DNA from: a virus | Virus record (IMG/VR): IMGVR_UViG_3300018432_000013 | Coordinates: 32,001-96,000 of that record | Length of the DNA stretch: 64,000 nucleotides | Strand: one strand, 5' to 3' | Shown here: positions 1 through 64,000 of the stretch, one piece after another | Numbering within the stretch: the first letter of the stretch is position 1 | Layout: every line of letters starts with the position of its first letter | Made by a program: the position numbers and the translations under genes | The notes under the pieces: generated by a model | What the model was told of the DNA's origin: nothing | Databases searched by the model: none | The model's input: only the letters and a program-made list of their open reading frames with translations

Positions 1-894
1 CCCGCCGCCTGTCGTCGTCGAGCTGAGCCGGAGATTGCTCCCCGCAGCCGAGATGAGTGAGCCCGCGACGGCCGCTTCCACGATCGACTTCACTTCGGTG
101 ATCGACACCGCAGCCAGGTCAGCAACGTTGCCAGAACCCGCCACATCGCCCGTCGCAAAGCCGAGAACGCCGTTGGCCGTGCCGCCGGTAACATCGACGT
201 GGCTCGTCGTTCCTTTACGGTCACTCGTGAGCCGAACCGCGCCACCGTCCACATCGGCGCGCGCGCCGTTGATCTTGGCATTGATGACGGCAGCAGCCTC
301 AGCGGCGGTCGCTGCCCCGATCGCAGCAAACTCCGACGTGAGGAAGGTGATGGTCTGAGGAGCGCCGCCATCGATGGCCACCGTCAGTGTTTGGTTGTCT
401 GCGAGCGCGTAAGGCCCCGCGTTGGCGGCCGTGCGTGAAGCGGCGACCCCCGTGAAGGTCGCCGTGGCTGGATCACCGCCGTCGATGACCACGTTGAGCG
501 TCTGGCCGCTCGTGAGCGAAAAGGGCCCAGGCAGTGAGCCCACGACGTAGCCGGCCGAAGGTGCGCCTGCACCACTTGAAAGATTCAAGAGCCCTTCGGC
601 GCTCGTCTTGCTCGATGCATCCGTTGCGTCCGTGTGGTGCACGACGCGCTTGACGTACATCGCGCCGCCGCCGTTCTCGAAGAACCCTTGCACCGCGTGG
701 CTCAGGTAGCCGTTCAAGATGTGCCCGCCAAAGACGCGCTTGTACTGATCGAACGACGTGATGAGCTGCGACTTGAAAGGGCCGCGCTCTGTGATGCCGA
801 GCGCCGCTGTGATGGCACTGGGGCCTGCGATGATGGACCGGACCTGAGGGCTTTCCTCTTCGATCGAGATGCCGGAGCTAAGCTGACGGGCCAT
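1..894 (-). CDS. Tail sheath protein, N-terminal part (runs off window edge)
   Basis: Not in the ORF track. Manual translation from ATG 894 gives MARQLSSGISIEEESPQVRSIIAGPSAITAALGITERGPFKSQLITSFDQYKRVFGG...YLSHAVQGFFENGGGAMYVKRV, the typical sheath N-terminus. TGATG overlap with the upstream gene. Confidence 0.9.
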   Translation of the reverse strand, partial: MARQLSSGISIEEESPQVRSIIAGPSAITAALGITERGPFKSQLITSFDQYKRVFGGHILNGYLSHAVQGFFENGGGAMYVKRVVHHTDATDASSKTSAEGLLNLSSGAGAPSAGYVVGSLPGPFSLTSGQTLNVVIDGGDPATATFTGVAASRTAANAGPYALADNQTLTVAIDGGAPQTITFLTSEFAAIGAATAAEAAAVINAKINGARADVDGGAVRLTSDRKGTTSHVDVTGGTANGVLGFATGDVAGSGNVADLAAVSITEVKSIVEAAVAGSLISAAGSNLRLSSTTTGGG

Positions 895-1223
895 CAGGTC
901 TCCCCTTTGTGCTTACGCTGCTTCAGCGCGATCTGAGGTTTGTCGTCCGCATTGCCCACGTCCGCATCGGCGGGCTTGTCCTGGATCTGCAAAAGACCCG
1001 CACGCAATGCATCAGCAAGCGCGTAGTCAGGGATGCCCTCGCGCGATTCTCCAGCGAGCACCGTGATGCTGTTCGGCAAGTTCAGCTGCAGCTTGCGCGT
1101 CGCAAGCTCGCCAGTCCGACGATCGTGCAGAACCTGCGCGAACGAGGTAGCTGCCCTTGGCGCATCCGGATGCGTCACCGAGAACGTTACGGGGCGCTTG
1201 TGTGGATTTTTGAGCGCGACCAT
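894..1223 (-). CDS. Small hypothetical virion protein upstream of sheath
   Basis: 109 aa ORF translationally coupled to the sheath gene, with a TGATACGCT element 7 nt before the ATG. Confidence 0.7.
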   Translation of the reverse strand: MVALKNPHKRPVTFSVTHPDAPRAATSFAQVLHDRRTGELATRKLQLNLPNSITVLAGESREGIPDYALADALRAGLLQIQDKPADADVGNADDKPQIALKQRKHKGET

Positions 1224-1274
1224 CGCGGGGAGCGTATCACTCGCGCTCCTAAGGACGAAAGAAGGAATCGAGCC

Positions 1275-2267
1275 TTACAGGTCATCGACATCCACGATCA
1301 CGGCTGTCACCGGACGTGTGATGCCCACACCGCCTGTACCCTCTTCGTCAAAACCAGGAAGCCCTGAAAGCGGCACCTGACGAATGACTGCGCGCGCACC
1401 AAACGTCGTCAGGCTGGAATCATCACCACCCGCGTTGATGCTCGGTGCCCCACCGCGCGCCAAAACAAGCTCGAACCGCACCTGTCCGCGTGATGGATCG
1501 GCTGGGTCGAGGTCGACGTAGAGGTAGGGGTTGCGCTCAAAGAACGTCACCAGTACGGACTGCAAGTTGATGAGCACCACATGCCGGTCGGACGTCCCGA
1601 TGATCTGAAAGCTCAGGTCTCCGTACTTAGGCTGGGGCATACGAACGCGATAGCCAAAGGCGTCCACGTACTGCTCCACCTCGGGCTCGGTCCCCTCCTC
1701 AAGCTCAGGCCCTATCACCACCAGTGATGGCAGATGCTGAAGCTCTGTGAGATTGAACGTGTCCCCTGTGGCCGCGTCGTAGTCCGTGTGGATGTGGCTC
1801 GTCGTCACGTTCTGGAGCACCTGCTTTTTGAGCGCGCGCAGAAACGTTCTCACGATACGCACAAGCATGCTCTCGCCCGTAAGTACGACCCGCCGATACG
1901 TGAAAGCGCCCAGAGCTACCGCGAACTCCCCGGGGATGGGCACACCCGCATCGTCGAGGTTCTGCACAGTCACATCGACCGGGCCGATCACGTCTGCGTT
2001 CGAGACGGGTAGCCGTGCGTAGATCAGCGCGTGGTTGACCACGAGCACTTGCGGCGCAACAGCATCACCAAACCGCACCTGCACAGTGGGGCCCCAGTAC
2101 GGGCTCGGCGACCAATCCGACTCCACGATGGTCACGAGATGATCCGGGTCGGTGGCGCGCACCGCCTCCCCACGCCGTCGAAAGTCGCCGCCCAGGATGC
2201 GAATCATCCCGTGCCCGCCCACATGCCCTGTGGCGGGGTAGACGTTCGTGACTGTCGGAACTGCCAT
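1275..2267 (-). CDS. IPT/TIG (Ig-like) domain protein, probable tail terminator/completion protein
   Basis: N-terminal PTVTNVYPATG..GG...IRILGGDF and GPVDVTVQN fit IPT/TIG; lies between neck and sheath genes. Confidence 0.6.
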   Translation of the reverse strand: MAVPTVTNVYPATGHVGGHGMIRILGGDFRRRGEAVRATDPDHLVTIVESDWSPSPYWGPTVQVRFGDAVAPQVLVVNHALIYARLPVSNADVIGPVDVTVQNLDDAGVPIPGEFAVALGAFTYRRVVLTGESMLVRIVRTFLRALKKQVLQNVTTSHIHTDYDAATGDTFNLTELQHLPSLVVIGPELEEGTEPEVEQYVDAFGYRVRMPQPKYGDLSFQIIGTSDRHVVLINLQSVLVTFFERNPYLYVDLDPADPSRGQVRFELVLARGGAPSINAGGDDSSLTTFGARAVIRQVPLSGLPGFDEEGTGGVGITRPVTAVIVDVDDL

Positions 2268-2279
2268 ATCCCGAGCGTA

Positions 2280-3584
2280 TCACTTCTTCTTGTTCGCTTT
2301 TCGAGCCGCCTTGCGCTGGTTCGCTCGATGAGCCTTCACATGCGCGTTGTGCTGTGGATTGGCTTCGCGCTGGTTTTTGCGGAACGCCTTCACGTGCGCT
2401 GAATGCGGCGCCCGGTGCGCCTTCACGTGCGCGCTCTGCTGCGGGTTGGCTTTGCTGCGTTTGCGCTGAAACGCCTTCACGTGCGCGTTGTGCTGCGGCG
2501 TGACGTGTTTGCGGAACGCCTTCACGTGGGCATTCTGCTGCGGATTCTTTTTGCGGTTCTGCTTCCGGTACGCCTTCACGTGCGCGTTGTGCTGCTGCTT
2601 GCGCGGCAACGGCGGGCGCTTCCAAGCGCGACGCGGGCCCTTTCGCGTGATGCGCGGCCGCACCATCCTGTACTTCCGCATCTTGATTTTGGGCGTGGCG
2701 CCGATGAGCTTCTTCGAGAAGCGCGGCTTCTTCACGCGCACCTTCGCCACGCGCGGAACCTTCGGCTTTCGGAACTTCGGTGCGATCACCCGCTTGGGCT
2801 TTTTGAACTTCTGCGGCCGCTTCAGCTTGACGATCGTCTTACGCAGCCGCTGCCCGCGCCCTGTACGCGCCATCTTCAAGCTGCGCCCTGTCGCGCCTCC
2901 TGCGAATCGCTCGGCGGCCGACGCAAGGCTGCGGCCGGGCAAATCAGGGTGATTGATGACCCCGAGCAGCCCGCCAAGCTTACGCGCCACGCGCGCCATG
3001 AAGCGCTCGGCGCCGCGCTTGCCGCCGTACATCTCAATCACGGGCCGGATGAAGGGGCGCGCCGGGATACGCACCATTCCAAGGCCCGCGTGCTGGCCTC
3101 CCATGCCGCCCGAGCTCTTCAAACCCGCCTTGCGCAGCGCCTGCGCGATGAGACGCATGCGTGCGCGAGAAATGGCGGAGCGCACGACCCCGCCGTACTC
3201 GTGCAACCGCCCGATGTCTGCAAGGCTTCGCCCGTCCGCGCCGCGCGAGGCGTAGAGCACGCCGACGAACACTTCATCTTGCTTGGCCACGGTGACGACG
3301 TTGTTGCGCAGCTCGCCTGTGCGAATCAGCGCTTTGGTCCCGCCAAACCCGAGCAGCTTGCGCAGCGCGAGCGTCACTGGAGAAAGCGGTTTGAAGCGCA
3401 GGCCGCCCGGGGCTTGCTGGCGAATACCCTCGACGATCTTGCGGCGGTAAAACTCGCCCTCTTCAACGAGCGCTGCCTGCATCGCCTGTGGAAAGCGCAC
3501 CGAGAGGTTCGCGAACGCATCGCCGAGCTTCGCCCAGTCGCCGGTCAGCGATGCGTTGTAAACGCCGTGCTTTCCGCCCGCCAT
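2280..3584 (-). CDS. Virion morphogenesis (neck/tail completion) protein with long Lys/Arg/His-rich repeat tail
   Basis: FKPLSPVTL..RK, KALIRTGELRN, LHEYGG and IPARPFIRP motifs of the virion morphogenesis family; C-terminal AHVKA repeats; start taken at MAGGKH. Confidence 0.75.
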   Translation of the reverse strand: MAGGKHGVYNASLTGDWAKLGDAFANLSVRFPQAMQAALVEEGEFYRRKIVEGIRQQAPGGLRFKPLSPVTLALRKLLGFGGTKALIRTGELRNNVVTVAKQDEVFVGVLYASRGADGRSLADIGRLHEYGGVVRSAISRARMRLIAQALRKAGLKSSGGMGGQHAGLGMVRIPARPFIRPVIEMYGGKRGAERFMARVARKLGGLLGVINHPDLPGRSLASAAERFAGGATGRSLKMARTGRGQRLRKTIVKLKRPQKFKKPKRVIAPKFRKPKVPRVAKVRVKKPRFSKKLIGATPKIKMRKYRMVRPRITRKGPRRAWKRPPLPRKQQHNAHVKAYRKQNRKKNPQQNAHVKAFRKHVTPQHNAHVKAFQRKRSKANPQQSAHVKAHRAPHSAHVKAFRKNQREANPQHNAHVKAHRANQRKAARKANKKK

Positions 3585-3588
3585 GACC

Positions 3589-4074
3589 TCAGCGCGCCTG
3601 TTCGCGCGACCGAAACTCGAGCTGCAGCAGGTTGCGCTTGCCGCCGAGCCCAAACCCGATGGGCAGTGTCTCGCGCAAATACAGACCAGGCGTGGAAGGG
3701 ATCTGCATCACGAGCGCGCCGCCCATTTCATAGATCGCCGTGAGTCGATCGTTGACACGAATCTTGGGCTGCCCGGTAGGGTCGAGCAGGTCGCGCAACT
3801 CAAGCTCCATGAAGTGCACGACGCAGACAAAACGCGCCTCGCGCACAAGCCCCGTCTGCATCGCGCGCGCGTTGTTGAACATCCCGGGCTCGATCTGCGC
3901 CTGCAACCGCAGCGAAGTCTCACGCCGCGTATCAGCGCCGCCTGTGGAGCCGTCAGGGACGTTTCGCGGCTCGCCAAAGTCTTCGTCGTAACCCCCGCCC
4001 ACCACGAGCGAAGTGGCCAGTGTATCTAGCTGACCGAGCTCGATCTGGAACGGATGGATCAGTCGGCCACGCAT
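3589..4074 (-). CDS. Putative head-closure / head-tail joining protein
   Basis: 161 aa ORF in the neck gene position, with a TGATAGCCT element 7 nt upstream. Confidence 0.55.
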   Translation of the reverse strand: MRGRLIHPFQIELGQLDTLATSLVVGGGYDEDFGEPRNVPDGSTGGADTRRETSLRLQAQIEPGMFNNARAMQTGLVREARFVCVVHFMELELRDLLDPTGQPKIRVNDRLTAIYEMGGALVMQIPSTPGLYLRETLPIGFGLGGKRNLLQLEFRSREQAR

Positions 4075-4122
4075 GTCAGGTAGGCTATCAGATGCCTACG
4101 TCCGGGCACTAACGGTAGAAGC

Positions 4123-5034
4123 ATGCCGAAAGCCAGAACGACGAAGCAGCCAGCCACACCCGTGCGTGCCAAGGTCGACGACGCGCTCTGGGAAAAGATC
4201 CTGCTGTTTTACGTGAACAACCCGAAGCAGCACATGCAGGCCACCAAGGTCTTCGGGCTCTCGCGCCGCACCCTAACGGGGCTCTTCTACGAGGGCGCAC
4301 AGCACCTCAATAAGCCCCCGATGAAGAACCTGGTCGGCACCGTCGAGGTCCGTGCGCGCGCTCTTCGTGCAGGCCTACGAGACCAGGAGCTCGCGCGCGC
4401 CGACCAGGAAATCGACGCCATCATCAACGCCACTTCAGCAAGCGCTCTTGCGCAGAGCGTGGATGATGCGGCCCGCGCGCGCAGCGAGGAGGGAGCCGTC
4501 GTCGGTGCTGCGCGCCGCAACATCCTCTCACTGCAGTCGCTTCTGATCCCCCTGCTCGCAGGCGCCAAGAAGCGCGCGCGTGACCTCGAGAAGCTGCTCG
4601 ACAACGACCAGATTGAACCCTGGGAGCTGCTCAAGCTTTTCCGCGAGCTCGGCAAGTTCCAGCACGACCTCAACAGCGCTGCCAAGATCAACATGGACAT
4701 GGAGCGCATGCTGATGGGTGAGCCTGCCGAGTCGAAGACAGCGCAACCCATGACCCAGCGCGACGCCGTGCGCGTCCTCGAGCTCGGCGCGCGCACTCTC
4801 GAACGCATGCGCGGCAACGGCCGCCTGATTGAAGGTAAGGGGATCGAGGTCGCGCGTGTAGTAGCTAGCGCTGACGACGAGGAAGAGCTCGACCCGGAAG
4901 ACCTTGAGCCTGAGCCTTTCCCCGATGCGGGCGAAGAGAGTGAGCGCTTTGTACAACCTGAAGATCTCGCTGCGGCTGTGCGCACTCACTACGACCCAGA
5001 CGAGGAGATCTTCAACACGGAGGACGAGCCATGA
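4123..5034 (+). CDS. HTH + helical protein with acidic tail, possible terminase small subunit
   Basis: N-terminal HTH-like segment (HMQATKVFGLSRRTL), helical core, acidic C-terminus; antisense to the structural operon. Confidence 0.45.
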   Translation: MPKARTTKQPATPVRAKVDDALWEKILLFYVNNPKQHMQATKVFGLSRRTLTGLFYEGAQHLNKPPMKNLVGTVEVRARALRAGLRDQELARADQEIDAIINATSASALAQSVDDAARARSEEGAVVGAARRNILSLQSLLIPLLAGAKKRARDLEKLLDNDQIEPWELLKLFRELGKFQHDLNSAAKINMDMERMLMGEPAESKTAQPMTQRDAVRVLELGARTLERMRGNGRLIEGKGIEVARVVASADDEEELDPEDLEPEPFPDAGEESERFVQPEDLAAAVRTHYDPDEEIFNTEDEP

Positions 5035-5231
5035 CGGGCTTCTTTGTCGGCCGCGTGTTCTTCCACATCTACACCGAAAAGGAAAACGTCTGCTGCAACG
5101 AGTGCGGCAAGTGGCTCGACGCGTCCATTGCCGCAGAGCACGCGCGCAAACGCCACCGCGGCCGCGCCGATGGTGTGCTCGCTGGGCAGCTCGGCCTGCC
5201 GTTCACGAACACGCCCGACGTACCGCGCTAG
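5031..5231 (+). CDS. Small C2H2-type zinc-finger protein
   Basis: CNEC-x10-HARKRH; ATGA overlap with the upstream gene. Confidence 0.55.
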   Translation: MTGFFVGRVFFHIYTEKENVCCNECGKWLDASIAAEHARKRHRGRADGVLAGQLGLPFTNTPDVPR

Positions 5232-5824
5232 CTCACTGCCTGCGGCGCAAAACGTTTCGCGATACGCGCAAAGTCGCGAAGTCTGCGCAGCTCGTCAATC
5301 GCAGCCTCGATGTCGACCGAGGCACGATGCGCGGCGCCAGCATCAGGCTTCTTCAAGCCGAAGTCAGCGAGGTTGAAGATGCGCCGGCCGGAGCCCACTT
5401 CAAGAATCTGGTACGAGCACGCCCAGTCAAACAGCGGAAGCGCACGCTCGATCATGCGCTTGTCGAACTGGACGGAGTAGCCGATCAGCATGATCTCGCC
5501 CGGCCTCATGCCCATCCTGCGCAGAAACTCAAGCAGGCGCATCTCCACGAGCTGCGGCGTCGTAGAGCGCTGCGCCCGTTCATACTCCCTGCGCACTTCC
5601 GCAAGCAGCCCGCTCTTCTCGTGCCACTCGCGCACTTTGGGATCGAGCTGCGCTTCAAGGTGGCCGTAGGTCGCTGCCTCCGTCACGAGCGACCCGAACC
5701 GGCCAAGCGTGTTGAGGCGCTCATCGAGTGCCACGGCTGCAATCTCGAGGACAAAGTCATGCTCGAAGTCGACGCCCGTAGTCTCGAGGTCAACGCCGAG
5801 CAGGTAGTTCGTCTTGGCAATCAT
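5228..5824 (-). CDS. orn: Oligoribonuclease-like DEDDh 3'-5' exonuclease
   Basis: DLETTG..D.VLEIA, WHEKSGLL, GYSVQFDK and HRASVDI match Orn family motifs. Confidence 0.8.
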   Translation of the reverse strand: MIAKTNYLLGVDLETTGVDFEHDFVLEIAAVALDERLNTLGRFGSLVTEAATYGHLEAQLDPKVREWHEKSGLLAEVRREYERAQRSTTPQLVEMRLLEFLRRMGMRPGEIMLIGYSVQFDKRMIERALPLFDWACSYQILEVGSGRRIFNLADFGLKKPDAGAAHRASVDIEAAIDELRRLRDFARIAKRFAPQAVS

Positions 5825-6171
5825 CAGCGGCTCCGCTCTCGCAGAAGCTGCGCTGCATGCTCAAGTCCATGCGCGTACGCCGCCGCCATGGAGAGCTCGA
5901 ACTCGCCTGCCGCCCGAAAGCGCTGCACGTGTAGCTCGGCCTCGCCCTCCAGCAACGCCGCAAGTTCGCGATCGTTGTCGATCAAGCGATACCAATCGTC
6001 CCGTAACAGCGCAGGGCCGGCGACCAAAGTATCAGCCTCCTGCCCTTGATAGACGTAGCGGAAATCCGCTCCGTCGAAGTGGTAGTAAGCGCCGTCGCTC
6101 ATGCCTGGATGCGCAAAGCGCACGCCCGGCGCGATCTCCATCTCGCGAAACGCCGCATGCCCCTTCACCAC
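5824..6171 (-). CDS. Hypothetical protein
   Basis: 115 aa ORF coupled to the orn-like gene. Confidence 0.6.
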   Translation of the reverse strand: MVKGHAAFREMEIAPGVRFAHPGMSDGAYYHFDGADFRYVYQGQEADTLVAGPALLRDDWYRLIDNDRELAALLEGEAELHVQRFRAAGEFELSMAAAYAHGLEHAAQLLRERSR

Positions 6172-6201
6172 TCACCTCGTGGCGAGTGCAGTGACGAGGC
6201 T

Positions 6202-6621
6202 TCAAGGACGAACTGGAACGCCATACACAACGTTGGTGCCCGAAACTCCACCCGCGATGATGAGCGCAAGCTCGCGTGGTGCAACTTTGTGTGCGGTTGC
6301 CGCGCGCATGATGGCCACGCGCGGCTCGACACCGCTCAGGATGAGCGTTCGTGTCAGACGAGCGGCCTTTTCCATGGGCGACTCTTCTGAAGTCCCAACC
6401 CCAATCACGACGGTCACATCGCCCTCTGGGGCGCCTGGATCGATCAGCACCACTCGCTTGCCGTCCGCCATAAAGCCTCCCCGATAGGCGCGCTCCTCGT
6501 CGAGTCGCTTGCCGCGCTTGCCGCGCGATCGTATGCCGCGCGCTGCTTTGCGCGTGAGGAGCGTCTTGCCCTCCTTGAGCGCCTCGACGCGCTCGCGCAG
6601 CGTGTTGTACTTCTTCGGCAT
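6202..6621 (-). CDS. Hypothetical basic protein
   Basis: 139 aa ORF with TGATG coupling to the upstream gene. Confidence 0.6.
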   Translation of the reverse strand: MPKKYNTLRERVEALKEGKTLLTRKAARGIRSRGKRGKRLDEERAYRGGFMADGKRVVLIDPGAPEGDVTVVIGVGTSEESPMEKAARLTRTLILSGVEPRVAIMRAATAHKVAPRELALIIAGGVSGTNVVYGVPVRP

Positions 6622-7709
6622 CAGGCCGCTCCCAGCCGGGGACCTCGGCGATAGAGATGGATGATGTGATCAAGCTCCGGGTCACCTGTGGTTCCGCCGA
6701 CGAGCGCGCCGCGCGTGGCGGCATCCACGCCCCCGAACATCGAGTAGCTCTGGTCACGCGTCGTCTCGCCGGTGAGCTTCCAGCGCTTCAACGCGTCATC
6801 ACGCGACGCCACGTCGGCAAGCTTGGCGAGGTCTCGAAACGCCATCAGCGCCACGGCGCGCGCGACCAGCATGGGCGTGCTACCCGTCGGCGAACTGTCC
6901 GGATCCGTGTACCCGAACACCCCGCGCACCGTCACGCTTCGGCGCGCAAACCCAAAGCCGTACCCATCTGCCCAGTACCCGAGCGACGCATACTCGATGC
7001 GCGGCGCCTCGCGATCGTCCGGGTCGAGCAGCCCCTGCAGGTGGCGGTTGTACACACGCAGCACGCCGAGGTCTGTCCCGGGCTCGAGTTCGAAGTTGGC
7101 TGGCGTGCCGATATGCACCGAGAGCAGCGCGATAATCGGCTCCTCCAGCATCACGACGCGCGAGCCCTGCGGCGCAAGCTGCATGGCCTTGTAGCGCGGC
7201 TCGAACGAGCGCCCCGTGAACTGCTCAAAGAGCCGACTCGCAAGCACGAGCTTCATCACCAGCGTTGCGTCGGTCACGGACGTCGGCACACCCTCTTCCC
7301 GCAGCGTCGCCACCTCGGCGTAGCAAGGCGTGGGGAGCGCCATGGAGAAGTAACGAGGCGGCAAGCTCTCCACGATCTCAAAGGACGTGACGAACACCCA
7401 CTCGACCGTATCCGCTTGCAGGATGCGATACCACCAGCGCACTTCGTACGGGCCGGTGGCGGCGTCCTCAGGCGCTGTCCAGTCCGCCACGTAGCGCCCG
7501 GGAGACAATCGATCCCCAAGCGGTGCGTCCGCCAAATCCACGAGCGCCCGGTCCCCTTCGGTCGGCGGAAAGACCTGCACTCCCGCTGTGCGGTCGAAGA
7601 TGGCGAACTCGATGGCGCCTGGATCGACAAGCAAGCCGCTCACGATGAAGAACGCGTCAAGGGCCGGGCGGCCGCTGTGGCTACGCTGACCGCGCGCGAG
7701 GATAGTCAT
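6621..7709 (-). CDS. Head-tail adaptor/connector protein with N-terminal Ig-like domain
   Basis: YAEVATLREEG, ASRLFEQFTGRSF, G.FGY and P.LV.RAV are typical of adaptor proteins; SD GAGGAG before ATG 7709. Confidence 0.7.
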   Translation of the reverse strand: MTILARGQRSHSGRPALDAFFIVSGLLVDPGAIEFAIFDRTAGVQVFPPTEGDRALVDLADAPLGDRLSPGRYVADWTAPEDAATGPYEVRWWYRILQADTVEWVFVTSFEIVESLPPRYFSMALPTPCYAEVATLREEGVPTSVTDATLVMKLVLASRLFEQFTGRSFEPRYKAMQLAPQGSRVVMLEEPIIALLSVHIGTPANFELEPGTDLGVLRVYNRHLQGLLDPDDREAPRIEYASLGYWADGYGFGFARRSVTVRGVFGYTDPDSSPTGSTPMLVARAVALMAFRDLAKLADVASRDDALKRWKLTGETTRDQSYSMFGGVDAATRGALVGGTTGDPELDHIIHLYRRGPRLGAA

Positions 7710-7766
7710 GGGACGCGTCACTCCTCAGCGCGCCCACAGAGAGCGGGCTGCGCGGTCCGATAGGTT

Positions 7767-8504
7767 TCAGCGATTGCGGCGTCGGCGACCGGACGGCGGG
7801 CTCGCAGGCGCGTCCTCTTCGCCGTCTCCACGTCCCTCGAGCGCGTCGGGCCCGAAGTCTGTGTCGCCCGGCGCGACGTAGTTCGGCTCGTCGTCCGGAT
7901 TGGCCGATTGCCCGTCGATGAGCACGGGCGCCTGAAACTGCTGATCACGATCGATGTTGGCAGCGTTGACGCTGAGCGTCTTGTCGTCGACACCCTGCGC
8001 CGCCGCCTCATCGAACACCGCGCTATCCGTCTCCTGCGTGACATGCGGGATGTCGGAGTACGTGTTGCGCGTGACGGTGCCGGAAGGCTGCGGCATCGGG
8101 TACACGCGCGGCGGCGGATACCCGTTCGGCGGAAACTCGTCGTTCGGTGCCTGGAGATCTGCCGTGGTCAGCACGCCTGCACGAGCCACCGAGGTCCGGC
8201 GCGGATCGTTGGCACGTAGCTGCGGCGACTGGTTCGGGCGCAGCGCCGATGCGCGCTCCCGTCGCGCGTTCTCGCGCTCTTCGACCTTGCTGGCGTCTTC
8301 TTCACTCAGGACGTCGAAGACGCTCTGCGACAGCGGATCGCTCTCGTCCTGCAGCAACTCCTTGAGCTGCTCACCGAGCGCGACCGGAATGCGGTACCAG
8401 CCCGCCGATTCACGAAAGCGCTGACCCATGAACGTATAGGTCTGCACCTTGTAACCCTGCTTGGGGTTGTAGGGCTTGATGCGAGCGAGCACAAAATCAG
8501 CCAT
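7767..8504 (-). CDS. Hypothetical protein with low-complexity acidic C-terminus
   Basis: 245 aa ORF with SD in the head module. Confidence 0.65.
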   Translation of the reverse strand: MADFVLARIKPYNPKQGYKVQTYTFMGQRFRESAGWYRIPVALGEQLKELLQDESDPLSQSVFDVLSEEDASKVEERENARRERASALRPNQSPQLRANDPRRTSVARAGVLTTADLQAPNDEFPPNGYPPPRVYPMPQPSGTVTRNTYSDIPHVTQETDSAVFDEAAAQGVDDKTLSVNAANIDRDQQFQAPVLIDGQSANPDDEPNYVAPGDTDFGPDALEGRGDGEEDAPASPPSGRRRRNR

Positions 8505-8540
8505 GGTCGTTCCCCCTTGAATCTGGATCAGGTTCTCATA

Positions 8541-9218
8541 CTACGGCCCCATTTTCGTGCCCTTTCGTGGCACCTTGCGGGCCGCCTTCATCTCAGCTTG
8601 GTTGGTGCCCCGAACCCGCTCGACCGCGAACTGCGGCTCCACCGTATGCATGGGAAGTGCACGCAAGCGCGGGTCTGGAACATCGCCGCCCTCTCGGCGC
8701 AGCGTCTCGTTCTCGGCCTTGAGCTGCAGGTTGTTCTCTCTTTCGGCTGCAAGCTGTCCTGACAGTCGTGCGTTCTCGAGCGCTGCGCGGTCGTTGGAGA
8801 TCCTCAGCTTTTGCAGCTGCTCGACAAGCGCGCGCAACTCCTCGACCTCGGCGTGCTCCTGCGCGCCTGCAATCCTTGCCTGCGTGAGATCTCCACGCAG
8901 CCGCATCAGTGCCGCCTGCGCCTCGCTGAGCTCCTGACGCAGCCGCAGCGACTCGACCTCCTTGCTCAGAAGCTGCAGGTCGAGCGCTGGGGCTGCGTGC
9001 GTCCCGTGCAGCGCGGACGTTGGTGACCCAACTGCGGCGACGTCCGCTGCGCCGCGGGCTGTGGCCGCTGCGGACTTCTCTGCGGCCCTCTCCGCCCTCT
9101 TCATACGCCCCGTCGGTCCGATCATCGGCGCAATCCACGTATCGAAGACGAGCTTCACCAGCGCTGCCGCAGCAGCGGCAAGGATCGTGATCAACCACGT
9201 GGGTGGCGTGAGATTCAT
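8541..9218 (-). CDS. Membrane-anchored coiled-coil protein (possibly lysis-related)
   Basis: N-terminal hydrophobic segment WLITILAAAAAALVKLVF followed by a long heptad-rich region. Confidence 0.5.
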   Translation of the reverse strand: MNLTPPTWLITILAAAAAALVKLVFDTWIAPMIGPTGRMKRAERAAEKSAAATARGAADVAAVGSPTSALHGTHAAPALDLQLLSKEVESLRLRQELSEAQAALMRLRGDLTQARIAGAQEHAEVEELRALVEQLQKLRISNDRAALENARLSGQLAAERENNLQLKAENETLRREGGDVPDPRLRALPMHTVEPQFAVERVRGTNQAEMKAARKVPRKGTKMGP

Positions 9219-9241
9219 TCACCTCAGAGCTCCTCGACGGT

Positions 9242-9727
9242 TTAGTCGTCGTCCTTGTCGTCGGGGCCGAGCACGCCGGCTGCGCGCAGCTTCTCGCGTG
9301 CAGACTTGCGCTGCTCCTTCGGCATGCGCTTGAGCGCGTCGCGCAGCATCTCCTTCACATCGCGGCGACTGCCGGGCTTAGCCTTCGCCGCTGTCTGAGG
9401 GTTTGCGGTAGCGTCCGTGGCCGAGGCGAACATCTGCTGCTCATCGAAGATGGGCATGGTCTCGTTGTTCGGGCCGGCGCGGTCGGTGACGTAGTTGATG
9501 AGGTCGACCGGAAGAATGATCGCGCCCCAGGCGGGAATGCAGAACCACACCGCCCCGCCCTGTCCGCCGAGCACCACACCCTCCCATGAGTTGTCTATCT
9601 GCAGATGGTCATCGACAACCAGGTTAGAGCCCTCGTAGATGAGCCCATCCGGATTGAAGTCCTGATAGGTGGACTTGAAGTCGTCGATCGTCGTCTGCTC
9701 TTCAGTCGTGAGTTGCAAGCGTTCCAT
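9242..9727 (-). CDS. Hypothetical protein
   Basis: 161 aa ORF with SD GGAAAG. Confidence 0.6.
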   Translation of the reverse strand: MERLQLTTEEQTTIDDFKSTYQDFNPDGLIYEGSNLVVDDHLQIDNSWEGVVLGGQGGAVWFCIPAWGAIILPVDLINYVTDRAGPNNETMPIFDEQQMFASATDATANPQTAAKAKPGSRRDVKEMLRDALKRMPKEQRKSAREKLRAAGVLGPDDKDDD

Positions 9728-9745
9728 AGCGGCTTTCCTTTCGCC

Positions 9746-12679
9746 TTATGCGGCCCACGCACGTGCGTGCTGCAAACCAAGAGCAGGCGCGCCGACCTTG
9801 GCAAAGGTCGCGGCATTGCCCGTGCGATCGGTGATGGTGCCAGGCACGTCATTGCCGGCAGCACGCGCGTCGAGGTCGAAGTCGAACAGCATTCCAGGCA
9901 GCCCCGGAACCGGCATGATCCGTTCGCTCGCCATGACGGCATCCCACTGTGCCTGGTACTGCGCGAGCGACGCCACGCCGAGCGCGTACGTGAAGCCGTA
10001 GATCTCCCAACCCTCCGCAGCCAGTAGCGCGGTGTGATTGACGCGGCCCAGCATCGGGGCGCCCGTCGTCGCAGCAGCAAAGCCGCCCGTGAGAGTGACT
10101 GCTGTTCCGACGTCGAGGCGCTTGGCACGCAGACGCGCAGCCGAGCCGTCATAGGTTCCCTGCAGAAGATGGATCTTGCCGACGTCGCTTGCGCTCATCA
10201 CAGCGGACGATGAGTTGACTGCAGTCGAGCCATTCCCGACGCCTAACACTACCGTGCTGTTCAGGCCGACCGACGCGAACGACCAGCCATGCGTAGTGTT
10301 GGCGCGCTGTCCGAGCAGACCACGCGTCGCAGACGTGACGGACTGCGAGACCAGGCGCGCGAGGATCGACACCGTGAAGCCTGCAGGGTCACCAGGCAGC
10401 GCGTTGACTGCTGCGGCGAAGTAGCTCGCAAGCGTCCACGTGTTGCCGCCGTACAAGATCGGGCTCGTCTCGTAGCTCCACACGCGCTCGACGCGCTGCG
10501 CGACAGTCAGGCCCGTCCCTACGCGTGCGAGATGGTCGGTGCCGATGCGATCGAGCACCGTTGCAGGCACGCCGTTGTCGGGGCCGCCGTTGGCGATAGT
10601 GTCTGCAGTCAGGTCGTGAACGCGGTCGGTCTTGCCGGCGATCGCCAGCATCCGATAACCGGCTGTGACAATCGCGGCTGTGTGCTGCTGAATGTCCGCC
10701 AGCGAGAGCGAGGCGTTGCCGAAACCAAAGCCGCGCGCATCCCAGTCCTGCGCAACGATAGTGAGATTGTTGCTTGCACCGAAGCTCAAGGCGACCGTGG
10801 CGGGCGTGAAAGTTACGGCAACGGGCGCTCCCGTGCTCACCCCGTTTAGATAGAACTCAAGGAACCCCGCCTCATAGCGCATGTGCAGAATCAGGGGCTG
10901 TCCAACGTTGCCGGCCGTCAGATTCGGGATCGCAGCCGTCACGCTGTTGTTGACGGTCGCCTGCAGCTGTATGCCGGCCGTGGCGAACACGCGGAACTTG
11001 TTAGCCGCTTCGAAGAGGCAGCGATACAGCGGCGAGGATGCGATGGACCACGGCGTGCCAATGAATGAGCACCACCATGTCGCACCGATGCTGATCGAGC
11101 CGAGTAGATAGTGCGCAGCGCTAAACCCCTGCACCCCGTACGTCTTGCGCCCGTCAACACTCGGATCGATCACGCGCACCGTTGGCGTGCCGACCTTGCT
11201 CATGACGTCTGCAGCAGCGCCCGTGATGTTGTCGGCAAGTGCTGTTGGCGCGACTGGCCCCGTTGCAACAACAACCGCTACTTCAAGCGTCCCTGTGCGC
11301 GTAAGATGATCGGTGCCGATGCGATCAAGCACGGTGGAAGGCATAGCCAAGCCGTTTGACTCGATGTCTGCCGACAGATCATAAATGTGCTGCGTTTTAT
11401 TCGGGATGGGCTGGATGCGCCCACTCGCGAGGATCGCCAACGCGTTGTCCGCGATTTCTACAGCCGTAGGGACAAAGTGTCCGCCAGCCGCACCGAATGC
11501 AGACGCAGCCGACGCTGGGTTATCAAGCTGCGACCGAACACCGATAAACGTGCTCGTGGCCATTGGTGTGAAGCCGGTAATGTTGGTGCCAGTTCCAACT
11601 TCGACACCATTGAAGTAGAGCCGTACTTTGCTCCCGTCGTGCACGCCGTGGATCACGCAGGGAATACCGAAATCACCGGACGACCAAGTACGAGCGGGCG
11701 CATTGGTCCCGACTGACGCGCCGTCCACAGCCGAAAAGAGAACCACGCCTCCTACGGAGAGTATCTGCCACCCGGCACCGAAGTAACCCCTACAGAACAG
11801 CGCCCCTGTGGTGGTGGCGTAGACGATTCCATACCAGACCACGTGGAAGCCAGCCACGATGCCGGCTATGCCGCCAAGGTTGGCAGTCGCGAGGTAGTTC
11901 GCCGTTGAAAAGCCACGCGCCCCGTACGTCTTACGCCCCGCCGGATTGTGGACACCAGCAAGCGCACGCTTTGCGGACCAGTGATGCGTCACCGTCGCGC
12001 CGGCGATCGTGTCGGGAAGATCACCGAGAGTGCGGGTGGCCATCGCGAGCGCGGCGATGTCTGCGTCGCTTGGCGTGCCGCGAAACGTCAAAGTACCAAG
12101 CAGGCTCCCGCCTAAGAACGGGCCGGCGCCGCTCGCGCCAGCCCCCGAAGTCATCACGGACGAGAACGGTGTATAGCCAACGCAGGCGTTCGTGGAGAAC
12201 AGATGCGGCCCGAAATAGAACTTGAGCAGATTGCCCGCGCCGGTATGCAAGGCGGTGAACAGCAGCACCTGGCCGACTTGACTCGGCGCGACGGTGTACT
12301 GTGTGGACAGGGCCGCTAGAGCGGCGTTGATAAAGTAACACTCCAGCCTGTTGATCGTGTCGAGCTGCGCCAAGTAGCCCCCGCCACCGACGCCGGACGC
12401 GCCCCAACGGCCAAGCAGGCGCCGGAAGCTCGCCACGAGACTCTCTAAGCGCGTCGCTATGACGTAGCCAAAGCCCGTCGCCACCCCCGCCTCGCCACCC
12501 AGATTCTGCGTCGTGTAGTAGTTGGCGGCGCTGAAGTCGGACAGCGCGTACATCCATGCACTACGCAGTGCATTGGCCTTGCGCTGCGCAAGCGTGAGAG
12601 AACCGCCACCCCCGCGCGAGCCCGGATACCGACGCTCGCTACCCGGAAACCGTCGGTGCAATGCACGCTGCGAACTCAC
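9746..12679 (-). CDS. Large tandem LamG/concanavalin A-like domain protein (head fibre or decoration)
   Basis: About four beta-rich repeats containing H..G.(H/Y)DG...RLY.NG; internal repeats TVLDRIGTDHL and GRKTYG..GFS; Gly/Ala/Thr-rich. Confidence 0.7.
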   Translation of the reverse strand: MSSQRALHRRFPGSERRYPGSRGGGGSLTLAQRKANALRSAWMYALSDFSAANYYTTQNLGGEAGVATGFGYVIATRLESLVASFRRLLGRWGASGVGGGGYLAQLDTINRLECYFINAALAALSTQYTVAPSQVGQVLLFTALHTGAGNLLKFYFGPHLFSTNACVGYTPFSSVMTSGAGASGAGPFLGGSLLGTLTFRGTPSDADIAALAMATRTLGDLPDTIAGATVTHHWSAKRALAGVHNPAGRKTYGARGFSTANYLATANLGGIAGIVAGFHVVWYGIVYATTTGALFCRGYFGAGWQILSVGGVVLFSAVDGASVGTNAPARTWSSGDFGIPCVIHGVHDGSKVRLYFNGVEVGTGTNITGFTPMATSTFIGVRSQLDNPASAASAFGAAGGHFVPTAVEIADNALAILASGRIQPIPNKTQHIYDLSADIESNGLAMPSTVLDRIGTDHLTRTGTLEVAVVVATGPVAPTALADNITGAAADVMSKVGTPTVRVIDPSVDGRKTYGVQGFSAAHYLLGSISIGATWWCSFIGTPWSIASSPLYRCLFEAANKFRVFATAGIQLQATVNNSVTAAIPNLTAGNVGQPLILHMRYEAGFLEFYLNGVSTGAPVAVTFTPATVALSFGASNNLTIVAQDWDARGFGFGNASLSLADIQQHTAAIVTAGYRMLAIAGKTDRVHDLTADTIANGGPDNGVPATVLDRIGTDHLARVGTGLTVAQRVERVWSYETSPILYGGNTWTLASYFAAAVNALPGDPAGFTVSILARLVSQSVTSATRGLLGQRANTTHGWSFASVGLNSTVVLGVGNGSTAVNSSSAVMSASDVGKIHLLQGTYDGSAARLRAKRLDVGTAVTLTGGFAAATTGAPMLGRVNHTALLAAEGWEIYGFTYALGVASLAQYQAQWDAVMASERIMPVPGLPGMLFDFDLDARAAGNDVPGTITDRTGNAATFAKVGAPALGLQHARAWAA

Positions 12680-12686
12680 TCAAACC

Positions 12687-13079
12687 TCACTCGTTCTGCG
12701 TCATGTCACTCAGGTGCCCGTAGAACTCCGCCGAGGCGGTGTCGGCCTCGATGGAAAAGTGCGTCCACTTCCTACGGATGTAGCGATCGATCGACTCGCC
12801 AGCCTCGATGGGGAACGCGATGGTCGCGGCCGTGGTCCACGCGGGTGGCGTGCCCGTCACGCGCGCTGCGCGATCCGCTTCAATCGAAGCGGACGTTCCG
12901 AACAGGAGCCAGATCGTGCCGCCGCGCGCCTTGAACAGCACGCGCCGCATCTTCCACGCAGTCGGCACGACGAAGACCCTGTGAGTCAGGTCCGGCAGCG
13001 TGTAGGCGAAGTTCAGCTGTCCCGTTTCGAGCGCGGGAAAGCGCATCGCCGACTCGATGATGTGTGACAGCCAGGTCAT
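12687..13079 (-). CDS. Hypothetical virion protein
   Basis: 130 aa ORF in the head module. Confidence 0.6.
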   Translation of the reverse strand: MTWLSHIIESAMRFPALETGQLNFAYTLPDLTHRVFVVPTAWKMRRVLFKARGGTIWLLFGTSASIEADRAARVTGTPPAWTTAATIAFPIEAGESIDRYIRRKWTHFSIEADTASAEFYGHLSDMTQNE

Positions 13080-13195
13080 CGCTCAGGCCCCCAACGAGCA
13101 AAAGAAGAGGGCGTGGCATGCGCTGTCCGTAGTCCCCCGACCGAACGACCCTGCACACCACGCCCCGCGAGAAGCGCCCCCCGACGCAGCCTCGC

Positions 13196-13513
13196 TCAGC
13201 AGCTGACGACAAGCACCGTGAACGTCGTCGCAGAGAGGTCCGTCGCAGCAGCGACCTCCGTGCCAGCGGCGACGCTGACCTTGAGCTTGTCGGTCGCACG
13301 GTCGTAGTAGACGCGGTGCGTTGCGGGATCGAGCCCGATCACCGCGATGATGTCGAGCGAGCCGCGCCCGACGGCCTGCCGCACGAAGGCGCGGAAGTTC
13401 GCCGTGCCGCCCGCCGCGTACGCGTTGTCCCCTGCGAATCGCAGGAGGTCCATCATACCGGGCCGGCTATCGTGGCTGAAGCGGCCCTGAACTGTTGCTG
13501 CACCAAGCGCCAT
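13196..13513 (-). CDS. Putative capsid decoration protein
   Basis: 105 aa directly after the capsid gene; GD..Y.AGG...YD...KLKV...EVAA.TDLS pattern. Confidence 0.55.
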   Translation of the reverse strand: MALGAATVQGRFSHDSRPGMMDLLRFAGDNAYAAGGTANFRAFVRQAVGRGSLDIIAVIGLDPATHRVYYDRATDKLKVSVAAGTEVAAATDLSATTFTVLVVSC

Positions 13514-13559
13514 GGTCAGATCTCCCCAATCGTCAGGATAAAGGTCTGTGGCTCGCCGA

Positions 13560-14513
13560 TCAGGCGACGCGCACGTTCGTCGCCTTCACGACCGCGGGCT
13601 CGTAGGCGTACTTGGTGTCCATCCGCAGGGTGGCCACGATCTTGAGGATGCCCGCCGAGATATCCTTGTCGGTCTCGATGCGGATCTGACGCCAGATGCC
13701 GACGTTGATGTTCTTCGGGTCGAGCAGGAGCACGACCGAGGAGTTCGCGCCGCCGCCGAGGTTCTCAGGGAACATCGGCACCGACTGAATCGGGATGCCC
13801 GAGTAGACGACCGGCGCGTTGCCGGTGAGCTGCTCGGCTGAGATGGGCGCCATGTTCAGGCCGACCAAGCTGTCGCGGTAGTCGATCTCCGCATCGATGC
13901 TCGTGAGGTACACGAGGTCGTTTCTGCGACGCAGGTACTCGGTCGGCATGGCCTTGACCATGTCGCGGAAGATGTTCTTCGTGAGGGTCACCGTGCCGGC
14001 GTTGACGACGTTCGAGCTTGCGCCCTTCACGATGCCGTCGAACTGCGCGAGGAAGGTGTCGGTCGACGTGACGTCGCCGTTGATGACCACTTCGTCGATG
14101 TCGCGCGAGATTGCCTCGGCCATCAGCGTCATGATCGTGTTCTTGAGCGCGCCGCGCTCGATGGAGTCCTCGAGCACTTCGTTGTCGAGGTCGACCTCTG
14201 CCTTGAACAGCTTGGCGTCGAGCTCGAGTTTGCCGAGGTTCGGCTTGGCACGGTCAGCCGCGGGAAGCGCGGTGGCTTCCTGGCCCGCGCGCAAGACACG
14301 GCCGGCGAAACGAATCGTCTCGACGATGTGCTTGGGGGCCTTCATGGGGATGACCGTGGCGATCTTCAGGATCACCGCCTCCTTGATCAGGAGTCGGATG
14401 AACTTCTGCGCCTGTGCCGGCTGCAGCAGACCTCCGTCTGTCATCAGATCCGCCAGGGCGAGGTCGGCCTTGGCGAGCAGCGTCCGGTTGGACATCCCTT
14501 CGAACATGCTCAT
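13560..14513 (-). CDS. Major capsid protein (PBSX XkdG-like, HK97 fold)
   Basis: DL...GGLLQPAQAQKFI, EVLEDSIE, INGD, P.NI.VGIWRQIRIE; strong SD. Confidence 0.9.
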   Translation of the reverse strand: MSMFEGMSNRTLLAKADLALADLMTDGGLLQPAQAQKFIRLLIKEAVILKIATVIPMKAPKHIVETIRFAGRVLRAGQEATALPAADRAKPNLGKLELDAKLFKAEVDLDNEVLEDSIERGALKNTIMTLMAEAISRDIDEVVINGDVTSTDTFLAQFDGIVKGASSNVVNAGTVTLTKNIFRDMVKAMPTEYLRRRNDLVYLTSIDAEIDYRDSLVGLNMAPISAEQLTGNAPVVYSGIPIQSVPMFPENLGGGANSSVVLLLDPKNINVGIWRQIRIETDKDISAGILKIVATLRMDTKYAYEPAVVKATNVRVA

Positions 14514-14526
14514 CTGTGTCTTCCTT

Positions 14527-15564
14527 TCAGCCGTTCGCCGAGGCGCGGTCGAAGTCGTATTCGGTGTCAGAGAGGTACTTGGCGTTCATGTCAGCTGGCC
14601 AAGTCACGCGACCCGACTCGCGTTGCTTGTTCAGTTCGACCGAGAGGCGGTTGCTTTGAAGAGGCTCTTCTTCGAGCTGCTGGACGCGCTTCTTCAGCGC
14701 CTGCACCTGCGAGCGGTAGGCCTTGAGCACGCGCTCAGCGATGCTCACAAGCTTCACCGCGCCCTCCGCGTCGAAGCTCTTCTGCTGCGGCACGGGCTCA
14801 CTCTTTTCGCTGACCTCGAAGGCCTTGCCGATACCGGCGACGAGCGTCCGGTAGGCTTTTGCCTCGTCGTCCGACTTCGTGAGGGCGGCTTGCGCCGTCT
14901 CGAACTGGCTCAGCTGCACGAGCGCGTACAGCACATCGCTGATGCGCCAGCGCAGCTCTTCCGGAGGCGGCGTGTCCGTCGTGTCGACCGCGAGCGACTC
15001 GGCGACCTCGTTGAGCTTCTCACTCGCCGTCTTCAGGGCCTTCTTGAGGTCCTTGGTGGCGACCTTGCAGACACCGTCCACCCAGCCCGGAGCGGTCTGC
15101 TCCGCGGGCGCTTGGACGACGGTGCCGAGCTTACTGACCGCACTCGCGAGCGCGAGCTCGACCCCGGGAGGATCGATCTCAGACAACTCGTCTGGGGAAA
15201 CGCTCTGTGCGAGCGCAGTCAGCTCTTCGATCGCCTTAACGATCCCCGCGTACGTGGCCTTGGCCATCTTCGCGGGCGCAGGGGGCTCAGCTGCAGGGGG
15301 CGGTTCGGCCGCGCCTGGCTCACTGCCTGGCTCACTGCCTGGGCATGACGCCTTTGGGTCTGCGTTGCCCGGGGATGTTGCCTGAGACGCCTCGGTCTTC
15401 TCCGTCTTGAAGCCGCCTTTGCCGTCCTCGCGCAGCTCGTGCCCGCTCTGGTCGTCACGCTTCACGAGCAGCCAAACACGCTGATTTGCGCCGCGATCTA
15501 CGACCGAGACCTCCTTCGTGAGGATGTCCGTCAGGCGGTAAATCTTGGCTTGGGTATCAGGCAT
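14527..15564 (-). CDS. Capsid scaffold-like protein with XkdF-type N-terminal EVSVVDRGAN segment
   Basis: N-terminal LTDILTKEVSVVDRGAN..WLLVK, then Pro/Ala/Glu-rich and coiled-coil regions; precedes the capsid gene. Confidence 0.65.
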   Translation of the reverse strand: MPDTQAKIYRLTDILTKEVSVVDRGANQRVWLLVKRDDQSGHELREDGKGGFKTEKTEASQATSPGNADPKASCPGSEPGSEPGAAEPPPAAEPPAPAKMAKATYAGIVKAIEELTALAQSVSPDELSEIDPPGVELALASAVSKLGTVVQAPAEQTAPGWVDGVCKVATKDLKKALKTASEKLNEVAESLAVDTTDTPPPEELRWRISDVLYALVQLSQFETAQAALTKSDDEAKAYRTLVAGIGKAFEVSEKSEPVPQQKSFDAEGAVKLVSIAERVLKAYRSQVQALKKRVQQLEEEPLQSNRLSVELNKQRESGRVTWPADMNAKYLSDTEYDFDRASANG

Positions 15565-15617
15565 GATCCGCTCCGGAGGGTATCAACGATTTTCCGTGCC
15601 GCGCAACACCTTAGCCT

Positions 15618-17594
15618 TTACGCGGCTGTATCTTCTGCGGTACGGATGGCCGATCCACCGATCGAGAAGCCGGTAAAGACCCCCGCCTTGACCGCGCCCC
15701 AGAGCTCGTCGGACTCAACCAGGACACCCATCAACCAGGTGCCCTTCTTGACTGCCTGACCGCCTATTTCGCAGTCCACAGGCGCGACGTAGGACTCCAC
15801 GATGCGGACAGAGTCATTGATCAGCGTCTGGTGCATCAGGCCGGTGTTTTGGTAAAACGCCATGAAGCGATAGGCGCTCTTACGGATTTCTTCCGCTGAA
15901 TAGATATCGCCCTGCGAGTCGACGGTTTCAGGCTCGAGAACGACGCCGAGCACGAAGCGCTCGTCCTCATCAGCGGTGCCCTTGAGCACATGCACTTCGC
16001 GCTTGTTGATCTCCGCGGCCGAGCCTTCTTCGATCACAGGCACGATGGTGTCGATGTATTCGACCTCGACCTCACCCGGCACCGGGTGCGACGCGACGAA
16101 GATCTTGTGGGCAAGCCCCGGCAATGTGAACGGCCGACCGAGCTGCTCAAGAAGCTTGCGCGCTTCGGTGGAGTCCGCACCGCCGACCAGAAACTTCTCG
16201 GTTCGGCTGACCAGCTGCGGGAGCTGCTCTGGAATGGGCTCTTCGAAGAAGGCGAGCGCGAGCTCCTCGGTCATCACGCCTTCACCGCGCCCGAACTCGA
16301 CTGCGCGCACGAACGCATCCGGCGTCTCTGCGAACGCTCTGTAGAGCGCTGCCTCAAGGCGCGCTTCAGGCATCAGCTCTGCGAACACATCGGGCGAGGC
16401 AGGAAAGGGCTCGGCGACGTAGTGCTTCACGAACGTGCGGCGCGGGACCTCGTTCACGAGCCGCACCGTGTCATCGGTGAAGAGCTGCGCCTGCACGAGC
16501 TGATCGCGAATCTCGCGCGGGTCCTGTCCGCAAGCAGACTTCCAGTACCTGAGTTCAGGCGGAACATCCCACTCAAGGGATGGAGGGAGCGCACTCTCGC
16601 CCTCCGGAGGCATGTACCCGCTCTGCACCGCATTCTCGGTCAGCACGTACGGCAGGAGACTCTTGCGCAACATCACGCTGCTCTTGCCCACGACGAGCAC
16701 GCCGCGCAGGGCGCCTGACACGAAGAGCTCCGTGAACGCATCCGTGCGCGCGCCGCGCGTGAAGCCAAACTTCCCGATCGACGCGCGCTCGGACACCTTC
16801 GCAAGACCCACGTACGGCGCCTCGCGCGGCTCGAGAAACGCGACGTGCAGCGCTGAACCAGCCGGCGTGAAGCGCGCTGCGGCCTTCTCCATGTCGACCC
16901 GCGACACCGCACCTGGCACGAACAGCTCGACGTTCTCTCCGAGCTTGATGACGATGCCGTCCGGCCGCTGAAAGAGCTCTCCCTCCTGCACGACCAAGCG
17001 CGGATCACTACGCACCTTGATGGCCTCGGCGTAGAGCGCCTGCTCGTCGTTCTTGATCGGCATGTCGCGCCTCTCAAGCTCCTCGTGAACGAGCGCGGCG
17101 GCCTCGACGATGCGCTCACGGGAAATGCCCGTCACGCTCATCACCTGCATGTTCTTGGCGAAGTTCACCTCGAACAGATGCGCGAGCCGGCGATTGAGGT
17201 GAATGAGCGCAGTCGTGTCGCTCTTGCGAACATCGGCGCGGGTGACGCCGTCGACGATCTGCTTTTGGAGTGCGTGGATACGCTCCTCTGCGTCGCAGAG
17301 CTCCTGCCAGGCGTCGACACGCGTCGACTTACGCAACGGATGCTCTGCAGGCAGCAAGTCCACGTCTGGGGTAGTGCCCTGATCATCGAGCGCCTTGAGA
17401 AACTGCTCGACGCGCGTGACCATCCACGGCTTCGGGTCCGCGCCTGGATAGGCAGCAGACTTCCAGTCCGCCAGCGCCCGCTCTGCGACCTTCCGCAAGC
17501 CAAGCACCGAGACCCGAAACTTCGGGTCCTTGGTCTGATGCAGGTCAGCGTAGTACTTGCTGACCTGCAGCGTCAGCGTCTCGGGTTTGGCCAC
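15618..17594 (-). CDS. XkdF-like prohead serine protease with large N-terminal extension
   Basis: C-terminal VLGVVLEPETVDSQGD..SAEEI...HQ...VESY.AP...KKGTW...W..VK.G.FTGFSIGG. Confidence 0.85.
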   Translation of the reverse strand: MAKPETLTLQVSKYYADLHQTKDPKFRVSVLGLRKVAERALADWKSAAYPGADPKPWMVTRVEQFLKALDDQGTTPDVDLLPAEHPLRKSTRVDAWQELCDAEERIHALQKQIVDGVTRADVRKSDTTALIHLNRRLAHLFEVNFAKNMQVMSVTGISRERIVEAAALVHEELERRDMPIKNDEQALYAEAIKVRSDPRLVVQEGELFQRPDGIVIKLGENVELFVPGAVSRVDMEKAAARFTPAGSALHVAFLEPREAPYVGLAKVSERASIGKFGFTRGARTDAFTELFVSGALRGVLVVGKSSVMLRKSLLPYVLTENAVQSGYMPPEGESALPPSLEWDVPPELRYWKSACGQDPREIRDQLVQAQLFTDDTVRLVNEVPRRTFVKHYVAEPFPASPDVFAELMPEARLEAALYRAFAETPDAFVRAVEFGRGEGVMTEELALAFFEEPIPEQLPQLVSRTEKFLVGGADSTEARKLLEQLGRPFTLPGLAHKIFVASHPVPGEVEVEYIDTIVPVIEEGSAAEINKREVHVLKGTADEDERFVLGVVLEPETVDSQGDIYSAEEIRKSAYRFMAFYQNTGLMHQTLINDSVRIVESYVAPVDCEIGGQAVKKGTWLMGVLVESDELWGAVKAGVFTGFSIGGSAIRTAEDTAA

Positions 17595-17621
17595 CAGCGC
17601 ACCTCCAGAAGAGCCGAAGGC

Positions 17622-18209
17622 TCAGCGCGGGTCAGAGCCCCACTGATAGTCCGTGTCCTTGTCGGCGCGCGAAGGCTTGATGCACTTGGCGAGGTCCGTC
17701 GGCCATTCCGGCACCGCAGCATCTCCACCTTCCGCACCCGCCTCCGCGCCGGCTGCCGCTGTGCTGCTGGCGGCCGCGCCGGGCTTGTCCTGCGGACGAT
17801 TGGAGCCGAGCTCCTTGATCATCTGCTCGAGGTAGTTACCGAACGAGGCGCTCTTGGCCGTCCAGTTCGTCTTGCCGTCGGCTTGCTGGTACGTGGGCGA
17901 CACCTCGGTCTCGGTGGTGTCAAGCTGCTCCTCGTCCTTGTAGATCACGACGTTCGGGAGCTCGCCGGGCTTGAACTCGAACTTCGTGATCTTGTCGACC
18001 TCTGCCTTGAGCGCGCCGAGGCGCTTTTTGGCAACCTCAGGCTTTTTGGCCGCTGCGTCCTTGCGGGCCTTTTCGACCTGCTCCTTGGCGTAGACGCCGA
18101 ACTCCTTCGCCGTCATCTTCTTCTCGGCGGGCTCGGCCGCGGGCTGCTCGGTAGCAGCTTCCTCGCTCAGGCACGCATCGAGTTCCTTCGAGAGCTTGTC
18201 GAAATCCAT
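17622..18209 (-). CDS. Hypothetical Lys/Glu/Ala-rich protein
   Basis: SD AAGGAG before ATG 18209; C-terminal WP.DL motif similar to that of the scaffold gene. Confidence 0.65.
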   Translation of the reverse strand: MDFDKLSKELDACLSEEAATEQPAAEPAEKKMTAKEFGVYAKEQVEKARKDAAAKKPEVAKKRLGALKAEVDKITKFEFKPGELPNVVIYKDEEQLDTTETEVSPTYQQADGKTNWTAKSASFGNYLEQMIKELGSNRPQDKPGAAASSTAAAGAEAGAEGGDAAVPEWPTDLAKCIKPSRADKDTDYQWGSDPR

Positions 18210-18223
18210 AGAGGTCTCCTTCG

Positions 18224-18556
18224 TCAGGTCGGCAGCCAAATCAGATCGCGCCCGTTGTCAGCGCACCAGGTATCCTTGCCCTCGCGCGACGGCGCGTACG
18301 GAATGCCGTCGAGCTCGCAGCGAAGCGCTTTCGGAAGCTCGTCGAGCGCGCGCTGCACGGCCCAACCCACCTCATTGCGCAACACGAGCAGCCACTTCGA
18401 CGCGATCTGCGTGCGCCGCTTGAACTCGTCGCGCGTCATGGTGGAGCCGTCCGCGAGGAACGACCCACCAACCACCTCAGCCAAAGACTCGACGACCTCG
18501 CGGAGCTTCTGAGGCTCCTCGCGAAACGCGAGATACAGGTGCGTGAGCGTATCCAC
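18224..18556 (-). CDS. Hypothetical protein
   Basis: GTG start after a purine-rich SD, with TGATACCAT upstream. Confidence 0.55.
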   Translation of the reverse strand: MDTLTHLYLAFREEPQKLREVVESLAEVVGGSFLADGSTMTRDEFKRRTQIASKWLLVLRNEVGWAVQRALDELPKALRCELDGIPYAPSREGKDTWCADNGRDLIWLPT

Positions 18557-18642
18557 CGTTCTCTTCCCCCAAAGAGATAGGCCAACTGGCCTGGATGGTA
18601 TCAGGGATGATCCGCGTCGCAAAAGCTATCCGTGTGTCCCCG

Positions 18643-19695
18643 TCACACGTTGGCCACGGGGGTGCAGCGACAGCGCCCATGAATGGGCGGGATACACGCC
18701 CCTACAGCCTCAAGCTTCTCGGTCGTGTACGTGGTCCGGTATTCGCCGACGTCGTCTCGCTCCCCGACTCCCGAACGCAGCACGGTCGCGATCTCGCGCC
18801 GATGCCCGAACGCCTTCGTATAGAGCACTTTTTCGCCGAACTCGTTGCGCCCCACCCGGATCCACGGCGCCGCCTCTTTGCTGCTGTCGAGGTTTCCGGC
18901 CATGCGCTCGAACACCCCGAGCGCGCCCGCAGTCGTGAAGGTCTGCCCGTGCAAGAACCTGCAGACGTCGCAAGTGACCTCGTCGAGCACAGCGTCGTAT
19001 GTCCAGGTTGGGATCTCCGCGTCCCGGAACGCCGTCATCTGTCCATACGTGCGGGCGTAGCCGACGAAAGCCCCCGCCACGATGTCGAGGTAGTTCGCCT
19101 GGCGAGCGAGCACGACCTCTGGTGAGAGCAGGGCTTCGAGCTGGCGTACGAGGTACTTACGCGTCCAGCCCTCCGCGAGCGCCTGCCCGACAAGCGCGCG
19201 CATCTCCTGGTTGAGCGCGGTGTTGCGCGCCTGCATGGCGGCCGCCACGTAGAAGGCCTGCCCGTCTGCGAGGTGCTGCACCACCGCATCGTTGACGAGG
19301 TCGAGCTCGGGCAGCGCAACATCCTTGAGCGCGCGCAGACGCGCAAGCGCGACGAGCGCCTCTGCCTCCTCCGCGAATACGGGCGCCGTGACCTTGGCGT
19401 AAAGGGCAGGGCGGGGCAGGGCGAGCTCTGCGCGCTGCAGAAAGTCCTCGCGCTCCGCCGCCGTGAGATCCTGAAAGTCCACGCCGAGCGCGCGCAGCAC
19501 CCGCGCTGCAAACGACTCGTCAAGCTTCTCGGTCGCCGCCATGAGCTCGCGCTGAATCCGCGCAACGATCCGATCGAAGCCCCTTCGCTTAGTTGGGTCG
19601 TCCGCCTTCTCGAGCACCTCGTACCCGAGCGAGAACAAGATCTCGTCCGTTGCGCGCAGCCCGCGAATCAGCGCGTGATCGTCGCAGCAGCTCAC
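18643..19695 (-). CDS. Head morphogenesis protein (SPP1 gp7 / Mu gpF family)
   Basis: YDAVLDEVTCDVCRFLHG and PPIHGRCRCT signature. Confidence 0.85.
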   Translation of the reverse strand: MSCCDDHALIRGLRATDEILFSLGYEVLEKADDPTKRRGFDRIVARIQRELMAATEKLDESFAARVLRALGVDFQDLTAAEREDFLQRAELALPRPALYAKVTAPVFAEEAEALVALARLRALKDVALPELDLVNDAVVQHLADGQAFYVAAAMQARNTALNQEMRALVGQALAEGWTRKYLVRQLEALLSPEVVLARQANYLDIVAGAFVGYARTYGQMTAFRDAEIPTWTYDAVLDEVTCDVCRFLHGQTFTTAGALGVFERMAGNLDSSKEAAPWIRVGRNEFGEKVLYTKAFGHRREIATVLRSGVGERDDVGEYRTTYTTEKLEAVGACIPPIHGRCRCTPVANV

Positions 19696-20018
19696 TGGAA
19701 ATCTACCTCGACCTCTGCGTGCGCTTGCGATGAATCAATGACGCTGAGCCAGTGGCGAATGCGCACCTCGAGTGCGAAGCGGGCGTAGGGCCCAATCATC
19801 CATCGCCAGCGCTGGTACCAATCCAGCTTCACCACCACGTGAAGACGCGGCCAACCGCCGCCCTCGCCAAACACCAGTGTTCCGTCAATGCAGACGTTGC
19901 GATAGCCCAAGCTGTGCGCGGCAAGCACCGCGGCATCGATCACGCGCTGCTTTTCAATGCGACGGTCGTGGCAGCGAACCTCGACCTCCACATGATAGGG
20001 CGAAGACGCCGCCGTCAC
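19692..20018 (-). CDS. Hypothetical protein
   Basis: 108 aa, overlaps both neighbours by 4 nt. Confidence 0.5.
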   Translation of the reverse strand: MTAASSPYHVEVEVRCHDRRIEKQRVIDAAVLAAHSLGYRNVCIDGTLVFGEGGGWPRLHVVVKLDWYQRWRWMIGPYARFALEVRIRHWLSVIDSSQAHAEVEVDFQ

Positions 20019-21988
20019 GGCTCGACCTCACCCGCAGGCGCCCGCGCGCGCTCCGCTTCCGTCCGCGTGACGAGCTTTCGCGTCACGACACGCGCCATCT
20101 TGTTTCGAAGCGCGACGAGCACGCTCGCAATCTCGTCGAGGTCCTCCTCGTCGACCTCGACCTCGAACTGCTTGCGCGCAGGCGTCACGCGCTGCTTGGG
20201 CGGCTTGGGCGGCTTGTTGCCACCGAACTGCCCGTTCGGCGTGCGTCCCTGGCCATCTGCGGGCGCCTGGTTGTCGCCCGTCTCAGTTGTCGACGACTCG
20301 GGCTCGGAGTTCGGCGCCTGGTTGTCCGGGTTGGTGTCTTCTGCTTCCGGCGTGGAGGCGCCGAGCCCGTCTGACTGGTTGACGCTCGCCAGGGTGAGCT
20401 TGAGCGGCATGTCAGCCCAGGGCGCGTCGATGCGCGGGAAGTTGCGGTTGAAGACCCCCTGCGAGAGCTCCATCAGGATGTTGGGCGGGATGAAGTCCTG
20501 CAGATCGTGAATCATCTTGGCGAGCGACTCTGGATCGCGCTGCGTTGGGCCGTTCGACTTGAGCTTCCAACGCTTGACGTTGAGCGCCGGCAGGATGTCG
20601 CGGTTCATGCGGTAGTCGAACGTCTGGCGCTCCGGCTCGAACACCTGCCGCTCTGCGAAATCCAGGGCGGCCATCGCTGTACTGCGGTTGAAGTCGCGCG
20701 TGTCGCCACGCAGCATCCTGGGCAGTCGAAACGACATGCCCACCTTGTCGATATTACGCTCGTCGTAGTTCTGAAAGAGCCCGTCCGAGTTCTGCGCTTC
20801 CGTGAGCGGCTTGAGCTCGATCTTCATGCGGCCCGAGTTCTCAAACGCCTGCGACTCACCACCCTCCGCCTCGATGACGAGAATCTTGTGGTAGTTCTGC
20901 TTGCCGCGGATGTTGTTGGTGATGAAGCTCTCGAGCCGCTCGGTCGAGTCCTTCGTCAACCTGCCTCCCGAGACGAGCACCGCGAGTGGCGGCACGCTCT
21001 TGTTCTCGAAGTAGCTGAAGTTGACCTCTTCGGACTGGCGCGAGCCGAAGACGCTGAGCAGGTTTCCGATCCAACGCGGCACGCCGTACGCCGTACGCGA
21101 AGAGGGCACCTTGAAGTGCATCATCTCGGTAGCCGCAGTGCTGTGCTTCTCGTCGAGCTGCATCGCGTCGACGTCCGCAAACGCCTTGCCCGAGCGCGAG
21201 CTCACAACGCGTGGATCTCCAAACTCCTTGAAGAAGACCGCTTGCCCGGCGACCTTCTGAATGTAGCGGCGAAACCGGCGCTTGCGTGTGACGTCCTCGA
21301 AGTCCTGGGTGGGCGTGCGCCGCTTGGTTTTGTACTCGGTCATCTCGACGTCGAGCTTCGTCAGGCGCACGGTGAAGGCTTCGACGTAGTTGAACTGGGA
21401 AATCCCGCCCACTCGATTGCGAACGACCTCCCAGTACCCGTTGCCGGTAATCTCGACGTCCTCTCGCGTGCGGCGGCGCAAGTCGACGAAGCTCATCTCT
21501 GAGCAGTCGTCGAAGAACGCCGCCAGCTTCAGCGTCTCGGCGCGCTGCTCGTTGGCGAGCTGCTTGATACGCTGCTGCACCTCTTCGTCGGTCGGCTCTT
21601 CCACCTGCACGTTGTCGCTGTCGCCCTGGCGCTCCATGGCGATCAGTGCGCGCACGTCATCTTCGGTAGAGTCAGCCTCGAGATCGGTCACCGCAGTGAA
21701 CGCATGGCCGAAGCCGTCGATGTTCGTCGCGTACGCGTCGACATTCTGGCGCAGCGCATTGCTGTGCTCGAACAGCAGCACGAGCACGCGTGGGTCGTAG
21801 GGCGGCTCAAGCGCCCCGCGCTCGCTGAAGAACTGCTCATCCTCTTCGATGTTCTGAATCGCGCGTGTCTCGAGCACGCCTTCGTCACGCAGCTTGATGA
21901 TGCGTGCGCGCACCTCGCCGATGCGCGGGTCTCGCCCAAACCCATTTTCATCGACCGGCGCAGCCGTCGTTTCAGTCTCATCTGCCAC
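20015..21988 (-). CDS. Portal protein (PBSX XkdE-like)
   Basis: LEPPYDP, D.E.TGNGYWEVVR, YGVPRWIG, N.SYFEN.SVP, FRLP.ML, FNRSTA. Confidence 0.9.
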   Translation of the reverse strand: MADETETTAAPVDENGFGRDPRIGEVRARIIKLRDEGVLETRAIQNIEEDEQFFSERGALEPPYDPRVLVLLFEHSNALRQNVDAYATNIDGFGHAFTAVTDLEADSTEDDVRALIAMERQGDSDNVQVEEPTDEEVQQRIKQLANEQRAETLKLAAFFDDCSEMSFVDLRRRTREDVEITGNGYWEVVRNRVGGISQFNYVEAFTVRLTKLDVEMTEYKTKRRTPTQDFEDVTRKRRFRRYIQKVAGQAVFFKEFGDPRVVSSRSGKAFADVDAMQLDEKHSTAATEMMHFKVPSSRTAYGVPRWIGNLLSVFGSRQSEEVNFSYFENKSVPPLAVLVSGGRLTKDSTERLESFITNNIRGKQNYHKILVIEAEGGESQAFENSGRMKIELKPLTEAQNSDGLFQNYDERNIDKVGMSFRLPRMLRGDTRDFNRSTAMAALDFAERQVFEPERQTFDYRMNRDILPALNVKRWKLKSNGPTQRDPESLAKMIHDLQDFIPPNILMELSQGVFNRNFPRIDAPWADMPLKLTLASVNQSDGLGASTPEAEDTNPDNQAPNSEPESSTTETGDNQAPADGQGRTPNGQFGGNKPPKPPKQRVTPARKQFEVEVDEEDLDEIASVLVALRNKMARVVTRKLVTRTEAERARAPAGEVEP

Positions 21989-21996
21989 AGCGAACC

Positions 21997-22284
21997 TCAG
22001 CTTTGCTGCACACCTGCAATCAGCATGGTGGCGCTACCCGCGGCCACGCACTTCACACGAACCGAGAACGCATAGAAGTTGATGCCCAAAAAACCAGGCG
22101 CGGTAAACGTGCCGCCGTAGTCCTGGTAGTGGGCGCCGTCGGCGGAGATCTGCACCTGGTACTCCCCCGACGGAAGGTCGTAAATCTGCACGACCTTCTC
22201 TTTGAGGTGGTAGACAGTCAGCGGCGTACCGACGGCATCAAGCGTGGTCGGCACATCGAGTGCCAGCGAATACGGTCGCGACAT
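21997..22284 (-). CDS. Small hypothetical beta-rich protein
   Basis: 95 aa ORF between portal and TerL. Confidence 0.6.
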   Translation of the reverse strand: MSRPYSLALDVPTTLDAVGTPLTVYHLKEKVVQIYDLPSGEYQVQISADGAHYQDYGGTFTAPGFLGINFYAFSVRVKCVAAGSATMLIAGVQQS

Positions 22285-22288
22285 GGGC

Positions 22289-22525
22289 TCACCCTTCTTT
22301 CACGTAGACGATGATCGCTTCGATTGCGCGGCCCGACCTGCTCGCGCGGAAGTTCACACTCTGCACCTGCCGCCCATCTCGCTCAGCGCGACCTCTGGCA
22401 CGTGCAAGCGCATCGTCGTGGCTCTTCACGTCGGTCAGCACGAACCGAAGCAAGAGTGCGCGCTTGCCGTCCTTGCCCGGCTGGTCACCGAACACCTCGA
22501 TGGGCAGCTTCTTTGGGAGCTCCAT
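22289..22525 (-). CDS. Hypothetical protein
   Basis: 78 aa ORF in the operon. Confidence 0.55.
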   Translation of the reverse strand: MELPKKLPIEVFGDQPGKDGKRALLLRFVLTDVKSHDDALARARGRAERDGRQVQSVNFRASRSGRAIEAIIVYVKEG

Positions 22526-22532
22526 GGTCCGC

Positions 22533-23150
22533 TCACTTGCTCGCGTAGAGCGAGCGCAACCGCGCCCGATCCTGGTCAGACAGCAGATACGTGCGTCCGC
22601 CCTCGAGCGACTTGTCCGTCATCAAACTCGACGCATTCGCATCGTGCGCGAGCCCAAGCACATGCCCGAGCTCATGCCGAACAACCGCATGCGCGATGTC
22701 CTCAAGCGCCAGATTCGAGAGGTAGACGGTGCAGACCACGACCTTGCTCGTCGTCAGGTCCGCAACATGACGCACGCGACCGGCTGGGTTGAAACCGCCC
22801 TGCTCGAACGGCACATCAAAGTCTGCGATCACGTCCGCCTGCGCACTCTGGCTCGCAGCGAGCTGCTCAAGTATGTCCAGGCCAAGCTCAGCCTCGAGCG
22901 ACTCCACCGCTTCATAGAACATCTCGTGCTGCCAGGGAGATCCGCCGACCACGTGCGTCTTGAGCGGCATCGGCTTCTGCCACACCACCTCGGTGCAGTC
23001 CCCGACATAGTCGAATGAGCCGTCCGCGCGCACGCAGCCACGCAAGAGGTCCGCCTCTTCGTGCGTCCGAACGCCGTAGATCAGCAGGCCGATCATCGCC
23101 GCCGCGAACGCTACAAAGCCGACTAACGCCCATCGTTCCTTCATCGTCAT
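22533..23150 (-). CDS. Membrane-anchored matrixin (M10-like) zinc metalloprotease
   Basis: HELGHVLGLAH (HExxHxxGxxH), Met-turn SLM, N-terminal TM helix. Confidence 0.85.
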   Translation of the reverse strand: MTMKERWALVGFVAFAAAMIGLLIYGVRTHEEADLLRGCVRADGSFDYVGDCTEVVWQKPMPLKTHVVGGSPWQHEMFYEAVESLEAELGLDILEQLAASQSAQADVIADFDVPFEQGGFNPAGRVRHVADLTTSKVVVCTVYLSNLALEDIAHAVVRHELGHVLGLAHDANASSLMTDKSLEGGRTYLLSDQDRARLRSLYASK

Positions 23151-23186
23151 AGGCCCCTCAACTTGGTGTTGGTGCCCGATCGCGGC

Positions 23187-24767
23187 TCACCCGAGCACAC
23201 GAACTTCACCGCCCCGATGTTTCGCCGCGTACGCACGCGCAGCCTCACGCCCGATCCACTGCGCCATGAGGCAATCGCCGGTGTGCCCGTCTGGGGAGTA
23301 GTAGCGAGTCTCTTGCTCCCAAACTTGGACGTTCGGCTCGGTCACGAGCTGCGTCTCCCCGTTCACCACGCCAAGCTCACAAGGGATGAGCCAGCTTGCC
23401 GCCTCGAGCTCTCCAGCGAGCGATTCGACGCCGTACGCTCGCGAGTGCTTGTTCATGCCCGTGCGAAAGCCGCGCACAAGAATCTCCGGATAGTCTTCGG
23501 CGAGCCACTCAAGCAGGTACTGCTGCGCAGAGTTGTTCTCGACGAACATCCAGCTCCGATAGCGCGTCCAAACATCGACCACCTGCGCGATGATCTCCGG
23601 GCTCTTCCAGCGGCCGCGGCGAATGTTCAGAAGCTGCCGCGTCTGATCTGGCCAGAGCAGGAACGTGAAGAGCACGGTGTGATCGGCGGAGTCCTGCTTC
23701 GAGACGCCGAGGTCGATGCCCGTGAACGTGCGAAAGCCGGGCGCGAAGCGAAACGACTTCGGCCGCAGGTCCCAACTGAGCCCCTTTCTGCGCCAGTACT
23801 CAGGGCCTATCCAATGCACGAAGTCGCGCAGGCTCTTGAACATCGGATAGCCGAGCCCGCGCTGTTTGCACTTGTCGATCCACGCCTGTTGAAACCGCGC
23901 ATCCTCATCCGCATGCGCCTCGCACATCATCATGCGTGCGAACTCGGTCGGGCCGTACTCCTCCGTGCGCACCTTGTTGATGCGCTCCTTGGGCCAGCGC
24001 TGCGGAGACGCGAGGTTGCCCGCCGCATCCATCACCGGGTACTTCTTGGCAAGCCACCCTTGCCGCGCGAGCTCGTGCGCGAAGTCGTCCGGATGAAACG
24101 CGTTGGCGAGCACGATGACTTGCGACCGCTTCGAGAGGCGTGAGAACACCGAGGCGCGGATCCACGTCCCCGTCTTGTTGCGCTGGTACGCCGTGCGCGT
24201 GTTCTCTTCGACCAGCACGTCGTCGATGATGACCACGTCGAGACGCGCGCCCTGCACTGCGCCGTTCGGCGAGACCGCCTGCACCGACGGATCCTTGATG
24301 ATGCCGGGACGCGCGATGGTGATCGCGTGGTCGGTCCACATCACACCCCGGCGCAAGTCCGGAAAGATGTGATGCAGGGTCGCGTTCGTCTCGATGTGCC
24401 GGCGCAACGAGGCGATGATCTTCTTCACCTGCTTCTCAGCCGCCGCGAGGATGGCGATACGCAGGCGAGGATTACGGCCGAGCAGCCAGAGCACCCGGCC
24501 GACCGAGAACTGCTGGCTCTTGCCCGACTCGGGGAACGCCCAGATGACCATGTTGCGGCCCGTGTCCGCCGTCCCATGCCACTCGTAGTGCATGGGCAGC
24601 ATCTCGATCGGGTCGCCGGTCTCCTCGTCCTTGAGCGTGAGCTCGCAGAACAGCGCGCAGTCCTCGCGCGCAAGCTCCAGCAGGCTCGCGTACGCCGCCT
24701 GCGCCTGCTTTACCTCAGCGGCCCGATCGTAGGTCGGATCGCCGCTCTGCATGCTCCTGGCCCCCAC
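23187..24767 (-). CDS. terL: Terminase large subunit
   Basis: Walker A-like FPESGKS, G.R.DVVIIDD Walker B, nuclease motifs GIDLG..D, VENN, HTGD. Confidence 0.9.
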   Translation of the reverse strand: MGARSMQSGDPTYDRAAEVKQAQAAYASLLELAREDCALFCELTLKDEETGDPIEMLPMHYEWHGTADTGRNMVIWAFPESGKSQQFSVGRVLWLLGRNPRLRIAILAAAEKQVKKIIASLRRHIETNATLHHIFPDLRRGVMWTDHAITIARPGIIKDPSVQAVSPNGAVQGARLDVVIIDDVLVEENTRTAYQRNKTGTWIRASVFSRLSKRSQVIVLANAFHPDDFAHELARQGWLAKKYPVMDAAGNLASPQRWPKERINKVRTEEYGPTEFARMMMCEAHADEDARFQQAWIDKCKQRGLGYPMFKSLRDFVHWIGPEYWRRKGLSWDLRPKSFRFAPGFRTFTGIDLGVSKQDSADHTVLFTFLLWPDQTRQLLNIRRGRWKSPEIIAQVVDVWTRYRSWMFVENNSAQQYLLEWLAEDYPEILVRGFRTGMNKHSRAYGVESLAGELEAASWLIPCELGVVNGETQLVTEPNVQVWEQETRYYSPDGHTGDCLMAQWIGREAARAYAAKHRGGEVRVLG

Positions 24768-24823
24768 GGGGCCGAGAGTATCACGAACGACTCCGCTGGC
24801 CGCAACGGGCTAGGTGAGCCGGC

Positions 24824-25144
24824 TCAGTGCACCGAATCGTCGTCTGGAGGCTGGGCCGGGGCCAGCTCAGGCGCGACCAGTCCGAGCGCAACCATGTTCT
24901 CGTGCATGCCTCGGACCATCTCCTCGTTCTCTGCCACCCGCAGGACCTCCTCGCAGATCTCCTCAAACGAATAGTCGGTGTGGTGCACCAACAGGCCTCC
25001 GAGCAGCCCGTGCACGTGCAGCAGCACGTTGGGCGTGATGCCCTTCTGCGGATCGGCCATCAACCGAAGGATCTCCTCAAACGCGATGGCCGCCCGCGCA
25101 GCCGCTTCCACGTGATCTTCGCCGCAGTCTTTACACGCTGCCAT
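24824..25144 (-). CDS. Hypothetical protein
   Basis: ORF from MAACKDC. Confidence 0.55.
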   Translation of the reverse strand: MAACKDCGEDHVEAAARAAIAFEEILRLMADPQKGITPNVLLHVHGLLGGLLVHHTDYSFEEICEEVLRVAENEEMVRGMHENMVALGLVAPELAPAQPPDDDSVH

Positions 25145-25841
25145 GGACCTGCGCCTCCTCCGGGTAACAAACAATGAGATGAGAGCAGGGCCTCTTTTCG
25201 CCGTACATCAAACACGCACTCTTGGTCGGTGGTAGGTCAAGCACGGGCCTTCGTTCTTCCTTCACGAGCGCCATGTAATCGATGAGCTGCGAGCGCGCGC
25301 GTAGCACGCGTGTCGCATCGTCCATGGAGATCTCCGTCTCCACCGGCCGCAGATCGATGGGCTCTGTGCGCTTGTAATAAAGCCACTGCGCCGTGCAGGT
25401 CGTCGTCCCGTAGTGCCTCATCGCGAAGAACGCGTAGATGCAGGCCTGCAGGTTCGTGCGCAGGCGTGGTGCAGTCAGCGCGAATCGATAGTGATCCACC
25501 GTCTTGTGATCGACCACGATGGGCCCGCAGGGAGCAATCCACATCAAGTCGGGCTTCAACCGAAAGCCATGCGCTCCGTACGTGACCACCTCGTCCTGCT
25601 CGATACAGGGGGCGTCCGCAAGCGTCGGGAAGTAGTCGCGCGCGAGCGCAGCAAGCCGCCCCATGGGCTTGGTCAAATCAAACTCGATGCCGTAGCGCAC
25701 GTAGTTCTCGACGTGCGCATGAAGATCGTCGCCATCCTCTTGCGGCTTGCCGCGCGTCTCGTGCCGCCCGCCGTACGCGCTCCACGCCCACTTCCGAACG
25801 CACTCCTCGGCTGTCTTGACCTGGCTGTAGGAGGTAATCAC
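25131..25841 (-). CDS. Cas4/RecB-like PD-(D/E)XK exonuclease
   Basis: SYSQ....C.RKW, G..LH, PD...DHKT, Q...YA, plus three C-terminal Cys (1+3 Fe-S staple pattern); GTG start overlapping the upstream TGA. Confidence 0.8.
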   Translation of the reverse strand: MITSYSQVKTAEECVRKWAWSAYGGRHETRGKPQEDGDDLHAHVENYVRYGIEFDLTKPMGRLAALARDYFPTLADAPCIEQDEVVTYGAHGFRLKPDLMWIAPCGPIVVDHKTVDHYRFALTAPRLRTNLQACIYAFFAMRHYGTTTCTAQWLYYKRTEPIDLRPVETEISMDDATRVLRARSQLIDYMALVKEERRPVLDLPPTKSACLMYGEKRPCSHLIVCYPEEAQVHGSV

Positions 25842-26183
25842 GCGTGTTGCCTCAGCTGTGCTCGGTGGAGACCCGTATCCAACGCAGCCCCGTCTTGCGG
25901 CAGGACGGCGTATGACACGAGGCACTGCGTTATCTGCCGTGGCACTTGCAGTCCAGCCCGCACAACGCGAACCCGTGATTTCCGCAGCCCGCATTCGCGT
26001 CGGTGAGCAACTATCCACAGATACTGATTGGGAAACGGCCATGCTGACAAGCATTCCGCATCTAACCAACGCAACTTAGGTGCGCGAGAGCACACCCATC
26101 CAGCAGGTCGGTACCCTCGATCGATCGCCACGTTCACAATCTAGGTTGGTGCCTCGTTACACGTCTGCTTGACGGCTGTCAGC

Positions 26184-26504
26184 TCACAAACCTTGACGTA
26201 CGTGGGCCAAAAGCTCGTTCGAGCGCACGATCCCGAGCTGCGCCGCGACCGCGACGAACTCCCGCGCGGTGAGGCGCGGACGCGCGCGCAGCGGCGGGTT
26301 TTGGGATGCGAAACCCGACGAAACGGGAGCTGCAACAGCCTTCGACGCCTTTCGAACGGCTGATGCCGCCTCAGAACGAACGACGTACACGTAATTCTGT
26401 GACAACAAAACCCCGCGCGCTAAAGCACGGTCAACGATCTCCCGCGCGGAGAGTTTCTTCGGGCAGCTGAGAATGAACTGCCTCTTCGAGAGGGTACTTT
26501 TCAT
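26184..26504 (-). CDS. Hypothetical DNA-binding protein
   Basis: SKRQFI...LSAREIV..A..RGV.LS.NYVY.VRS wHTH-like N-terminus. Confidence 0.55.
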   Translation of the reverse strand: MKSTLSKRQFILSCPKKLSAREIVDRALARGVLLSQNYVYVVRSEAASAVRKASKAVAAPVSSGFASQNPPLRARPRLTAREFVAVAAQLGIVRSNELLAHVRQGL

Positions 26505-26725
26505 AGGGCGGCACTCTACCTAGAGCCGCGACTCGCCCCCACCGTTTTGTGCACGTTGCGCGCAGAGCGCTTCGATTCGTACCGCTGCGTCTTCCTTAGC
26601 GCGCGCCGCCTCAATCTGCGCCGCACTCTGAAACGCGACGAACATCAGGTGCTGCGCCTCCTGACGCAAATCCGCAGCGAGCTTCGTAAACGGATCTCCA
26701 CTCTCCAGCCCGATCAACATGGCTC

Positions 26726-26998
26726 TCAACCTCCCTCTTCGTCAGGCTCATCAGGCAACTCGCGCAGAAACACGAGGAGCTTGGCCGCGTTCACCGGCCC
26801 AAGCCCCACCTCGAACCGAAAGAGATACTGATCGGTGTCTTCCTCGACCAGGGCGTGGCCCTCAGGTGTCGTGACAACGTCACCGAGCTGCAGGTCAAAT
26901 CGAACGACCTCGAACGCCAGACGCTCTGCGTCACCGGCGACAACGAGCTCGTCGAGCTGCTTTCTCATGGCCTGATGCTGATCGCTGTAGAAGGGCAT
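26726..26998 (-). CDS. Small acidic hypothetical protein
   Basis: 90 aa; GGGCACCAAC motif 8 nt upstream. Confidence 0.55.
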   Translation of the reverse strand: MPFYSDQHQAMRKQLDELVVAGDAERLAFEVVRFDLQLGDVVTTPEGHALVEEDTDQYLFRFEVGLGPVNAAKLLVFLRELPDEPDEEGG

Positions 26999-27035
26999 TA
27001 CTGCAGGTTGGTGCCCGAGATCACGGCCGACTGAG

Positions 27036-27085
27036 AAAAAAAAGAGAGGGCGATGCGGAGCGCCGACAGCCGCATCACCCTCTCT
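27036..27085 (-). terminator. Rho-independent terminator
   Basis: About 16-bp stem AGAGAGGGcGATGCGG / CCGCATCaCCCTCTCT followed on the minus strand by T8. Confidence 0.85.
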
Positions 27086-27155
27086 CCCTCAGGGAAATGA
27101 GGCAGGCAAACTCTACCACCTACCACCTACCAAGCACCCCGCACCTGAGCCCCCA

Positions 27156-27737
27156 TCAAACCTTCGGCTCGTACGGCTCCCAGCGATCCGTATCGAGCAG
27201 CGGTTCGATTTCGATGTGACTCACGGCCGGAAAGCCTAGCGTCTCCGGCGAGGCCAAGGATCGCACCTCTCCAAGCGGACCGTAGGTTCCGTCTTCAAGC
27301 CGCGTGAGCAGAACATGGTCGTTGGGATAGGCCCATTCGAGTCTCCGCACCGCCACCACGTCACGCGCCATCAACTCCCGAAGCGTCATGCCTGCCTCCT
27401 CTCGATCGAGCTCTGCGATCACCTCTGCACCCGGCATCACGAAGCGCGGCGCAGCAACGAGCCCAGACTGCGCTCGATACGTCGCAAGCGTGCGAAGGCG
27501 CGCAAGCTTCAAACGCGCACGTTCAAGCTGCTGACGCGCCGCCGCAAGCTCTTCGAGCAGCTCAAGAACATCATCGGCCAGGTCGAGGCGAAAGAAGTCT
27601 TCAAGGTCGGTAACCAGGCGCTCCAGATCGACCTCGCTGCGGGTGGCAGAGACGGTGATCTCCGGATCGATACGGCTATACGCGTAGCGCGCCGCCTCCG
27701 CGCGCTGCCGCAAAGCAACCAGTAGGCTCTGCTTCAT
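27156..27737 (-). CDS. Hypothetical protein
   Basis: 193 aa ORF in a coupled minus-strand operon. Confidence 0.55.
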   Translation of the reverse strand: MKQSLLVALRQRAEAARYAYSRIDPEITVSATRSEVDLERLVTDLEDFFRLDLADDVLELLEELAAARQQLERARLKLARLRTLATYRAQSGLVAAPRFVMPGAEVIAELDREEAGMTLRELMARDVVAVRRLEWAYPNDHVLLTRLEDGTYGPLGEVRSLASPETLGFPAVSHIEIEPLLDTDRWEPYEPKV

Positions 27738-28000
27738 CAGCCCTCCTGCCTGGCCTGCCGCATCCTGCGCAGCTCCTGCACGGCCTCATCCGCGGCATCC
27801 TGGGCGCCGTACGCCGCGAGCGACGTCGCTGCCTCCGACTCACCGCCCCGCTGCTCACGATACTTGAGCTTGAGCGCCACGAACGCAGTCGCGTACGCGC
27901 ATTCCCAGACTCGTTCCTCGTTGTCGCACCGCAACTCGGGCAGCATGCGAAAGGTTAGTGCCCGATCTCGTTCCGAGTCGGCTCTTGCTTTCCAAAGCAC
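27737..28000 (-). CDS. Hypothetical protein
   Basis: 87 aa, TGATG coupling. Confidence 0.5.
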   Translation of the reverse strand: MLWKARADSERDRALTFRMLPELRCDNEERVWECAYATAFVALKLKYREQRGGESEAATSLAAYGAQDAADEAVQELRRMRQARQEG

Positions 28001-28003
28001 CGT

Positions 28004-28681
28004 TCAGCCGCGGATGTCGATCACCCGACTTGCCTTGTTTTGCAGGCTCAAACGCTCACGCGCCGGCCCTGTCTCGATCGCCTCCATTTGGGGACGTTCA
28101 CTGCGGTGCCGCTCCGTCTCACTCTGCACGGCTTTGATGTACCGGCTAAGCCGGGTGCGCACATCAGGGTGGTGGGTGATCTGCTCATTCTCGAGCGCCG
28201 ACTCCGGCAAGAACGTCACGAGCTTGCTGTCGGTCGGGTCGGTGACCGCGAGCGCCACGCGCCCAAAGAAGTGCACAGCCCAAACGTGTCCATTGTCACG
28301 CGCGAACAGGAACTCTGCCCGGCCGTAGCTAATCAAGCCCATCACATGCTGCAGGGTCCGATAGGCTATCGACTCGCTCACGTGATGGCGCTCGACAAGC
28401 ATCTGGTAGGCGTGCGCGGTGAACCAGGTCCGCTCCTGCGGCGCGTGATCGGCAAAGTTATAGCGCCCGACCTGGAAACCTTCCGGAATCTTCACCACCC
28501 CCGTCGCAGACGGCGACGCAGGTGCAGCAGCTACCTCCACCACCGCAACCGGCGCGGTCACCGCGCTCGCCGTCACCGCAGGCGCGGCCGCCACAGACGC
28601 GCTCTTCAACAACAGACGTTCAGCCACTTTGCCGGCCTGAACCAACAATCCGAGCAGCTCGCGCGTATCGTCATCGAGCAT
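28004..28681 (-). CDS. Hypothetical protein
   Basis: 225 aa with SD GGGAGG. Confidence 0.65.
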   Translation of the reverse strand: MLDDDTRELLGLLVQAGKVAERLLLKSASVAAAPAVTASAVTAPVAVVEVAAAPASPSATGVVKIPEGFQVGRYNFADHAPQERTWFTAHAYQMLVERHHVSESIAYRTLQHVMGLISYGRAEFLFARDNGHVWAVHFFGRVALAVTDPTDSKLVTFLPESALENEQITHHPDVRTRLSRYIKAVQSETERHRSERPQMEAIETGPARERLSLQNKASRVIDIRG

Positions 28682-28760
28682 CGGCGCCTCCCTCTTCTTT
28701 CACGCACTAGCCTGCGACAGGCTTGCGCCAGAGCTCAATAGAAGAGCGCCCTACCTACCC

Positions 28761-29129
28761 TCAGCGCCCTTCCGCTTCCCGCGAAGCCGCCTCGTACACG
28801 AGCTCAAGCACCACGTCCGCCTTCAGCCCGAGCACGTGCGAGACCCCAAACACGTGCGCCAGGAGCCGCTCGCGCTCCGCAGCATCAGGCGCGAGCGCCT
28901 TCGCCCGCTCCCACACCCCGTCGACGATGCGCGGGCCGTGTCCGAGCTCGTAGAAGCGCTTGGGCGGCTTCGGTTCGTCGAGCGCTGCGAACACAGCGTC
29001 GATAAGGCGGCCCCAGTACTCCTGCACGGGCTCGCCAAGGGGCTGATCGGCCACGTAGGCGGGGTAGGTCCGCGCAGCCCTCTCCGCGGCCGCACAGGCC
29101 CGCTCACGCTGCGCGGCCGGAAACTTCAC
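28761..29129 (-). CDS. Hypothetical protein
   Basis: 122 aa with SD AGGAG. Confidence 0.55.
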   Translation of the reverse strand: MKFPAAQRERACAAAERAARTYPAYVADQPLGEPVQEYWGRLIDAVFAALDEPKPPKRFYELGHGPRIVDGVWERAKALAPDAAERERLLAHVFGVSHVLGLKADVVLELVYEAASREAEGR

Positions 29130-29459
29130 GACTTCTCCTGCGTCTGTGCCAACGAAACGAGCATGCCAGCAATCCGCAGAGGCCTACAAGATGCGGCACC
29201 CATGCCGGCACCCAGCCAAACGCCCACGCAAACAGCGACGTCCAGGCGACGTACGAGCCAACGCGGATGGCTCGATCAAGCACGATGCCCGGTCTCCTTC
29301 CGGATGAGCGCAGCAAGCACCCGAGCGCGCGCTTCTGCCTCTTCATCGGTTGCGAACGGGCCGTACTCCGCCGAGCGCTCACCGTTGATGTCCACAATGA
29401 CAAACACCTGCGAGCCACGCCGCTCAAACCCGGTCTGCACCCGCAGCCGGATGACCCCT

Positions 29460-30392
29460 TCATTCATGCGGCCGCTCCTTTCCAAAGCCGAGCTTCGTGG
29501 GCCGTACGACCTGCGGCCCCTCGCCGCGATAGAACGGCAAGATCCAGCGCTCGCGATGCTGGCTCCACTTCGGGCCGTACGCCTGGTTGCGCCAGTGGCC
29601 GCGCACGAGCACCTGCACGTTCTGCGGTCCCCGTGTCGTCTCGCCGCGCACGAAGTCTCGCACCGATGCCCGGCAGTCGATGCGGAGCGGATGCCCGAGC
29701 TGCGCTGTGTTGGGTCGCATGGCGCCGTGCTTCTCCCGACCGGCACGAAGCGGAAAGGCATCGCGCTTCTCAGAGCGCGCACCAGCAATCGCGAGCACGA
29801 CCCCTGCAACCAAGCGCGTGATCATCGCCCAGAGCCGCTGCTCTTGATCGCCGCTGTAGAGCGACTCGAGCTCGGGTGTCAGGTTGACGTGATCAAGCCC
29901 TTGCCCAACACGCGCCTGCTCTTCTGCGCTGAACATCCCGACCAAACTCTCGAACGTGTTGACACCCCACGACTGACCGTCGAGATACCCGAAGCTCAAC
30001 GTGTGATGCTGGTACTTCCCAATGCGTGTCGCATACGCGGGGATCTTGGTGACGAACACGCGCGTCACTTCGCCGTGCGACGAATAGAGCACCTTCGGCG
30101 GCACGCAAATCTCGAACGCAGGCCAAGGAAGATCCTGCCCTTCGAGCGCGCCGTGCACGTCTGACGCCATCAACGCGGCTGCGTACGTATCCGGCATGAC
30201 GACGCTCTGCGCACCCCAGACCGCCCACTGCTGCATCAACATCAGCGTGTTGCGATCAACCGCCTGGGACGTCACCTGGTAAGCCTCGTAGAAGTTGTCC
30301 TCGGACGCAGCCAACCAGTGGGCGAACTTGAGAAAGTTCGGGCGCGTCACCTGCGCGACAGAAACCTGTTCAGCGTGCAGCACGCGACTCAT
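29460..30392 (-). CDS. Phage protein with C-terminal VRGHWR motif
   Basis: VLVRGHWRNQAYGP...RWILPFYRG is a recurrent uncharacterised phage motif; ATGA coupling. Confidence 0.7.
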   Translation of the reverse strand: MSRVLHAEQVSVAQVTRPNFLKFAHWLAASEDNFYEAYQVTSQAVDRNTLMLMQQWAVWGAQSVVMPDTYAAALMASDVHGALEGQDLPWPAFEICVPPKVLYSSHGEVTRVFVTKIPAYATRIGKYQHHTLSFGYLDGQSWGVNTFESLVGMFSAEEQARVGQGLDHVNLTPELESLYSGDQEQRLWAMITRLVAGVVLAIAGARSEKRDAFPLRAGREKHGAMRPNTAQLGHPLRIDCRASVRDFVRGETTRGPQNVQVLVRGHWRNQAYGPKWSQHRERWILPFYRGEGPQVVRPTKLGFGKERPHE

Positions 30393-30694
30393 CCCTGAAA
30401 GCCGCGCAACGGCGTCGCAGCATCCGCCTCGCAATGACAAGTGCGCAGCGACTCACCGAGGTTTTCAAAGAAATCGGCGGCAAGCAGCTCTGCCTCGAGA
30501 AACATCGCCTGGCCGCGCGACATGATCCGGGTGGTCCCATAGTTACCGGAGTCGGTAGAAACTTCAAACCACGGCTCGTCCTTCACGAGGTACACGCGGA
30601 TGGAAATCCCCGCGAGCACGTCGAGCGTCCAGAACGGTTCCTCACTAGGCTCAAACGGATCGCAACGCACCCACTTCTCTCCGATGATCTTCAT
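30389..30694 (-). CDS. Hypothetical protein
   Basis: ATGA overlaps at both ends. Confidence 0.55.
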   Translation of the reverse strand: MKIIGEKWVRCDPFEPSEEPFWTLDVLAGISIRVYLVKDEPWFEVSTDSGNYGTTRIMSRGQAMFLEAELLAADFFENLGESLRTCHCEADAATPLRGFQG

Positions 30695-31029
30695 GATGAG
30701 CGCCCCTTTTTCCAGGCTTCGATGTGCGCTCGACGCGCGGCCTTCTCTGCAGCCGTTGGCGGCTTCCATTTCCCGCAATCACACGCGACCAACTGCTCTG
30801 GATCTTGACCGAATGTTGCGATGCCAGCACGGCTCGTTCCACTGCCGTGCGCAAGCGTCACCGTAACGAGATCGAGCTCCACCACGTGCGCGTAGTCGAT
30901 GATGCAGTAGTGAAACTCCGGATCCTCTGTGGAGCGCCAGCACCTGTAAGCCGGATACTTGCGCGCAACAGTCTTCACTGCCTCCGGGTACGCTGCGATC
31001 TCCACTTCCCACTCGCTGTCGTCCGTCAC
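30691..31029 (-). CDS. Hypothetical protein
   Basis: 112 aa with SD GGGAGG. Confidence 0.6.
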   Translation of the reverse strand: MTDDSEWEVEIAAYPEAVKTVARKYPAYRCWRSTEDPEFHYCIIDYAHVVELDLVTVTLAHGSGTSRAGIATFGQDPEQLVACDCGKWKPPTAAEKAARRAHIEAWKKGRSS

Positions 31030-31056
31030 AGTCGCCTCCCCGGGTGAGCTCAGCGT

Positions 31057-31497
31057 TTATAACGACTCCGGATCTCGCGGCAAACCAGCAGCAAACTCCT
31101 GGATCGCGCGCAGCAGGTTCTCCGCAGACACCGCGCGCTTCTCCATCGCGACCAGCTTCCGCCGCAACGTCGCATTCTCCAGCGCGTCGGGTGCGTCAAG
31201 CCTGGACCGGCGCTCCCCAGGGACGATCCCCATTTGGTGCTCAAGTGCGCCTGAAAGCTGGCGCAGCACATGAACCGCGTGCTTGAGCGATGCGAGCTGC
31301 GCGTCCTCAAGCGAAGGCTGGCTCATCGAGCACGTCGTCGACGCCTCGGTCGCCTGTTTGCCGAACCAAAGCTCGACGCGATGCGTCGTCTCACGCCCCG
31401 AGATCGCCCCCGGGTACTCGTACAGCTCAAGCCGCACGAGGTTGCCGTATCGGTAGACCCAGCGCTGCTCCGGGCCATCCTGCTTCATCCACGCCAT
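31057..31497 (-). CDS. Hypothetical protein
   Basis: 146 aa ORF in the operon. Confidence 0.55.
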   Translation of the reverse strand: MAWMKQDGPEQRWVYRYGNLVRLELYEYPGAISGRETTHRVELWFGKQATEASTTCSMSQPSLEDAQLASLKHAVHVLRQLSGALEHQMGIVPGERRSRLDAPDALENATLRRKLVAMEKRAVSAENLLRAIQEFAAGLPRDPESL

Positions 31498-31499
31498 GC

Positions 31500-31697
31500 T
31501 CAGCGCACCTTCGTGGCTTGGTCGATCAGCCCGTGAAACGTGCCTGCGCAGAGCGGGCAGAGGTCCACGGTGGGCAGCACACCCGGCGCAAACAAACCCT
31601 CAACCAGCGCCTTCAGCTCGACACGCACCACGGCGGACGCGTCGCCCGAGAGCACATGCGCGCACGGCCGCACGCCTAGATTCGAAGGCTTGGTCAT
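31500..31697 (-). CDS. Small Zn-ribbon-like protein
   Basis: DLCPLC motif, SD AAGGA. Confidence 0.45.
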   Translation of the reverse strand: MTKPSNLGVRPCAHVLSGDASAVVRVELKALVEGLFAPGVLPTVDLCPLCAGTFHGLIDQATKVR

Positions 31698-31704
31698 GGA
31701 TCCT

Positions 31705-32316
31705 TCAGCCTTTCGTATCAGAGAAGCGCGCAACATCGTCCTCAGTCAGGAGCGACGCCCACAGCTCATCCACATTGAGCATCAACCCGATCAAAACCTC
31801 GGTGATGCCCTGCTCCATGCTCGGCCGGATGAACCACGCCGAGGTCTTCAACCGAACGTGCTGTCGAACGACTCGGTTCTCCGGATCGACCACGAGATAC
31901 TCCACGAGCGAGGGAATGGTCGCGTAGGCGTTGAGCTTGGGGCCGAGGTCCACCGCACGCGTCGAGGGCGAGAGCACTTCCGCAATGAAGGTCGGATTCA
32001 GGATCGTCTTGGGTGCTTTTTTGTCAGCAGGGTCCAGCTCGATTTTGCCGCAGACGATGCTGAAGTCTGCGTAGTAGCAGTCACCGCTCGGCACGCGAAT
32101 CCGGAGGTTACTGTCAAAAGGGCGGCAGGTCTTTTTGCCGCGTAGCTGCGAAGCGAGCTGCACGGTGAGGTTCGCAATGAGCCCTGAGTGATCCACGCTC
32201 CCGCCTGTCATCGCGTACGCGACACCATCGACAAACTCGAACCGCGTGTGCTCCGACTCCTGGTCCAGCTCCAGGTATTCCTCGAAGGTCATGCGCTTAT
32301 AAGCCGGTACGTTCAT
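31705..32316 (-). CDS. Uma2 (DUF820) family endonuclease
   Basis: MTFEEYL..E..DG..AM.GGS..H, YADFSIVC, NP..I.EVLSPST...D...K...Y..IPSL.EYL. Confidence 0.9.
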   Translation of the reverse strand: MNVPAYKRMTFEEYLELDQESEHTRFEFVDGVAYAMTGGSVDHSGLIANLTVQLASQLRGKKTCRPFDSNLRIRVPSGDCYYADFSIVCGKIELDPADKKAPKTILNPTFIAEVLSPSTRAVDLGPKLNAYATIPSLVEYLVVDPENRVVRQHVRLKTSAWFIRPSMEQGITEVLIGLMLNVDELWASLLTEDDVARFSDTKG

Positions 32317-32861
32317 CAGTGACTCCAAAGGTGCGCGAGCTCCAGCACGACTTGCTCGAACGGCCAGAGCCGGCCGCCGTCGTCACCACCCATCGTCTCG
32401 CGCCAGACGTACTGGCCATTTTCGAGCGCGTACACCTCGACCACGCGCTCCACCGGATCGACCTCCCAGAGCGCGCCGATGCCGTTGCGCAAGTACTTCG
32501 CGCGCTTGTCGTCGGAGTCGTATTTGCGCGTCGAGGGCGAGAGCACTTCGCAGACCCAGTCCGGCGCGACCTTGTAGCCGGCGACCTCGAGCCCCTCCGT
32601 CGCGCGCTCCACGCGCCAGCCCGAGATATCTGGCGTGAGCACGTCACCACCAAGGTGCAGCTCGACCTCCGGCAGAAAAACCCAGCCCATTTCCCGCGCC
32701 GCCGCGTCGAGCCGGCTGAACAACCTGCCTGCGGCGAGCTGGTGGTTTCCACGCGGCCGCGCCTGCAAATAGAGCCGCCCGTCCAAGAGCTCGGCGCGCA
32801 TGTTTTCCGGCGCGTCCAATACGTCTTGGTAGGTGGCGTTGAGCTTGGCGGGCGTGAGCAT
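32316..32861 (-). CDS. Uma2 (DUF820) family endonuclease
   Basis: ATYQDVLDAPE...AELLDG, PDISGWR, APDWVCEVLSPST. Confidence 0.9.
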   Translation of the reverse strand: MLTPAKLNATYQDVLDAPENMRAELLDGRLYLQARPRGNHQLAAGRLFSRLDAAAREMGWVFLPEVELHLGGDVLTPDISGWRVERATEGLEVAGYKVAPDWVCEVLSPSTRKYDSDDKRAKYLRNGIGALWEVDPVERVVEVYALENGQYVWRETMGGDDGGRLWPFEQVVLELAHLWSH

Positions 32862-33427
32862 CAGAGCTCCTCAAGGTTATGCACGTCCTGAAACAGCAGC
32901 GTGACGTCAATCTGTGCGCCCAACCCGAGCGTGATGGTGGCTTCGCGCAGCGAAGCGTGCCCCCACCCAACCTCCGTGCGCCAAAAGCGCTCGAACAAAC
33001 CGTGCCGCGGGTCGACGAGCAGGTACTCCGCGAGAGACGGGATGGACTTGTAGTGTTCGAACTTCTCGCCCCGGTCGTAGTCCTCCGTGCTTGGGCTCAG
33101 CACCTCGGCGATCAGCACCGGGTTGAGCACCGTGTTGGTGGCCTTCGGGTGATACTCGACAGGCGCACAAACCACGGTCACATCCGGATACGTGATGAGC
33201 CCGCTCGGCGTCGCGATGCGCAGGTCTGAAGTGTGCGCGCCGCACCGCTTGCCACGAAGCTGCGGACCGAGCTGCGTAATCAGGGCTGCTGCGCCTGCCG
33301 CGTGCTCACGCGTTCCGCCCGTCATCGCGTAGACGGTGCCGTAGAGCCACTCGTGCTTTTCACGGCTCTGCTCCTCGAAGGCGATGTATTCGTCCAGCGT
33401 GAATCGCGTGTGTGCGGGCGTGAGCAT
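32861..33427 (-). CDS. Uma2 (DUF820) family endonuclease
   Basis: FTLDEY..HE..G..YAM.GGT.EH, TYPDVTVVC, EVLSPSTEDYDRGEKF. Confidence 0.9.
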   Translation of the reverse strand: MLTPAHTRFTLDEYIAFEEQSREKHEWLYGTVYAMTGGTREHAAGAAALITQLGPQLRGKRCGAHTSDLRIATPSGLITYPDVTVVCAPVEYHPKATNTVLNPVLIAEVLSPSTEDYDRGEKFEHYKSIPSLAEYLLVDPRHGLFERFWRTEVGWGHASLREATITLGLGAQIDVTLLFQDVHNLEEL

Positions 33428-33487
33428 CAGGACTCCTAACGTGGCTTGGTTTCTGCGAGGCGCCGGCAGGCGCCGAGGGTGGGGTGT

Positions 33488-33784
33488 TCAGGAGACCGCG
33501 CGCAGCGCATCGCGAATGAGCTTATCGAGTCGTACCGAAAGAGCGTCCGCGAGGGCAAGCGCATAGGGGAGGGTGGGGGTTGCACCGTTCTCGATGGCGC
33601 AGATTCCCTCCTTGCCGCGATAGCCGGAGCGCAGCGCGAGCTCCGCTTGGCTGAGCCCGAGCTCTAGCCGGCGCTCCTTCACCAGCTTGGCGAACGCCAG
33701 GGCGAAGTCCCGTCCAATCCGCGGAGGCGTCTTCTGGCCTGGTGGACGACCACGGCCACGCTTGCTTGCTGGGAGCTGGGGCAC
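33488..33784 (-). CDS. XRE-family HTH regulator with AT-hook-like N-terminus
   Basis: VKERRLELGLSQAELA...IENG..P....LADAL; KRGRGRP; GTG start 33784 inferred from GAGGT SD. Confidence 0.8.
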   Translation of the reverse strand: MPQLPASKRGRGRPPGQKTPPRIGRDFALAFAKLVKERRLELGLSQAELALRSGYRGKEGICAIENGATPTLPYALALADALSVRLDKLIRDALRAVS

Positions 33785-33836
33785 GGGGAGAGCGACCTCT
33801 GGGGAGCGGGGAGCGGGGAAGTGGGGAGCGGGGGAG

Positions 33837-34049
33837 TCAGGCAGGCGGAAGCGCTGCCTTCGCTTTGATGCATTCAGGGCACTTGTGGCGATAACCGAAC
33901 ACCTGATTGCCGTACGTGCGCCACCCCTCTGCTTTTGCACGCTCTAGTGCAATCGCGGGCGTCTCACTGTCGTACGCCGCCGCGAACATGCAGCGCGGAC
34001 TGAAGGCGTCACATCGCACCTCGAACACCTCGCATGTCTTGACGCTCAT
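33837..34049 (-). CDS. Small Zn-binding protein
   Basis: CD....C and GW...HKCPEC; SD GAGGAG. Confidence 0.6.
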   Translation of the reverse strand: MSVKTCEVFEVRCDAFSPRCMFAAAYDSETPAIALERAKAEGWRTYGNQVFGYRHKCPECIKAKAALPPA

Positions 34050-34554
34050 AGGAACAGCTCCTCAAGGGACCGCTGCTTATCCGATAGCACAAGAGCTGCA
34101 GATTTTTCTAACAAAAGTGCAGCCCTTATTTTTTGATACAGGTGATAGCAAATTTTGCGTAGACAGGCGCTGGGGTGGGCCCCCTACGGGGGCCTCAGCG
34201 GCCCCGAAAACGAGGGCGAGATGTAGGTGGAGGGGGTTGCCTACCTGTGCGCGGCCCCCCGCACACACGCTGCCTACACCCTCTCTGTGTCCCGCCTCGC
34301 TCGTTTCCGATTCCCCATACTGTAAAGATACGCGTTAGCGTCCCTCGCGTCAAGCATGCGCACGCTGGCGCCCCTGCTTTTCTCGCTCGCCTGACTCTGC
34401 TTTGCGTGTCTCACGTCTAAGTTATCGGCCACGTGGCGCGAGACTTGAGAGAGAAAGAGCAGGGCCCTGCTCTTTCGTATCACGCAAAGGGCGCTTGCCT
34501 CCCGTGCTTTTCTCGTATCTACTAAGAACACCTCAGACACGGGAGCACGAAACC

Positions 34555-35079
34555 ATGGATCTAATCTCGACCACATTCGCACTTCTCTCATTGGCCAGCC
34601 TAGCCGTTTATACCCTGGCCTGTACATGGGCCCTATTCGCGACCTTCCCGCTAGCTGAGACGCTGGCTGTGGCGCAAGAGAAGGCATTCCGCGGTAGCGC
34701 CTCCCGTAGCCTGCTCGCTCCCGTGCCTGCTCTTCTCTCGGTTGGCCCCCATTCTGAGAAAAGAGCAGATCCGATTGCCGCGCTAGCGCGGCAATCGAGC
34801 CTTGCCGCGCTAGCGGCGCTGGCTCCCAAGTGCGAGCGCCCTAGCGCCCGCACTTCTCTCGGCCTCAGGATGCGCCGCCCACTGTCGGCGCGCCTTCCCG
34901 CATGGCTGGCCGATGATTCGGCCAGCGCCTCAGAGCCAGCCGAACGGGTTATCACCATGGGCCCATGCGTCGCATTGCTCGTTCCGCTTTCTCTTTCTCA
35001 GAGGGGCGCTCAGACTCTGAAAAGCAGCCACGGGAAGCGCCGCAGATCGGCACCTGCAATGCTGAGGCTCGCAGCGTAA
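34555..35079 (+). CDS. Hypothetical membrane-anchored protein, first gene of the array
   Basis: Shared leader ACGGGAGCAC before the ATG; hydrophobic N-terminus. Confidence 0.45.
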   Translation: MDLISTTFALLSLASLAVYTLACTWALFATFPLAETLAVAQEKAFRGSASRSLLAPVPALLSVGPHSEKRADPIAALARQSSLAALAALAPKCERPSARTSLGLRMRRPLSARLPAWLADDSASASEPAERVITMGPCVALLVPLSLSQRGAQTLKSSHGKRRRSAPAMLRLAA

Positions 35080-35575
35080 GCAGATACGAGAAAGCGAACC
35101 TACGCAGCCTTGACGTGCAAACGTCAAGGCTTTCACGCGTTTATGGTGGAAAGGTCGGCGCGGAGAAAGCGGCCCGCAAGGGCTGCGGTGTAGCTCGGCT
35201 GGCGCCTCGCATGGGAAGCACGCCAGCCAAAGTGCGAAAAAGCGTGTGATTTCGCTAGGCGGAATCGTGCGCTCGGGAAGCGCCAGCGTGCAACGCTCGG
35301 GAAGGCCGGGATAGCCGGGCAGTCGCACGGGTAGCCGGTCGGCGCTTGCCAGGCTTGCGAGCCTGAGAAGGTCGGGAAGGCATCGGATAGGTGGTCGGCG
35401 CTTGCATAGCTCGGGAGGCGGTAGCGTGGCGCATGGGAGGCGCTAGCTAAGCTTGCCCGGGTAACCTTGGCTCCCATACCGCTAGCGCTAGCCGGGCCCC
35501 TCTTTTGAGCCACGGGAAGCGCCAGCGCCTTCCCGAGCGGCTGAAAGAGAAAAGCACCGATCGCTCTTTTTCGAT

Positions 35576-35602
35576 TCAAGTTAGGCGCGGCAGTGCCGAT
35601 AA
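35576..35602 (+). promoter_or_regulatory. Sigma28/FliA-type promoter 1
   Basis: TCAAGTTA-N11-GCCGATAA. Confidence 0.75.
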
Positions 35603-35635
35603 CTAGGGCAGCAGCCCAGCAAAGGAATTCCGAAC

Positions 35636-35830
35636 ATGAAGCGCCGCAATCGGATTGTTTCGTTCCTGCCCACCAGCAGCAGGCATTGTTTTTACCTCGC
35701 AGCTACCGGCAGACTCACTCAACTTCGCTTAGAGGCTCAACTGTTTACGTCGAAAGAGGCACACGAGGCGCAGGCCAGCAGCAAAGATAGATACGGGCCC
35801 GGGCAATGGGGCATCGAGGCCGTTGGCTGA
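35636..35830 (+). CDS. Small array gene
   Basis: 64 aa between repeat units, SD AAGGA. Confidence 0.6.
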   Translation: MKRRNRIVSFLPTSSRHCFYLAATGRLTQLRLEAQLFTSKEAHEAQASSKDRYGPGQWGIEAVG

Positions 35831-35857
35831 AATCGAACGGACCTACTCTTTTTCGAT

Positions 35858-35884
35858 TCAAGTTAAGCGCGGCAGTGCCGATAA
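35858..35884 (+). promoter_or_regulatory. Sigma28/FliA-type promoter 2 (probably leaderless)
   Basis: TCAAGTTA-N11-GCCGATAA, 7 nt before the ATG. Confidence 0.75.
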
Positions 35885-35891
35885 CTAGGGC

Positions 35892-36107
35892 ATGAGCCGA
35901 ATGGAACAGATTGATGCGCGATGGGAACTCATGAGCGACGCGATTCGCGCGCTTCGCAGCTTGGGCGTCTCGCTCGAAACGCGCGAACGCCTCAGCAAGC
36001 TCCTCGATGCCGCTTGGACGCATGAGCGGACACTCGAGTGCGACCGGCTAGTCCGCGCCAGCACCGACAAAGGCGCGCGCGAGATGGTCGCCCGCTGGAT
36101 CGGCTGA
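35892..36107 (+). CDS. Small array gene
   Basis: 71 aa filling the space between repeats. Confidence 0.65.
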   Translation: MSRMEQIDARWELMSDAIRALRSLGVSLETRERLSKLLDAAWTHERTLECDRLVRASTDKGAREMVARWIG

Positions 36108-36134
36108 AATCGAACGGGCCCGCTCTTTTTCGAT

Positions 36135-36161
36135 TCAAGTTAGGCGCGGCAGTGCCGATAA
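36135..36161 (+). promoter_or_regulatory. Sigma28/FliA-type promoter 3
   Basis: TCAAGTTA-N11-GCCGATAA. Confidence 0.75.
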
Positions 36162-36202
36162 TACTTATGAGGCGCACGCAAGCGCCTCACGGGAGCACGA
36201 CA

Positions 36203-36625
36203 ATGGTTACCACGCTTGAAAAGATCGCGGCGCTTGAAACACTCGAGCAACTTCACGCCAGCGGTACGGCTCCCATCTCGCAAGATGCCTTGACGGATCT
36301 GATCAATGGCATCCGTGGCGAGCTGCATGCCGCAGAAGAGCGCGCCGGATACGATGCCGCGCAATCTGAGCTTGCCGCGTTTCAAGCGGCTCACATCTAC
36401 ATGAGCCGCGGTCTCAAATATGCGGCCGATTGCGCTTGCTGCGGCGCACACATTGCGCGCGCGCTGAAATACTCGGGAGGCCTCCCGGCGTACTGGCGCA
36501 AGTCAGACAAAGCGATCGTTTGCGTCGATTGCTACAGCGCCAGCGAGTTGAGCCAGCGGGCCGTTGCGTACGGCTGGGCGAGCAAGCTTGACGGGAGCCG
36601 CATCTTGCGCGATTGCGAGAAATAA
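36203..36625 (+). CDS. Array gene with Zn-finger (CACC...CVDC)
   Basis: Shared leader; start MVTTLEK. Confidence 0.7.
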   Translation: MVTTLEKIAALETLEQLHASGTAPISQDALTDLINGIRGELHAAEERAGYDAAQSELAAFQAAHIYMSRGLKYAADCACCGAHIARALKYSGGLPAYWRKSDKAIVCVDCYSASELSQRAVAYGWASKLDGSRILRDCEK

Positions 36626-36647
36626 CCGGGCCCGCTCTTTTTTCGAT

Positions 36648-36674
36648 TCAAGTTAGCGCGGCAAGCGCCGATAA
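36648..36674 (+). promoter_or_regulatory. Sigma28/FliA-type promoter 4
   Basis: TCAAGTTA-N11-GCCGATAA. Confidence 0.75.
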
Positions 36675-36717
36675 CAATGGTGAGGCGCAAGCAAGCGCCC
36701 GAACGGGAGCACGGGAA

Positions 36718-36888
36718 ATGACTTTTGACGAGTGCGACGGCGCCACGGTTACGCGGAAGCAAGCTCTCCGGGAGATCAAGCGCCACGCTTACAAGGCGCT
36801 TGACGAAATGATTGCCGAGTTCGACGCCGAGGTAGGCGTGTGTGAGCAATACGATGCCATGGCTGTCTTGATCTGGCTTGGCTACTGA
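36718..36888 (+). CDS. Small acidic array gene
   Basis: Shared leader; MTFDEC...YDAMAVLIWLGY. Confidence 0.7.
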   Translation: MTFDECDGATVTRKQALREIKRHAYKALDEMIAEFDAEVGVCEQYDAMAVLIWLGY

Positions 36889-37059
36889 CATGCGCCGATT
36901 CGTTGCCGAAACCATCGCGGCAATCGGCTGGATCCGCTTTCACGTGGCGCACTTAGCCGCATACAAGCGCCAGCGCCGCAACAGAGACTTGCGCGGATCG
37001 CGTTAGTCGTATCTAATAATCAAAGGTCGCAATCGAGCGACCGAACGGGAGCACGGAAC

Positions 37060-37317
37060 ATGCAGCATAAGCACGAAGTACGTTTGGTGTGCGGCAATCG
37101 CTACGATGCCGGTTTCACGGTTGTTTATAGCAAGCGCGTCCGCTCTGAGGCATGCGCACTGCGGATTGCTCGCAAGCTTCGCGACCGCCATTGCGAGGAA
37201 ACCCGAAGCGGCCGCAAGTGTCGCGATTTTGTCGAAGTGGCGAATCGCGGTAGTGGTGAATGCCTGACGTTGGACGCAAACCTAGTCCCGAGTGTGGGCG
37301 AGCTCGGTTACTGGTGA
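37060..37317 (+). CDS. Small array gene
   Basis: Shared leader, 85 aa. Confidence 0.65.
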   Translation: MQHKHEVRLVCGNRYDAGFTVVYSKRVRSEACALRIARKLRDRHCEETRSGRKCRDFVEVANRGSGECLTLDANLVPSVGELGYW

Positions 37318-37403
37318 TAGCGGCGCCTGCTGGCGCTGGTCTCGCGTAAGCGCGTTTGCCTCGCAAGCGCCTTTACTCGAGTCAAGCAACGGGAGCACGG
37401 AAC

Positions 37404-37880
37404 ATGGCCAAACAAACGAAAATCGAATCTCACGAGCTTACCGCCCCTGCAAGTTGGGCAAGCTACTTGATCAATGGCGATGCCTCAGGATTCGATTACT
37501 ACAATACGCCCAACGATGCCGCAGGCGATCGCGATCGGGAGGCTTGCGAAGCATGGATTGCGGCGCTTGCGGCCAATAACGCGCACGTAGTGAGCGCCAA
37601 TGGTGAGCCGTTTTTCGCGCGCTATTGCGATGCCGATCGGGTAGTTTCCGGATTGCTTGCGGGCGACATGCTCACTTACCAGATCTTGCGGCATGCGCCG
37701 ATCTACTACTCGCTGTCTATCCCGCACTCGAGCACTCCCACGGAATGGCATCCAACCGAAGCAACGGGCCCGTTTGCCGTGCTTAGTCGCGGTGCATTTG
37801 CCACGGAAGCGGAAGCCCACGAATGGGCCCGCACTCATCTTGCGGGCCAGCCGTATAGCGTCCGGGAGTTTGCCGGCTAA
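37404..37880 (+). CDS. Array gene (WASYLINGD.SG phage family)
   Basis: Shared leader; P..WAS.LINGD.SG motif recalled from phage small-gene regions. Confidence 0.7.
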   Translation: MAKQTKIESHELTAPASWASYLINGDASGFDYYNTPNDAAGDRDREACEAWIAALAANNAHVVSANGEPFFARYCDADRVVSGLLAGDMLTYQILRHAPIYYSLSIPHSSTPTEWHPTEATGPFAVLSRGAFATEAEAHEWARTHLAGQPYSVREFAG

Positions 37881-37980
37881 TCTCTCGCGTATCGCGAAAG
37901 AGTGTTGACCGGGCCCGGCTATCTCGTATCTAATAATCTCATAGGCGCGCAAGTGAGCGAGCCGAACGGGAGCACGGGAA

Positions 37981-38178
37981 ATGGCCAGCCGCAAAATTGA
38001 GACTCTGATCGTGGAAACGCTAGCCGCACTTGAAATCGAACGCATGATCGCGGAAGCGATTGCGGAAGCGACGATCGGCGCCGCTATCGCGGAATGTCTA
38101 GCCCTCACCGATTTCGATTGCGAGCGCTCTTATGTGGGCCCGATCGTGGCTTGCTCAGATATCGCACTTGCCGCATAA
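37981..38178 (+). CDS. Small Ala/Glu/Ile-rich array gene
   Basis: Shared leader, 65 aa. Confidence 0.55.
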   Translation: MASRKIETLIVETLAALEIERMIAEAIAEATIGAAIAECLALTDFDCERSYVGPIVACSDIALAA

Positions 38179-38187
38179 AGAAACCGC

Positions 38188-38214
38188 TAAAGCGATACGC
38201 GATAGTGCCGATAA
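38188..38214 (+). promoter_or_regulatory. Sigma28/FliA-type promoter 5
   Basis: TAAA-N15-GCCGATAA, the enterobacterial consensus, with flanks unrelated to the other copies. Confidence 0.75.
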
Positions 38215-38258
38215 CTAAGTGTGAGGCGCAAGCAAGCGCCCGAACGGGAGCACGCAAC

Positions 38259-38699
38259 ATGGCAACGAAGTACAAGCTAGTCTCTGGTGATGTGTCCGGC
38301 GCGCCCGCACTGTATGCGGCGCGAATCGACGAAACCACGTTCGCGGTTTACGAGATCAATGAATGGGAGGATCTCGATTCCTCCGCGGTCGAGACTCACG
38401 GGAAATACAACGTTCAGGCGGGAATCGTCGATGTGCGCGGTTTCGACAGCCACACACAGATTCCCGGCTATTTTTCGGATAGCGTGCGGAGCGCGCTGCA
38501 ATCGTGCGGCTGGGAAATCGACGGCAGCGGCAATATCTGGTGTCCTTACAGTGGTGACATTGTCGTCCAAGCTGGCTCGCCCGCATTCGAACTGTGTCTA
38601 GTCGAATGCCTGTGGCAGTACGGGGCAAAAGATGTTGCGGCCGATGTGTCCGGCGATAACTTGCGCAAGCTCGTGCGGGAAGCGCGCGCGGCAGTCTGA
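38259..38699 (+). CDS. Acidic array gene
   Basis: Shared leader; start MATKYKL. Confidence 0.7.
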   Translation: MATKYKLVSGDVSGAPALYAARIDETTFAVYEINEWEDLDSSAVETHGKYNVQAGIVDVRGFDSHTQIPGYFSDSVRSALQSCGWEIDGSGNIWCPYSGDIVVQAGSPAFELCLVECLWQYGAKDVAADVSGDNLRKLVREARAAV

Positions 38700-38757
38700 T
38701 ACCGGCTAGTGGCGCTAGCGCCTTTACTTGAATCGAACGGGCCCGCTCTTTTTCGAT

Positions 38758-38785
38758 TCAAGTAAGCGCGGCAAGCGGACGATAA
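38758..38785 (+). promoter_or_regulatory. Sigma28/FliA-type promoter 6 (variant, within 14-bp inverted repeat)
   Basis: TCAAGTAA-N12-GACGATAA. Confidence 0.6.
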
Positions 38786-38828
38786 CAATGGTGAGGCGCA
38801 AGCAAGCGCCCGAACGGGAGCACGCAAC

Positions 38829-39293
38829 ATGGCAACGATTACGTGGAACATGGGCAGCAACGTGGAAGCGGTCTCAATCAAAACGGCTAGCGCGCTCGAA
38901 ATCGCGATCGCAACCATCGTTGCAGAGCACGCCGATAGCTACCCGGACACGGGAGCCGTTGGATTCCTTAAGGATCTCGCGTACGGCGGTTGCGAGTCCG
39001 GCATGGTGGGCGAGCTTGTCTACTACCGCGATACGTGCGCCTTTTATGAGACACATCGGCGCGAGATCGCCACGCTATTGAGCGAGATGCTTGCCGATGT
39101 AGGCGCAGACTCACCTCAAGGCCTGTTCGGTGAAAAGTGGGATCGCGAAGATCCGCTCGCATTGGAGGAAACGAATCAAAACTTGCTTGCGTGGTTCGCT
39201 TGCGAGGAAACGGCGCGCCGGTTGACGCAACTTGCGCGTGAGAGCTTGCCGGATGCGAGCGCTGGCGCGCGCGCGCTTGAAACACTCCTCTAG
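38829..39293 (+). CDS. Acidic helical array protein, possible DNA mimic / anti-restriction protein
   Basis: FLKDLAYGGCESGMVGELVYYRDT..FY...NLLAWFACEE; acidic; function is inference. Confidence 0.55.
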   Translation: MATITWNMGSNVEAVSIKTASALEIAIATIVAEHADSYPDTGAVGFLKDLAYGGCESGMVGELVYYRDTCAFYETHRREIATLLSEMLADVGADSPQGLFGEKWDREDPLALEETNQNLLAWFACEETARRLTQLARESLPDASAGARALETLL

Positions 39294-39299
39294 TCGCTA

Positions 39300-39860
39300 C
39301 TTGCTCCCGTGGCGCAGCGAATCGGGCCCGCACTCTGCAAAACGAGTGCGGGCCCGATTCGCGTTTGCGGTTCGTTTGCGGCCGCTGGCGCTGGCTCCCG
39401 TGGCAACGCTGGCTCCCGTGCTCCCGTGGCGGCGCTGGCTTCCCGAGCGGCGCTGGCGCTGGCTTGCCGTGCTCCCGTGCTCCCGAGCGGCGCTGGCGCT
39501 GACCTTGCTCCCGTGGCGTGCTCCCGAGCGGCGCTGGCTTGCCGTGGCGCTGGCTTGCCGTGCTTCCCGAACGGCGCTGGCGTTCAAACTAGCCTCCCAT
39601 GCGCCTCGGGAAGGCGCGCCAGCGCCAGCGGCTAGCCGGACATAGCCGCACGCTACGCTGGCGCCGCTTGCGAGCAGCTAGCGCGCTTCCCGTGCTTCCC
39701 GTGCTTCCCGTGGCGCTGGCTCCCGTGCTCCCATGCTCCCGTGCGGCGCTGGCTCCCGTGGCTGGCTCCCGTGGCTGGCTCCCGTGGCTGGCTCCCGTGG
39801 CGCTGGCGCTGGCACTGGCTTGCCGTGTTCCCGAGCGGCGCTGGCTTCCCGTGGCATTGC
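39300..39860. repeat. Low-complexity tract of GCTCCCGTG / GCTGGC repeats
   Basis: 12 exact GCTCCCGTG plus variants; 13-bp unit GGCTCCCGTGGCT about x4 at 39751-39800. Confidence 0.9.
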
Positions 39861-39890
39861 CGCGACTTGCGAGAATCTTTCTTTTTCGAT

Positions 39891-39918
39891 TCAAGTAAAC
39901 GCGGCAAGCGGCCGATAA
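39891..39918 (+). promoter_or_regulatory. Sigma28/FliA-type promoter 7
   Basis: TCAAGTAA-N12-GCCGATAA. Confidence 0.65.
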
Positions 39919-39961
39919 CTTAGGTGAGGCCAGCGAGACGCTAGCCGGATGCGGAAAAAGA

Positions 39962-39996
39962 TTGACGGCAAACGAGCAGACCGGCTAATCTGATAC
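39962..39996 (+). promoter_or_regulatory. Sigma70-like promoter overlapped by TAATCTGATAC operator-like site
   Basis: TTGACG-N18-TAATCT. Confidence 0.55.
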
Positions 39997-40012
39997 TAGA
40001 AAGAGCGAGCAG

Positions 40013-40195
40013 ATGAAAAAGCCAACCAAGTATGTGTACGAATACATCGTACAGGGCCACTACGGTCAGGGATGGGAAGACCTGACCGCGCACGACACGC
40101 GCAAAGCGGCACGCGACGAGCGGCGCGTGTACGCGGCAAACGAGCCGGGCCCGCATCGGGTCATCTTCAGGCGCTCTCTCCGGCACACGGTTTGA
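40013..40195 (+). CDS. Small array gene (YG.GWE family)
   Basis: VQGHYGQGWEDL...Y..NE. Confidence 0.7.
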   Translation: MKKPTKYVYEYIVQGHYGQGWEDLTAHDTRKAARDERRVYAANEPGPHRVIFRRSLRHTV

Positions 40196-40316
40196 GCACA
40201 CGGGATCTCGCACACGGGATCTGCACACGGGTTGAGCCCTGCACACGAGCACACGGTCTCGCGCACACGGCTCAGAACGCGAGCACGCGGTCTGACAGCA
40301 CACGGGAGCACGAATC

Positions 40317-40628
40317 ATGGCAATGAACGCTGACATCGAACACGCGCGCACACGGCTTCTCGCGGTCCTCTCGGAGGGCTCAAAAGTCTACTGCGTACTT
40401 CGCACACGGTCTAAGTCGGGAATGTCGCGCACGGTGTCTTTCTTCACCTACCACGACGGGCACATGGTTTGGCTTGACGGCTACATGCACACGGTTTGCG
40501 GCTTCGCCCGCAAAGGCGATTCGCTGGTCATCAAGGGTGTTGGGCAGGACGCGGGGTTGCACGCGGTTTCGACGCTAGCCGCGAAGCTCTTCGGCCGCTC
40601 CGATGCGCTAGGCCACGAGTGGCTCTGA
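40317..40628 (+). CDS. Array gene (G..VY..LR..S.SGMSR phage family)
   Basis: Shared leader; motif recalled from uncharacterised phage proteins ending in WL. Confidence 0.75.
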   Translation: MAMNADIEHARTRLLAVLSEGSKVYCVLRTRSKSGMSRTVSFFTYHDGHMVWLDGYMHTVCGFARKGDSLVIKGVGQDAGLHAVSTLAAKLFGRSDALGHEWL

Positions 40629-40736
40629 ACTGAACATGCACGCGGGATCGCGCGCTGAGGTTCTCTCGCAATCCGCACACGGGATCGCGCTCGAATCTGA
40701 GCACACGGGCTCAACTTTCACGGGAGCACACGGCAC

Positions 40737-41000
40737 ATGGAAAAACATTACAGCTACGGTTCAGGCTCAACGGGCTGCATGTACGATTCAGGCCCGCACA
40801 CGGCTTCGACTCTCGAAGACGCAATCGAAGGCGCGCTGTGTATCTTCGACGACCTTAGCGACGGCGCGCTCGCTTGTGCACGCGCGGATCTACTCGCACA
40901 CGGGATCCACTACTTCCCTGAACTAGTACGCGGATACGCTGGCGCCGATTACGTCGAAGTGGTCGAGCAAGCCGGTCCCTGCCCTGAGTCCGACGACTGA
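40737..41000 (+). CDS. Small acidic array gene
   Basis: Shared leader, 87 aa, G..GCMYD. Confidence 0.7.
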   Translation: MEKHYSYGSGSTGCMYDSGPHTASTLEDAIEGALCIFDDLSDGALACARADLLAHGIHYFPELVRGYAGADYVEVVEQAGPCPESDD

Positions 41001-41111
41001 ACGCACACGGGATCGCACGCGAGGATCGCGCGCTGAGATTCTTCCGCCAGCCTGCACACGGCTTGCGCTCGAATCTGAGCACACGGGCTCAACTTTCACG
41101 GGAGCACGAAC

Positions 41112-41303
41112 ATGGGAAACATGAAGCACTACACGCTACAGATTCGCAAGCCTGGCCGCGCATATCGCACGGTCGAGACTTCGACCGACGCCGCATCGAT
41201 TCGCTGGGCTTTCGACCAGCACTTGGTGCCTTACGGTGAGAGCAGCGTGCGAATCTTGGACACGAACGGCGCAGTCATCATGCGCGCCACGCCAAAGCAG
41301 TAA
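41112..41303 (+). CDS. Small array gene
   Basis: Shared leader, 63 aa. Confidence 0.7.
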   Translation: MGNMKHYTLQIRKPGRAYRTVETSTDAASIRWAFDQHLVPYGESSVRILDTNGAVIMRATPKQ

Positions 41304-41406
41304 CGCACACGGGATCGCACGCGGGATCGCGCGCTGAGATTCTCTCGCAATCCGCACACGGGATCGCGCTCGAATCTGAGCACACGGGCTCTAAGGAGTA
41401 AGACAC

Positions 41407-41775
41407 ATGGCAAGGCAGCGCAAACTTGGTTCACGGCAGAAGGCAAACGCGGACGCTGCATTCCTGGCCGCATTCGAGCGCGCAATGGTACTACTCGGCG
41501 CCACGAAGCGCGCGGACTGGACGTGGACAGCACATGAGTACGAAATCGAAACGCGTGCAGGTCGACTCGGCATCACGGGTTATCCCACGTCGCTCTCGGA
41601 GCCAGGCGGTTGGGTGGCGATGCGCTTCGACGACACCGAGCGCGCGAACACACTCGGACTCGGACAGCTCCTCAACAGGAATAGCGGCAAGTACAACGTA
41701 GATAGCCTGTACGGCTGCTCAGACGCGACCGAAGTTACCGACACGATCATGCGCCACGTACAGCGCGCGCTCTGA
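41407..41775 (+). CDS. Array gene
   Basis: SD TAAGGAG, 122 aa between repeats. Confidence 0.7.
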   Translation: MARQRKLGSRQKANADAAFLAAFERAMVLLGATKRADWTWTAHEYEIETRAGRLGITGYPTSLSEPGGWVAMRFDDTERANTLGLGQLLNRNSGKYNVDSLYGCSDATEVTDTIMRHVQRAL

Positions 41776-41882
41776 AAGATTGCGCACGCGGGATCGCGCG
41801 CTGAAATCTGCACACGGGCTTGCCTCGCACGCGGTCTGCAGATTTGAGCACACGGGCTCAACTTTCACGGGAGCACACGGTC

Positions 41883-42068
41883 ATGAAATACATCCTGAAG
41901 CAAGAGACGAACGACGGGATTTGGACTAGCGAAGCGTTCGAGGCGCCGCACGAGCACGCGGTAAAGCAAGCGGTCGTCGCCGGCTACCTGAACGGCTCGG
42001 CACGCTGGGCAGAGACGCTCGACGGCACGCGCATCTACGGCCTAGACAAAAAAGGAAAGCAGCTCTGA
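41883..42068 (+). CDS. Small array gene
   Basis: Shared leader; start MKYILKQ. Confidence 0.7.
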   Translation: MKYILKQETNDGIWTSEAFEAPHEHAVKQAVVAGYLNGSARWAETLDGTRIYGLDKKGKQL

Positions 42069-42181
42069 GTCGCACACGGGATCGCACGCGGGATCGCGCG
42101 CTGAGATTCTTTCGCCAGCCTTGCACACGGCTTGCGCTCGAATCTGAGCACACGGGCTCAACTTTCACGGGAGCACGGAAC

Positions 42182-42406
42182 ATGGAAAAAGACACAAGCC
42201 ACCTAGGCGCGCTACAGGTTCGCCTCTCGCACGAACGAAACCGCCTGAACGCAGCGAAGACGGAAGGCGAGCGCGAACTTCGCCAAGTCTGGGTCGCTCA
42301 GATTGAAAAGGAAATCGCAGGCGAGAAGGCTTTCCTCGGGATGGTTGACGAATCTCCTACGACTGAGATGAGCGCTGACGACCTTCTCGCTGAACTTCTC
42401 GCCTGA
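42182..42406 (+). CDS. Small helical array gene
   Basis: Shared leader, 74 aa. Confidence 0.75.
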   Translation: MEKDTSHLGALQVRLSHERNRLNAAKTEGERELRQVWVAQIEKEIAGEKAFLGMVDESPTTEMSADDLLAELLA

Positions 42407-42510
42407 ACCTGCACGCGGGATCGCGCGCTGAGATTCAACCGCCAGCCTGCACACGGCTTGCGCTCGAATCTGAGCACACGGGGCTCAACGCACACGGGAG
42501 TTTACGAAAC

Positions 42511-42726
42511 ATGGAAACGAAAAAGCAGCACACGGCGCCAGTTCTTAGGCTCGCTTCGGTTCGGCGGACGCGCACACTCTTCGTGCTGCGCTACGAAGAG
42601 GGACAGGGCGAGAGGCGCAAAGGTGATTATCTCTACCTGCTCACGCGGGATCGCGCAGACAAGGTCATCGACCGCGCGCGCCGCCTTGGAATCCGCGTCT
42701 TTCGGATCCCCTACCGCATTCGCTGA
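42511..42726 (+). CDS. Small basic array gene
   Basis: Variant leader ACGGGAG, 71 aa. Confidence 0.6.
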   Translation: METKKQHTAPVLRLASVRRTRTLFVLRYEEGQGERRKGDYLYLLTRDRADKVIDRARRLGIRVFRIPYRIR

Positions 42727-43129
42727 CTCGCACACGGGATCTCGCACACGGTTTCGTGCATAGCAGACTGCGCTTCGGGTTTGGGGCCTCCATCGTGCTC
42801 CCACACTCGCCCAAACTACGAAGCGCTCTCTGCTGCACACGAACTCCGCACACGGCACGCACCTCGCACACACGGATTTCCAATTAAGTTCTACGCCACG
42901 TACGAATACGTCACACGCATGCACGCGGTAGTCACGCTAACGGACGAGCAAAAACAACTTTGCCGGTGCTTACCGCGTCGAGTACCGACCCGGCCACAAC
43001 ATCTACGAAACAAGCTTCAAACACGCCGAGCAAGCCGCAGCCCTCAAAGGCGGTCGGCTTGAGCGGTTCACCCGGGTCTGAAGCACACGGCACGCACCTC
43101 GCACACGGCATTCAAGGAGGAACACGGCA

Positions 43130-43387
43130 ATGGCACACGGATTCACACGCGACTGCCTCGTCTCAATCATCTACGACGTGCTCGACAAGCGCTGGGACGG
43201 CGACATGAGCCCATACAAAATCTCAGAAGTCGCAGCCGACGCACTCATCACAGCCGGCATCGAGGTCGCTACAGAACCGAGCGAAGAAGAGCGCGAGATT
43301 GCCGCATGCGAAGCGCGCGCCGAGCTCGATGAGTACCTGCTCGATCTTCACAACGATCAACTCGCTGACGAGGCGATGGGCAAATGA
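43130..43387 (+). CDS. Acidic hypothetical protein
   Basis: SD AAGGAGG. Confidence 0.7.
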   Translation: MAHGFTRDCLVSIIYDVLDKRWDGDMSPYKISEVAADALITAGIEVATEPSEEEREIAACEARAELDEYLLDLHNDQLADEAMGK

Positions 43388-43575
43388 ACGACGAAGAACG
43401 CAAGAAACTACTGCGCTCGGCTATGCTTGCCTGCCGCAGTCCGATGTACACGATGCACATCGAGACGCGCGAGCAACTTCTCGCGGGCCTCGAACACGCG
43501 AACATCAGCGCAGCCGATCTCGTTCGTTTTGCCATCGACACGCACCGCAAAAACAGCTGAAGGAAACCCGCCACC

Positions 43576-43866
43576 ATGCCAACGCCCACCCCCATCAAGC
43601 TCACGCTCGTACGCGCAGGCCTCGAAGCCATCGAGCGGCACGTAGAGAAGATTCCCTATCACGCAAACCTCATCCGCTCCGACCTCGAAGCGAGCTACCT
43701 GGAGCGCGAGCGCGCGCTCTTCATCTCGCAGCAGTGCGTCAGCATCCGCGATGCGCTCGCGAGCGCTCTGCGCGCAATCAACGCGATCGACAAGGACGCG
43801 CAGCAATACCTTGCCGAGACCGATCCGAACCCTTCATCTCACGCCCGACTCCCGAATAAAGATTGA
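43576..43866 (+). CDS. Hypothetical protein
   Basis: 96 aa, SD AAGGA. Confidence 0.6.
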   Translation: MPTPTPIKLTLVRAGLEAIERHVEKIPYHANLIRSDLEASYLERERALFISQQCVSIRDALASALRAINAIDKDAQQYLAETDPNPSSHARLPNKD

Positions 43867-43890
43867 CGGTGCTACCGGCGGTGCTACCAT
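43863..43890 (+). promoter_or_regulatory. Sigma70 promoter of the TA operon with direct-repeat operator
   Basis: TTGACG-N16-TACCAT with extended TG; GGTGCTACC twice; ATG 7 nt downstream. Confidence 0.65.
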
Positions 43891-43897
43891 GGCTGCT

Positions 43898-44119
43898 ATG
43901 GCTACCGTCCACAAGATCAGCATCTCGCTCGGCTCTGAAGACCTCGAATGGGCACGCAAAAAGGCCGAAGAAACTGCGAGTAGTGTCTCCGCAGTGATGA
44001 GCGGCGCACTGCGCCGGGAGCAACAACACGAAGCGCGACTAAAGCTTCTCGAGTGGCTCGGTACGGACGACATCACCGAAGCAGACCGTGAAGCCATACG
44101 CCTAGAACTACGCTCGTGA
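43898..44119 (+). CDS. RHH-type antitoxin (VapB-like)
   Basis: KISISL...A......SVSA....ALR; GTGA overlap with the PIN gene. Confidence 0.75.
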   Translation: MATVHKISISLGSEDLEWARKKAEETASSVSAVMSGALRREQQHEARLKLLEWLGTDDITEADREAIRLELRS

Positions 44120-44493
44120 CACGCGGCATTACGTTCGACACGGGCGCACTGATCGCGCTTGAACGCCGCCAAAAACGCATGCGCAGCATCGTGACTGAAG
44201 CCACCCTTCAAGGTCTCACGATCACCATTCCAGCTCCTGTGCTCACCGAGTGGTGGCGCAAACCAAGCGCAGCCCAGACGAATATTCTCCGCGCGTTCGA
44301 GGTGGAGCCGCTCACAGAACGCCTCGCAAAGCTCGCTGGTGAGGCCATCGAAAGCGTCGCACACGCAACACCCATCGACGCCATCGTGATGGCCAGCGCA
44401 GCATCACGAGGAGACATCGTGTTCACGAGCGACTTCGACGATCTTGATCGCTTGCGCGCCTATTTTCCCAACGTCCGAGTCTTACGCACATGA
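44116..44493 (+). CDS. vapC: PIN-domain toxin (VapC-like)
   Basis: FDTGALIA, VLTE, DAIV, TSD.DD acidic PIN residues. Confidence 0.85.
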   Translation: MTRGITFDTGALIALERRQKRMRSIVTEATLQGLTITIPAPVLTEWWRKPSAAQTNILRAFEVEPLTERLAKLAGEAIESVAHATPIDAIVMASAASRGDIVFTSDFDDLDRLRAYFPNVRVLRT

Positions 44494-44585
44494 CCTATCC
44501 GCTAATCAGAATCGAATAAGCTTGACGGCCGCTCCGTTTATCAGATACGATTCAGAGGTCCAGTAACGAAAGCAGTACCCACCCC

Positions 44586-44786
44586 ATGAAGTCCAAAGTC
44601 GTCGTCGTGCTCGTGTTTCTCGGCTCGCTCAGCATCGGCTGGGCGACGGCTCCCGCACCCGCAGAGTGCCGCATGTGCCAGTCCAAGGCCTGCTCAAGCG
44701 ATCGCAGCTGCGGCGACGCCTGCACGTGCGTGTGGCCTGACGGCAAGGACTACAAGCGCGGCGTCTGCGTGCGGATGGGGAGCTGA
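44586..44786 (+). CDS. Secreted Cys-rich peptide
   Basis: Signal peptide plus 7 Cys in about 40 aa; upstream TTGACG-N18-TACGAT promoter. Confidence 0.65.
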   Translation: MKSKVVVVLVFLGSLSIGWATAPAPAECRMCQSKACSSDRSCGDACTCVWPDGKDYKRGVCVRMGS

Positions 44787-44788
44787 AC

Positions 44789-45265
44789 GTGACCCAACAC
44801 GAAGAGCGCGACCGACGCACGGGACGCTACGCACAGGGCGCGCTCTGCGACTACTGCGGCAAGCCCACCGGCGTCGAGTACTGCACCGACGACGAAGTAT
44901 GCGGCGCAAGCGACGGGCCTGGTTTTCTGCTCTGCAGCCGCAAAGGCTGCATCAAGGCTCGCATCCAGCTGAACGTGAAAGCGCGCGACGCGATCTACAC
45001 GGCGCAACGTGCGCTGAACGAGGGCAGGGCTGCGCCTGCACTCACGCTGGCGGTGCACAGCGTGCTCGCAGCCGCGTATCCAGGCGGCAAGCGCGCCGAC
45101 CCGAAGGTCATGCTCACGCACGTGGCCCAAGATCACGACTTCGATACGGCGCTCTGCGGGCGCGTGCGTGCAGGTGCGCTCTGCGACGTCGAAGAGGAGG
45201 GCCCGCCAACCTGCACCACCTGCGCACAAATCATGGCGCGCCTGCAAAGCACCTCGACGACGTAA
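44789..45265 (+). CDS. Zn-finger protein
   Basis: CDYC, LLC...C, H...ALCG...CTTC. Confidence 0.6.
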   Translation: MTQHEERDRRTGRYAQGALCDYCGKPTGVEYCTDDEVCGASDGPGFLLCSRKGCIKARIQLNVKARDAIYTAQRALNEGRAAPALTLAVHSVLAAAYPGGKRADPKVMLTHVAQDHDFDTALCGRVRAGALCDVEEEGPPTCTTCAQIMARLQSTSTT

Positions 45266-45348
45266 GCCACCACCCTGAGCAGCGCGATAGTGCTCAAGCT
45301 CCACCCGCTCTTATCCGATACTAAGAAGTAAGAGGTCCCCGAAGTCCA

Positions 45349-46383
45349 ATGTTCAGCCCCCGCAAGTTCCTGATCGCCGCCGCCCTGATCGCTTCCGCCT
45401 GCGCAGACGCCGAGTCGCCTGAGATGGTCGACCTCATGCCTGAGGACGACGCCGCCGCCGCCGAACAGGACGGGGCCGTCACCGACGAGGACGGCGGCGC
45501 GGCGCCCACGCAGGGCGACGCGCAAGGAAACGACGCGGACGTGGCACAGGGCGACAGTGGATCCGAAGCGGATCCATCGAGCGATGCTGGATCCGCTTCG
45601 GATCCGACAAGCGATGCCGGGACCTCCGACGGGTCGAGCTCGCAGGATGCCGAGACCGACGCCTCCAGCCCGCGCGACGCAGGGCAGATCGTCGACGCCA
45701 GCGCGCACGACGCGGACGATGCGGCTGCGGCTGCGCGCGTAGACGGGTCCGCGGGCCCACTGACGCCGGACGCCAGCACGCCTGACGCCTCCAGCCCGGT
45801 CCACACGCCCGACGCCAGCGAGCCACCCGCCTGCCTTGCAGGCTGCCTCTCCGCGTTCACGGCAAGCGAGCCGAGCCCAAGCGAGCCTCTCTACGATCCG
45901 AATGCAACCGGCCAGGCGCGCTTTCTCGGCATCGAGCGCGCGATCGACCTCGGGCGCATCACGGCACCAAACGGCACGGTGCGCATCTCGGCGCACGCGG
46001 ACAGCTACCAGGATTCGGACTGGTTCAAGTTCAAGATTGACAGCGTTTACCGCTACTTCGACTTCTTCTGGGGCACGCGCACGGGCGCCCACGTCACACG
46101 CCAGTTCTACATCTCCTGCGCGCCTGAAGCCGCAGGGTGCGCGCCCATGCAGACCTCCGTGATGCTGTTCGGTAAAGAGGCGTGCTCGCTTTACAACTCT
46201 ACAGCCCCAGCGGAAGAGTTCGGTGAATACGCCTACTGCGAGGATCCCACGGTCTACATCCGCGTGGTCAGCTTCGCGGACGCGCCTGCGTCGTATACGA
46301 TCAACCTCGACATTCGCCCCCTCGCCAACCCGCGCAACATCAACACGCGCGATTACCCCCAGCGAAATGGCTACGTACCCTGA
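45349..46383 (+). CDS. Lipoprotein with Asp/Ala/Gly-rich linker and C-terminal beta domain
   Basis: Lipobox-like IASAC; DAG/DAS repeats; DSDWFKF pre-peptidase-C-like motif. Confidence 0.75.
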   Translation: MFSPRKFLIAAALIASACADAESPEMVDLMPEDDAAAAEQDGAVTDEDGGAAPTQGDAQGNDADVAQGDSGSEADPSSDAGSASDPTSDAGTSDGSSSQDAETDASSPRDAGQIVDASAHDADDAAAAARVDGSAGPLTPDASTPDASSPVHTPDASEPPACLAGCLSAFTASEPSPSEPLYDPNATGQARFLGIERAIDLGRITAPNGTVRISAHADSYQDSDWFKFKIDSVYRYFDFFWGTRTGAHVTRQFYISCAPEAAGCAPMQTSVMLFGKEACSLYNSTAPAEEFGEYAYCEDPTVYIRVVSFADAPASYTINLDIRPLANPRNINTRDYPQRNGYVP

Positions 46384-46458
46384 GTCAGTAGACTCAAAAT
46401 GGCTGGTATCATCTGCGCTATCAGCTTATTGATGCATACTGCTTGTTGGGGGAAGGCT

Positions 46459-46626
46459 ATGGCGACGTACGTACTGGTGGTAGAAGCGCCGGGGCGCACG
46501 GACGAGCTCAGCGCGGAAGCGCAGCGCCGTGCGCGCAGCGCGCGCCAAGCCGCCCGCAAGCGCCTGCGTGCCGCCGAGCTGATCGTCCGCGCTCGCGTCG
46601 CTGAAAAGCCCGTCATCGAGGCCTAA
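46459..46626 (+). CDS. Small basic protein
   Basis: SD GGAAGG. Confidence 0.45.
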   Translation: MATYVLVVEAPGRTDELSAEAQRRARSARQAARKRLRAAELIVRARVAEKPVIEA

Positions 46627-46635
46627 GCGCACGGG

Positions 46636-46923
46636 GTGCCCATGCGCACAGTCGACATCGACGGCGTGGCATGGGTCCGCCACGCAGAACGACGCTGTGC
46701 ACGCTGCGGCGCGCGAACCTACCGCGTCAGCCGGCGCGTGGGCCCTGAGCTCCTGCTGCGCCCAATGCCAGGCAGACGCGGCAGTCACACCTTCACACGG
46801 TCAGCCGGCCCAAAGCGGCTGCTGACCGTGTGCACGGGCTGCCTGCACGACCACTTCAGGGGCGCCGAGGACGCGGTGCAGGCATGGGCCGCGCAGCAGC
46901 TCGATCGCGACAAGGCGCCTTAG
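46636..46923 (+). CDS. Zn-finger protein
   Basis: CARC...CTGC. Confidence 0.55.
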   Translation: MPMRTVDIDGVAWVRHAERRCARCGARTYRVSRRVGPELLLRPMPGRRGSHTFTRSAGPKRLLTVCTGCLHDHFRGAEDAVQAWAAQQLDRDKAP

Positions 46924-46970
46924 TCGATATCACTTGCTGCCGGGTCGCTCTATCGCGTATCTTATTAATT

Positions 46971-47357
46971 ATGGAACCAAGACGCCGTGATACTACGATA
47001 CCGGGCCAGCGCGACGCATCGGCACCGAAGACGCTTGCGCCTCTGAACGCACGCATGCTCGAGACTTCAGGGCTTTACGACTTCGATGTCGTGGATTTCG
47101 ACACGGCCGTCACGGACGACGGCGCGATCGAGTTCTGGGCGGACGTGTACGACCGGGTCCGCGAGCACACGGTCATCGTGACCGGCCGCTGGGACAGGGC
47201 ACACGCGGCATTCGAGCGCGTGTGGCTCGACGAGGCCGAGCTCGGGCCCCAGCACCCGCTGCGCCGCACCATCGAGAGCGACAACTACATCGCGCGCGAG
47301 TGCGGCCGCGCCGCCGACCACGCCGCCCAGAGCGCACTCGAAGCGGCGCGTTGGTGA
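46971..47357 (+). CDS. Hypothetical protein
   Basis: ATG directly after an AT-rich promoter-like element. Confidence 0.55.
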   Translation: MEPRRRDTTIPGQRDASAPKTLAPLNARMLETSGLYDFDVVDFDTAVTDDGAIEFWADVYDRVREHTVIVTGRWDRAHAAFERVWLDEAELGPQHPLRRTIESDNYIARECGRAADHAAQSALEAARW

Positions 47358-47668
47358 TGGGCATGCTCAGCCTACGCAAAGCCACCGAAGTCCGCTGGGG
47401 GCGCCGCCTTGAGCTCGGAACCGTCTACCGGATCGTGGGCCAGTTCCACGTGCAGACCGAGGCGAAGGGCACCTTGCACGCGTGTCTCGTGCCCGTCGTC
47501 GCCGGCATGTACCAGGGCCAGCTCTCAGGCGACCCGACGCGCCACGTATTCACCGACACCGATGGCCTGCGCTACGTCGTCTCGAGCCCGGCGCACACGT
47601 GCGGACTGACCACCGCGCGCGTCTACCGCTTCCCCAAAAAGCGCGTGTCCGCGGCGCGCGCGGCGTAG
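47357..47668 (+). CDS. Hypothetical protein
   Basis: TGATG coupling. Confidence 0.5.
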   Translation: MGMLSLRKATEVRWGRRLELGTVYRIVGQFHVQTEAKGTLHACLVPVVAGMYQGQLSGDPTRHVFTDTDGLRYVVSSPAHTCGLTTARVYRFPKKRVSAARAA

Positions 47669-47671
47669 TAT

Positions 47672-47923
47672 TCATGCCGGCGTGATTGATGCGTGCGCCC
47701 GGCAATAGTGCCGCTCCTCGCCTCGCTGCACAGCACACGCCTCGCAGAGTGGGCGGCTACAGGCTTGGCCTTCCTTGCGGCCACGCAGCGAAAAGTCGCA
47801 CACAAACGTGCTCAACTTGCCGCACCCCACACAAGGTGGCCGCGTCCGCATCCGGCCGCAGACCCACAGCGTCACGCCGCTCGTCACGGCGCTACCTCTA
47901 CAGGCTCCAACAACGCAAGGCAC
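47672..47923 (-). CDS. Cys-rich Zn-finger protein
   Basis: CVGC...CDF...CSRPLCEAC...HYC..H. Confidence 0.6.
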   Translation of the reverse strand: MPCVVGACRGSAVTSGVTLWVCGRMRTRPPCVGCGKLSTFVCDFSLRGRKEGQACSRPLCEACAVQRGEERHYCRAHASITPA

Positions 47924-48291
47924 ACCGTGCGCACCGCGATGACGAGCTCAAGCCCGCGCTTGCGCAACGCGTCGTTGTCCATGTTCAGGTTCGCATAGCA
48001 GTACGCGCGACCGAGATATTCGCCCGCGCCGAAAGCATCGAGTCCGCTGCGAGCGCGCTCCAGCGCCGTGCACAGCTCGCTCGTCAGGTGATCGCAGCGA
48101 TACGCGTCGGACAGCTCCGCAAACCACGACTCGTAGACCTTCTGCGCTGCGGTGCGCTCGGCAACTCGGCAGTCGAGCTCGCGGCCCTTGGCGCATACGC
48201 AGAACGGCCAGGGCGGCCGGCTGTCGTCGACGACGTAGCCGCGGCCACTGCACTTCAGGCACGACTCGGTTACTGCTGACACCCGGCTCAT
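47884..48291 (-). CDS. Zn-finger protein
   Basis: CLKCSGRG...CVC. Confidence 0.55.
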   Translation of the reverse strand: MSRVSAVTESCLKCSGRGYVVDDSRPPWPFCVCAKGRELDCRVAERTAAQKVYESWFAELSDAYRCDHLTSELCTALERARSGLDAFGAGEYLGRAYCYANLNMDNDALRKRGLELVIAVRTVCLALLEPVEVAP

Positions 48292-48525
48292 CGAGGCTCC
48301 TCAAAACCCACTGTAGCTGCGGATCCCAAAGCCAAGGCAGCGCGAGCACCCGCCGCCACACCCGCAGTCATCCCACGCCACGTCGTAGTCGTCGTCTTCG
48401 ACGTCGTCCTCATCCTGCTCGTCGTCGCGCGCGTCCGCATGCTTCTCGCTTGGATTGCCCACCCAAGCGTTGGTGCCCCGCGCGCAGACTCAGCCATGCG
48501 GCCGCGCTCACCATCCGCGACGTTT

Positions 48526-48789
48526 TCAGCCATTGGCGGCTTTCTTCTCGGCGCCCTCGTTCCTGTTGAGAAACCCGCGCATGTGATTCGCACGCGAGAT
48601 CTTGGCCTCTTTCACCTGCCGCTCGACCCGGGCAAGCAGTGCGGGCTTGCCACACACATTCGCCATCACCCGGCGCACGAGCAAGGGGAGGGTCACGTCC
48701 GGCCCCATGGCATCTGCCAGCTTCTGCCACTCTTCGCGCTCTTCATCCGATATCCGCACGAGCACTTGATTCGTCAAAATCCCAGGCAT
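48526..48789 (-). CDS. Ribbon-helix-helix DNA-binding protein
   Basis: VLVRISDEEREEWQKLA...L..LVR; SD GAGGAG. Confidence 0.7.
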   Translation of the reverse strand: MPGILTNQVLVRISDEEREEWQKLADAMGPDVTLPLLVRRVMANVCGKPALLARVERQVKEAKISRANHMRGFLNRNEGAEKKAANG

Positions 48790-49359
48790 TTGTTTACTCC
48801 TCTGGCTGGGCGCCGGACTTCAGCGCCTCACCAAAGAGAGCATAGCATGCCCGTATCGAATAAGGGCAAGTTCAAAGCACACGCGCCCGGAGGACTACCG
48901 CAGCGCTCAAAGGCCGGGCCTTCCCAGCCAAACACCGAGATGTCACGCGCCGCACGGCCTTCACCCCGCGCGTGTGGCTCGGTGTTCTGCCTCGCAACAC
49001 TCAGGTCCGCTACCTTACCCATCGCCCTCCACACGCGGATTTGCCCAAACTTCGCTTGAAATCACTTATCCGATATCGCACCATGTACAGACGGATCGAC
49101 AGGCTCAAACCCTCAGATTCGATCCGAAAGACAACTTGCGGATCACCTCGGCCTACTCATATCCACGAGACCATCGATTGGATCTTGCGTTGGTTCGACG
49201 CCGCTGTTGAAGTTCTCTGGCCATTCCGGGTCGCCGCGTCACCCAACGTTCGTCATTTCCTGCGTCTCATCATCTCTCCGTCGCCTCGTCTCTCCGTCTC
49301 CGCTGCCCTCCCGACCTTCGTCTTCAGGGGCTTTTCCGCAAATTCTAGGAGCCAACCCC

Positions 49360-50001
49360 ATGCGCGCTGACGTGCAGTCTCCAGCCGACGTGATCACCGA
49401 TGAGATTGAGCGGATCATTGCGAAGCTAGCGCGGGACGTGGCAGAGCGTCTTCGCTCCTGCGACCGCTACCAAGCCAGACAAGACATCGCACAGGCCTTG
49501 CGCCTGGTCGCGCTGCAAGAAGCGCCCAAGTATCGCGGCGACAACGGCGCGACCCTAGCGACATTCCTCTACCGAGCGCTGCGTGTCAAAGCCTGGTCGG
49601 TCGGCTTCTGGCTCGACCTGCCCACGCATGTCGCAAAGAACAAGCGCACGGGCGTTTGGACCACGCGCACGGCTGCGCAGACCGACAAGCGCGCTACGGA
49701 TGCACGCGCACCGAGAGACGACTTACCGCCTGCCGAGGCCATGGACCTGATCCGCGACCCCGAAGACCTCGAGAGCCGCCTCGCAGACCGCGAGATCGCC
49801 GCGCGTGTCGAGGCCGTTCTGCACGAGGATCCACAGCACGAGGCGATTGCTCGTGTGCTGTTCGACGGCGAGAAGGCACCCGACGTGGCACGCGACACGG
49901 GGGTACCCATCGGCGACCTTCGCAAGTGCATCGTACGCACACGCGCACGGCTTCGACGCGACCCGACGCTGCAAGAGCTCTACTTCCGCTGCCTGGCGTG
50001 A
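49360..50001 (+). CDS. Phage-encoded sigma70-family sigma factor (regions 2 and 4)
   Basis: DIAQ.....LQEA.KY..DNGATLATFLY..LR (region 2-like) and DVARDTGVP....RK...R.R..LR (region 4 HTH); SD AGGAG. Confidence 0.7.
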   Translation: MRADVQSPADVITDEIERIIAKLARDVAERLRSCDRYQARQDIAQALRLVALQEAPKYRGDNGATLATFLYRALRVKAWSVGFWLDLPTHVAKNKRTGVWTTRTAAQTDKRATDARAPRDDLPPAEAMDLIRDPEDLESRLADREIAARVEAVLHEDPQHEAIARVLFDGEKAPDVARDTGVPIGDLRKCIVRTRARLRRDPTLQELYFRCLA

Positions 50002-50018
50002 GGCGAAGCGAGCGCACC

Positions 50019-51449
50019 CTAGTAGGAAGGCTCGCTCGCCTCAAGCGCAAGCGAGCTCGTCTCGGTGACGATGGCGTGCCCCTCCTTCTTGTACGCCCGT
50101 TTGCGATCACGGTAGTGGTTCTCGAGGATGCGGTTGTGGGTGTCCTCGAAGTCCCACACCTCGAATGTATCCTTGGCACCCGCCACACGCCGCATGCCGC
50201 GCCCGATGCGCTGCAAGAGCGCTATCACGCTCTTGCCACCTGCCGCGAGCACCACGCTTTCGAGCGAAGGGACGTCGATGCCTTCGTTGAAAATCTGACT
50301 CGTCACGAGCACGTCAATCTCTCCGCGCACAAGGCGCTGCAGCGCGCGCTCTCGCTCTTTCGTGGCACTGGCGCCAAACACGAACTCGGCGTTGATACCC
50401 ATGCGGCGAATCCCCTTCAACAGAAACTCGCCGTGTTCGAGCAGGTCGACGAACACCATGGCGGGCTTTTTGGCGCGCTGCACCGCGCGCAGCACCGCGC
50501 GATTGCGCCCGACCGACTGCACGATCCCGCGCTCGCGAATGACGTTCCAGAGCGAGCTGTAGACCTCCTCGGCATCGTGCCGCACCATGTGCACGCGCGA
50601 GCGTGCGAGAAACCCGCGCTGGATGAGCTCTTCAGCGGGCACCAGGTACGCCACCGGCCCAAGCAGCCCGACCGCCACGCTTGAGCGCTTGTCGCCGCGC
50701 GCGAGCGGCGTACCCGACACACCCCAGCGGTAGTAGGCGTTGACCGCCCGCTGCAGCACACGCACGAAGCGGTCCGCCGCGGCCGTGTGCGCCTCGTCGA
50801 CGATCAGCGCCTCGGCCGATTCGAGCTGGCGCTTGACCGCGGGGTTCTTCAGGTTCGCGGCGAGCGAGTCGATGGTGGCGATGGTGATGCGATGGCCGAG
50901 CTCCTTGTCCCCGTCGCCGAAGTAGCCGATGTCTTCTGGGCGGTGACCGTGCAGCTCGGCGCGCAGCTGAATGCGCGCGCCTATCTGCCGCATGAGCCCC
51001 TTGCGGTGCACGACGATCAGAAAGCGCATGGCCGGGAAGATGCGCAAGAGGGCCGCGATGACCTCCGTCTTGCCGCCCCCCGTACCCATCTGCAGAAGCC
51101 CGCGCACACGCGCGACGAGCACCTCTGCGGCTTCGCGCTGATAGTCGTAGAGCCACGCGAGGTCTGCAGACCAGTCGGGCACGGCCGGCACCTTGCGCGC
51201 ATCCGCCACGGTCAGATCCACACCCTCCGCGCGCGCCTTGCGCTCGACCATCGTGGTGAAGCCGGCTGGGAACTCACACGTTTCGAAGTCGAAGAAGTGC
51301 TCGAAGCGCTCCCCGTCGTACTTGGGCCGCCCCGTGTAGTCGCGGATGAACTTCGGCGTGCGCAGCACGAGGTAGTTCCACAGCCAGTCGCGCTCCTCCT
51401 GCGTTCCATCCGTGACGACTGACCAGGTGTTGTGCAGTTCGATGCGCAT
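50019..51449 (-). CDS. SF2 DEAD/DEAH-box helicase (UvsW-like)
   Basis: LYDYQ, TGGGKT, DEAH, SGT, EGIDVP, QRIGRGMR. Confidence 0.92.
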   Translation of the reverse strand: MRIELHNTWSVVTDGTQEERDWLWNYLVLRTPKFIRDYTGRPKYDGERFEHFFDFETCEFPAGFTTMVERKARAEGVDLTVADARKVPAVPDWSADLAWLYDYQREAAEVLVARVRGLLQMGTGGGKTEVIAALLRIFPAMRFLIVVHRKGLMRQIGARIQLRAELHGHRPEDIGYFGDGDKELGHRITIATIDSLAANLKNPAVKRQLESAEALIVDEAHTAAADRFVRVLQRAVNAYYRWGVSGTPLARGDKRSSVAVGLLGPVAYLVPAEELIQRGFLARSRVHMVRHDAEEVYSSLWNVIRERGIVQSVGRNRAVLRAVQRAKKPAMVFVDLLEHGEFLLKGIRRMGINAEFVFGASATKERERALQRLVRGEIDVLVTSQIFNEGIDVPSLESVVLAAGGKSVIALLQRIGRGMRRVAGAKDTFEVWDFEDTHNRILENHYRDRKRAYKKEGHAIVTETSSLALEASEPSY

Positions 51450-52133
51450 GCTGCTCTCCGTTAGTACCCGGCTTGCTCCGTGCGCTACATGGCCGTGCGC
51501 AACAAAAGCTTGCGGCTCTCGCATTGCTGAATCTTTTCAATAGCTTAGGATGAAGATAAAGCTGCTGTTTGGCTCACATCCAAAACCTCTGTGATCTCCA
51601 GCACATCGCAGACTTGGACTAATCAGATACGGATGACGATCCAGATCCGCAAGCTTTAAGCACGATTGCGGTTCTGGAGGCCCTGGCCAAACAAACATTG
51701 CGGTTCTGAAAACGCGATTTTCTTACGCGATTTCAGCGTACTACGAGAGACGGACCAGGACTTGCAAATTGTTCTTATACTCTGAGAGGGATCTGGCTTT
51801 CGTTCGTTTCTCTCTTCTTCTTCGAAGAAAGAGAAACTCTTGCCGCGCTGGCGCGCGGGCTTTCTTTTGGGAAGAGACCCGGAGAGGAGAAGCCACCCCC
51901 CCCGACCCATGGGTGTGAAGGGTGCCCGCGCGAGCAGGAGCGGGGTCAGAAGCGCGCGGCCGCGCCCGACGCGATTGGGATCCGCGCCGCGCGCGCCGGG
52001 CCTTGCTGAGGCGCACAGGGCCCGGCGCGAGGGGATCAGGCGGCCGGGCGCATGTGGGTCTGGGTGTTCGTGCGCGGGCGGCGGGTTAGTGCGTTGACAT
52101 GGGCCGTAGGCACGCGGCAGCATCTTCGCTCGT

Positions 52134-52334
52134 ATGCCACCACACGCCATCGACCCAGAAGTGTTCGCGCGGCGCATCGCAGGGGAAGCCCTGTGCCACA
52201 TCGACACCGCGCGAAAGTTCGTCCGCGGTGAGCCCGTGCGCGGAATCATGCTCAAGCAGCAGCTAGAGCGTGCCAAGGCAGCGGTTCTGCAAGCGCACGG
52301 CCAGAGCGAGCAGCTTCAAGACACCGGCACCTGA
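52134..52334 (+). CDS. Small putative HTH protein
   Basis: 66 aa after a TTGACA promoter-like element. Confidence 0.55.
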   Translation: MPPHAIDPEVFARRIAGEALCHIDTARKFVRGEPVRGIMLKQQLERAKAAVLQAHGQSEQLQDTGT

Positions 52335-52402
52335 ACTCTTCTCACGCGCGCTGACCGAGCGCTCCGGGGGGAGAGCGGCCGGCGCGCAAGATTGCCAAAC
52401 CC

Positions 52403-53593
52403 ATGAGCACTTCGCCGACACAGCTTGCGGCTGTTGTGTCGTCTGCGCCTGAGCTTGAACGCGCAGACCCACGCACGCACACCGTCGCCGCCCTTCGCCA
52501 AGGCCCGAGCTTACGCAAGCTGCTCGGCTCGGCCGGCGAGCTCTGGACGCAGCTTCAGGCGCGCACCCGGCGCGTACACGGCAGTGCGATTACGGTCACG
52601 GCGAGCGAGCTTGCCAAGACACAGCGCCCCGCGCGCCCACTGCGCACCATCGAGTGGGGCCTCAAGCGACTGCACGAAGCAGGCCTCATCACGCGCTCGC
52701 GCACACGTTACGGCGTCGTCCTGACACTCTGCGGCTGGGACATCGACGACAACGGCGTGCGCGAGTACTCCCCGCACTTGCCTCCCGCCACGCTGCGCTG
52801 GATGCGTGATCAACGTCCGCGCGGTCGACCGAAGGGTTACAAGCCGCCAGCGTCCCCTCGTCCGCTCACCTCGGAGAACTTGTTCATGCAGCAACACGAA
52901 GTGGCTTCTTCCTCCACGGAAGCTCGTGCGCGCATCCTCGCGCATCCACTCGTGCCGCCCGATCCACACGTGCCGCACTTGAGCCTGCCGCGTCTGCCTT
53001 TGCCCGCGCTGCTCAGCAAGGACGCGCGCCCGAGTGAGAACCGCGAGTTTCTGATCGAGGCGTACGTGAGCGCCGTGCGCGTGTTTTACCCGCGGCTCGC
53101 AGTGGCCAGCGCGTGCAAGTACATGCGCTCGCAGGATGGGCGACGGCTGCTCGACGCGGCCGCTGAGATATTTTTGGCGGAGGCCATCGCGCCGCAAGCC
53201 TGGATCGGTCTCGCGCTCGCACGCGACAAGCCGCGGCGAAAACAGCCGCAGCGCCCTGAGATTCTCTACGAGCCGACGCTTATTGAAAAAGCGGCCGGCT
53301 CTTTTCACACACGCGCCGAGAAGTCCAACCTCTACACACGCGCGCCCGCCAACGACGCGCGGCACGCCCTCTACACGCAGGGCATTCGCGATCTGCGGGC
53401 GCTCTGGATACGGACCATGATCGACCTGAAGCAGCTCGATCACTACGACGAGGCCGCCATCCGCAACATCTGCATGCGCTACTGGCCGCAGGGGTACAGC
53501 GGCGTGTATCGCAGCGCGGAAGAGAAGATGCGCACGATCCAAAACGAGCTCGATGCGCGCTGCGCTCGTGGCGAATACCTTTGGGGCGAGTAG
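52403..53593 (+). CDS. Putative replication initiator / helicase loader (N-terminal wHTH)
   Basis: ELA......RTI...LKRL..AGLI.R wHTH, AT-hook PRGRPK; directly upstream of the DnaB-like gene. Confidence 0.5.
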   Translation: MSTSPTQLAAVVSSAPELERADPRTHTVAALRQGPSLRKLLGSAGELWTQLQARTRRVHGSAITVTASELAKTQRPARPLRTIEWGLKRLHEAGLITRSRTRYGVVLTLCGWDIDDNGVREYSPHLPPATLRWMRDQRPRGRPKGYKPPASPRPLTSENLFMQQHEVASSSTEARARILAHPLVPPDPHVPHLSLPRLPLPALLSKDARPSENREFLIEAYVSAVRVFYPRLAVASACKYMRSQDGRRLLDAAAEIFLAEAIAPQAWIGLALARDKPRRKQPQRPEILYEPTLIEKAAGSFHTRAEKSNLYTRAPANDARHALYTQGIRDLRALWIRTMIDLKQLDHYDEAAIRNICMRYWPQGYSGVYRSAEEKMRTIQNELDARCARGEYLWGE

Positions 53594-53597
53594 GGCG

Positions 53598-54971
53598 ATG
53601 TCGAGCAAGACGAAGCGTCTGCCTCTCGCCAAGCAACTCGAACGCGACGTCGTGCACTACCTGGTGAAGGAGCCGCGCTTTTACACGCGCGTCGCTCACG
53701 CGCTCGACCCGGAGCTACTGACCAACGAACACGCGCGCCTCGTCGCCGAACTTGCGCTCGTGTTCTATCGCGAGACACAAGGCCAGTGCGCGATGGGACT
53801 TGCGATTGTAGCGCAGCGTCTGCGCAGCCTGCGCGAAGTCGGACGCCTGACCAAAGAGGATGCAGACGACACACTCGACTGGCTCGAGGAGGTCTGGAAC
53901 GAGCCGCATGCTGATCGCGAGGCGGTCGTGCGTGAGCTCGCCAGAGAGCTCCGCCGTCACCTTGAAAACGTGGCCATCCTGCGCGGCATGGAGATGCACG
54001 GAAAGCATGGATCGCTGACCGAGGTGAGCGAGCTGCTCGCCAAAGCGGAGCGCCTCGGCAAGCAAGAGGAGAGCTTGGGCAGCGCATGGAATGATGACGA
54101 CGACGAGAACGCGGCGCCTATCATCCGCGTCGAGCGGCTCGCGACGGGCATCACCGAGCTCGATATGTTCATGCGCGGCGGGCTTGCGCGCGGAGAGTTC
54201 GGCTTCGCGATGGGCGACTCGGGCTCTGGCAAGTCGGTGTTCTTGTCGCAGGTGGCAGCGACCGCCCTGCACACCGGGCACAACCCATTCATCGCCACGC
54301 TCGAAGTCTCAGAGCGCATCTGGAAGAGCCGGCTCAAGGCGGCCGCAAGTGACATCCCCTCGGACCTCATCCTCGAAGGGGAGCTCACACCGCGAGACAG
54401 AGAGCAGATCAAGCGCTCACGCAGCGGCCAGCTCGCGCACATCGTCCAGCTGCCGCCAAAGATCACCACGGCGACAGATGTTTGGCGCGCCTTCGACGCG
54501 GCCAACCGTGAGCTTGAGCTCAAAGGTGAAGAGCGTCGCTACGACGTGCTGATCATCGATTACGCGGACAAGCTCGGCTGGCCGAAAGAGTGCAAAGGCG
54601 CGTACGAAGGCCAGGACCACGTCTACGAGACGCTGCTCTACGGGGGCCGTGAGCGCAACGTGTGGACGTGGACCGCGAGCGCAGCCAAGCGTCGCGACCA
54701 AGCGAAGAAAAAGAGCAAGGATGGCTTGCTGCGCATGGAGGACGTCGGTGACAGCATCCACAAGGTGCGAAACGCTGACGTAATCCTGACCATCAACCCG
54801 AGCGCGGATCATCAATACGTGCGCATCCTGCTCGACAAAAACCGCACGGGTGAATGCGGCTTTCTCAGCGAGTACATGCAGACCGACTACGCGTTTGGAC
54901 GCCTCGTACAAATCGAGGTCGAGCGCGCGCAGCCACTTCCGGACAGTGCACTCACGCTCCCGTTTCAGTGA
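53598..54971 (+). CDS. DnaB-like replicative helicase
   Basis: TGI..LD....GL, GDSGSGKS, TLE, IIDYAD, KNR.G. Confidence 0.88.
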   Translation: MSSKTKRLPLAKQLERDVVHYLVKEPRFYTRVAHALDPELLTNEHARLVAELALVFYRETQGQCAMGLAIVAQRLRSLREVGRLTKEDADDTLDWLEEVWNEPHADREAVVRELARELRRHLENVAILRGMEMHGKHGSLTEVSELLAKAERLGKQEESLGSAWNDDDDENAAPIIRVERLATGITELDMFMRGGLARGEFGFAMGDSGSGKSVFLSQVAATALHTGHNPFIATLEVSERIWKSRLKAAASDIPSDLILEGELTPRDREQIKRSRSGQLAHIVQLPPKITTATDVWRAFDAANRELELKGEERRYDVLIIDYADKLGWPKECKGAYEGQDHVYETLLYGGRERNVWTWTASAAKRRDQAKKKSKDGLLRMEDVGDSIHKVRNADVILTINPSADHQYVRILLDKNRTGECGFLSEYMQTDYAFGRLVQIEVERAQPLPDSALTLPFQ

Positions 54972-55063
54972 GTGGAAGGGAAACAACCATGTTGCGAGTT
55001 CTTTCGATGCGCTCGTGAGCCGCGCTACATCCGTCTGCCGCATCACGAGGCACTAACGTTTTC

Positions 55064-55834
55064 ATGTGCGCTCACCGCGTCCGGCGACTTGCCGAAGCAG
55101 ATGAGGTTCGTGATTTCATCGTCGAAGCTAGGTTGAATAAGAAGGACTACGAAGTGGCACGGCTGCAGCGCGCTGATGTCAACACGACGATGTACCCGTC
55201 CACCGTCCATTTTCGACGGCACTACGGACACACGTTCAACACGCTTTTGGGCAGGAGACGCCCTGGCAGTGGGCTGGTATCCACGAAACAGGTATGTCGC
55301 TTCGCAGCAAATCTAACGCAGCGCGAATATGACTTGGCGATTCGCAGTGCGAATAGCGGGCGATCGCGAATCTATCCAGCGAGCTGGCGGTTTCCAAAGG
55401 TGTACGGCAGCACGTTTGGCGAACTGCTCGAGAGGCATCAGCAAACGTCGACGAGAGAGCGACGCGAGCACACACGCCTTTGCCAACAGCTTGCTTCCCG
55501 AAGGGCAAAGGGTCGGCTACGTGCACGCGGACGTTCGCTCGCTGAACGTGAAACCATCTACTACCGAGAGATACTTCGACGTTACCGGCTGACTCGCGAA
55601 GGGCTAGGCGTTTTTTTGGCAGCACAGAACGGGTGCTGTGGTGCCTGTAATCAGCCACCGCTGAAAGGCAAAAGGTTGGTTGTAGACCACTGCCACCGTA
55701 CGGGCTTGGTTCGTGGGTTGCTTTGCCGTACCTGCAACGTGGCGCTGGGCCTCCTTGAAGAGGACCCGCAACGTATCTACAGCCTTGCGGACTACCTGCT
55801 GAGAGCGAGGGTGACCCATGTCAGTGCGGGATGA
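55064..55834 (+). CDS. Free-standing endonuclease VII-type (HNH) homing endonuclease
   Basis: Q.G.C..C...L.VDHCH.TG.VRGLLC..CN..LG; two N-terminal YP....F...YG.TF..LL repeats; lower GC than its flanks. Confidence 0.82.
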   Translation: MCAHRVRRLAEADEVRDFIVEARLNKKDYEVARLQRADVNTTMYPSTVHFRRHYGHTFNTLLGRRRPGSGLVSTKQVCRFAANLTQREYDLAIRSANSGRSRIYPASWRFPKVYGSTFGELLERHQQTSTRERREHTRLCQQLASRRAKGRLRARGRSLAERETIYYREILRRYRLTREGLGVFLAAQNGCCGACNQPPLKGKRLVVDHCHRTGLVRGLLCRTCNVALGLLEEDPQRIYSLADYLLRARVTHVSAG

Positions 55835-56738
55835 GCTGGCGACAGAAGCAGCTTCGCGCGTCCGTGGTTCAGGCAGGTGGCAACGCTGCTCGTGCCCTTT
55901 CTGCCCCTTGCGCGGACTTGGACCCGACCATCGAGGCAACTGGTGTCTCGACACGACGCGCGGCTACTACCACTGCTTCCGCTGCAACGTGAAGGGCTTT
56001 CTGCCGGGCTGTGGTCCGGACGAAGAGCAGGAGGAGCAGCCACTTCGATGTTTGCCTGTGCGGATGTTGCCGGGCGAGCTTGACGACAGCCTTGGTGCGC
56101 CGGAAGGCTTTCGCCGGCTCATCGAGCGTGATGAGGATCTGCGCGGCGCGGTGCGCTACGTGCGGCGCCGCGGCATCACGCGCGAGATTGCAGAAGCTGC
56201 GCACCTTGGCGCGTGCCTTGATGGGCCGCTGCGCGGGCGCATCGTGGTGCCCATCTTCGCCGCGGACGGGCGCACGTGGGCGGGGTGGTCGGCGCGCCTG
56301 TACGTGCCCGCCAAGAGCCACCACACGCCGAAGTACCGAACGCCGGAAGGCATGGTCAAGCGCAAGGCCGTCTACAACCAGGCGGCGCTCTACCGCGAGA
56401 CCGACGAGCCGCTGCTTGTGGTGGAGGGCGCGTTCGATGCACTTCCCTACTACCCGAACGCACTCGCACTCCTCGGCAAACCCACGTCAGACCAGGTAGA
56501 TCTGTTATTCGATACGAAAAGGCCGCTCGTGATCTGCTTGGACGGGGATGCGTGGCTGGAGGGGCAGATGCTCGCGTTACGGTTGGCATTCATGGGACTT
56601 TCTCGGGTAGGATCGGTGCGTCTGCCCCCCAATACCGACCCCAATTCGGTAAATCCGGACTGGTTGCGAAAAAAAGCGAGCACCGCTTGGCAAAAAGATC
56701 TTCTCGCCGAGGCGTACCCGGGCACCAACACGGGTTGA
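55818..56738 (+). CDS. DNA primase (Zn finger + TOPRIM)
   Basis: CPFC...YHCFRC, RIVVP, KY, VVEGAFDA, LDGD. Confidence 0.88.
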   Translation: MSVRDELATEAASRVRGSGRWQRCSCPFCPLRGLGPDHRGNWCLDTTRGYYHCFRCNVKGFLPGCGPDEEQEEQPLRCLPVRMLPGELDDSLGAPEGFRRLIERDEDLRGAVRYVRRRGITREIAEAAHLGACLDGPLRGRIVVPIFAADGRTWAGWSARLYVPAKSHHTPKYRTPEGMVKRKAVYNQAALYRETDEPLLVVEGAFDALPYYPNALALLGKPTSDQVDLLFDTKRPLVICLDGDAWLEGQMLALRLAFMGLSRVGSVRLPPNTDPNSVNPDWLRKKASTAWQKDLLAEAYPGTNTG

Positions 56739-56788
56739 ATCACTCGGCTCCCACCTCTCCCGGGGCCGGCACGACGCGAGGCACCCGA

Positions 56789-57925
<1,137 letters not shown>

Positions 57926-57941
57926 GCCGGAGGGCGCCGCC

Positions 57942-60578
57942 GTGCGAACACTCCCGCTGTTCGAGGCTCCGCTCCCCACACCCATCGCCACCGGCCCGCG
58001 GCTCATCCGCGAGGACAAGTGCCGACGCTGTGAGCTCGGAGGCTTCGGCCACACGACCTGCATCCCGGCCGAAGGCGTTGAGGGGAAAGACTCGGCTCAA
58101 GGACTTGTGCTGGTGATTGGCGACTCACCGACCTTGGAAGAAGACCGGCAAGGCCGCCCGATGATTGGCGTCAACGGGCGCTCGGTCCGGCGCGTGATCG
58201 AAAAGCACTGGGCCGGCGACTACGTGCTCGACTACGCCGTGCGCTGCCACGTCACGCGCCGCGACACAAAGGTCGTGCCGGAAGCGCAGAAGCAGTGCGC
58301 GCCCTATCTGCGCGAGACGTTCACGCAGACGATGCCCGATCGCGTACTCGTGATCGGGGGGCCCGCTGCGCGCGCTGTGCTTGGGCGTAGCGTCAAGCCA
58401 TTCGACACGCGCAAGAACTACACCTGGGTCGAGCACATGAGCGGGAAGAAAGTCCCCGTGTTCGTGCTGATGGCAGTCGCAGGCTCCGTGCGAAACAGGC
58501 ACCTGCTGCGCATGCTCGAAGAAGACTTCGCGTGGGCACTCACCGTCGATCTGGCCACGCTCATGCCGCCGCTCGACCTCGATCCGAACGCCGTGTTTCA
58601 CATCGTGGAAAACGAGGCCGATGCGCGCGTCGCATCCGACGCGCTGCGTGAGCACGACTGGGTAGCGTACGACTGCGAGACGGGAGGCCGGCAGTTCTCA
58701 AGCTTCTTTCGCAACGTGTGCGTGGGCGTAGCGCCCGCCGAGGGCGACACCGCGTACGTCTGGGGCCGTCAAGCCCTCGCTGACGCAGGCGCCCTCGGCG
58801 TGCTCCGAGAGCTTATGGAAGATCCCGCCGTCGGCAAGGTCGGGCACAACGAGAAATACGACAAGCTGTCGCTGCGCGCCGGCAGTGAGACCCTCGTCCA
58901 AGGCCACGTGCTCGATACGCAGCTCGCGCGTCACCTCGAGCTCCCGGGCTGCGATGCGCAGCTGAACACGGTGAGCGAGCTCGTCGGCATGGGCGGCTAC
59001 TGGGAGAGCTTCTTGCCGCATCTGAAGCGCGCGCAGGAGCTCGTCAAAAAAGCGCGCACGAAGTCGAACAAGGGGCGCCAGCTCCGGCTGCTCGACGAGG
59101 ACGAGGTGCTTGTCGCGGCCATCGAGCATCCCAAGGAAGACGTCGACGCGTACGCGTACGCGCTCGTGAAGTCGCCACTGCTCGAACGCTACAACGCGTG
59201 TGACTGCATCGCGACGGCGCGCGCGGCGCGCTCACGCTCGGGCTTTGAGCTCGTGACCAAGTTCCCGCCCGCGCGCAACATCTGGCGTAGCGTCGTCCGC
59301 CACACCACCAACGCGATCGAACAGATCGAAGCGTGGGGCATCGCTGTGGACGACGGCGCGATGGAGCAGTTCAACCGCTACATCGCAGGCGAAGTAGAAA
59401 AGGTCGAGCGCCGACTCAGCCTCTACAAGATCAACCCAGCGTCCCCAGACCAAGTTGCCGAGCTCCTCTTCGACAAACTCAAGCTGCGCAACCCGCAAAA
59501 TCCGAAGTCGCGCTCGACCGACAAGAAGGCGCTCAAGGCGATGCTGGGCCAGCACCCGGTCATCGAAGACCTGCGCGAGCACAGACGGCTTGGCAAACTC
59601 GACAGCGCCTACGGCTCGCTCGGCGCGTTCGTGCGCGCGGACGGGCGCATTCATCCGAGCTTCAAGATTGACGGCGCTGAAACGGGACGCCTCTCAGTCG
59701 TCGACCCGGCCCTGCATACGCTTCCGCGCAGCAAGGACGCGGAAGGTCACGAGGAGGGCGGGCTCGTCAAGAGCATGTTCTGCGCGCGCTTAGGTTACAG
59801 ACTCCTCGAGCTCGACCAGTCGCAGATCGAGCTGCGCGCTGCCTGCATTCTTTCTGGCGACCCGGTGATGCGGCAAATCTTCACTTCAGGCGAAGACTTT
59901 CACCTCACCTCGGCCAAGCTCATCGCCCCGACGATGTGGAACATGGCACCGGAAGACGTGGGCGATGCGCAGCGCAGCGTCACGAAGAGCTTCGTGTTCG
60001 GGCTGCTCTACGGCATGACCGACTACGGCATGGCCGCGCGCATGAACTGCTCACTCGACGAGGCTGCGCGACTGCGCGCGGCCATCATGGGCAAGTTCAC
60101 GCGCCTCGCTGACTGGATCACGGAGTGCGTGCGGGAGGCGCGCAAAACAGGCCTCGTGGTGACTCCTTGGATGGGCGCGCCCGGACGCATCCGCGATCTG
60201 CACCAGATTGTGAACTTCGACGCGGGCGACTACAGCCCTGAGAACACCAAGGCGATGGCCGCCAAGCGCACGGCAGAAAACGGCGCCGTCAACACGCCCT
60301 GCCAGACACTCGCGAGTGACTTTGTGCTGCATGCGCTCTGCACGCGCATCGTGCCTTGGCTGCAGCAGGACCACTCAGTCGACGCCAAGGTCGTGATGAC
60401 CGTGCACGACTCCATCCTCTTCGAGGTCCGAGAAGACCAGCTGCGGCTTGTCTCACGCACCGCGCGCCAGATGATGGCCGACTACGAGACCGGGGGGTTG
60501 CCGCTCGTGGTCGACGAGAAGGAGGGCGCGAACTGGGGTAACCTCGACAAGGTGCCAAAGCTTCAAGCAGCAGCCTAA
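57942..60578 (+). CDS. polA: Family A DNA polymerase with N-terminal uracil-DNA glycosylase-like domain
   Basis: C..C.L...GDSP..EED..GRP..G (UDG family 4-like); exonuclease DCET, HN.KYD, YN..D; polymerase DQSQIELR, R...K...FG.LYG, HDS. Confidence 0.92.
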   Translation: MRTLPLFEAPLPTPIATGPRLIREDKCRRCELGGFGHTTCIPAEGVEGKDSAQGLVLVIGDSPTLEEDRQGRPMIGVNGRSVRRVIEKHWAGDYVLDYAVRCHVTRRDTKVVPEAQKQCAPYLRETFTQTMPDRVLVIGGPAARAVLGRSVKPFDTRKNYTWVEHMSGKKVPVFVLMAVAGSVRNRHLLRMLEEDFAWALTVDLATLMPPLDLDPNAVFHIVENEADARVASDALREHDWVAYDCETGGRQFSSFFRNVCVGVAPAEGDTAYVWGRQALADAGALGVLRELMEDPAVGKVGHNEKYDKLSLRAGSETLVQGHVLDTQLARHLELPGCDAQLNTVSELVGMGGYWESFLPHLKRAQELVKKARTKSNKGRQLRLLDEDEVLVAAIEHPKEDVDAYAYALVKSPLLERYNACDCIATARAARSRSGFELVTKFPPARNIWRSVVRHTTNAIEQIEAWGIAVDDGAMEQFNRYIAGEVEKVERRLSLYKINPASPDQVAELLFDKLKLRNPQNPKSRSTDKKALKAMLGQHPVIEDLREHRRLGKLDSAYGSLGAFVRADGRIHPSFKIDGAETGRLSVVDPALHTLPRSKDAEGHEEGGLVKSMFCARLGYRLLELDQSQIELRAACILSGDPVMRQIFTSGEDFHLTSAKLIAPTMWNMAPEDVGDAQRSVTKSFVFGLLYGMTDYGMAARMNCSLDEAARLRAAIMGKFTRLADWITECVREARKTGLVVTPWMGAPGRIRDLHQIVNFDAGDYSPENTKAMAAKRTAENGAVNTPCQTLASDFVLHALCTRIVPWLQQDHSVDAKVVMTVHDSILFEVREDQLRLVSRTARQMMADYETGGLPLVVDEKEGANWGNLDKVPKLQAAA

Positions 60579-60905
60579 GAGATGAGGCGCCACCCCAAGC
60601 GCGTAGCGTAACGCACCTGCCAGCCTCTTTGTCCGCGCGCGCTCGCATGCGCGGGCACTAACCCTTCTTGTGATCCGCGTGCCGGAACAAGAAGGGAACC
60701 AAGCCATGGCCACAGGCAACCTGCACGAACTAGCGCGCATCAGGAACGCAGGCGTCCTTGCGCATGTGACGTCGCCTACCGAGCGCTACGTTTTTCCGCG
60801 CTGCTCGCGCCAATCGGCGAGGGGCAGGGCACCAACGTCAGAGTCTGGCATCAGACCTACGTCTTCCCTCTCTTCCTCTCTCCCTCTCTTCAGTGAGCCG
60901 TACCC

Positions 60906-61382
60906 ATGACCCGAGCGCTGCGACAGGCCGATCCCTTAGAGGCACGCGACGAGTTTTTGAGGCAGTGCCTCGAGATCTCCATCACCGACCTCAACGCTGA
61001 GTTCATCAAGGTCCCCGGCGAGATCGCCTACTGGGGCGAGCAGCTCTCCTCGGCCACGTTCGCCCACGCGTCCGCCAAGCTTGCGTACGAGCGCGAGCGC
61101 GGGCGCATGTTCACGTTGCTGCGCAACCGCCACGTAGAGGGCAAGAAGCCTCTGCCCGTTGATGCGATCGAAGCTGTCATCGCAGAAGACGACGAGCTCT
61201 ACGAGCTGCAGCTTGAGGTCCTGCAAAAGGACGCGGCACGGATGCACATCAAGAGCATCTACGACGCGGTCTCCCGCAAGGCCGACATGCTCCAAAGCCT
61301 GGGCGCCAAGATCCGCGAAGAGCGGCGCGGCGAGCCGGCTCTGCGTCAACGCGACGCTGAACGTCACCTCACCGGCGAGTAA
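60906..61382 (+). CDS. UvsY-like recombination mediator
   Basis: Helical 158 aa between polymerase and SSB/RecA; I...DLN.EF...P...AY...K..MLQSLG pattern. Confidence 0.55.
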   Translation: MTRALRQADPLEARDEFLRQCLEISITDLNAEFIKVPGEIAYWGEQLSSATFAHASAKLAYERERGRMFTLLRNRHVEGKKPLPVDAIEAVIAEDDELYELQLEVLQKDAARMHIKSIYDAVSRKADMLQSLGAKIREERRGEPALRQRDAERHLTGE

Positions 61383-61435
61383 GTCGTGATCGCCGGCCTG
61401 CGTCTGCACACACCCTTCGACAAGGAACATTCGCC

Positions 61436-62302
61436 ATGGCCGCTGGTACGCACATTCAGAAGTGGGGCTCGTACGACACCGATGAAGCCGAGAAGGACAA
61501 GAAAGCCGTAGAGCGTAAGGGCATCTACTTCAAGATCAAGAATAACAAGACGCAGCTCCGCTTCCTGCCGCCCAAGCGTGGTCAAAAAAACCCCTTCATC
61601 AAGACATGGCAGCACTTCGTGGCGCTCGTGCCCGGAGATGACCGCACGACCGTCATCTTCAACTGCCCCAAGCGCATGATGCAAAAGCCTTGCGCACTCT
61701 GCGCGCAGGCAGAGAAGAAGTTCGCAACGGGCAAGAAGGCTGACCAGGACCGCGCCTACGATCTACGCGCCAAGCTCCGCGTCTACGCCGCCATCGTCGA
61801 CCGCGACGACGAAGACAAAGGCGTGCAGACCTTCGCATTCGGACAGACCATCTTCGAGCAGCTGATCAACATCCGAGACGACATCGATTTCACGCACCCG
61901 ATTGACGGCTGCGACATCACGATTCTTCGCAAGGGCACGGGCAAGCGCGACACCGAGTACAACGTGAAGGCAGTTCGCAACAACTCCGCGCTGCACGAGG
62001 ATGCGGCGAAGATGGACGAGTGGTTCGATGCCCTGCCTGACCTCGTGCAGAACGCCTACGTGCCGACCCCGGAAGAGGTCAACGCGAAGATGGACGAGGC
62101 CTTGAACAAAGCGGACGAAGACAACAGCGAAGAGCGTAAGCCACGCCGTGGCTCCATCGACAACGAGGCGCGCCGCCCCGCTGCTGCACGTGCGCCAGTC
62201 GCCAACGACAACGGAGGCACCATCGACACTGATGGTGAAGCGGTCGATCCCGGCACTGAACTCGAGCCCGAGGCCGAGGAAGACGATCTGTGGCGGCGCT
62301 GA
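61436..62302 (+). CDS. T4 gp32-like single-stranded DNA-binding protein
   Basis: LRFLPP, H...C....C..C, G.D..I..KG.G..TEY, acidic C-terminus. Confidence 0.8.
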   Translation: MAAGTHIQKWGSYDTDEAEKDKKAVERKGIYFKIKNNKTQLRFLPPKRGQKNPFIKTWQHFVALVPGDDRTTVIFNCPKRMMQKPCALCAQAEKKFATGKKADQDRAYDLRAKLRVYAAIVDRDDEDKGVQTFAFGQTIFEQLINIRDDIDFTHPIDGCDITILRKGTGKRDTEYNVKAVRNNSALHEDAAKMDEWFDALPDLVQNAYVPTPEEVNAKMDEALNKADEDNSEERKPRRGSIDNEARRPAAARAPVANDNGGTIDTDGEAVDPGTELEPEAEEDDLWRR

Positions 62303-62332
62303 GCGCGACCTCCTCCGCTCGGCTCCTTCTGG

Positions 62333-62371
62333 CCCGCCTTCTGTGATGCCACACGGAAGGCGGGTTTTTTC
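62333..62371 (+). terminator. Rho-independent terminator
   Basis: CCCGCCTTCtGTG-loop-CACgGAAGGCGGG followed by T6. Confidence 0.85.
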
Positions 62372-62381
62372 TTGAGGCCGC

Positions 62382-64000
62382 ATGACCACCAAAAAGAAAA
62401 TCACCGAGGCTGTCGCAGACAGCGCAAGCGACCAGCGCAAGCTCGACGCGGCCAAGAAAGTGCTCGACGGTGTATTCGGTAAGCGCATGGCTGTCGGCAG
62501 CAACTCCGAAGTCGACGAGGTGATCCCCACAGGTCTCGAGGTGGTCGACCGCTATGTGCTTGGCATCGGTGGCTGGCCCGTGCGGCGCGTCTGCGAACTC
62601 TTCTCTGACCCTTCGGCGGGTAAGGCGCAGCCCATCTCGACTCTGCTGCCGACCCCGAACGGGTGGCGGCGGTTGGGTGATCTGCGGCCAGGAGATCTCG
62701 TATTTGGATCTGACGGTAAGCCAACACAGGTCTTGGGTGTCTTTCCCCAAGGCCGCAAACGAACTTATCGCGTGCACTTCCGCGACGGCGCTTCAACGCG
62801 CTGCTGCGGCCAGCACCTCTGGGCGGTAAATACCAAAGCACGCCTACGTCGAGGCCATGCAGTGCTGGTGCGCAGCACGAAGGAGCTACTCAACGACCTA
62901 CATTGGAAGGGACCGCACGGCATCAAGGAAGCCAAGTGGCGGGTGCAGCTTGCTGCACCCGTACAGTTCCCCGAAGCCGATTTACCCGTCGACCCATACG
63001 TTATGGGTGCACTGCTTGGGGACGGGTGCCTCACGCGAGGCGCGTGCATCTCCATGCACAACCCTGAACTAGCCGCGCGTGTGCTCGCGCGACTCCCAAC
63101 GGGTGACAGTGGCGTCTTCGACGGTAAATGGCTACGCATTCGGCGAGCCGTACGTGGACACGACCATCGTGGTGTGATGCTGCAGTCAACTACGCTCGCA
63201 ACGCTCAGTCACTATGGCTTGCGACATCGAGCGGAGGCCAAGTTCGTTCCCGCGCCGTACTTACTCGGATCCGTCGAGCAGCGACTGGAGCTGCTCCGAG
63301 GGATTTTCGATACGGATGGGCACGCTGACAAAGGGTATGTCGACTTTGGTACAGTGAGCGCCCAGCTTGCCGAGGACGTAGTAACACTGGTGCGCTCCCT
63401 GGGTGGTGTCGCCCAGGTACGCGTGAAAGGGCAATCTACGTACGAATACCGTGGTGAAACGCGCCAAGGACAGATCGTCTACCGCGTTTGTGCGCGGCTT
63501 GATGATCTCATTCCCGTCACGCTCTCGAAGCATCTTGCGCGGTACAAACGCACTGAGCGCATTCCGCGCACGCTCACTCGAATCGAGCGGGATCGAATCG
63601 AGGAGTCCGTGTGCATCAAGGTTGCCGCACAGAACGGCCTCTACGTGACCGAGGACTTCATCGTTACACACAACACAAGCCTCGGCTTTGCAGCGCTCGC
63701 GAGCGCGCAGCGCGAAGGTGGACTTGCGATCCTGATCGAAACCGAGGATGCGCTCCAGGTGGCGCGTGCCACGATCTTCGGGGTGAACCTGAGCGAAGTG
63801 TTTCTCTCTGAGCCCGTTTCGATCGAAGACGTGCTCGAAGGGATTCGCCTTGGACTTGCTGCCATCCCCGAGGGTGTTGGCCCAAACCTCATCGTATGGG
63901 ATTCCATCGCCATGTCCGCGCTCGCTGCGACCAACGAAAAAGGGCAGGGCGCCAAAGGCGTCGGGCGTAAAGCTGCGCTGATGAGCGAGCAGTGGCCAAG
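62382..64000 (+). CDS. recA: RecA/UvsX recombinase containing an intein (runs off window edge)
   Basis: Not in the ORF track. Manual translation: IPTG...D..LGIGGWP..R..E..SDPSAGK|intein|TSL...AQ..GG.A..IETE.AL...IVWDSI. Confidence 0.9.
   Translation, partial: MTTKKKITEAVADSASDQRKLDAAKKVLDGVFGKRMAVGSNSEVDEVIPTGLEVVDRYVLGIGGWPVRRVCELFSDPSAGKAQPISTLLPTPNGWRRLGDLRPGDLVFGSDGKPTQVLGVFPQGRKRTYRVHFRDGASTRCCGQHLWAVNTKARLRRGHAVLVRSTKELLNDLHWKGPHGIKEAKWRVQLAAPVQFPEADLPVDPYVMGALLGDGCLTRGACISMHNPELAARVLARLPTGDSGVFDGKWLRIRRAVRGHDHRGVMLQSTTLATLSHYGLRHRAEAKFVPAPYLLGSVEQRLELLRGIFDTDGHADKGYVDFGTVSAQLAEDVVTLVRSLGGVAQVRVKGQSTYEYRGETRQGQIVYRVCARLDDLIPVTLSKHLARYKRTERIPRTLTRIERDRIEESVCIKVAAQNGLYVTEDFIVTHNTSLGFAALASAQREGGLAILIETEDALQVARATIFGVNLSEVFLSEPVSIEDVLEGIRLGLAAIPEGVGPNLIVWDSIAMSALAATNEKGQGAKGVGRKAALMSEQWP
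62625..63674 (+). mobile_element. Class 3 intein with LAGLIDADG homing endonuclease (350 aa)
   Basis: Starts AQP, block B HLW, MGALLGDG and LRGIFDTDG, block F VCIKV, ends YVTEDFIVTHN|T; inserted in Walker A between K and T. Confidence 0.9.

Follow-up and report, generated by a model that had tools for sequence, protein, structure and literature searches.

Standardised expression modules in a probable early region of an uncultured soil phage, an unusual variant of promoter/stem-loop cassettes

The complete genome (112,926 bp) of an uncultured phage from a soil metagenome carries, at the strand switch between its minus-strand structural module and its replication module, an island of small genes bounded by repeats, and the question that this locus raises is what the repeats are for. 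The initial annotation saw in them an integrase-free cassette platform, on which homologous repeats let the phage RecA/UvsY swap, add or delete host-takeover or anti-defence genes, each arriving with promoter and ribosome-binding site (RBS). Here we describe the locus within the window, i.e., the whole stretch of 64,000 nucleotides that was analysed and from whose first letter all positions are counted. The repeats are primarily expression signals, and the locus represents an unusual form of the promoter/stem-loop cassettes of T4-like phages. On balance, the region is probably an early region that depends on the host RNA polymerase, a variable island whose small accessory genes are mostly of unknown function and in which the repeats act as standardised expression modules.

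A total of 20-22 plausible small plus-strand genes (38-174 aa) are packed between 34.4 and 43.4 kb of the window (Table 1). The array of tiny genes previously noted is thereby recovered, with repeats and coordinates far outside what chance would give, although its size had been put at about 18 genes of 56-175 aa. The genes are mutually unrelated, as had been stated, and no paralogy was seen among them; the description 'often acidic' suits eight products with a pI below 5.2 but not the ten with a pI of 8.9 or more. Homologues of g10 (DUF7222) are found near the record ends of several ~150-kb Enterococcus phage genomes (e.g., EFP01), as well as in phages of Staphylococcus and Bacillus, all of which we take to be SPO1-like (Herelleviridae). 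Homologues of g12 occur in Ralstonia and Gordonia phages, whereas g7 and g15 belong to small families in metagenomes. Given this spread, the genes resemble mobile phage accessory genes; roles in host takeover or anti-defence are conjecture.

Table 1. Positions of genes, signals and non-coding tracts of the locus, in window coordinates.
Feature	Position	Strand	Remarks
Sigma28-type promoter, leftward	34422-34448	-	pattern match and sequence read; faces 70-aa ORF (33837-34049) and HTH_3 gene (33488-33940)
Perfect GC-rich palindrome	34454-34475	.	at strand-switch point, flanked by divergent promoters; folds at -15.7 kcal/mol
Sigma70-like promoter before g1	34495-34521	+	TTGCCT, then TATCTA; motif CGTATCTA again before g6 (37008) and g8 (37925)
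g1	34555-35079	+	174 aa; doubtful (low GC3, low complexity), yet has shared RBS decamer
Non-coding tract	35080-35545	+	degenerate forward CNCGGGA(A/G) word copies; partly complementary to tract 39376-39870
Three sigma28-type promoters	35576-35602, 35858-35884, 36135-36161	+	head g2, g3, g4
g2	35636-35830	+	sigma28-type promoter
g3	35892-36107	+	sigma28-type promoter; predicted leaderless
g4	36203-36625	+	sigma28-type promoter
Sigma28-type promoter before g5	36648-36674	+	pattern match
g5	36718-36888	+	sigma28-type promoter
g5b	36890-37006	+	translationally coupled
Sigma70-like unit, 5' hairpin and RBS before g6	from 37008	+	
g6	37060-37317	+	sigma70-like promoter
g7	37404-37880	+	only RBS part of unit
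Sigma70-like promoter before g8	37905-37932	+	
g8	37981-38178	+	sigma70-like promoter
Sigma28-type promoter before g9	38188-38214	+	canonical TAAAG -35; then 5' hairpin, RBS, g9
g9	38259-38699	+	sigma28-type promoter
12-bp perfect inverted repeat	about 38728-38763	+	over -35 of g10 promoter
Sigma28-type promoter before g10	38758-38785	+	then 5' hairpin, RBS, g10
g10	38829-39293	+	DUF7222; sigma28-type promoter
19-bp perfect hairpin	39317-39362	+	interrupted T tail, terminator-like; closes block A; 39310-39380 folds at -47.7 kcal/mol
Non-coding tract (~500 nt)	39376-39870	+	between blocks A and B; 20 reverse-oriented RBS-word copies
Sigma28-type promoter	39891-39918	+	ahead of block B
Sigma70-like promoter	about 39963-39997	+	ahead of block B
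g11	40013-40195	+	60 aa; first block B gene
Leader-like run	40184-40316	+	7 CACACGG copies, mostly 13-14 nt apart; ends in g12 shared RBS
g12-g18	40317-40628, 40737-41000, 41112-41303, 41407-41775, 41883-42068, 42182-42406, 42511-42726	+	
B units	40629-40736, 41001-41111, 41304-41406, 41776-41882, 42069-42181, 42407-42510	+	separate g12-g18
Octamer-field tail	42727-43129	+	6 further copies, doubtful g19, no full B unit
g19	42919-43062	+	doubtful gene
g20-g22	43130-43387, 43384-43560, 43576-43866	+	small, tightly coupled, without repeat units

In block A the repeats are promoter units. The pattern T[C/A]AAG, 14-15 nt, G[C/A]CGATAA has eight matches in the whole genome (113 kb), all of them at 34422-39918 and none outside the region, against a chance expectation of about 0.01 (estimated from base composition). 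Seven of these sigma28-type (FliA/WhiG) matches lie on the plus strand, which bears out the span of 35.5-39.9 kb originally given, and one is leftward. The -10 element is complete (8/8) in six of the eight, and one bears the canonical -35 TAAAG, not TCAAG. Bacterial sigma28 (FliA/WhiG/SigD) promoters share the -35 T(C/A)AAG, the 14-15-nt gap and the -10 GCCGATAA (PMC12784957), the difference being that the phage elements head genes of unknown function. In the solved sigma28 fliC promoter of P. aeruginosa the -35 TCTAAAG is located at -36 to -30 and the -10 GCCGATAA at -15 to -8 (PMC12784957); the phage elements fit this geometry, with identical spacing (14-15-nt gap). A constant 7 nt (8 nt once) separates the -10 element from the hairpin or, in g3, from the ATG. 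Three or four sigma70-like promoters are also present, and promoter matches of the CGTATCTA type, seen before g1, g6 and g8, are confined to the region genome-wide.

As first reported, the repeats start close to the previous stop and end in a shared RBS: they begin 0-3 nt past the preceding stop codon or include it (GGCTGA ends g2 and g3), and the RBS is the decamer ACGGGAGCAC, whose 13 forward copies all lie at 34539-42167, each directly before an ATG. Most block A sigma28-type promoters are overlapped at the -35 by an inverted repeat, carry a hairpin at +1, or both; those of g2, g3 and g4 each overlap an upstream inverted repeat that contains the preceding stop codon. The hairpins show no T tail after the stem and fold at only -4 to -19 kcal/mol, and a terminator scan predicted 10 sites (11.7 in shuffles), none of them at the units; these hairpins may be operators instead of terminators. 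One of the two units is not found at every gene: g6 and g8 have sigma70-like signals, g7 has the RBS only, translation of g5b and g21 is coupled, and the Shine-Dalgarno sequence of g15 and g20 differs from the shared one.

Block B holds a second module, first described as a CACACGG unit of roughly 100 bp spanning 40.2-42.7 kb and found here as six full intergenic units of ~105 nt within 40629-42510. The motif CACACGG is clustered accordingly, with 38 of the genome's 43 forward copies at 40184-43134 and no reverse copy there (CAC[A/G]CGG: 49 forward, 0 reverse). Each unit contains two hairpins, one of 16 bp and interrupted, the other small, with the octamer GCACACGG in or beside both loops, and then the shared translation-initiation region. 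Standard pairing is found in 97.9% of cells for the hairpin, compared with 14-46% in slid controls, and 7 of 24 pairs have changed on both sides (1.9 in shuffles; 0/500 reach it), much of the covariation being supplied by the divergent copy U16. Folded as single sequences, the units are only modestly more stable than shuffles (z -0.7 to -1.8), and Rfam covariance models over 33-45 kb gave only one sub-threshold chance match. Within ORFs the octamers occur in all three reading frames, and those in g12 map to residues not conserved in its homologues; since they are also restricted to one strand, the octamer is a signal at the nucleic-acid level. The B units lack a recognisable promoter, and neither a sigma70-like promoter nor a plus-strand terminator was predicted in the interior of block B, so that its genes, at variance with the initial annotation, do not each bring 'promoter and RBS'. 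The sole recognisable promoters ahead of block B are the pair at 39891-39997.

From this arrangement a working of the region can be proposed. Block A would be a row of short transcription units, each from a sigma28-type or sigma70-like promoter. Because no FliA/WhiG-family gene was found in the phage genome, the sigma28-type promoters would be read by a FliA/WhiG-class sigma factor of the host; a weak and divergent sigma candidate is located at 49207-50001. The predicted start site, 7-8 nt past the -10, would fall on the first bases of the GC hairpin or, for g3, on the A of the ATG, giving a leaderless g3 mRNA, and the GC hairpins would protect the mRNA 5' end ahead of the fixed translation-initiation region. 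Block B would form a single operon served by the promoter pair at 39.9 kb, in which structured RNA modules of ~105 nt separate the genes and most likely serve RNA processing or stabilisation and the binding of one sequence-specific factor. As the conserved parts of the repeats are the -35, the -10, the 5' hairpin, the Shine-Dalgarno region and the covarying RNA hairpin, selection for expression suffices to explain them, with no need of a platform function.

The host-takeover module of the Bacillus phage SPO1 groups some two dozen small early genes and is rich in strong promoters and ribosome-binding sites, and the polycistronic early RNA of T7 has a conserved hairpin (RNase III site) between each gene pair; the present locus has no sequence relationship to either. 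It is more like the promoter-early stem-loop cassettes (PeSLs) of T4-type phages (Arbiol et al. 2010, PMC2839356; Comeau et al. 2014, PMC4122927), in that small repeated modules of a consensus early promoter and a stem-loop flank single ORFan genes, that a variable region of small, non-conserved ORFs lies between conserved modules, as is found here, and that the repeats recombine mutually without needing a dedicated recombinase. The composite of promoter and stem-loop is present in block A, whereas block B has the hairpin only. The phage itself is unrelated (HK97-fold capsid, 113 kb, 63% GC, soil), its promoters are of sigma28 type where those of PeSLs are of sigma70 type, and its stem-loops are by prediction not canonical terminators, whereas the PeSL stem-loop is an efficient one. 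A 5' hairpin and a 10-nt RBS word are further fixed parts of the module here, and a second, promoterless module type exists. Indels at repeats and mini-circles are known from PeSLs; here there is mosaicism of the repeats alone. A limited search of the literature turned up no phage whose early region is reported to be driven by promoters of sigma28 type. Block B, with its promoterless single genes between structured repeats, also recalls an integron, but neither integrase class was found in the genome, each repeat supplies the RBS for the gene that follows, and Rfam gave no attC-like match.

Recombination has nevertheless left its mark on the modules. The B units are mosaic, with a pair of multi-nucleotide variants at the 5' end and a pair of variants in the hairpin occurring in all four combinations, and 14 of 21 informative site pairs among the six units fail the four-gamete test; the repeats have thus exchanged sequence among themselves. 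The genome encodes a RecA homologue and yielded no match to tyrosine (PF00589) or serine (PF00239) recombinases, in line with the term 'integrase-free', but UvsY, which had been named beside RecA, was looked for and not found. Neither the genes of the region nor anything else at 26-48.5 kb of the window has a homologue in three complete relatives (G001-G003; 59-65% capsid identity), in which the flanking structural and replication genes do have homologues; at the level of sequence, this supports a variable island.

The mosaicism, the RecA homologue, the lack of a match to site-specific recombinases and the absence of the gene set from relatives also fit a reading in which the repeats are kept mainly as homologous-recombination seams and RecA adds, deletes or swaps single genes with their own signals on an integrase-free platform. 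The repeats run from the previous stop codon to the ATG, so that any crossover leaves the genes intact, and their identity reaches 93-99% over 60-75 nt, spacer positions without obvious function included. One low-depth contig of the source metagenome has a back-joint repeating 54 nt over the g9 promoter unit; T4-type PeSLs, including their mini-circles, are a precedent (PMC2839356). We nonetheless consider this reading unlikely. Both repeat families are absent from the relatives examined (k-mer survey included), the repeat-junction deletions whose search had been suggested were not seen in the assembled contigs of the single sequencing run holding the region, which break at the repeats, the conserved positions are functional promoter, RBS and hairpin elements, and the missing promoters of the B units and missing UvsY also count against it. 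The closest relatives are a 117-kb contig encoding P0002 and contigs whose g7 homologues are 71-75% identical (P0123-P0125); one metagenome that was scanned gave chance matches only. With the repeats taken as expression modules, recombination is accommodated as well: modules that span 60-110 nt and in places match each other to 85-100% permit homologous recombination with one another, as the mosaicism shows, and this probably plays a part in the gain and loss of genes, as in T4-type PeSLs, which would be a by-product of shared regulation and not the work of a dedicated platform.

A purely regulatory reading alone leaves the 38 octamers (some in ORFs) and the 500-nt antisense tract unexplained. 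The tract at 39376-39870 holds 20 of the genome's 31 reverse RBS-word copies, and coding is ruled out by its repeat periods of 13 and ~40 nt. A plus-strand RNA of the tract would complement the shared 5'UTR/RBS, with stretches of 25-29 nt at 83-87% complementarity. Predicted duplexes with the initiation regions of g4, g5, g8, g9 and g10 reach about -50 kcal/mol (z -5.7 to -7.5 relative to 120 windows drawn at random from the genome, reached by no control), whereas z is near 0 for the motif-less initiation regions of g2, g11 and g15. It is conceivable, if quite unlikely, that takeover genes are wired to the host flagellar sigma factor and to a common translation-start 'address', and that a multivalent antisense RNA (39.4-39.9 kb) and an octamer-binding factor on ~40 GCACACGG sites use this address to switch the whole set off or on together; early expression would then follow the motility state of the cell, in a modular transcription-plus-translation control circuit described for no phage. 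More doubtful still is a post-transcriptional circuit, in which the initiation region would be the address, the tract, read through past the hairpin at 39317-39362, would silence the early messages jointly as a multivalent antisense RNA, and a second RNA-binding factor would recognise the GCACACGG hairpins. The duplex predictions suit such a circuit, but the tract has no visible promoter and a very strong hairpin before it, and could be a DNA-level array or inverted unit fragments heaped by recombination.

That the octamer field and both non-coding tracts are DNA-level protein-binding arrays (e.g., origin iterons, a Chi-like anti-exonuclease or recombination hotspot, a packaging site or a transcription roadblock) and not expression modules is highly improbable: strict single-strand polarity, high density, also inside ORFs, the tandem 13-14-nt run at 40184-40300 and the opposite orientations of the two tracts flanking block A would fit, but the octamers sit in loops of a covarying hairpin, which indicates single-stranded reading, the GC skew shows no origin signal, and to our knowledge 38 sites over 3 kb are unlike known iteron or pac arrays.

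Some further features of the genome were recorded. A neighbouring gene of 344 aa has 0 homologues among 5.8 billion protein clusters. The 123-bp terminal repeat of the genome resembles an assembly overlap. A different motif, RGGCACYAAC, is present in 18 gene-oriented copies, all outside the region.

The window covers bases 32001-96000 of an IMG/VR virus record (112,926 bp, GC content about 63%), whose 123-bp terminal repeat looks like a circular-assembly overlap. According to a GC3-based gene call combined with PHROG and Pfam, capsid, portal, terminase and tail genes are on the minus strand as far as about 34 kb, the strand switches at 34.4 kb, and replication genes (helicases, primase, PolA, RecA) follow from 45 kb onward. 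No nucleotide match was found among GenBank phages; the best TerL and PolA matches do not exceed 30% identity, and isolated phages include no close relative. The capsid protein is one of a large environmental family whose members come from phages of about 100-120 kb. Nothing was recovered from IMG/VR with two flanking proteins, with two exact repeat sequences or with the capsid protein by itself, and the capsid alignment contained only relatives at 66% identity or less. Nearer relatives are known from proteins, namely a capsid homologue (P0002, 84% identity, 117-kb contig) and three homologues of the small gene g7 (P0123, P0124 and P0125, 71-75% identity; P0123 on a 12.8-kb contig). The sole sequencing run containing the region is a DNA run from a soil metagenome.

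Between 34.5 and 43.9 kb, 20-22 plus-strand genes (g1-g22) encode proteins of 38-174 aa, with a GC3 below that of the rest of the genome. The initial annotation described small genes bounded by two repeat families, which is correct with some corrections. Most genes carry one of the two units, but g1, g6 and g8 have a sigma70-like promoter sharing the word CGTATCTA, and translational coupling applies to some genes. The proteins were said to be often acidic, which holds for only about a third of them. A PADLOC screen for defence systems returned one weak, implausible match. The decamer ACGGGAGCAC occurs 13 times in forward orientation, each time just 5' of an ATG. Simple tandem gene duplication was rejected because the small genes show no similarity to each other. 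Several have scattered homologues in very different phages (g12 in Ralstonia and Gordonia phages), and a neighbouring 344-aa ORF is an orphan with no homologue among 5.8 billion protein clusters. Nothing usable came from Atlas look-ups of g7 and g9, Rfam gave no match, no tRNA was found, and GATC is not enriched. A conserved domain makes up the C-terminal 60 or so residues of g7; joined to unrelated N-termini, it recurs in proteins from metagenomes and in five further large IMG/VR phages (87-192 kb). Repeat units comparable to those described here were not found around the domain in those five. Coordinates of individual features are summarized in the table.

Features of the phage genome in window coordinates (G000:C1, record of this phage)
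Feature	Position	Strand	Remarks
Three tandem Uma2-family paralogues	31705-33427	-	Putative restriction endonuclease (PF05685); directly left of the small-gene region
HTH_3 gene	33488-33940		Adjoins the Uma2 paralogues
g7	37404-37880	+	
19-bp perfect hairpin	39317-39362		Stretch 39310-39380 folds at -47.7 kcal/mol
VapBC-like pair	43898-44493	+	73-aa ORF with 4-nt overlap with the start of the PIN-domain gene (44116-44493)
Sigma factor candidate	49207-50001	+	Weak, divergent, ECF-like
Endonuclease VII/HNH-like gene	55064-55834		Between DnaB-like helicase and primase; GC3 0.61
RecA homologue	62382-64000 and beyond (G000:C1:94382-96397)		671-673-aa open frame; two RecA segments about 1 kb apart
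Array of a repeat of about 28 nt	72.5-76.5 kb, beyond the 64-kb window (G000:C1:104500-108500)		About 30 copies, spacing 50-75 nt

The units of block A (35.5-39.9 kb) follow the pattern T[C/A]AAG, 14-15 nt, G[C/A]CGATAA, whose eight genome matches all lie at 34422-39918, seven facing rightward into genes and the remaining one leftward, in the direction of an HTH gene. Their geometry is the same as in the solved structure of the P. aeruginosa sigma28 open complex, where the -35 element occupies -36 to -30 and GCCGATAA occupies -15 to -8 (PMC12784957). The copy preceding g9 has the canonical TAAAG in place of TCAAG; this independent variant remains within the sigma28 consensus. A constant 7 nt (once 8 nt) separate the -10 element from the next feature, which is the opening base of a GC hairpin whose stem covaries between copies or, in the case of g3, the A of its ATG; given this constant gap, the mRNAs are predicted to begin with a protective 5' hairpin or to be leaderless. 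Inverted repeats upstream of and overlapping the -35 element may be operators; as canonical terminators they were rejected by a terminator scan and folds. No FliA/WhiG-family gene was found in the phage. The pattern is absent from five complete relatives, and in one of them, G001, the equivalent region contains no more than a small family of a 22-nt motif. A metagenome scan with the pattern gave 18 single matches on unrelated contigs, some of which may be FliA promoters of bacteria, without any phage relative among them; a literature search found no phage precedent for a sigma28-type promoter set. Regarding GGGCCC, 15 of its 41 genome copies lie at 34400-40200 (5% of the genome length), several of them inside the A units and the 19-bp hairpin, and the word is absent from block B.

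Between the two blocks, a 500-nt non-coding tract located 3' of the 19-bp hairpin carries 20 of the 31 reverse genome copies of the ribosome-binding-site (RBS) word. Segments of 25-29 nt within it are 83-87% complementary to the 5'UTR/RBS, and the duplexes predicted with the initiation regions of g4, g5, g8, g9 and g10 reach about -50 kcal/mol (z -5.7 to -7.5 versus 120 random genome windows); initiation regions that do not have the shared motif stay at background level. The minus-strand ORFs at 39.3-39.9 kb were rejected as genes, since the repeat periods are not multiples of three.

Block B is marked by CACACGG (extended motif G-CACACGG-N-N-T), with 38 of the 43 forward genome copies at 40184-43134 and none there on the opposite strand. 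Its six intergenic units of about 105 nt have a mean column identity of 79% and a 21-nt invariant core, and contain an interrupted 16-pair hairpin whose loop includes GCACACG, together with a small hairpin displaying ACACGG. Standard pairs make up 97.9% of the hairpin cells, compared with 14-46% paired in slid controls, and seven pairs are changed on both sides versus 1.9 expected (0 of 500 shuffles reach this), the covariation being drawn from six copies with much of the variation coming from one divergent copy, U16. Single-sequence fold z values are only -0.7 to -1.8. Octamers within ORFs occur in all three frames, and those in g12 encode residues that differ in the Ralstonia and Gordonia phage homologues, so that selection on the octamer acts at the nucleic-acid level. 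The earlier idea that each gene arrives with its own promoter does not hold for the B units: inside the block no promoter of the sigma70, sigma28 or RGGCACYAAC type is predicted, nor any plus-strand terminator. In the simplest reading, block B would form a single operon whose transcription starts at the promoter pair at 39.9 kb. The B units themselves would be RNA modules that serve in processing or stabilisation and in the binding of a factor. CsrA-type GGA sites were rejected because many octamers do not contain GGA, as was a link to a host REP-type repeat, since a GTDB scan with the invariant 20-mer gave only four single chance matches.

The word RGGCACYAAC has 18 gene-oriented copies in the genome, only outside the small-gene region, where it precedes structural and replication genes and sometimes directly abuts the ATG. 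The only sigma candidate of the phage (Sigma70_r2, 17.5 bits; phrog_1740, E 0.002; AlgU-like PDB matches, E 0.06) has a homologue at 27% identity in G001, a genome with no sigma28-type promoters and with a recurrent word, CGCTAAC, that differs from RGGCACYAAC. The small-gene region would be read early by host sigma28 and sigma70, and the rest by a phage factor.

A role as shared expression signals fully accounts for the repeats, and on our analysis recombination is best seen as a consequence of such sharing, as has been proposed for the promoter-early stem-loop (PeSL) cassettes of T4-type phages (PMC2839356). The initial annotation had instead favoured an integrase-free homologous-recombination platform through which phage RecA/UvsY swaps single genes. 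Repeat boundaries do coincide with stop and start codons, identity between repeats reaches 93-99% over 60-75 nt, and the B units are mosaic: two 5' variants and two hairpin variants occur among them in each of the four possible pairings, and 14 of 21 site pairs are incompatible. This mosaicism indicates that exchange between repeats has happened in the past. A RecA homologue is present, no integrase or resolvase was found in the genome, and the region genes, like all of 26-48.5 kb, are absent from three complete relatives (59-65% capsid identity); the orphan ORF and the scattered homologues point the same way. However, UvsY was not found, both repeat families are absent from the relatives examined, and the expected repeat-junction deletions did not appear, as the contigs of the one source run show no repeat-to-repeat deletion. 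These contigs break at repeats, and include one low-depth 54-nt back-joint (38187-38240) over the g9 promoter unit. A dedicated platform of this kind is considered unlikely.

The locus works like PeSL cassettes. Strictly speaking it does not belong to them, because the promoter class differs (sigma28-type here), PeSL stem-loops are terminators whereas those of this locus are predicted not to be, one module type (the B unit) is promoterless, and the defining breakpoints and mini-circles are known from the T4-type cassettes. The locus is not an integron, and the general cassette architecture is not new; its unusual features are a set of sigma28-type promoters, a polarised octamer displayed by covarying hairpins, and the anti-initiation-region tract. 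Phage early regions harbour most of the unknown genes for host takeover and anti-defence, and knowledge of how they turn over comes mainly from T4-like phages; here PeSL-type cassette logic is met in an unrelated, uncultured soil phage. If the sigma28 dependence is true, phage gene expression would be tied to host motility, and an antisense tract that proved to be expressed would act as a one-to-many translational switch on a common ribosome-binding region.

Regarding other loci, the 73-aa ORF of the VapBC-like pair resembles a ribbon-helix-helix antitoxin (translation judged by eye), and a low-depth source-metagenome contig omits 165 nt (43890-44056) within it. The repeat array beyond the window adjoins a 605-aa minus-strand ORF, with a lone copy at about G000:C1:4160-4186. 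RNA-guided self-regulation of the small-gene region was rejected, as the spacers of this CRISPR-like array have no match there. The interruption of RecA looks like an intein or homing-endonuclease insertion; the RecA ORF also matches the oversized (2.7-kb) terminase ORF of G001, which suggests that both have an inserted element in common. The endonuclease VII/HNH-like gene, having a GC3 below that of its neighbours, is possibly a mobile insertion.

Follow-up and report, generated by a model that had tools for sequence, protein, structure and literature searches.

Textbook phage transcription programmes begin on the host's primary sigma factor and then switch to factors made by the phage. In phiEco32-like phages the later promoters, which are read by the phage's sigma factor, consist of a single box. 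T4-type phages carry promoter-stem-loop (PeSL) cassettes, which bear sigma-70 early promoters and mediate the modular shuffling of early genes. For phiEco32 and phage 7-11, early genes are reported to be transcribed with host sigma-70 and later genes with a phage-encoded sigma (PMC8948821).

Sigma-28-family factors can serve development rather than flagella, as do Streptomyces WhiG and Chlamydia sigma-28; to our knowledge, no phage use of either has been described. Pseudomonas has a 'TCAAG'-type sigma-28 consensus. ECF promoters follow a similar two-box plan, with a -35 box, a gap of about 16 nt and a -10 box of the CGT or CGA type. The published consensus for FliA of E. coli and Salmonella is TAAAGTTT-N11-GCCGATAA (PMC2859248). 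FliA promoters of E. coli verified by ChIP-seq include flgKL, fliC, tar and flgMN, and TCAAG is present in the verified flgKL and fliL promoters (PMC4183435). The Pseudomonas-type consensus is not printed in PMC5300878, and the E. coli flgKL and fliL promoters are used here in its place.

Here we describe a cluster of sigma-28-type sites in an uncultured phage; we came across no publication on arrays of this type in phages. Whole-genome scans covered its complete genome (112,926 bp, ~113 kb), and coordinates refer to the window, the 64-kb stretch of DNA that was analysed.

Eight sigma-28-type sites lie in one 5.5-kb stretch

A mismatch-tolerant scan of the 112,926-bp genome found eight sigma-28-type sites, seven of them perfect matches to T[A/C]AAG-N14/15-GCCGATAA and one with a single mismatch, against 0.0 and 0.23 expected by chance from block shuffles. 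All eight fall inside a single 5.5-kb stretch, and two-mismatch sites occur at chance level across the genome (5 observed vs 4.6 expected). The 113-kb genome holds seven exact GCCGATAA octamers, every one within these sites. The -35 box reads TCAAG in seven sites and TAAAG in the other, C being tolerated at position 2 in sigma-28 promoters; the -10 box is GCCGATAA in seven and GACGATAA in one; and the boxes are separated by 14 nt (six sites) or 15 nt (two sites), within the sigma-28 spacing of 14 +/-1 nt, which corresponds to the N11 of the published consensus TAAAGTTT-N11-GCCGATAA. Every site is intergenic and oriented toward the next ORF (Table 1).

A preliminary description of this DNA had counted seven sites. 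Its six sites of the form TCAAGTWA-N11/12-GMCGATAA were recovered exactly, all on the plus strand (at 35576, 35858, 36135, 36648, 38758 and 39891), with none expected in 100 dinucleotide shuffles, and so was its single TAAA-type site with unrelated flanks (P5). An eighth site, P-1 on the minus strand, had been missed. A shared 45-60-nt module (...CTCTTTTTCGAT-TCAAGT..., repeat family D2) carries six of the eight sites, which are paralogous copies, so that the module, P5 and P-1 represent about three independent origins. P5 and P-1 have only the boxes and their spacing in common with the module copies. A site at 45294 is a possible ninth member and is listed only as a candidate, since two-mismatch sites occur at chance frequency genome-wide.

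Table 1. Promoter-type sites, hairpins and genes discussed in the text (window coordinates)
Feature	Position	Strand	Description
P-1	34448->34422	-	TCAAG-N14-GCCGATAA, sequence TCAAGTCTCGCGCCACGTGGCCGATAA; spacer and flanks unrelated to module
P-1 target		-	long leader, 70-aa ORF, XRE-type HTH gene
Hairpin	34453..34476	-	strong (-15.7 kcal/mol, z -2.9); GGCC loop on a 10-bp stem, then U-rich tract
Sigma-70-type promoter	34325..34353	-	TTGACG-N17-TATCTT, ~95 nt downstream of P-1, same strand
XRE-type HTH regulator gene	33488..33940	-	HTH_3 match (E 1.5e-8); P-1 and the minus-strand sigma-70-type promoter lie upstream
P1	35576..35602	+	module copy, TCAAG-N14-GCCGATAA; ahead of 64-aa ORF 35636-35830
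P2	35858..35884	+	module copy; ATG of ORF 35892-36107 is 7 nt past -10 box
P3	36135..36161	+	module copy; ahead of ORF 36203-36625
5' stem-loop	36168..36189	+	GAGGCGC...GCGCCUC, -15.8 kcal/mol, starts 8 nt past P3 -10 box
P4	36648..36674	+	module copy, variant spacer; ahead of ORFs 36718-36888 and 36890-37006
Equivalent 5' stem-loops	36681-36701, 38222-38242, 38792-38812	+	behind P4, P5, P6
CTCGTATCTAATAAT element	37010..37020	+	also 37927, variant at 34516; TTGCGC or TTGACC 17-18 nt upstream
Differently sequenced stem-loop	37025-37042		GGUCGC/GCGACC; behind sigma-70-like site
P5	38188..38214	+	TAAAG-N14-GCCGATAA, non-module flanks and spacer; ahead of ORF 38259-38699
P6	38758..38785	+	TCAAG-N15-GACGATAA; ahead of ORF 38829-39293 (DUF7222)
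Intrinsic-terminator-like hairpin	39343..39367	+	closes P1-P6 cassette block
P7	39891..39918	+	TCAAG-N15-GCCGATAA; ahead of ORF 40013-40195 and genes beyond
Looser sigma-70-like site	39962-39991	+	TTGACG-N18-TAATCT, ~70 nt downstream of P7, ahead of ORF 40013-40195
Weak ninth candidate	45294..45321	+	TCAAG-N15-TCCGATAC, 2 mismatches, intergenic, ~27 nt upstream of 344-aa ORF 45349-46383
Phage sigma gene (P0002, 213 aa)	49360..50001	+	only detectable sigma in phage

The sites resemble FliA promoters more than primary-sigma promoters

There is good support for the preliminary assignment to the sigma-28 class: verified FliA promoters of E. coli show the same boxes, the same spacing of 14-15 nt and each phage variant (TCAAGT, TAAAG, GACGATAAC, a trailing C). 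The module copies can also be laid out as TTCAAG-N17-GATAAC, and might then be weak promoters for the host's primary sigma, perhaps aided by a phage factor, with the likeness to sigma-28 promoters incidental. At this 17-nt spacing GATAAC retains 4/6 of TATAAT and TTCAAG 3/6 of TTGACA. Looser sigma-70-like sites nearby would also drive identical cassette designs; the CTCGTATCTAATAAT element with its upstream hexamer reads as one such promoter, followed by the same arrangement of 5' stem-loop and ribosome-binding site. However, the supposed -35 box has no TT in the two sites of independent origin (CTAAAG and CTCAAG), which nevertheless keep T[A/C]AAG and GCCGATAA exactly, and the conserved GC ahead of CGATAA has no part in a sigma-70 promoter. 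A strict scan (TTGACA-N16-18-TATAAT, at least 9/12 matches, A2 and T6 of the -10 box required) calls none of the eight sites, its sole call in the region being 34353->34325, and the phage's better sigma-70-type sites, of the form TTGACG-N17/18-TAnnnT, are quite unlike them. We consider transcription by the primary sigma most improbable.

Small-gene cassettes follow the sites

Stem-loops begin 8-9 nt past the box in five units, and the ACGGGAGCACG ribosome-binding stretch common to the cassettes is left unpaired. If the sites act as sigma-28 promoters, transcripts would start about 7 nt past GCCGATAA, a point that coincides with the base of a protective 5' stem-loop in P3-P6 and with the start codon in P2; given the position of its ATG, the P2 mRNA is probably leaderless. 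On the minus strand, the hairpin directly upstream of the P-1 -35 box looks like a terminator or insulator. We rejected the module's own upstream hairpin as a terminator (~-5 kcal/mol, no better than shuffles). A search for Rfam families within 33000-41000 found none.

The genes of the cassette block are small, mostly orphan accessory genes, and searches with Pfam and PHROGs for protein function gave only DUF7222 and one PHROG of unknown function. Judged by their position only, they would be early genes. The phage's only relative (G002, the sole match to its portal in IMG/VR) has no counterpart to the whole 20-kb small-gene region, as expected for a shuffled accessory region. This absence, together with the location of six sites in a repeated module at cassette junctions, would fit repeats that mainly mark recombination boundaries; alternatively, the repeats could be decoys for host sigma-28, each genome copy offering eight consensus sites to a scarce sigma. 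In either case they would add little to expression. But recombination leaves unexplained the two boxes-only sites, the strict orientation and the fixed distance to the stem-loop or start codon, and both roles are compatible with, and additive to, real promoter activity. We therefore regard repeats of this kind, as the main explanation, as quite improbable.

The phage sigma appears ECF-like and has a candidate promoter class of its own

The phage sigma appears to be a divergent, ECF-like protein of two domains (sigma-2 and sigma-4); every match is weak, but all point the same way. Nine of the 11 family members match Sigma70_r2, P0002 itself with only 14.8 bits. In NCBIfam, P0002 comes closest to RpoE and sigma70-ECF (E ~6e-4, below the cut-offs); among PDB profiles and in Foldseek, the top matches are AlgU, SigH and SigE (for AlgU, E 1e-3 in the profile comparison and 2e-3 in the fold comparison). 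In an AlphaFold model (pLDDT 81), a long helix and a disordered linker connect sigma-2 to sigma-4; the model contains no sigma-3 domain and so departs from the three-domain build of FliA/WhiG. Foldseek with this model places ECF sigmas first, sigma-28/FlgM 46th and WhiG 48th, and the fold-comparison list includes 6pfv and 9wsf, structures of sigma-28-family factors such as WhiG and Chlamydia sigma-28. P0002 gave no FliA_WhiG match at E <= 1 in hmmscan, nor did a six-frame search of the phage genome at E <= 10 (the cut-off of the FliA/WhiG family, TIGR02479, is 189.6 bits). The earlier suggestion that region 2 of the phage sigma looks FliA-like is thus not borne out. Nearer relatives of the sigma (P0003 and P0004) are 41-43% identical to it. 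Searches of IMG/VR with the sigma alone and of metagenomes with the sigma alignment found nothing, and the phage-type sigma was not found in 401 sampled genomes of the host phylum.

A second motif, GGGCACYAAC, has 18 copies ahead of late genes and replication genes, in most cases 6-9 nt away from a start codon. In G002, which is 59% identical to the phage in TerL, 58% in the portal and 27% in the sigma, its counterpart (G/C)GTGCACTAA, of the GCACTAA class, has about 16 copies; that genome has three CCGATAA and no cluster of sigma-28-type sites. The phage sigma more probably reads GGGCACYAAC, ahead of replication and virion genes, than the sigma-28-type sites, an assignment made by elimination and on one distant relative.

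It is possible, if on the unlikely side, that the phage's own ECF-like sigma reads the eight sites, with the cassette genes being middle genes that are switched on once the sigma is made and the sigma-28 likeness reflecting a two-box plan common to sigmas of groups 3 and 4. The Sigma70_r2 matches and the modelled domains do indicate that the phage encodes a protein of the sigma family, and four of the 11 alignment members, more distant than P0002, match FliA_WhiG. As a rule, two-domain sigmas also require a -35 box together with a -10 box, a pair that is present in the eight sites and missing in GGGCACYAAC. Against this stand the lack of a FliA match to P0002 and its ECF fold neighbours, as well as G002, which has the same sigma family and has kept the GCACTAA class while having none of the sigma-28-type sites. 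Reading of the eight sites by the phage sigma would moreover leave the 18 GGGCACYAAC boxes without a reader, and phage sigmas are reported to work on single-box promoters in phiEco32-like phages.

Further relatives were sought by several routes. The region had no megablast match among cultured phages, and tblastn with TerL gave only ~22% identity. We rejected L005 (112,874 bp, with one occurrence of the motif) as a relative, as it has no TerL match and one CCGATAA. A motif scan of IMG/VR gave 24 single matches and a metagenome scan with the module signature 39, all dismissed as apparent chance matches.

The host is probably myxobacterium-like

Portal homologues are found overwhelmingly in genomes of Myxococcota, a phylum classically thought to lack flagella, and 25 to 27 of the phage's structural proteins match prophages in two of these genomes (G006 and G007). 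These matches place the host at the level of the phylum, as probably myxobacterium-like. FliA_WhiG scores above its cut-off in 168 of 301 sampled Myxococcota genomes. Both G006 and G007 have FliA and flagellin, and their tetranucleotide usage is closest to that of the phage (r 0.85 vs 0.65-0.69 for Corallococcus). Sigma-28-type promoters occur in part of the phylum: flagellin genes of G006 have TCAAG-N15-GTCGA upstream, a flagellin gene of G409 has TTAAG-N15-GCCGAACA, and pilB is preceded by a perfect T[A/C]AAG-N15-GCCGATAA in four other sampled genomes; flagellin was not found in seven of the 10 genomes of the candidate host phylum checked in this pilB-site comparison.

Some observations count against host sigma-28 as the reader. 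The -10 box of the G006 flagellin genes is GTCGA rather than GCCGATAA, and Myxococcus and Corallococcus have neither a true FliA (115 bits vs the 189.6-bit cut-off) nor the strict motif. The related prophages in the FliA-positive G006 and G007, 120 kb each, contain no sigma-28-type sites, indicating that the sigma-28 wiring is not a lineage trait.

Discussion

We hold it moderately probable that host sigma-28 reads the eight sites. They would then be sigma-28 (FliA/SigD/WhiG)-class promoters, each starting one short unit of small accessory genes and each served by the host core RNA polymerase with the host's own sigma-28-family factor. The phage would thus probably borrow the host motility sigma rather than use its own. 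Among the three readings offered by the preliminary description, which were expression tied to a motility or developmental sigma of the host, titration of that sigma, and use by the phage sigma, the first is the best supported.

That the phage ties its accessory-gene block to the motility state of the host seems doubtful to us, but it can be put in concrete terms. Sigma-28 of the host phylum may drive flagellin and, in certain lineages, also pilB, the motor gene of type IV pili, and a phage entering through such an appendage would always meet active sigma-28, a second, sigma-70-independent entry point into transcription. In addition, the array of eight consensus sites might deplete sigma-28, shut down the appendage and block superinfection. 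If host sigma-28 does read the sites, a gene block placed on the host motility sigma would link infection to host state (motile or piliated vs sessile), the sites would form a natural set of sigma-28-specific promoters, stronger than cellular ones and usable as orthogonal parts, and the known roles of sigma-28 in the phylum would be widened.

Several described systems share features with this locus. With the class 3 flagellar promoters of E. coli and Salmonella it has in common the T[A/C]AAG -35 core, the distance of 14-15 nt from there to GCCGATAA and the C that often follows; in E. coli, flgKL (TCAAGT-N13-GCCGATAA) is built like P1-P4 and P-1, and fliC has the GACGATAAC -10 variant of P6. 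The phage sites differ in preceding small orphan genes rather than motility genes, in being clustered, eight in 5.5 kb, and in lying nearer the consensus than most cellular examples. WhiG and Chlamydia sigma-28 likewise illustrate that a sigma-28-family factor and its promoters can act outside flagellar control, but theirs are cellular regulons.

As in phiEco32 and 7-11, a divergent phage sigma is accompanied by promoters with a single box (here GGGCACYAAC) ahead of the replication and virion genes, and host-type promoters are restricted to the small-gene region; in this phage, however, most host-type promoters belong to the sigma-28 class instead of the sigma-70 class, and its sigma appears ECF-like and has no sequence relationship to theirs. 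The layout also resembles the PeSL cassettes of T4-type phages: a repeated promoter-bearing module stands between individual small genes, and the hypervariable region that they form is missing from the nearest relative. In the present phage, however, the upstream hairpin of the module is weak (~-5 kcal/mol) and the promoter in the module is of the sigma-28 type.

Sigma-28-type sites are confined to the small-gene region

The virus record is a single sequence of 112,926 bp with terminal repeats, rated complete, of which the window covers bases 32001-96000. Between the virion genes on the minus strand and the replication genes on the plus strand lie about 20 kb of small genes, most of them orphans (table). 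A genome-wide scan for T[A/C]AAG-N14/15-GCCGATAA, which ends in the -10 box of the sigma-28 class, gave seven perfect sites and one with a single mismatch, all within window 34422-39918, against 0.0 and 0.23 expected from block shuffles. Every copy of GCCGATAA in the phage genome belongs to these sites. Two-mismatch sites occurred at chance level genome-wide (5 observed, 4.6 expected), and one such site, TCAAG-N15-TCCGATAC in the gap ahead of a 344-aa orphan gene (45349), may be a weak ninth member. All eight sites are intergenic and point to the next ORF; the boxes are 14 nt apart in six of them and 15 nt apart in the other two.

The preliminary description had listed seven such sites. Six are exactly as it gave them and its TAAAG-type site is present at window 38188, but its count was one short, as it lacked a minus-strand site (34448 to 34422). 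Six of the eight sites are repeats of one 45-60-nt module, with which the other two, 38188 and 34448(-), have in common the two boxes and their spacing, and nothing else. Of the evidence internal to the genome, this argues most strongly for selection acting on the boxes themselves, and it backs the same argument, made earlier from unrelated flanks. We are highly confident that the eight sites would work as promoters.

In five units a stem-loop begins 8-9 nt past the -10 box, which is the expected transcript start, and these 5' stem-loops leave free a shared ribosome-binding stretch, ACGGGAGCACG. The same stem-loop design, built on another stem sequence, recurs behind the looser, sigma-70-like elements at positions 37010 and 37927. 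At P2, one of the plus-strand sites, the ATG lies 7 nt from the -10 box, so that its mRNA would be leaderless.

Several other features of the region were observed. Two non-coding arrays, inverted relative to each other, flank the P1-P6 cassette block and contain many copies of C(A/T)CGGGA(A/G)GCGCCAGCG and its reverse complement; the array core resembles ACGGGAGCACG or its complement. The minus-strand promoters (34448, 34353) are separated from the first ORF (34049) by a leader of about 280-370 nt with GC-rich hairpins, which matched no Rfam family and could be a regulatory RNA upstream of an XRE gene. A PIN-domain protein (E 1.3e-8), with a looser sigma-70-like site upstream at 43863, is probably a toxin-antitoxin-type nuclease.

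Features of the phage window and of related genomes
Feature	Position	Strand	Remark
Virion genes	up to ~26 kb of window	-	portal, terminase, protease, tail
Replication genes	from ~50 kb of window	+	DNA polymerase A, DnaB-like helicase, SF2 helicase, primase-like gene
Leader	34050-34420	-	
Non-coding arrays	35000-35540; 39380-39860	+	
PIN-domain protein	44116-44493	+	small-gene region
Candidate ninth site, weak	45294-45321	+	two mismatches
Phage sigma gene	49360-50001		213 aa
GGGCACYAAC copies	4104, 6232, 8601, 23168, 26145, 27007, 27954, 48469, 55048, 56720, 60653, 60827		
G002 TerL (L027)	G002:C1:24548-27076		
Prophages sharing the virion module	G006:C5:35500-79700; G007:C23:124000-177000		
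pilB-associated sigma-28 promoters (L177-L182)	G175:C3:33300-35000; G185:C54:3150-4900; G090:C24:33300-34950; G046:C185:1-1500; others		

The phage sigma factor appears ECF-like and accompanies a different promoter class

One sigma gene is detectable in the phage, and its product is nearly an orphan: among 5.8 billion proteins, a word-seeded search returned only the protein itself, and an exhaustive HMMER search gave 14 relatives, the best 41-43% identical. Nine of 11 aligned family members match Sigma70_r2. For the phage protein the best family matches are RpoE and sigma70-ECF and the best solved structures AlgU and RpoE; FliA_WhiG gave no match. In the structure model (pLDDT 81), a long helix plus a disordered linker connect sigma-2 to sigma-4, and Foldseek placed ECF sigmas first, sigma-28/FlgM 46th and WhiG 48th. 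Because family, structure and Foldseek matches all favour ECF sigmas, the earlier view that region 2 looks FliA-like is unsupported.

A further class of promoter-like element, the single box GGGCACYAAC, occurs in 18 copies genome-wide, on the correct strands ahead of replication and virion genes and mostly 6-9 nt from the start codon; it probably marks the genes that the phage sigma controls, whose mRNAs would be leaderless. The sole relative found, G002 (an IMG/VR contig of 116,020 bp), is syntenic with the phage in its structural and replication modules (identity 59% for TerL, 58% for portal, 27% for sigma) and carries about 16 copies of a counterpart box, (G/C)GTGCACTAA, with the same leaderless geometry. 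Its whole genome has only three CCGATAA, and its small-gene slot holds TTGACA and a GTTAC(R)CGCTAAC near-palindrome in place of sigma-28-type sites. Thus the sigma family occurs alongside the single-box class in both genomes, and the sigma-28-type cluster is found in this phage alone. As a separate observation, the G002 TerL aligns as two segments, separated by about 1 kb, of a single 906-aa open frame, which suggests an intein or other in-frame insertion.

Since the phage sigma family goes with the single-box class, we assign the cluster by elimination to the host's sigma-28-family factor, a reading that we favour slightly. This assignment draws on one distant relative, G002, and is weakened by the similar two-box plan of ECF promoters. 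The same likeness speaks for the phage's own ECF-like sigma as the reader, which we hold to be rather unlikely given that in G002 its family accompanies the single-box class without any such cluster. A sigma-70 reading fails on a strict scan, which called none of the eight sites, and on the two independent sites, which retain the sigma-28 boxes but lack the TT of the supposed -35; the rest of the probability is split between a weak form of it and a role chiefly as structural elements or decoys.

Candidate hosts in the Myxococcota

Portal homologues (47-53% identity) lie on 120 contigs of the species-genome set, labelled overwhelmingly Myxococcus, Corallococcus, Archangium, Polyangiaceae, Kofleriaceae or 'Deltaproteobacteria'. 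Syntenic prophages in G006 (on a 7.3-Mb contig) and G007 (a Polyangiaceae MAG) match 25-27 phage structural proteins at 25-58% identity, and this prophage type, which has the same virion module, is widespread in Myxococcota. Tetranucleotide usage of the phage is nearest that of G006 and G007 (r 0.85, 61-62% GC), which is weak evidence but agrees with the other host data; among high-GC genomes Corallococcus is furthest (r 0.65-0.69).

In Myxococcus and Corallococcus we found neither the strict sigma-28 motif nor a true FliA (115 bits; cut-off 189.6). FliA scores above cut-off in G006 and G007, on the prophage-bearing contigs, and flagellin genes are also present; FliA_WhiG does so in 168 of 301 genomes sampled from the phylum of G007. 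Flagellar genes have been reported in uncultured Myxococcota (preprint 10.1101/2021.07.06.451402). Both flagellin genes of G006 are preceded by cTCAAG(G/C)-N14-GTCGA and that of the genome G409 by TTAAG-N15-GCCGAACA. Enrichment of the strict motif in the sample of 301 genomes was only modest, with 206 matches compared with about 113 in a reversed control, the control tallied by hand. No sigma-28-type sites were seen in the related G006 and G007 prophages, so the wiring is specific to this phage and not a lineage trait.

Several FliA-positive genomes of the candidate phylum carry a perfect T[A/C]AAG-N15-GCCGATAA 60-130 nt upstream of pilB, the type IV pilus ATPase gene (MshEN and T2SSE domains). 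Flagellin had no match in seven of ten genomes checked in this connection, and a sigma-28-family factor may control pili in the genomes with these promoters.

Comparison with E. coli FliA promoters

We found no description of sigma-28-type phage promoter arrays in the literature. The box-to-box spacing of the phage sites equals that of the published sigma-28 consensus, TAAAGTTT-N11-GCCGATAA (PMC2859248), and by sequence all eight are full members of the class. E. coli FliA promoters verified by ChIP-seq include flgKL (TCAAGTCCGGCGGGTCGCTGCCGATAAT), fliL (TCAAG...GCCGATAAG), fliC (TAAAG...GACGATAAC) and tar (TAAAGTTT...GCCGATAAC) (PMC4183435), so that each phage variant has a verified cellular counterpart.

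Follow-up and report, generated by a model that had tools for sequence, protein, structure and literature searches.

Between two early genes of a phage represented by a 112,926-bp IMG/VR virus record (~63% G+C) lies a tract of about 480 bp of non-coding DNA holding approximately 27 inverted copies of an early-gene leader and its ribosome-binding site (RBS). The window, i.e., the whole 64,000-nt stretch analysed, covers bases 32001–96000 of this record, and all positions are window coordinates unless stated otherwise, with genome coordinates being obtained by adding 32000; the features of the locus are collected in Table 1. The early and replication genes called from 34.5 kb onward are all rightward, except for a helicase gene on the minus strand (50019–51524), and among the rightward ones are a DnaB-like helicase, a Toprim protein, PolA and a gp32-like protein. 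Mapping of the surroundings placed a Uma2-family endonuclease at 32861–33427, an endonuclease VII domain protein at 55064–55834 and a gp32-like ssDNA-binding protein at 61436–62302. Pfam finds no sigma-factor domain in the ORF at 49207–50001 and only a borderline HTH_36 match in the “rep” gene. Outside of the window (G000:C1:106130-110410), a hairpin repeat of ~33 nt, GTCTCAGCTTCAAGGGCGCTGAGCAGCCGTTGC, is iterated in a long array with variable spacers of 20–35 nt. The 605-aa ORF next to it, on the minus strand, has a Cas12f1-like TNB domain (PF07282, E 5.6e-13), and the two together have the look of a type V CRISPR-like or TnpB-like system carried by the phage.

The best matches of the phage's polymerase and terminase are only 22–29% identical and belong to unrelated phages, no T5-like phage being among the best matches listed; blastn of 38000–42000 against 50,697 phage records gave no match, scanning IMG/VR for a 16-mer of the promoter cassette and for a 15-mer of the tract yielded single chance matches only, and neither the DUF7222 protein nor the polymerase, used as query, led to any related locus. 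The closest relative, P0003 (62% identity), is encoded on a 117,050-bp JGI contig. The record's 123-bp “direct terminal repeat” is located inside a 121-aa HTH-like ORF and is therefore to be understood as an assembly overlap (circular assembly) and not as the physical ends of the genome.

Table 1. Features of the repeat tract and its surroundings (window coordinates).
Feature	Position	Strand	Details
Structural genes	up to ~33.4 kb	minus	large terminase, portal, prohead protease
HTH regulator	33488-33940		
Thirteen target leaders	34538-42181	+	CACGGGAGCAC(G) or AACGGGAGCACG before ATG; family D9
Second non-coding tract	35140-35560	+	more degenerate; 8 sense-oriented and 3 antisense units
DUF7222 gene	38829-39293	+	154 aa; last of the type A cassette series; Pfam PF23864, E 5.6e-19
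Perfect 19-bp inverted repeat	arms 39317-39335 and 39344-39362		8-nt loop; pair I11, 100% complementary
Tract, left block	39385-39585	+	inverted leader-like copies in tandem, ~5 units of 40-41 nt
Tract, central segment	39586-39684	+	mostly unique; one sense unit CTCGGGAAG at 39605, plus GCCAGCGCCAGCG
Tract, right block	39685-39856	+	GCTTCCCGT x3.1 (39685-39712), GCTGGCTCCCGTG x4.2 (39748-39801), mixed units
Sigma28/FliA-consensus-like promoter	39891-39918	+	TCAAGTAA, 12-nt spacer, GCCGATAA; last of seven cassettes
Sigma70-like promoter	39962-39991	+	TTGACG, 18-nt spacer, TAATCT; seen by eye, absent from the stricter consensus scan
60-aa gene	40013-40195	+	follows the sigma70-like promoter
Strand-polarised array	40183-43140 (about 40.0-43.9 kb)	+	37 of the genome's 38 plus-strand GCACACGG copies

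Twelve exact plus-strand copies of GCTCCCGTG had been listed in the initial annotation, and all of them were recovered at their positions (39303, 39394, 39412, 39420, 39471, 39507, 39719, 39735, 39752, 39765, 39778 and 39791), the one at 39303 standing outside of the array, ahead of the hairpin. The variants it had mentioned are there as well: GCTTCCCGTG four times (39685, 39694, 39703 and 39844), GCTTGCCGTG also four times, and GCTCCCGAG. Over the window, GCTCCCGTG occurs 22 times, against a mean of 1.17 and a maximum of 6 in dinucleotide shuffles, and a looser motif extends the count to about 27 antisense-oriented units between 39395 and 39853, plus the central sense unit. The exact complement of the RBS decamer, said to occur at least twice, has two copies in the genome (39418 and 39469), both of which lie within the tract. 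What had been described as one run of tandem repeats is indeed repetitive, but not uniform, as it is made up of three parts. The left block (period 40, 3.5 copies and 79% matches according to TRF; spacings of 40, 41 and 43 in family D13) repeats at 40–41 nt, which is about one leader length, and contains both exact decamer complements as well as the only 12–14-nt perfect leader matches. The two motifs of the central segment are able to pair with the flanking antisense units in the minimum-free-energy fold, and the right block carries a 9-nt complement to the leaders, CACGGGAGC, along with tandems (the 9-mer and the 13-mer of Table 1) whose copies are 100% identical, which points to recent slippage. 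Unit spacing is irregular throughout (8, 9, 13, 16–18, 24–26 and 40 nt), units of 8–13 nt overlap, and about 5 of the 27 (CTTGCCGTG) have no CCC core.

The tract is more than an anti-Shine–Dalgarno (anti-SD) motif, as its units reproduce most of the early-gene leader in inverted and degenerate form: they are reverse complements of the stretch that begins at the hairpin loop and stops shortly ahead of the ATG (the 3' half of the 5' hairpin plus the SD), and AGCG-CC-N3-CGGGA is invariant when the leaders are aligned with the reverse-complemented units. That no credible ORF is present had been noted before and holds true, given that the repeat periods (8, 9, 13, 16, 26 and 40 nt) are mostly no multiples of 3, that the six longest ORFs across the tract have no match in PHROG, and that the only ATG-started one among the longest (99 aa) translates as Arg/Leu/Pro-rich repeat text; a low-complexity protein-coding gene was rejected on these grounds (periods of 8, 13, 16 and 40 nt, six ORFs devoid of PHROG matches). 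G-quadruplex potential in the tract is unremarkable, with none found at loops of up to 7 nt and one cluster at loops of up to 12 nt.

The sequence that is inverted in the tract belongs to a standardised set of leaders. The RBS decamer ACGGGAGCAC occurs 13 times on the plus strand of the whole 112.9-kb genome, always within 34539–42167 and 5–9 nt before an ATG (34555, 36203, 36718, 37060, 37404, 37981, 38259, 38829, 40317, 40737, 41112, 41883 and 42182), and this fixed distance to start codons indicates that the primary meaning of the motif is translational. Genes of type A (36.2–38.8 kb) share a three-part cassette consisting of a promoter (TCAAGTTA, 11-nt spacer, GCCGATAA), a 5' hairpin (GGCGC-AAGCAA-GCGCC) and an RBS segment (CGAACGGGAGCACG, 4–5 nt, ATG), and the DUF7222 gene directly ahead of the tract is one of the genes with the shared RBS (decamer at 38814). 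Each of the 13 leaders has a perfect complement of 11–14 nt in the tract, ending 1–8 nt before the ATG, and four type A leaders match the tract over 25–29 nt at 83–86% (pairs I1, I2, I4 and I5), the longest inverted pairs being 28 nt at 86% (I1) and 29 nt at 83% (I2). Among about 340 other loci compared, none has a shared RBS 9-mer together with a cluster of its complement. In the high-GC, DUF7222-encoding contig L150, one leader, CCTTGGAGGATGTACCG and then a start codon, is reused ahead of at least two genes (9335-9355 and 10263-10285), and standardised leaders may be common in such early arrays.

How the tract might be transcribed depends on what surrounds it. The perfect 19-bp inverted repeat after the DUF7222 gene is followed by a moderately T-rich tail on the plus strand, where a consensus scan finds a terminator-like site (39343–39367), and it is likely a terminator and/or an RNA-processing or 3'-stabilising hairpin, judging by its sequence. 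Neither the consensus scan nor reading by eye recognised a promoter at the start or in the interior of the tract, and no terminator was recognised at its end. Lacking a promoter of its own and being preceded by a hairpin with a T-rich tail, the tract could give rise to an RNA only by read-through; since the gene immediately upstream bears a leader and shares its strand, any read-through would yield that RNA. Directly to the right of the tract stands the last cassette promoter (family D15), 90% identical to the cassette at 38747. From 35576 to 39918 there are seven such promoters, which we take to resemble the E. coli FliA consensus, each before a small gene, with one of them reading TAAA-N15-GCCGATAA (~38185–38211), and a leftward copy of the -10 box is found at 34417–34440. 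In the cassettes, the -35 part, TTCGATTCAAGT, also serves as the 3' arm in an inverted repeat; the 5' arm, ACTTGAATCGAA or AAATCGAA, comes after the stop codon of the preceding gene (36102–36140, 38725–38765 and other cassettes; I17), so that the sigma28-type promoter box could be occluded in a hairpin of the upstream transcript.

On the level of RNA, the two strands of the tract behave differently in silico. The fold of the whole tract has a z-score of -2.55 against dinucleotide shuffles on the plus strand and of +0.79 on the minus strand. Plus-strand UCCC cores have a predicted unpaired probability of 0.67, compared to 0.33 for the rest of the tract and to 0.52 +/- 0.04 when the spacers are shuffled and the cores kept fixed (0 of 200 shuffles reach 0.67), and with each block taken alone, the observed core exposure is reached by none of 100 shuffles; the GGGA cores of the minus strand are unpaired at 0.53, against 0.475 +/- 0.031 in spacer shuffles, 9 of 200 of which reach it. 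The asymmetry arises because GCUGGC self-pairs via G-U wobbles on the plus strand only. Core exposure in the second tract, at 35 kb, is not significant versus shuffles. RNAduplex energies for the whole tract (-54 kcal/mol with the array leaders versus -46 +/- 7 with control start sites, i.e., about 1 SD) discriminate poorly, because any GC-rich 50-mer finds partners within 510 nt.

Given that pairing is a direct consequence of an inverted SD-leader copy being present in an RNA, and that the motif is translational in its primary meaning, a multivalent anti-leader RNA made by plus-strand read-through is ranked first and is our best, if tentatively held, reading of the tract. The initial annotation had proposed that such an RNA could base-pair with the RBS of all 13 array genes and act as a shut-off timer. 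Complementarity turned out to be stronger than it had claimed, and the exposed cores lend the proposal a modest in silico argument, while a promoter of its own is missing from the tract and the hairpin stands before it. In its full form, the scenario is possible, though rather doubtful: the phage would make a long anti-leader RNA with more than 20 exposed anti-SD sites that titrates the common leader of 13 of its own early messages and times their shut-off. An inverted leader array would have been inserted between two normally adjacent genes and enlarged by slippage; transcripts from the upstream cassettes (the nearest promoter being at ~38758–38785) would pass the 19-bp hairpin, or be processed at it, and run through the tract. 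The GCUGGC/GCGCUGGC spacers would then pair mutually via G-U wobbles, leaving most UCCC(G) cores single-stranded, and each core might pair with the GGGAG Shine–Dalgarno and flanking bases of the shared leader, blocking 30S binding on as many as 13 early messages simultaneously and possibly making RNase III substrates of them, with a delayed, dose-dependent shut-off or a buffer as the outcome. What the sequence shows is the array, its homology and complementarity to the leaders, where it lies and the predicted exposure of its cores, whereas transcription of the tract, pairing in vivo and the effect on translation are what we infer.

The strand asymmetry of core exposure and fold fits this anti-leader RNA; the perfect complements to every leader, the place of the tract behind a leader-bearing gene and the restriction of the decamer complement to the tract speak for it as well. 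There are also several considerations against it. The very strong T-tailed hairpin ahead may leave the tract largely untranscribed; descent alone (one inverted leader copy followed by tandem amplification) can explain the complementarity, and the leader hairpin may be where the predicted spacer pairing comes from. Recent slippage, and not refined structure, is suggested by the perfect 13-mer x4 and 9-mer x3, the units devoid of a CCC core and the RNAduplex gain of only about 1 SD likewise count against it, the sense orientation of the second tract (35140–35560) fits poorly, and the tract is absent at this position from the other phages examined.

Two rivals have to be weighed seriously, the first of which is that the tract acts as DNA, namely, as a cis-acting array bound by a protein, of the phage or of the host, that recognises leader DNA as well, serving as a boundary, roadblock or titration element between transcription units, or as a DNA-entry or genome-end-proximal zone. 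We consider this unlikely, if far from negligible. The second tract is of importance here: its sense units, C-A/T-C/T-GGGA(A)G (CTCGGGAAGCGCCAGCG and variants), are often followed by CGCCAGCG, and it is flanked by a hairpin (35107–35130) and the first sigma28-type promoter, so both tracts occupy hairpin-tract-promoter gaps, i.e., the places least expected to be transcribed, and the sense units at 35.1–35.5 kb and antisense units at 39.4–39.9 kb bracket the block of sigma28 cassettes. A long inverted duplication between the two tracts was considered and rejected, there being no long collinear alignment. Beyond the tract, the GCACACGG copies of the strand-polarised array, a stretch that has none on its minus strand, form a ~100-bp type B intergenic repeat, also occur inside ORFs, and supply the SD with the last copy of each run; the CACGG core is thus found leftward in the tract (about 20 antisense copies) and rightward beyond ~40.0 kb (about 44 sense copies in the next 3 kb), and this divergence of polarity near 40.0 kb would suit a DNA site. 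So would the T5 non-coding repeat regions as an analogy (bioRxiv 10.1101/866236) and the fact that the record's 123-bp repeat is an assembly overlap, which leaves room for a genome end here. A DNA site is at odds, however, with the irregular spacing and overlapping units, which are unlike known operator or iteron arrays, with the two tracts sharing short motifs only, and with the motif being fixed at 8–9 nt from start codons, which points to a meaning in RNA and translation; no candidate binding protein was identified, and a T5 version suffers from the phage being unrelated to T5. Chi-like protection of a genome end was likewise considered because of the diverging polarity.

The second serious rival, to which we would give the benefit of the doubt without thinking it probable, is that the tract has no function and arose as a by-product: cassette recombination would have created a leader fragment in inverted orientation, which was then expanded by slippage and unequal crossing-over and has been tolerated in an inter-operon gap. 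Comparison with other phages bears on this directly. Homologues of the 60-aa gene are found in L153, L195 and L196 (56–59% identity by tblastn), which are unrelated, low-GC phage contigs, and there the gap between the DUF7222 gene and this homologue is 3 to ~90 bp, versus 719 bp here, whereas in L150, a contig of high GC, the DUF7222 gene is immediately followed by a different small gene and no tract is present; adjacency in other phages set against a 719-bp interval in this one indicates a lineage-specific insertion, and at this position the tract is absent from all four (L153, L195, L196 and L150). That the two genes are a conserved adjacent pair in contigs as different as L153 (1885-2430) and L196 (240-860) suggests, from gene order, that their products work together. 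Also in keeping with a by-product are the 100% identical sub-repeats (13-mer x4.2, 9-mer x3.1 and 16-mer x2.1) in an irregular hierarchy of periods, and the density of recombination-prone repeated cassettes in the region, which is comparable to the shuffling of PeSL units (PMC2839356). A similar 13-nt tandem, GCTCCCGTGTTCG x4.5, is found just behind an unrelated, cupredoxin-like gene in a Burkholderiales MAG (L227:7425-7490), where it shares a 9-mer core and the 13-nt period with the right block; the resemblance may be fortuitous or may hint at the clade of the host, the locus being the one inspected out of at least 120 unrelated matches, in many phyla, from a triple-motif scan of bacterial genomes. 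On the other hand, the two tracts add up to about 1 kb of non-coding repeats, which is much for a compact phage genome, the plus-strand-specific core exposure exceeds that of shuffled controls, and, given any read-through, the RNA would pair with 13 leaders whether selected to do so or not.

The remaining explanations fare much worse. A minus-strand RNA, which had been put forward as a CsrB-like decoy, would use about 22 SD-like GGGA(G) motifs to absorb 30S subunits, a CsrA/RsmA-type protein or a leader-binding regulator; the minus strand does read as tandem leader-like modules without start codons, and the number of GGA motifs is within the CsrB range, but this idea is highly improbable, as no leftward sigma70-like or sigma28-like promoter was seen by eye in 39860–40100, the neighbouring called genes are all rightward, the hairpin has no U-tail on this strand, the fold is no better than that of shuffles, the GGGA cores are not clearly exposed and Rfam gives no CsrB/Rsm match at E up to 5. 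Hardly credible is a replication origin with iterons beside a small AT-rich stretch and promoters: two direct-repeat blocks around a unique centre, with the AT-richer 39870–39900 and two promoters directly to the right, might evoke one, but the units overlap, are short and follow no regular spacing, that AT-rich segment belongs to every sigma28 cassette, the DnaB, primase-like and PolA genes are 14–20 kb away, and GC skew has no turning point here. An iteron origin or incA-type titration array was rejected as a class in view of the overlapping, irregular units of 8–13 nt and the absence of an adjacent initiator gene.

Were the anti-leader RNA reading true, the phage would be directing an RNA sponge at itself, assembled from inverted copies of the very sequences that the sponge targets. 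The post-transcriptional shut-off of early host-takeover genes in lytic phages is poorly understood beyond a few models, and in the present case a putative regulator and its 13 targets would be legible in the sequence itself; an array that works would, moreover, be a natural design for repressing many genes with one standard RBS, and as such useful for synthetic biology. Should the tract prove to be a DNA site or a product of slippage, it would still show repeated regulatory cassettes generating new non-coding phage DNA.

To our knowledge, and in the literature searched, there is no description of a multivalent self-directed anti-leader RNA from a phage. Phage lncRNAs of 0.5 kb that are abundant, though of unknown role, do exist (PMC7698491). 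As regards the genomic context rather than the tract itself, T4-type PeSL cassettes, in which a promoter/stem-loop unit bounds small early genes that recombination reshuffles (PMC2839356), and the host-takeover module of SPO1, which packs 24 small early genes (PMC10531801), resemble the locus in being arrays of small early genes, each with a repeated promoter/stem-loop unit, whereas a tandem array of inverted leader copies is not described in the portions of these two sources that were available. Among the genes of phage T5 that enter first there are three non-coding repeat regions, with inverted partners ~3 kb apart and nine direct repeats (bioRxiv 10.1101/866236). Its left terminal repeat is like the present locus in having 0.2–1.2 kb of non-coding DNA with direct and inverted repeats among small early genes, and related repeats in opposite orientation a few kb apart (bioRxiv 10.1101/866236); the T5 regions, however, are conserved across T5-like phages and contain DnaA boxes. 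In our tract, the units derive from an RBS leader and no DnaA-box-like TTATCCACA motif was seen by eye in its GC-rich sequence, and the T5-like injection stop suggested in the initial annotation finds no support, because the phage, by its polymerase and terminase matches, is not T5-like.

CsrB and RsmZ carry many repeats of one short motif on a non-coding RNA, and it is in the many copies of a short motif on one non-coding stretch, suggestive of titration by multivalency, that the tract resembles them; it differs in that its GGA-bearing strand has neither a promoter nor a predicted display of the motif in hairpin loops, and CsrB, RsmY and RsmZ are not among the hits of an Rfam scan of 33000–45000 at E up to 5, which returned three chance-level, unrelated matches only. 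The c4 RNA of P1 and P7 is a single processed antisense RNA of ~77 nt with two short recognition sites, located upstream of its target. If the tract is an RNA, it shares with c4 an antisense encoded on the strand and in the transcription unit of its targets, acting in trans on the ribosome-binding region, and departs from it in being a multi-copy array that is downstream of some targets and upstream of others; Rfam C4 was not matched in the same scan. Unpaired UCCC motifs also pair with SD sequences in RsaE, RNAIII and LhrC of Gram-positives (PMC2790875, PMC4132741). With these, the tract has in common C-rich UCCC cores that are unpaired (as predicted here for 22 copies of [CU]UCCC[GA], at the exposure given above) and complementary to GGGAG-type SD sequences, and several cores per RNA, so that one molecule can bind several messages. 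Because it has no recognisable promoter or terminator of its own, its hairpin preceding rather than ending it, and no Rfam match, the tract cannot be counted as a member of this group or as a c4 RNA. RsaE, RNAIII and LhrC are discrete RNAs of 100–500 nt with their own promoter and terminator and 1–4 motifs, whereas the tract presents about 22–27 motifs in a 480-nt tandem array within a phage genome, and its complementarity spans most of the shared leader instead of the SD alone.

Follow-up and report, generated by a model that had tools for sequence, protein, structure and literature searches.

In phage T7, RNase III processing hairpins lie between the early genes, and the RegB nuclease of phage T4 has GGAG sites in early mRNAs. 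In Cluster K mycobacteriophages, a short SD-containing sequence (SAS/ESAS) precedes many small-gene starts in one orientation; about half of the SAS are directly preceded by an imperfect inverted repeat, and their role was left unexplained in that work (PMC3203893). The PeSL cassettes of T4-type phages pair an early promoter with a stem-loop that acts as a terminator (PMC2839356, PMC4122927). With regard to oriented sites in DNA, Cluster A mycobacteriophages harbour more than 20 asymmetric 13-bp stoperators, which are located in promoters and short intergenic spaces and oriented with transcription, and whose reversal abolishes the block (PMC9283540). Of the 23 Chi sites of phage LLS, which cluster at one end, 20 are in the active orientation; phage MD8 possesses 32 Chi sites, all in one orientation and representing its commonest octamer (PMC12315714). 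Oriented short words that can act anywhere, such as Chi, KOPS, stoperators and nuclease sites, are rare and informative. Each of them implies machinery that reads a single strand.

Here, we focus on an octamer array found in a stretch of 64,000 nucleotides of viral DNA, hereafter the window. This array is a selected nucleic-acid signal, as established by motif statistics, polarity, an excess at synonymous sites and syntenic conservation.

An octamer array on one strand of the early region

The initial annotation had counted about 36 plus-strand octamers over 3 kb by hand. The recount gives 37 exact copies of GCACACGG on the plus strand at 40183–43140 and none on the minus strand, a density of 12 per kb, and agrees on the seven copies within 40183–40305. 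Counted on both strands of the window, the octamer occurs 41 times versus 4.6 ± 2.2 in shuffled sequences (shuffle maximum 10), and chance or low complexity is therefore rejected as the source of the array. Across the 112,926-bp genome of this uncultured phage, GCACACGG is present 38 times on the plus strand versus four times on the minus strand and ranks tenth among octamers by frequency, with 37 of the 38 plus-strand copies inside one 3-kb zone. The genome was assembled as a circular contig whose ends overlap by 123 bp.

Between 39.2 and 43.4 kb, one-mismatch copies number 17 on the plus strand, ten of which are GCACGCGG, versus one on the minus strand. All the exact copies and 17 of the 18 near copies are carried by the sense strand of co-oriented ORFs, and each intergenic space contains three to seven copies of GCACACGG. 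The consensus extends to 12 nt in the array phage (GCACACGG-[G/C]-N-T-C). In other respects, Dam sites were rejected as an enriched feature of the zone, the density of GATC being 6.3 per kb versus 5.9 per kb overall.

The features of the region are collected in Table 1. The octamer zone starts shortly downstream of promoter-like elements, and the nine tiny early ORFs of the array are mutually non-paralogous. None of them matched a Pfam family, protein-atlas look-ups of two array proteins were uninformative, and no reader protein was identified. A PIN-domain protein is encoded just downstream; it has no homologue in the relative G001, which is described below. Candidate readers present in the array phage and G001 and lacking in G002/G003 are an ECF-like sigma (49360–49998) and the proteins at 47222–47668 and 44586–44786.

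Table 1. Coordinates of the array and of neighbouring features (positions in the window)
Feature	Position	Strand	Details
Non-coding left tract	39300–39870	+	GCTCCCGTG-type repeats; terminator-like hairpin at 39324–39355
Promoter region ahead of the array	39891–39991	+	sigma28-like element TCAA-N16-GCCGATAA at 39891–39918; sigma70-like TTGACG-N18-TAATCT at 39962–39991, read by eye and not flagged by the promoter scan
Octamer zone	40183–43140	+	37 exact and 17 one-mismatch copies
Tiny early ORFs 1–5	40013–40195, 40317–40628, 40737–41000, 41112–41303, 41407–41775	+	
Tiny early ORFs 6–9	41883–42068, 42182–42406, 42511–42726, 43130–43387	+	
IG1	40183–40316	+	densest cluster, with 7 exact copies and 2 variants at a spacing of 13–14 nt; from the end of ORF 40013–40195 to the RBS of ORF 40317; degenerate unit lacking the conserved hairpin
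IG2	40629–40736	+	hairpin 40654–40702, octamer in apical loop; hairpin model 99.6 bits
IG3	41001–41111	+	hairpin 41032–41080
IG4	41304–41406	+	hairpin 41333–41381; RBS is AGGAG, not the common decamer
IG5	41776–41882	+	hairpin 41800–41849; octamer in 5' arm; stem altered by compensatory substitutions
IG6	42069–42181	+	hairpin 42100–42149; hairpin model 107 bits
IG7	42407–42510	+	hairpin 42427–42475
IG8/IG9	42727–43129	+	about 400 nt with no convincing ORF; 5 octamers; distinct, very stable long hairpin at about 42750–42845 (z = -3.4); AGGAGG RBS ahead of ORF 43130

A repeated intergenic unit with a covarying hairpin

Most of the octamers are located in an intergenic unit of about 105 nt, which recurs ahead of six to nine tiny early genes that are unrelated to one another. 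From 5' to 3', this unit comprises the stop codon, an exact copy (in some units) together with one GCACGCGG variant, a hairpin of about 50 nt, one more octamer, which overlaps the stem at its 3' foot, the RBS decamer ACGGGAGCAC and the ATG. The hairpin carries internal loops, and its apical loop displays the motif in five of the six units, the exception being IG5, where the motif is found in the stem. Some 20–25 nt, including a further octamer, separate its end from the downstream decamer. It measures less than two full helical turns and is interrupted. The decamer occurs in the early region only, with all 13 copies on the plus strand and 4–6 nt ahead of an ATG, and has ACGG/GCAC half-sites in common with the octamer.

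Covariation across the six units supports the pairing of the hairpin: 96.9% of the cells are paired and seven pairs changed on both sides; none of 500 shuffles reached the observed value, and slid controls gave 16–38%. With regard to exposure of the motif, its central ACA is predicted to be unpaired at 0.8–0.9 versus 0.45 for the background, and the predicted accessibility of the whole 8-nt motif is not higher than background (0.027 versus 0.045). Scanning detected no promoter- or terminator-like sites inside the units, the hairpins of which have no U-run, and the Rfam covariance models gave one sub-threshold chance match only over 33–45 kb. Promoters for a single-subunit RNA polymerase were also rejected, the sole RNA_pol match being weak and located inside PolA.

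The units share 62% to 96% identity, while the proteins encoded between them are unrelated, and tandem duplication of paralogous genes was rejected on these grounds. The array is not a duplication relic: the signal is selected, as shown by the excess of copies inside ORFs and by the same heptamer in the non-homologous genes of a relative, both presented in the following section.

Copies inside genes and in the closest relative

All the in-ORF copies listed by the initial annotation (40348, 40402, 40487, 40796, 40896 and 43133) are present, and two others were found at 40183 and 42528. These eight copies are spread over frames 0, 1 and 2. Resampling of synonymous codons predicts 1.1–1.8 copies, and none of 5000 resamplings reached the observed number. 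Such copies, present in three frames and above the codon expectation, fit a site able to function at any position in an mRNA.

The closest relative for which DNA sequence is available, G001, has a TerL that is 59% identical to that of the array phage. A closer TerL, at 76%, is that of P0006, encoded on a 117-kb contig. Its local genes are non-homologous to those of the array, the early genes being wholly replaced between the two phages, and the same heptamer, GCACACG, forms a sense-strand cluster at the syntenic position. GCACACG is the clear top 7-mer jointly enriched in both early zones, 89-fold over the remaining genome in the array phage (zone 40183–43140) and 55-fold in G001, and its reverse complement occurs there zero times and once, respectively. 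Neither early zone contains opposite-strand genes, and a strand check by GC1/2/3 placed the genes of G001 on the motif strand. In G001, copies occur at about two per kb, mostly within ORFs and outside any intergenic unit, which indicates that the hairpin context is not essential; two of the three intergenic copies are in hairpin tops, where the hairpin model matches weakly (21 bits). Ten in-ORF copies were counted versus a codon expectation of 2.2 (0 of 3000 resamplings). The consensus flanking the octamer core is not kept between the two phages.

The initial annotation had made its functional proposal depend on synonymous-level constraint of the in-ORF copies. The codon excess in both phages favours function on this point, and the octamer, proposed as an oriented signal, indeed proves to be under selection at the nucleotide level. 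Furthermore, as the word is conserved between phages with non-homologous local genes, the label predates its cargo genes and is under tighter constraint than they are. No octamer cluster was detected in the more distant relatives G002–G005 and G010–G014; scans for octamer triplets in viral and metagenome collections returned unrelated tandem repeats only, L145 being a bacterial thyX locus; and searches via the DUF7222 protein, PolA and the 103-aa and 344-aa proteins yielded no relative with DNA sequence.

These comparisons bear on two explanations of the array. The first is a recombination scaffold with no dedicated reader, i.e. a PeSL-like mobile regulatory cassette for the swapping of tiny genes through homologous recombination, in which the octamer is a by-product of homogenisation. 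Units of 62–96% identity around unrelated ORFans reproduce the PeSL pattern of T4-type phages (PMC2839356), and the complete replacement of early genes between the two phages would agree with it. Nevertheless, this explanation is quite improbable: the exact octamers within the varied flanks of IG1, IG8 and IG9 and the in-ORF excess over the synonymous expectation are left unexplained, the heptamer is enriched in G001 although the unit is absent there, and no promoter was detected in the units. An integron cassette array (attC) was rejected as well, Phage_integrase (IntI) being unmatched across the whole genome.

The second explanation, which we consider unlikely, is that the octamers act as asymmetric double-stranded DNA sites, similar to stoperators, at which a phage repressor halts RNA polymerase during elongation, depending on the orientation of the site, and silences the early operon. 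The orientation of the octamers follows transcription, most copies lie between genes and some within ORFs, the 12-nt extended consensus is similar in size to the 13-bp sites, and the nearest relative has the motif too, as would be expected of an immunity specificity. However, the sites are restricted to 3 kb instead of being genome-wide, they are about 20 times denser, and a spacing of 13–14 bp would hardly accommodate a two-domain repressor. The loss of the flanking consensus in G001 also argues against repressor sites, and neither integrase, ParB, any other sign of lysogeny nor a repressor candidate was found in the phage.

Possible readers of the signal and comparison with known systems

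GCACACG(G) is tentatively regarded as the central part of a signal that acts in cis and is read on the sense strand of the rightward early operon, for which the RNA level is the likeliest. That RNA rather than DNA is read, and how the reader acts, we infer. In favour of this reading are the sense-strand polarity in both phages, the fixed places of the copies relative to the stop codon, the hairpin and the RBS, the covarying hairpin with the motif in its apical loop, the predicted unpaired state of the central ACA, the in-ORF copies, the heptamer enriched in both early zones, and the promoter-like elements just upstream. A putative sequence-specific RNA-binding protein or endoribonuclease, either encoded by the phage and common to G001 or encoded by the host, would recognise the motif on early transcripts. 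This recognition would set the fate of the transcript, which might be processed at the hairpins, degraded or stabilised, or shut off from translation, and would thereby time the tiny early genes as a block. Polarity does not discriminate here, as a sense-strand bias is equally expected of any DNA signal in a co-oriented gene block. Moreover, no known RNA operator requires as many as seven copies in 123 bp, which counts against an RNA-level signal, as do the stem position of the motif in IG5, the background-level accessibility of the whole 8-nt motif, and the PIN-domain protein being without a homologue in G001. No antisense partner for the octamer was found in the phage genome. Among other candidates, a non-template-strand signal of the ops/RfaH type was set aside because the phage has no NusG-family match, although the host might supply a paralogue, and self-targeting by the CRISPR-like array of the phage was rejected, with repeat-to-repeat matches only.

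The initial annotation had interpreted the octamers as oriented loading sites for a DNA-binding protein or translocase, diverging from a functional centre at about 40.0 kb. Their orientation and selection are borne out. A signal in the transcript fits at least as well as one for a DNA translocase, given the fixed places in the hairpin-plus-RBS unit and the constant sense strand. The divergence is real for the 5-mer, with CCGTG:CACGG of 20:0 in 39.3–39.9 kb and CACGG:CCGTG of 48:0 in 40.1–43.2 kb, but it does not extend to the octamer: the left tract contains no reversed octamer, and its own motif, GCTCCCGTG, is the complement of the RBS decamer. As the motif of the left tract differs, the mirror arrangement is absent in G001 and neither an origin nor a terminus was located, a functional centre at 40.0 kb was not upheld. 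The left tract was also rejected as a tract of Pseudomonas-type Chi, GCTGGCGC being present there in six copies only and distributed 17:17 in the genome.

A doubtful, though not negligible, alternative is that GCACACGG or the complementary CCGTGTGC serves as a regulatory signal for a host helicase-nuclease of the RecBCD/AddAB type, or for another strand-tracking motor, near a DNA end. This end would, with similar reservation, be a virion terminus or packaging cut at about 40.0 kb, and an entering enzyme would be switched off or oriented almost immediately. Several features speak for a Chi-like word, namely, an 8-nt core whose flanks are not conserved between the two phages, a strict single orientation, frame-independent in-ORF copies above the codon expectation, and a place among the commonest octamers. 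The spread of copies in G001 (about two per kb, mostly in ORFs) resembles that of LLS and MD8, and RecT, ERF and YqaJ genes were not found, as in the Chi-rich class, many genes of the phage being unannotated. By analogy with T7-type genomes, the mirror-image switch between CCGTG and CACGG at 39.9–40.1 kb and the order of terminator, repeat tract, promoters and tiny early genes might correspond to a concatemer junction.

These features are to be weighed against the reversed octamer missing from the left tract and the mirror missing from G001, and TerL is too remote from characterised phages for the mode of packaging to be deduced. The octamer differs from E. coli Chi and from the Pseudomonas-type word. 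It is not over-represented in four MAGs carrying TerL relatives, and reaches at most about twice the control in 201 sampled Gammaproteobacteria, a weak test since these genomes need not include the host of the phage. Two of the genomes examined, G053 and G155, are unpublished and support no claim made here. Furthermore, 12 copies per kb far exceed the density in Chi-rich phages, and the fixed placement in hairpin loops and next to the RBS is left unexplained.

An element of replication, with the octamers as origin iterons or as sites at which primase preferentially starts on the complementary strand, is the most improbable of the explanations considered. Iterons can sit within genes, as in the lambda O gene, and the one-orientation direct repeats lie a few kb upstream of the helicases and PolA (50–60 kb). 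On the other hand, 37 copies over 3 kb and nine genes extend wider than any known origin, no AT-rich unwinding region is present, the cumulative GC skew is unshifted at the site, and no initiator gene is adjacent. A ParB/parS or iteron centromere was rejected, with no ParB_N match.

To return to the signal itself, the octamer is possibly a strand-specific control word undescribed in phages, in the form of either the Chi-equivalent of an uncultured host or an RNA tag presented by hairpins. In the first case, a shield would be stacked at the first-entering end of the genome, and both the Chi of the host and the terminus of the phage would be revealed by sequence alone. In the second case, early genes that can be freely exchanged would be shut down, as one block, by a lineage-specific phage factor. 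In either case, the address label would be conserved while the labelled genes are replaced. The identity of the reader would explain how a phage family of about 100–127 kb times or protects its early ORFan genes, which are likely a host-takeover and anti-defence set. The unit of about 105 nt, with its hairpin and standard RBS, also represents a compact natural expression cassette.

Among the known systems, the RNase III sites of T7 and the RegB sites of T4 resemble the array in being a structured element or short nuclease site between cistrons and confined to early transcripts. However, the array motif has eight nucleotides instead of four and is present in loop and flanks, the hairpin is short and interrupted, and cleavage is only conjectural. 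LLS and MD8 are similar with regard to a near-single orientation (38 versus 4 copies in the array phage), a common octamer (rank 10), clustering and presence within genes; searches for RecT, YqaJ and ERF likewise detected no recombination module in the array phage, many genes of which are unannotated. The array word, by contrast, is no known Chi, is about ten times denser, and for the most part has a constant position within the structured intergenic unit. Stoperators likewise occur as many asymmetric copies with a transcription-matched orientation in short intergenic spaces, but they are 13-bp sites, 20–36 genome-wide, read by a known two-domain repressor, whereas the array has an 8-nt core with 37 copies in 3 kb.

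PeSL cassettes share with the array near-identical intergenic stem-loop cassettes around unrelated small early ORFans. The array units differ from them in having neither an early sigma70 promoter nor a U-tract terminator, and PeSLs do not carry a multi-copy octamer. Finally, with regard to SAS/ESAS, it is the decamer ACGGGAGCAC, and not the octamer, that displays the SAS trait of a plus-strand position just before the ATG, and six units have a covarying hairpin upstream of it, though not immediately adjacent. In contrast, the octamer constitutes a third element with no counterpart among SAS/ESAS, is found in the loop, in both flanks and in ORFs, and is conserved in G001, which uses another SAS.

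The octamer and its intergenic unit

The window covers bases 32001-96000 of an IMG/VR virus record of 112,926 bp, which has a 123-bp overlap between its ends and no close phage in GenBank, PolA and TerL both being less than 30% identical. Within the window, GCACACGG occurs 41 times, against 4.6 +/- 2.2 in shuffled sequences; 37 of these copies, all on the plus strand, lie in 40183-43140, and the whole genome carries 38 on the plus and four on the minus strand. One-mismatch copies number 17 on the plus strand (10 of them GCACGCGG) versus one on the minus, and the flank-extended consensus is GCACACGG-[G/C]-N-T-C. The initial annotation, which had counted about 36 copies by hand, proved correct in number, coordinates and in-ORF positions, to which two further in-ORF copies can be added (40183 and 42528).

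Of the eight in-ORF octamers, two are read as RTR, four as xHT and two as AHG, so that every frame is represented; synonymous resampling by genome usage, local usage or permutation yields 1.1-1.8 copies, with a maximum of six in 5000 trials. For ORF 40317-40628 a large protein collection contains two homologues, 74% and 51% identical; the closer one keeps the residues that the three octamers encode, and the RTR triplet 29-31 is invariant at the protein level.

The copies are not scattered: six intergenic spaces of the array (IG2-IG7) share one unit of about 105 nt. After the stop codon, IG3, IG4 and IG6 alone have an exact octamer; the unit continues with one GCACGCGG variant and a hairpin of about 50 nt, whose lower stem has 3+6 bp and whose upper stem has 7 bp with a single mismatch, together with a 3x3 internal loop and an apical loop of 7-8 nt. 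A further octamer overlaps the 3' foot of the stem, followed by AACTTT and the shared RBS decamer ACGGGAGCAC, 4-6 nt from the ATG. Folding returned this common hairpin in all six units. Across these six paralogous copies, from which the tested structure was itself derived, pairing holds in 96.9% of cells with both-side changes in 7 of 16 pairs, a level of covariation matched by no shuffle (slid registers, 16-38%). The IG5 stem is rebuilt with three compensatory pairs; the motif fills the apical loop in the five other units, but in IG5 it is located in the stem arms. The nine ORFs of the array are mutually unrelated, none of the nine having a Pfam family, and the units between them are 62-96% identical. 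A recombination scaffold of the PeSL type (PMC2839356) would account for such a unit but leaves the octamer unexplained, and we hold it very unlikely. IG8 carries a long, very stable hairpin that differs from that of the unit (z = -3.4, 0/200 shuffles); it may represent a terminator or else a small RNA.

Features of the early region and its surroundings (window positions unless marked genome)
Feature	Position	Strand	Remarks
Late/structural genes	up to ~33.9 kb	-	portal, terminase, prohead protease
Small genes	34.4-39.3 kb	+	
Sigma28-promoter-like motifs	35576, 35858, 36135, 36648, 38188, 38758, 39891		seven; reversed copy at 34448
Non-coding stretch	39.3-40.0 kb		
Tiny-gene array	40.0-43.4 kb	+	
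IG1	40183-40316	+	dense run, 7 exact and 2 variant copies, spacing 13-14 nt
IG8, IG9	42727-43129		degenerate; ~400 nt without convincing ORF
IG8 hairpin	~42750-42845		
Early and replication genes	3' of array	+	PIN-domain protein, ECF-like sigma, helicases, PolA
122-aa ORF and PIN-domain protein	43751-44493		toxin-antitoxin-like layout close 3' of array
PIN-domain (VapC-like) protein	44116-44493		4-nt overlap with the 122-aa ORF; no homologue in G001
ECF-like sigma, 213 aa	49360-49998		sub-threshold matches (Sigma70_r2 E = 3.6e-4; TIGR02937 E = 7e-4); G001 homologue 27% identical, none detected in G002/G003 (more distant relatives)
Family A DNA polymerase	57942-60578		N-terminal fusion to uracil-DNA-glycosylase-superfamily domain and 3'-5' exonuclease
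CRISPR-like array	genome 106100-108560		outside window; ~35 repeats (GTCTCAGCTTCAAGGGCGCTGAGCAGCC...), variable spacers, no spacer match to early region
Lone CRISPR-like repeat	genome 4157-4186	-	
Lone CRISPR-like repeat	genome 104521-104554	+	

The decamer, the left tract and promoters

All 13 genomic copies of the decamer are on the plus strand, between 34539 and 42176, in every case 4-6 nt ahead of an ATG. It qualifies as a start-associated sequence as described for Cluster K mycobacteriophages (PMC3203893) and labels a stretch of some 8 kb with tiny early genes. The left tract (39300-39870) is non-coding; its repeats, of the GCTCCCGTG type, are complementary to this decamer. CCGTG outnumbers CACGG 20:0 in this tract, and the ratio of CACGG to CCGTG is 48:0 in 40.1-43.2 kb. 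The divergence from about 40.0 kb proposed initially thus stands for the CACGG pentamer but not for the octamer: the left tract contains no reversed octamer, hence two distinct motifs with a common core. Transcribed by read-through from upstream genes, the left tract could serve as an anti-RBS RNA that targets the array's CACGGGAGC-type RBSs.

The array is preceded by a sigma28-like TCAA-N16-GCCGATAA and by a sigma70-like TTGACG-N18-TAATCT, which is weaker, was noticed by eye and was not flagged by the promoter scan. Each of the seven T(C/A)AA-N15/16-G(C/A)CGATAA motifs precedes a left-module small gene.

Conservation in a relative

A TerL search found a family of uncultured phages of about 100-127 kb, and an alignment of them recovered 80 loci in viral contigs. 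The closest relative with DNA, G001 (116,020 bp, TerL 59%), has syntenic structural and replication modules in inverted orientation, with 35-65% protein identity, but no counterpart of any of the tiny early genes. The motif is clustered there at the syntenic place, on the sense strand (gene strand confirmed by GC1/2/3), about 4.3 kb upstream of the 47222-47668 homologue (4.1 kb in the phage under study). Six exact octamers fall within 1.4 kb, and 14 of 19 motif-strand copies of the 7-mer core GCACACG in one 4-kb window. Copies are mainly in-ORF, in three frames, with 10 observed versus 2.2 by synonymous permutation (0/3000). GCACACG is by far the top jointly enriched 7-mer, 89-fold in the zone of the phage under study and 55-fold in the 8.8-kb G001 zone (18 copies), with zero and one reverse complements, respectively.

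The unit of about 105 nt is absent from G001, whose RBS-associated sequence differs; outside the six known copies, the covariance model found one weak match there (21 bits), an intergenic hairpin with the motif at its top. As G001 shares the word without the unit, the conserved feature is the oriented 7-8-mer of the early zone, and the unit is its packaging in the phage under study. The more distant relatives lack an octamer cluster. The G001 region (L257/L258; rotated 15.5-21 kb) has repeated intergenic words of its own, namely inverted repeats of the GTTAGCG(C/T)GTAAC type and an RBS-associated AAGGTGGC(A/T)ACG 5' of ATG. A 660-bp run of 18-bp repeats, encoding a hexapeptide-repeat protein, is also present.

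The main rival explanation, a DNA signal of the Chi or translocase type, is possible but rather doubtful. The statistical signature matches that of the Chi-rich phages LLS and MD8 (PMC12315714), searches of the phage for RecT, ERF and YqaJ genes gave no match, and the succession of a terminator, a repeat tract, promoters and tiny genes resembles a concatemer junction. However, the mirror motif is different and absent in G001, and in a weak test the octamer is over-represented in none of the sampled genomes, which were four MAGs with TerL relatives and 201 Gammaproteobacteria. In two sampled Gammaproteobacteria (G032:C1, G127:C1), the first 19 listed octamers, over 1-1.4 Mb, are one-stranded in each, which suggests an octamer replichore skew in some bacteria without over-representation.

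A proposed RNA-level reading of the signal

The octamer is a real, selected, oriented signal, set in a structured expression unit in the phage under study and a bare word in G001. Its strict sense-strand polarity, independence of frame and flank, synonymous-site selection, restriction to one early block and conservation despite gene replacement have to be explained, together with its fixed sites in the loops and at the feet of hairpins and beside the RBS in the phage under study. A word active at any place on one strand must have a reader that follows or sees a single strand. Stoperator-like roadblocks (PMC9283540) would agree with the polarity, but neither the confinement nor the density fits them, and they seem unlikely; an origin or primase role, poorly supported, is barely plausible.

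We tentatively rank first a reader acting on RNA. Sense-strand polarity would follow by definition, and for a nuclease or decay factor in-ORF sites would be as good as intergenic ones. Such a reader would also fit the hairpin presentation and predicted unpaired ACA, and explain the link to transcript features. No gene of either zone lies on the opposite strand, so sequence alone cannot separate RNA- from DNA-level reading. The confinement to early genes recalls the RegB sites of T4 and the RNase III sites of T7. The octamer array ranks with the repeat systems that serve phages in regulation or protection, and its mechanism is directly testable.
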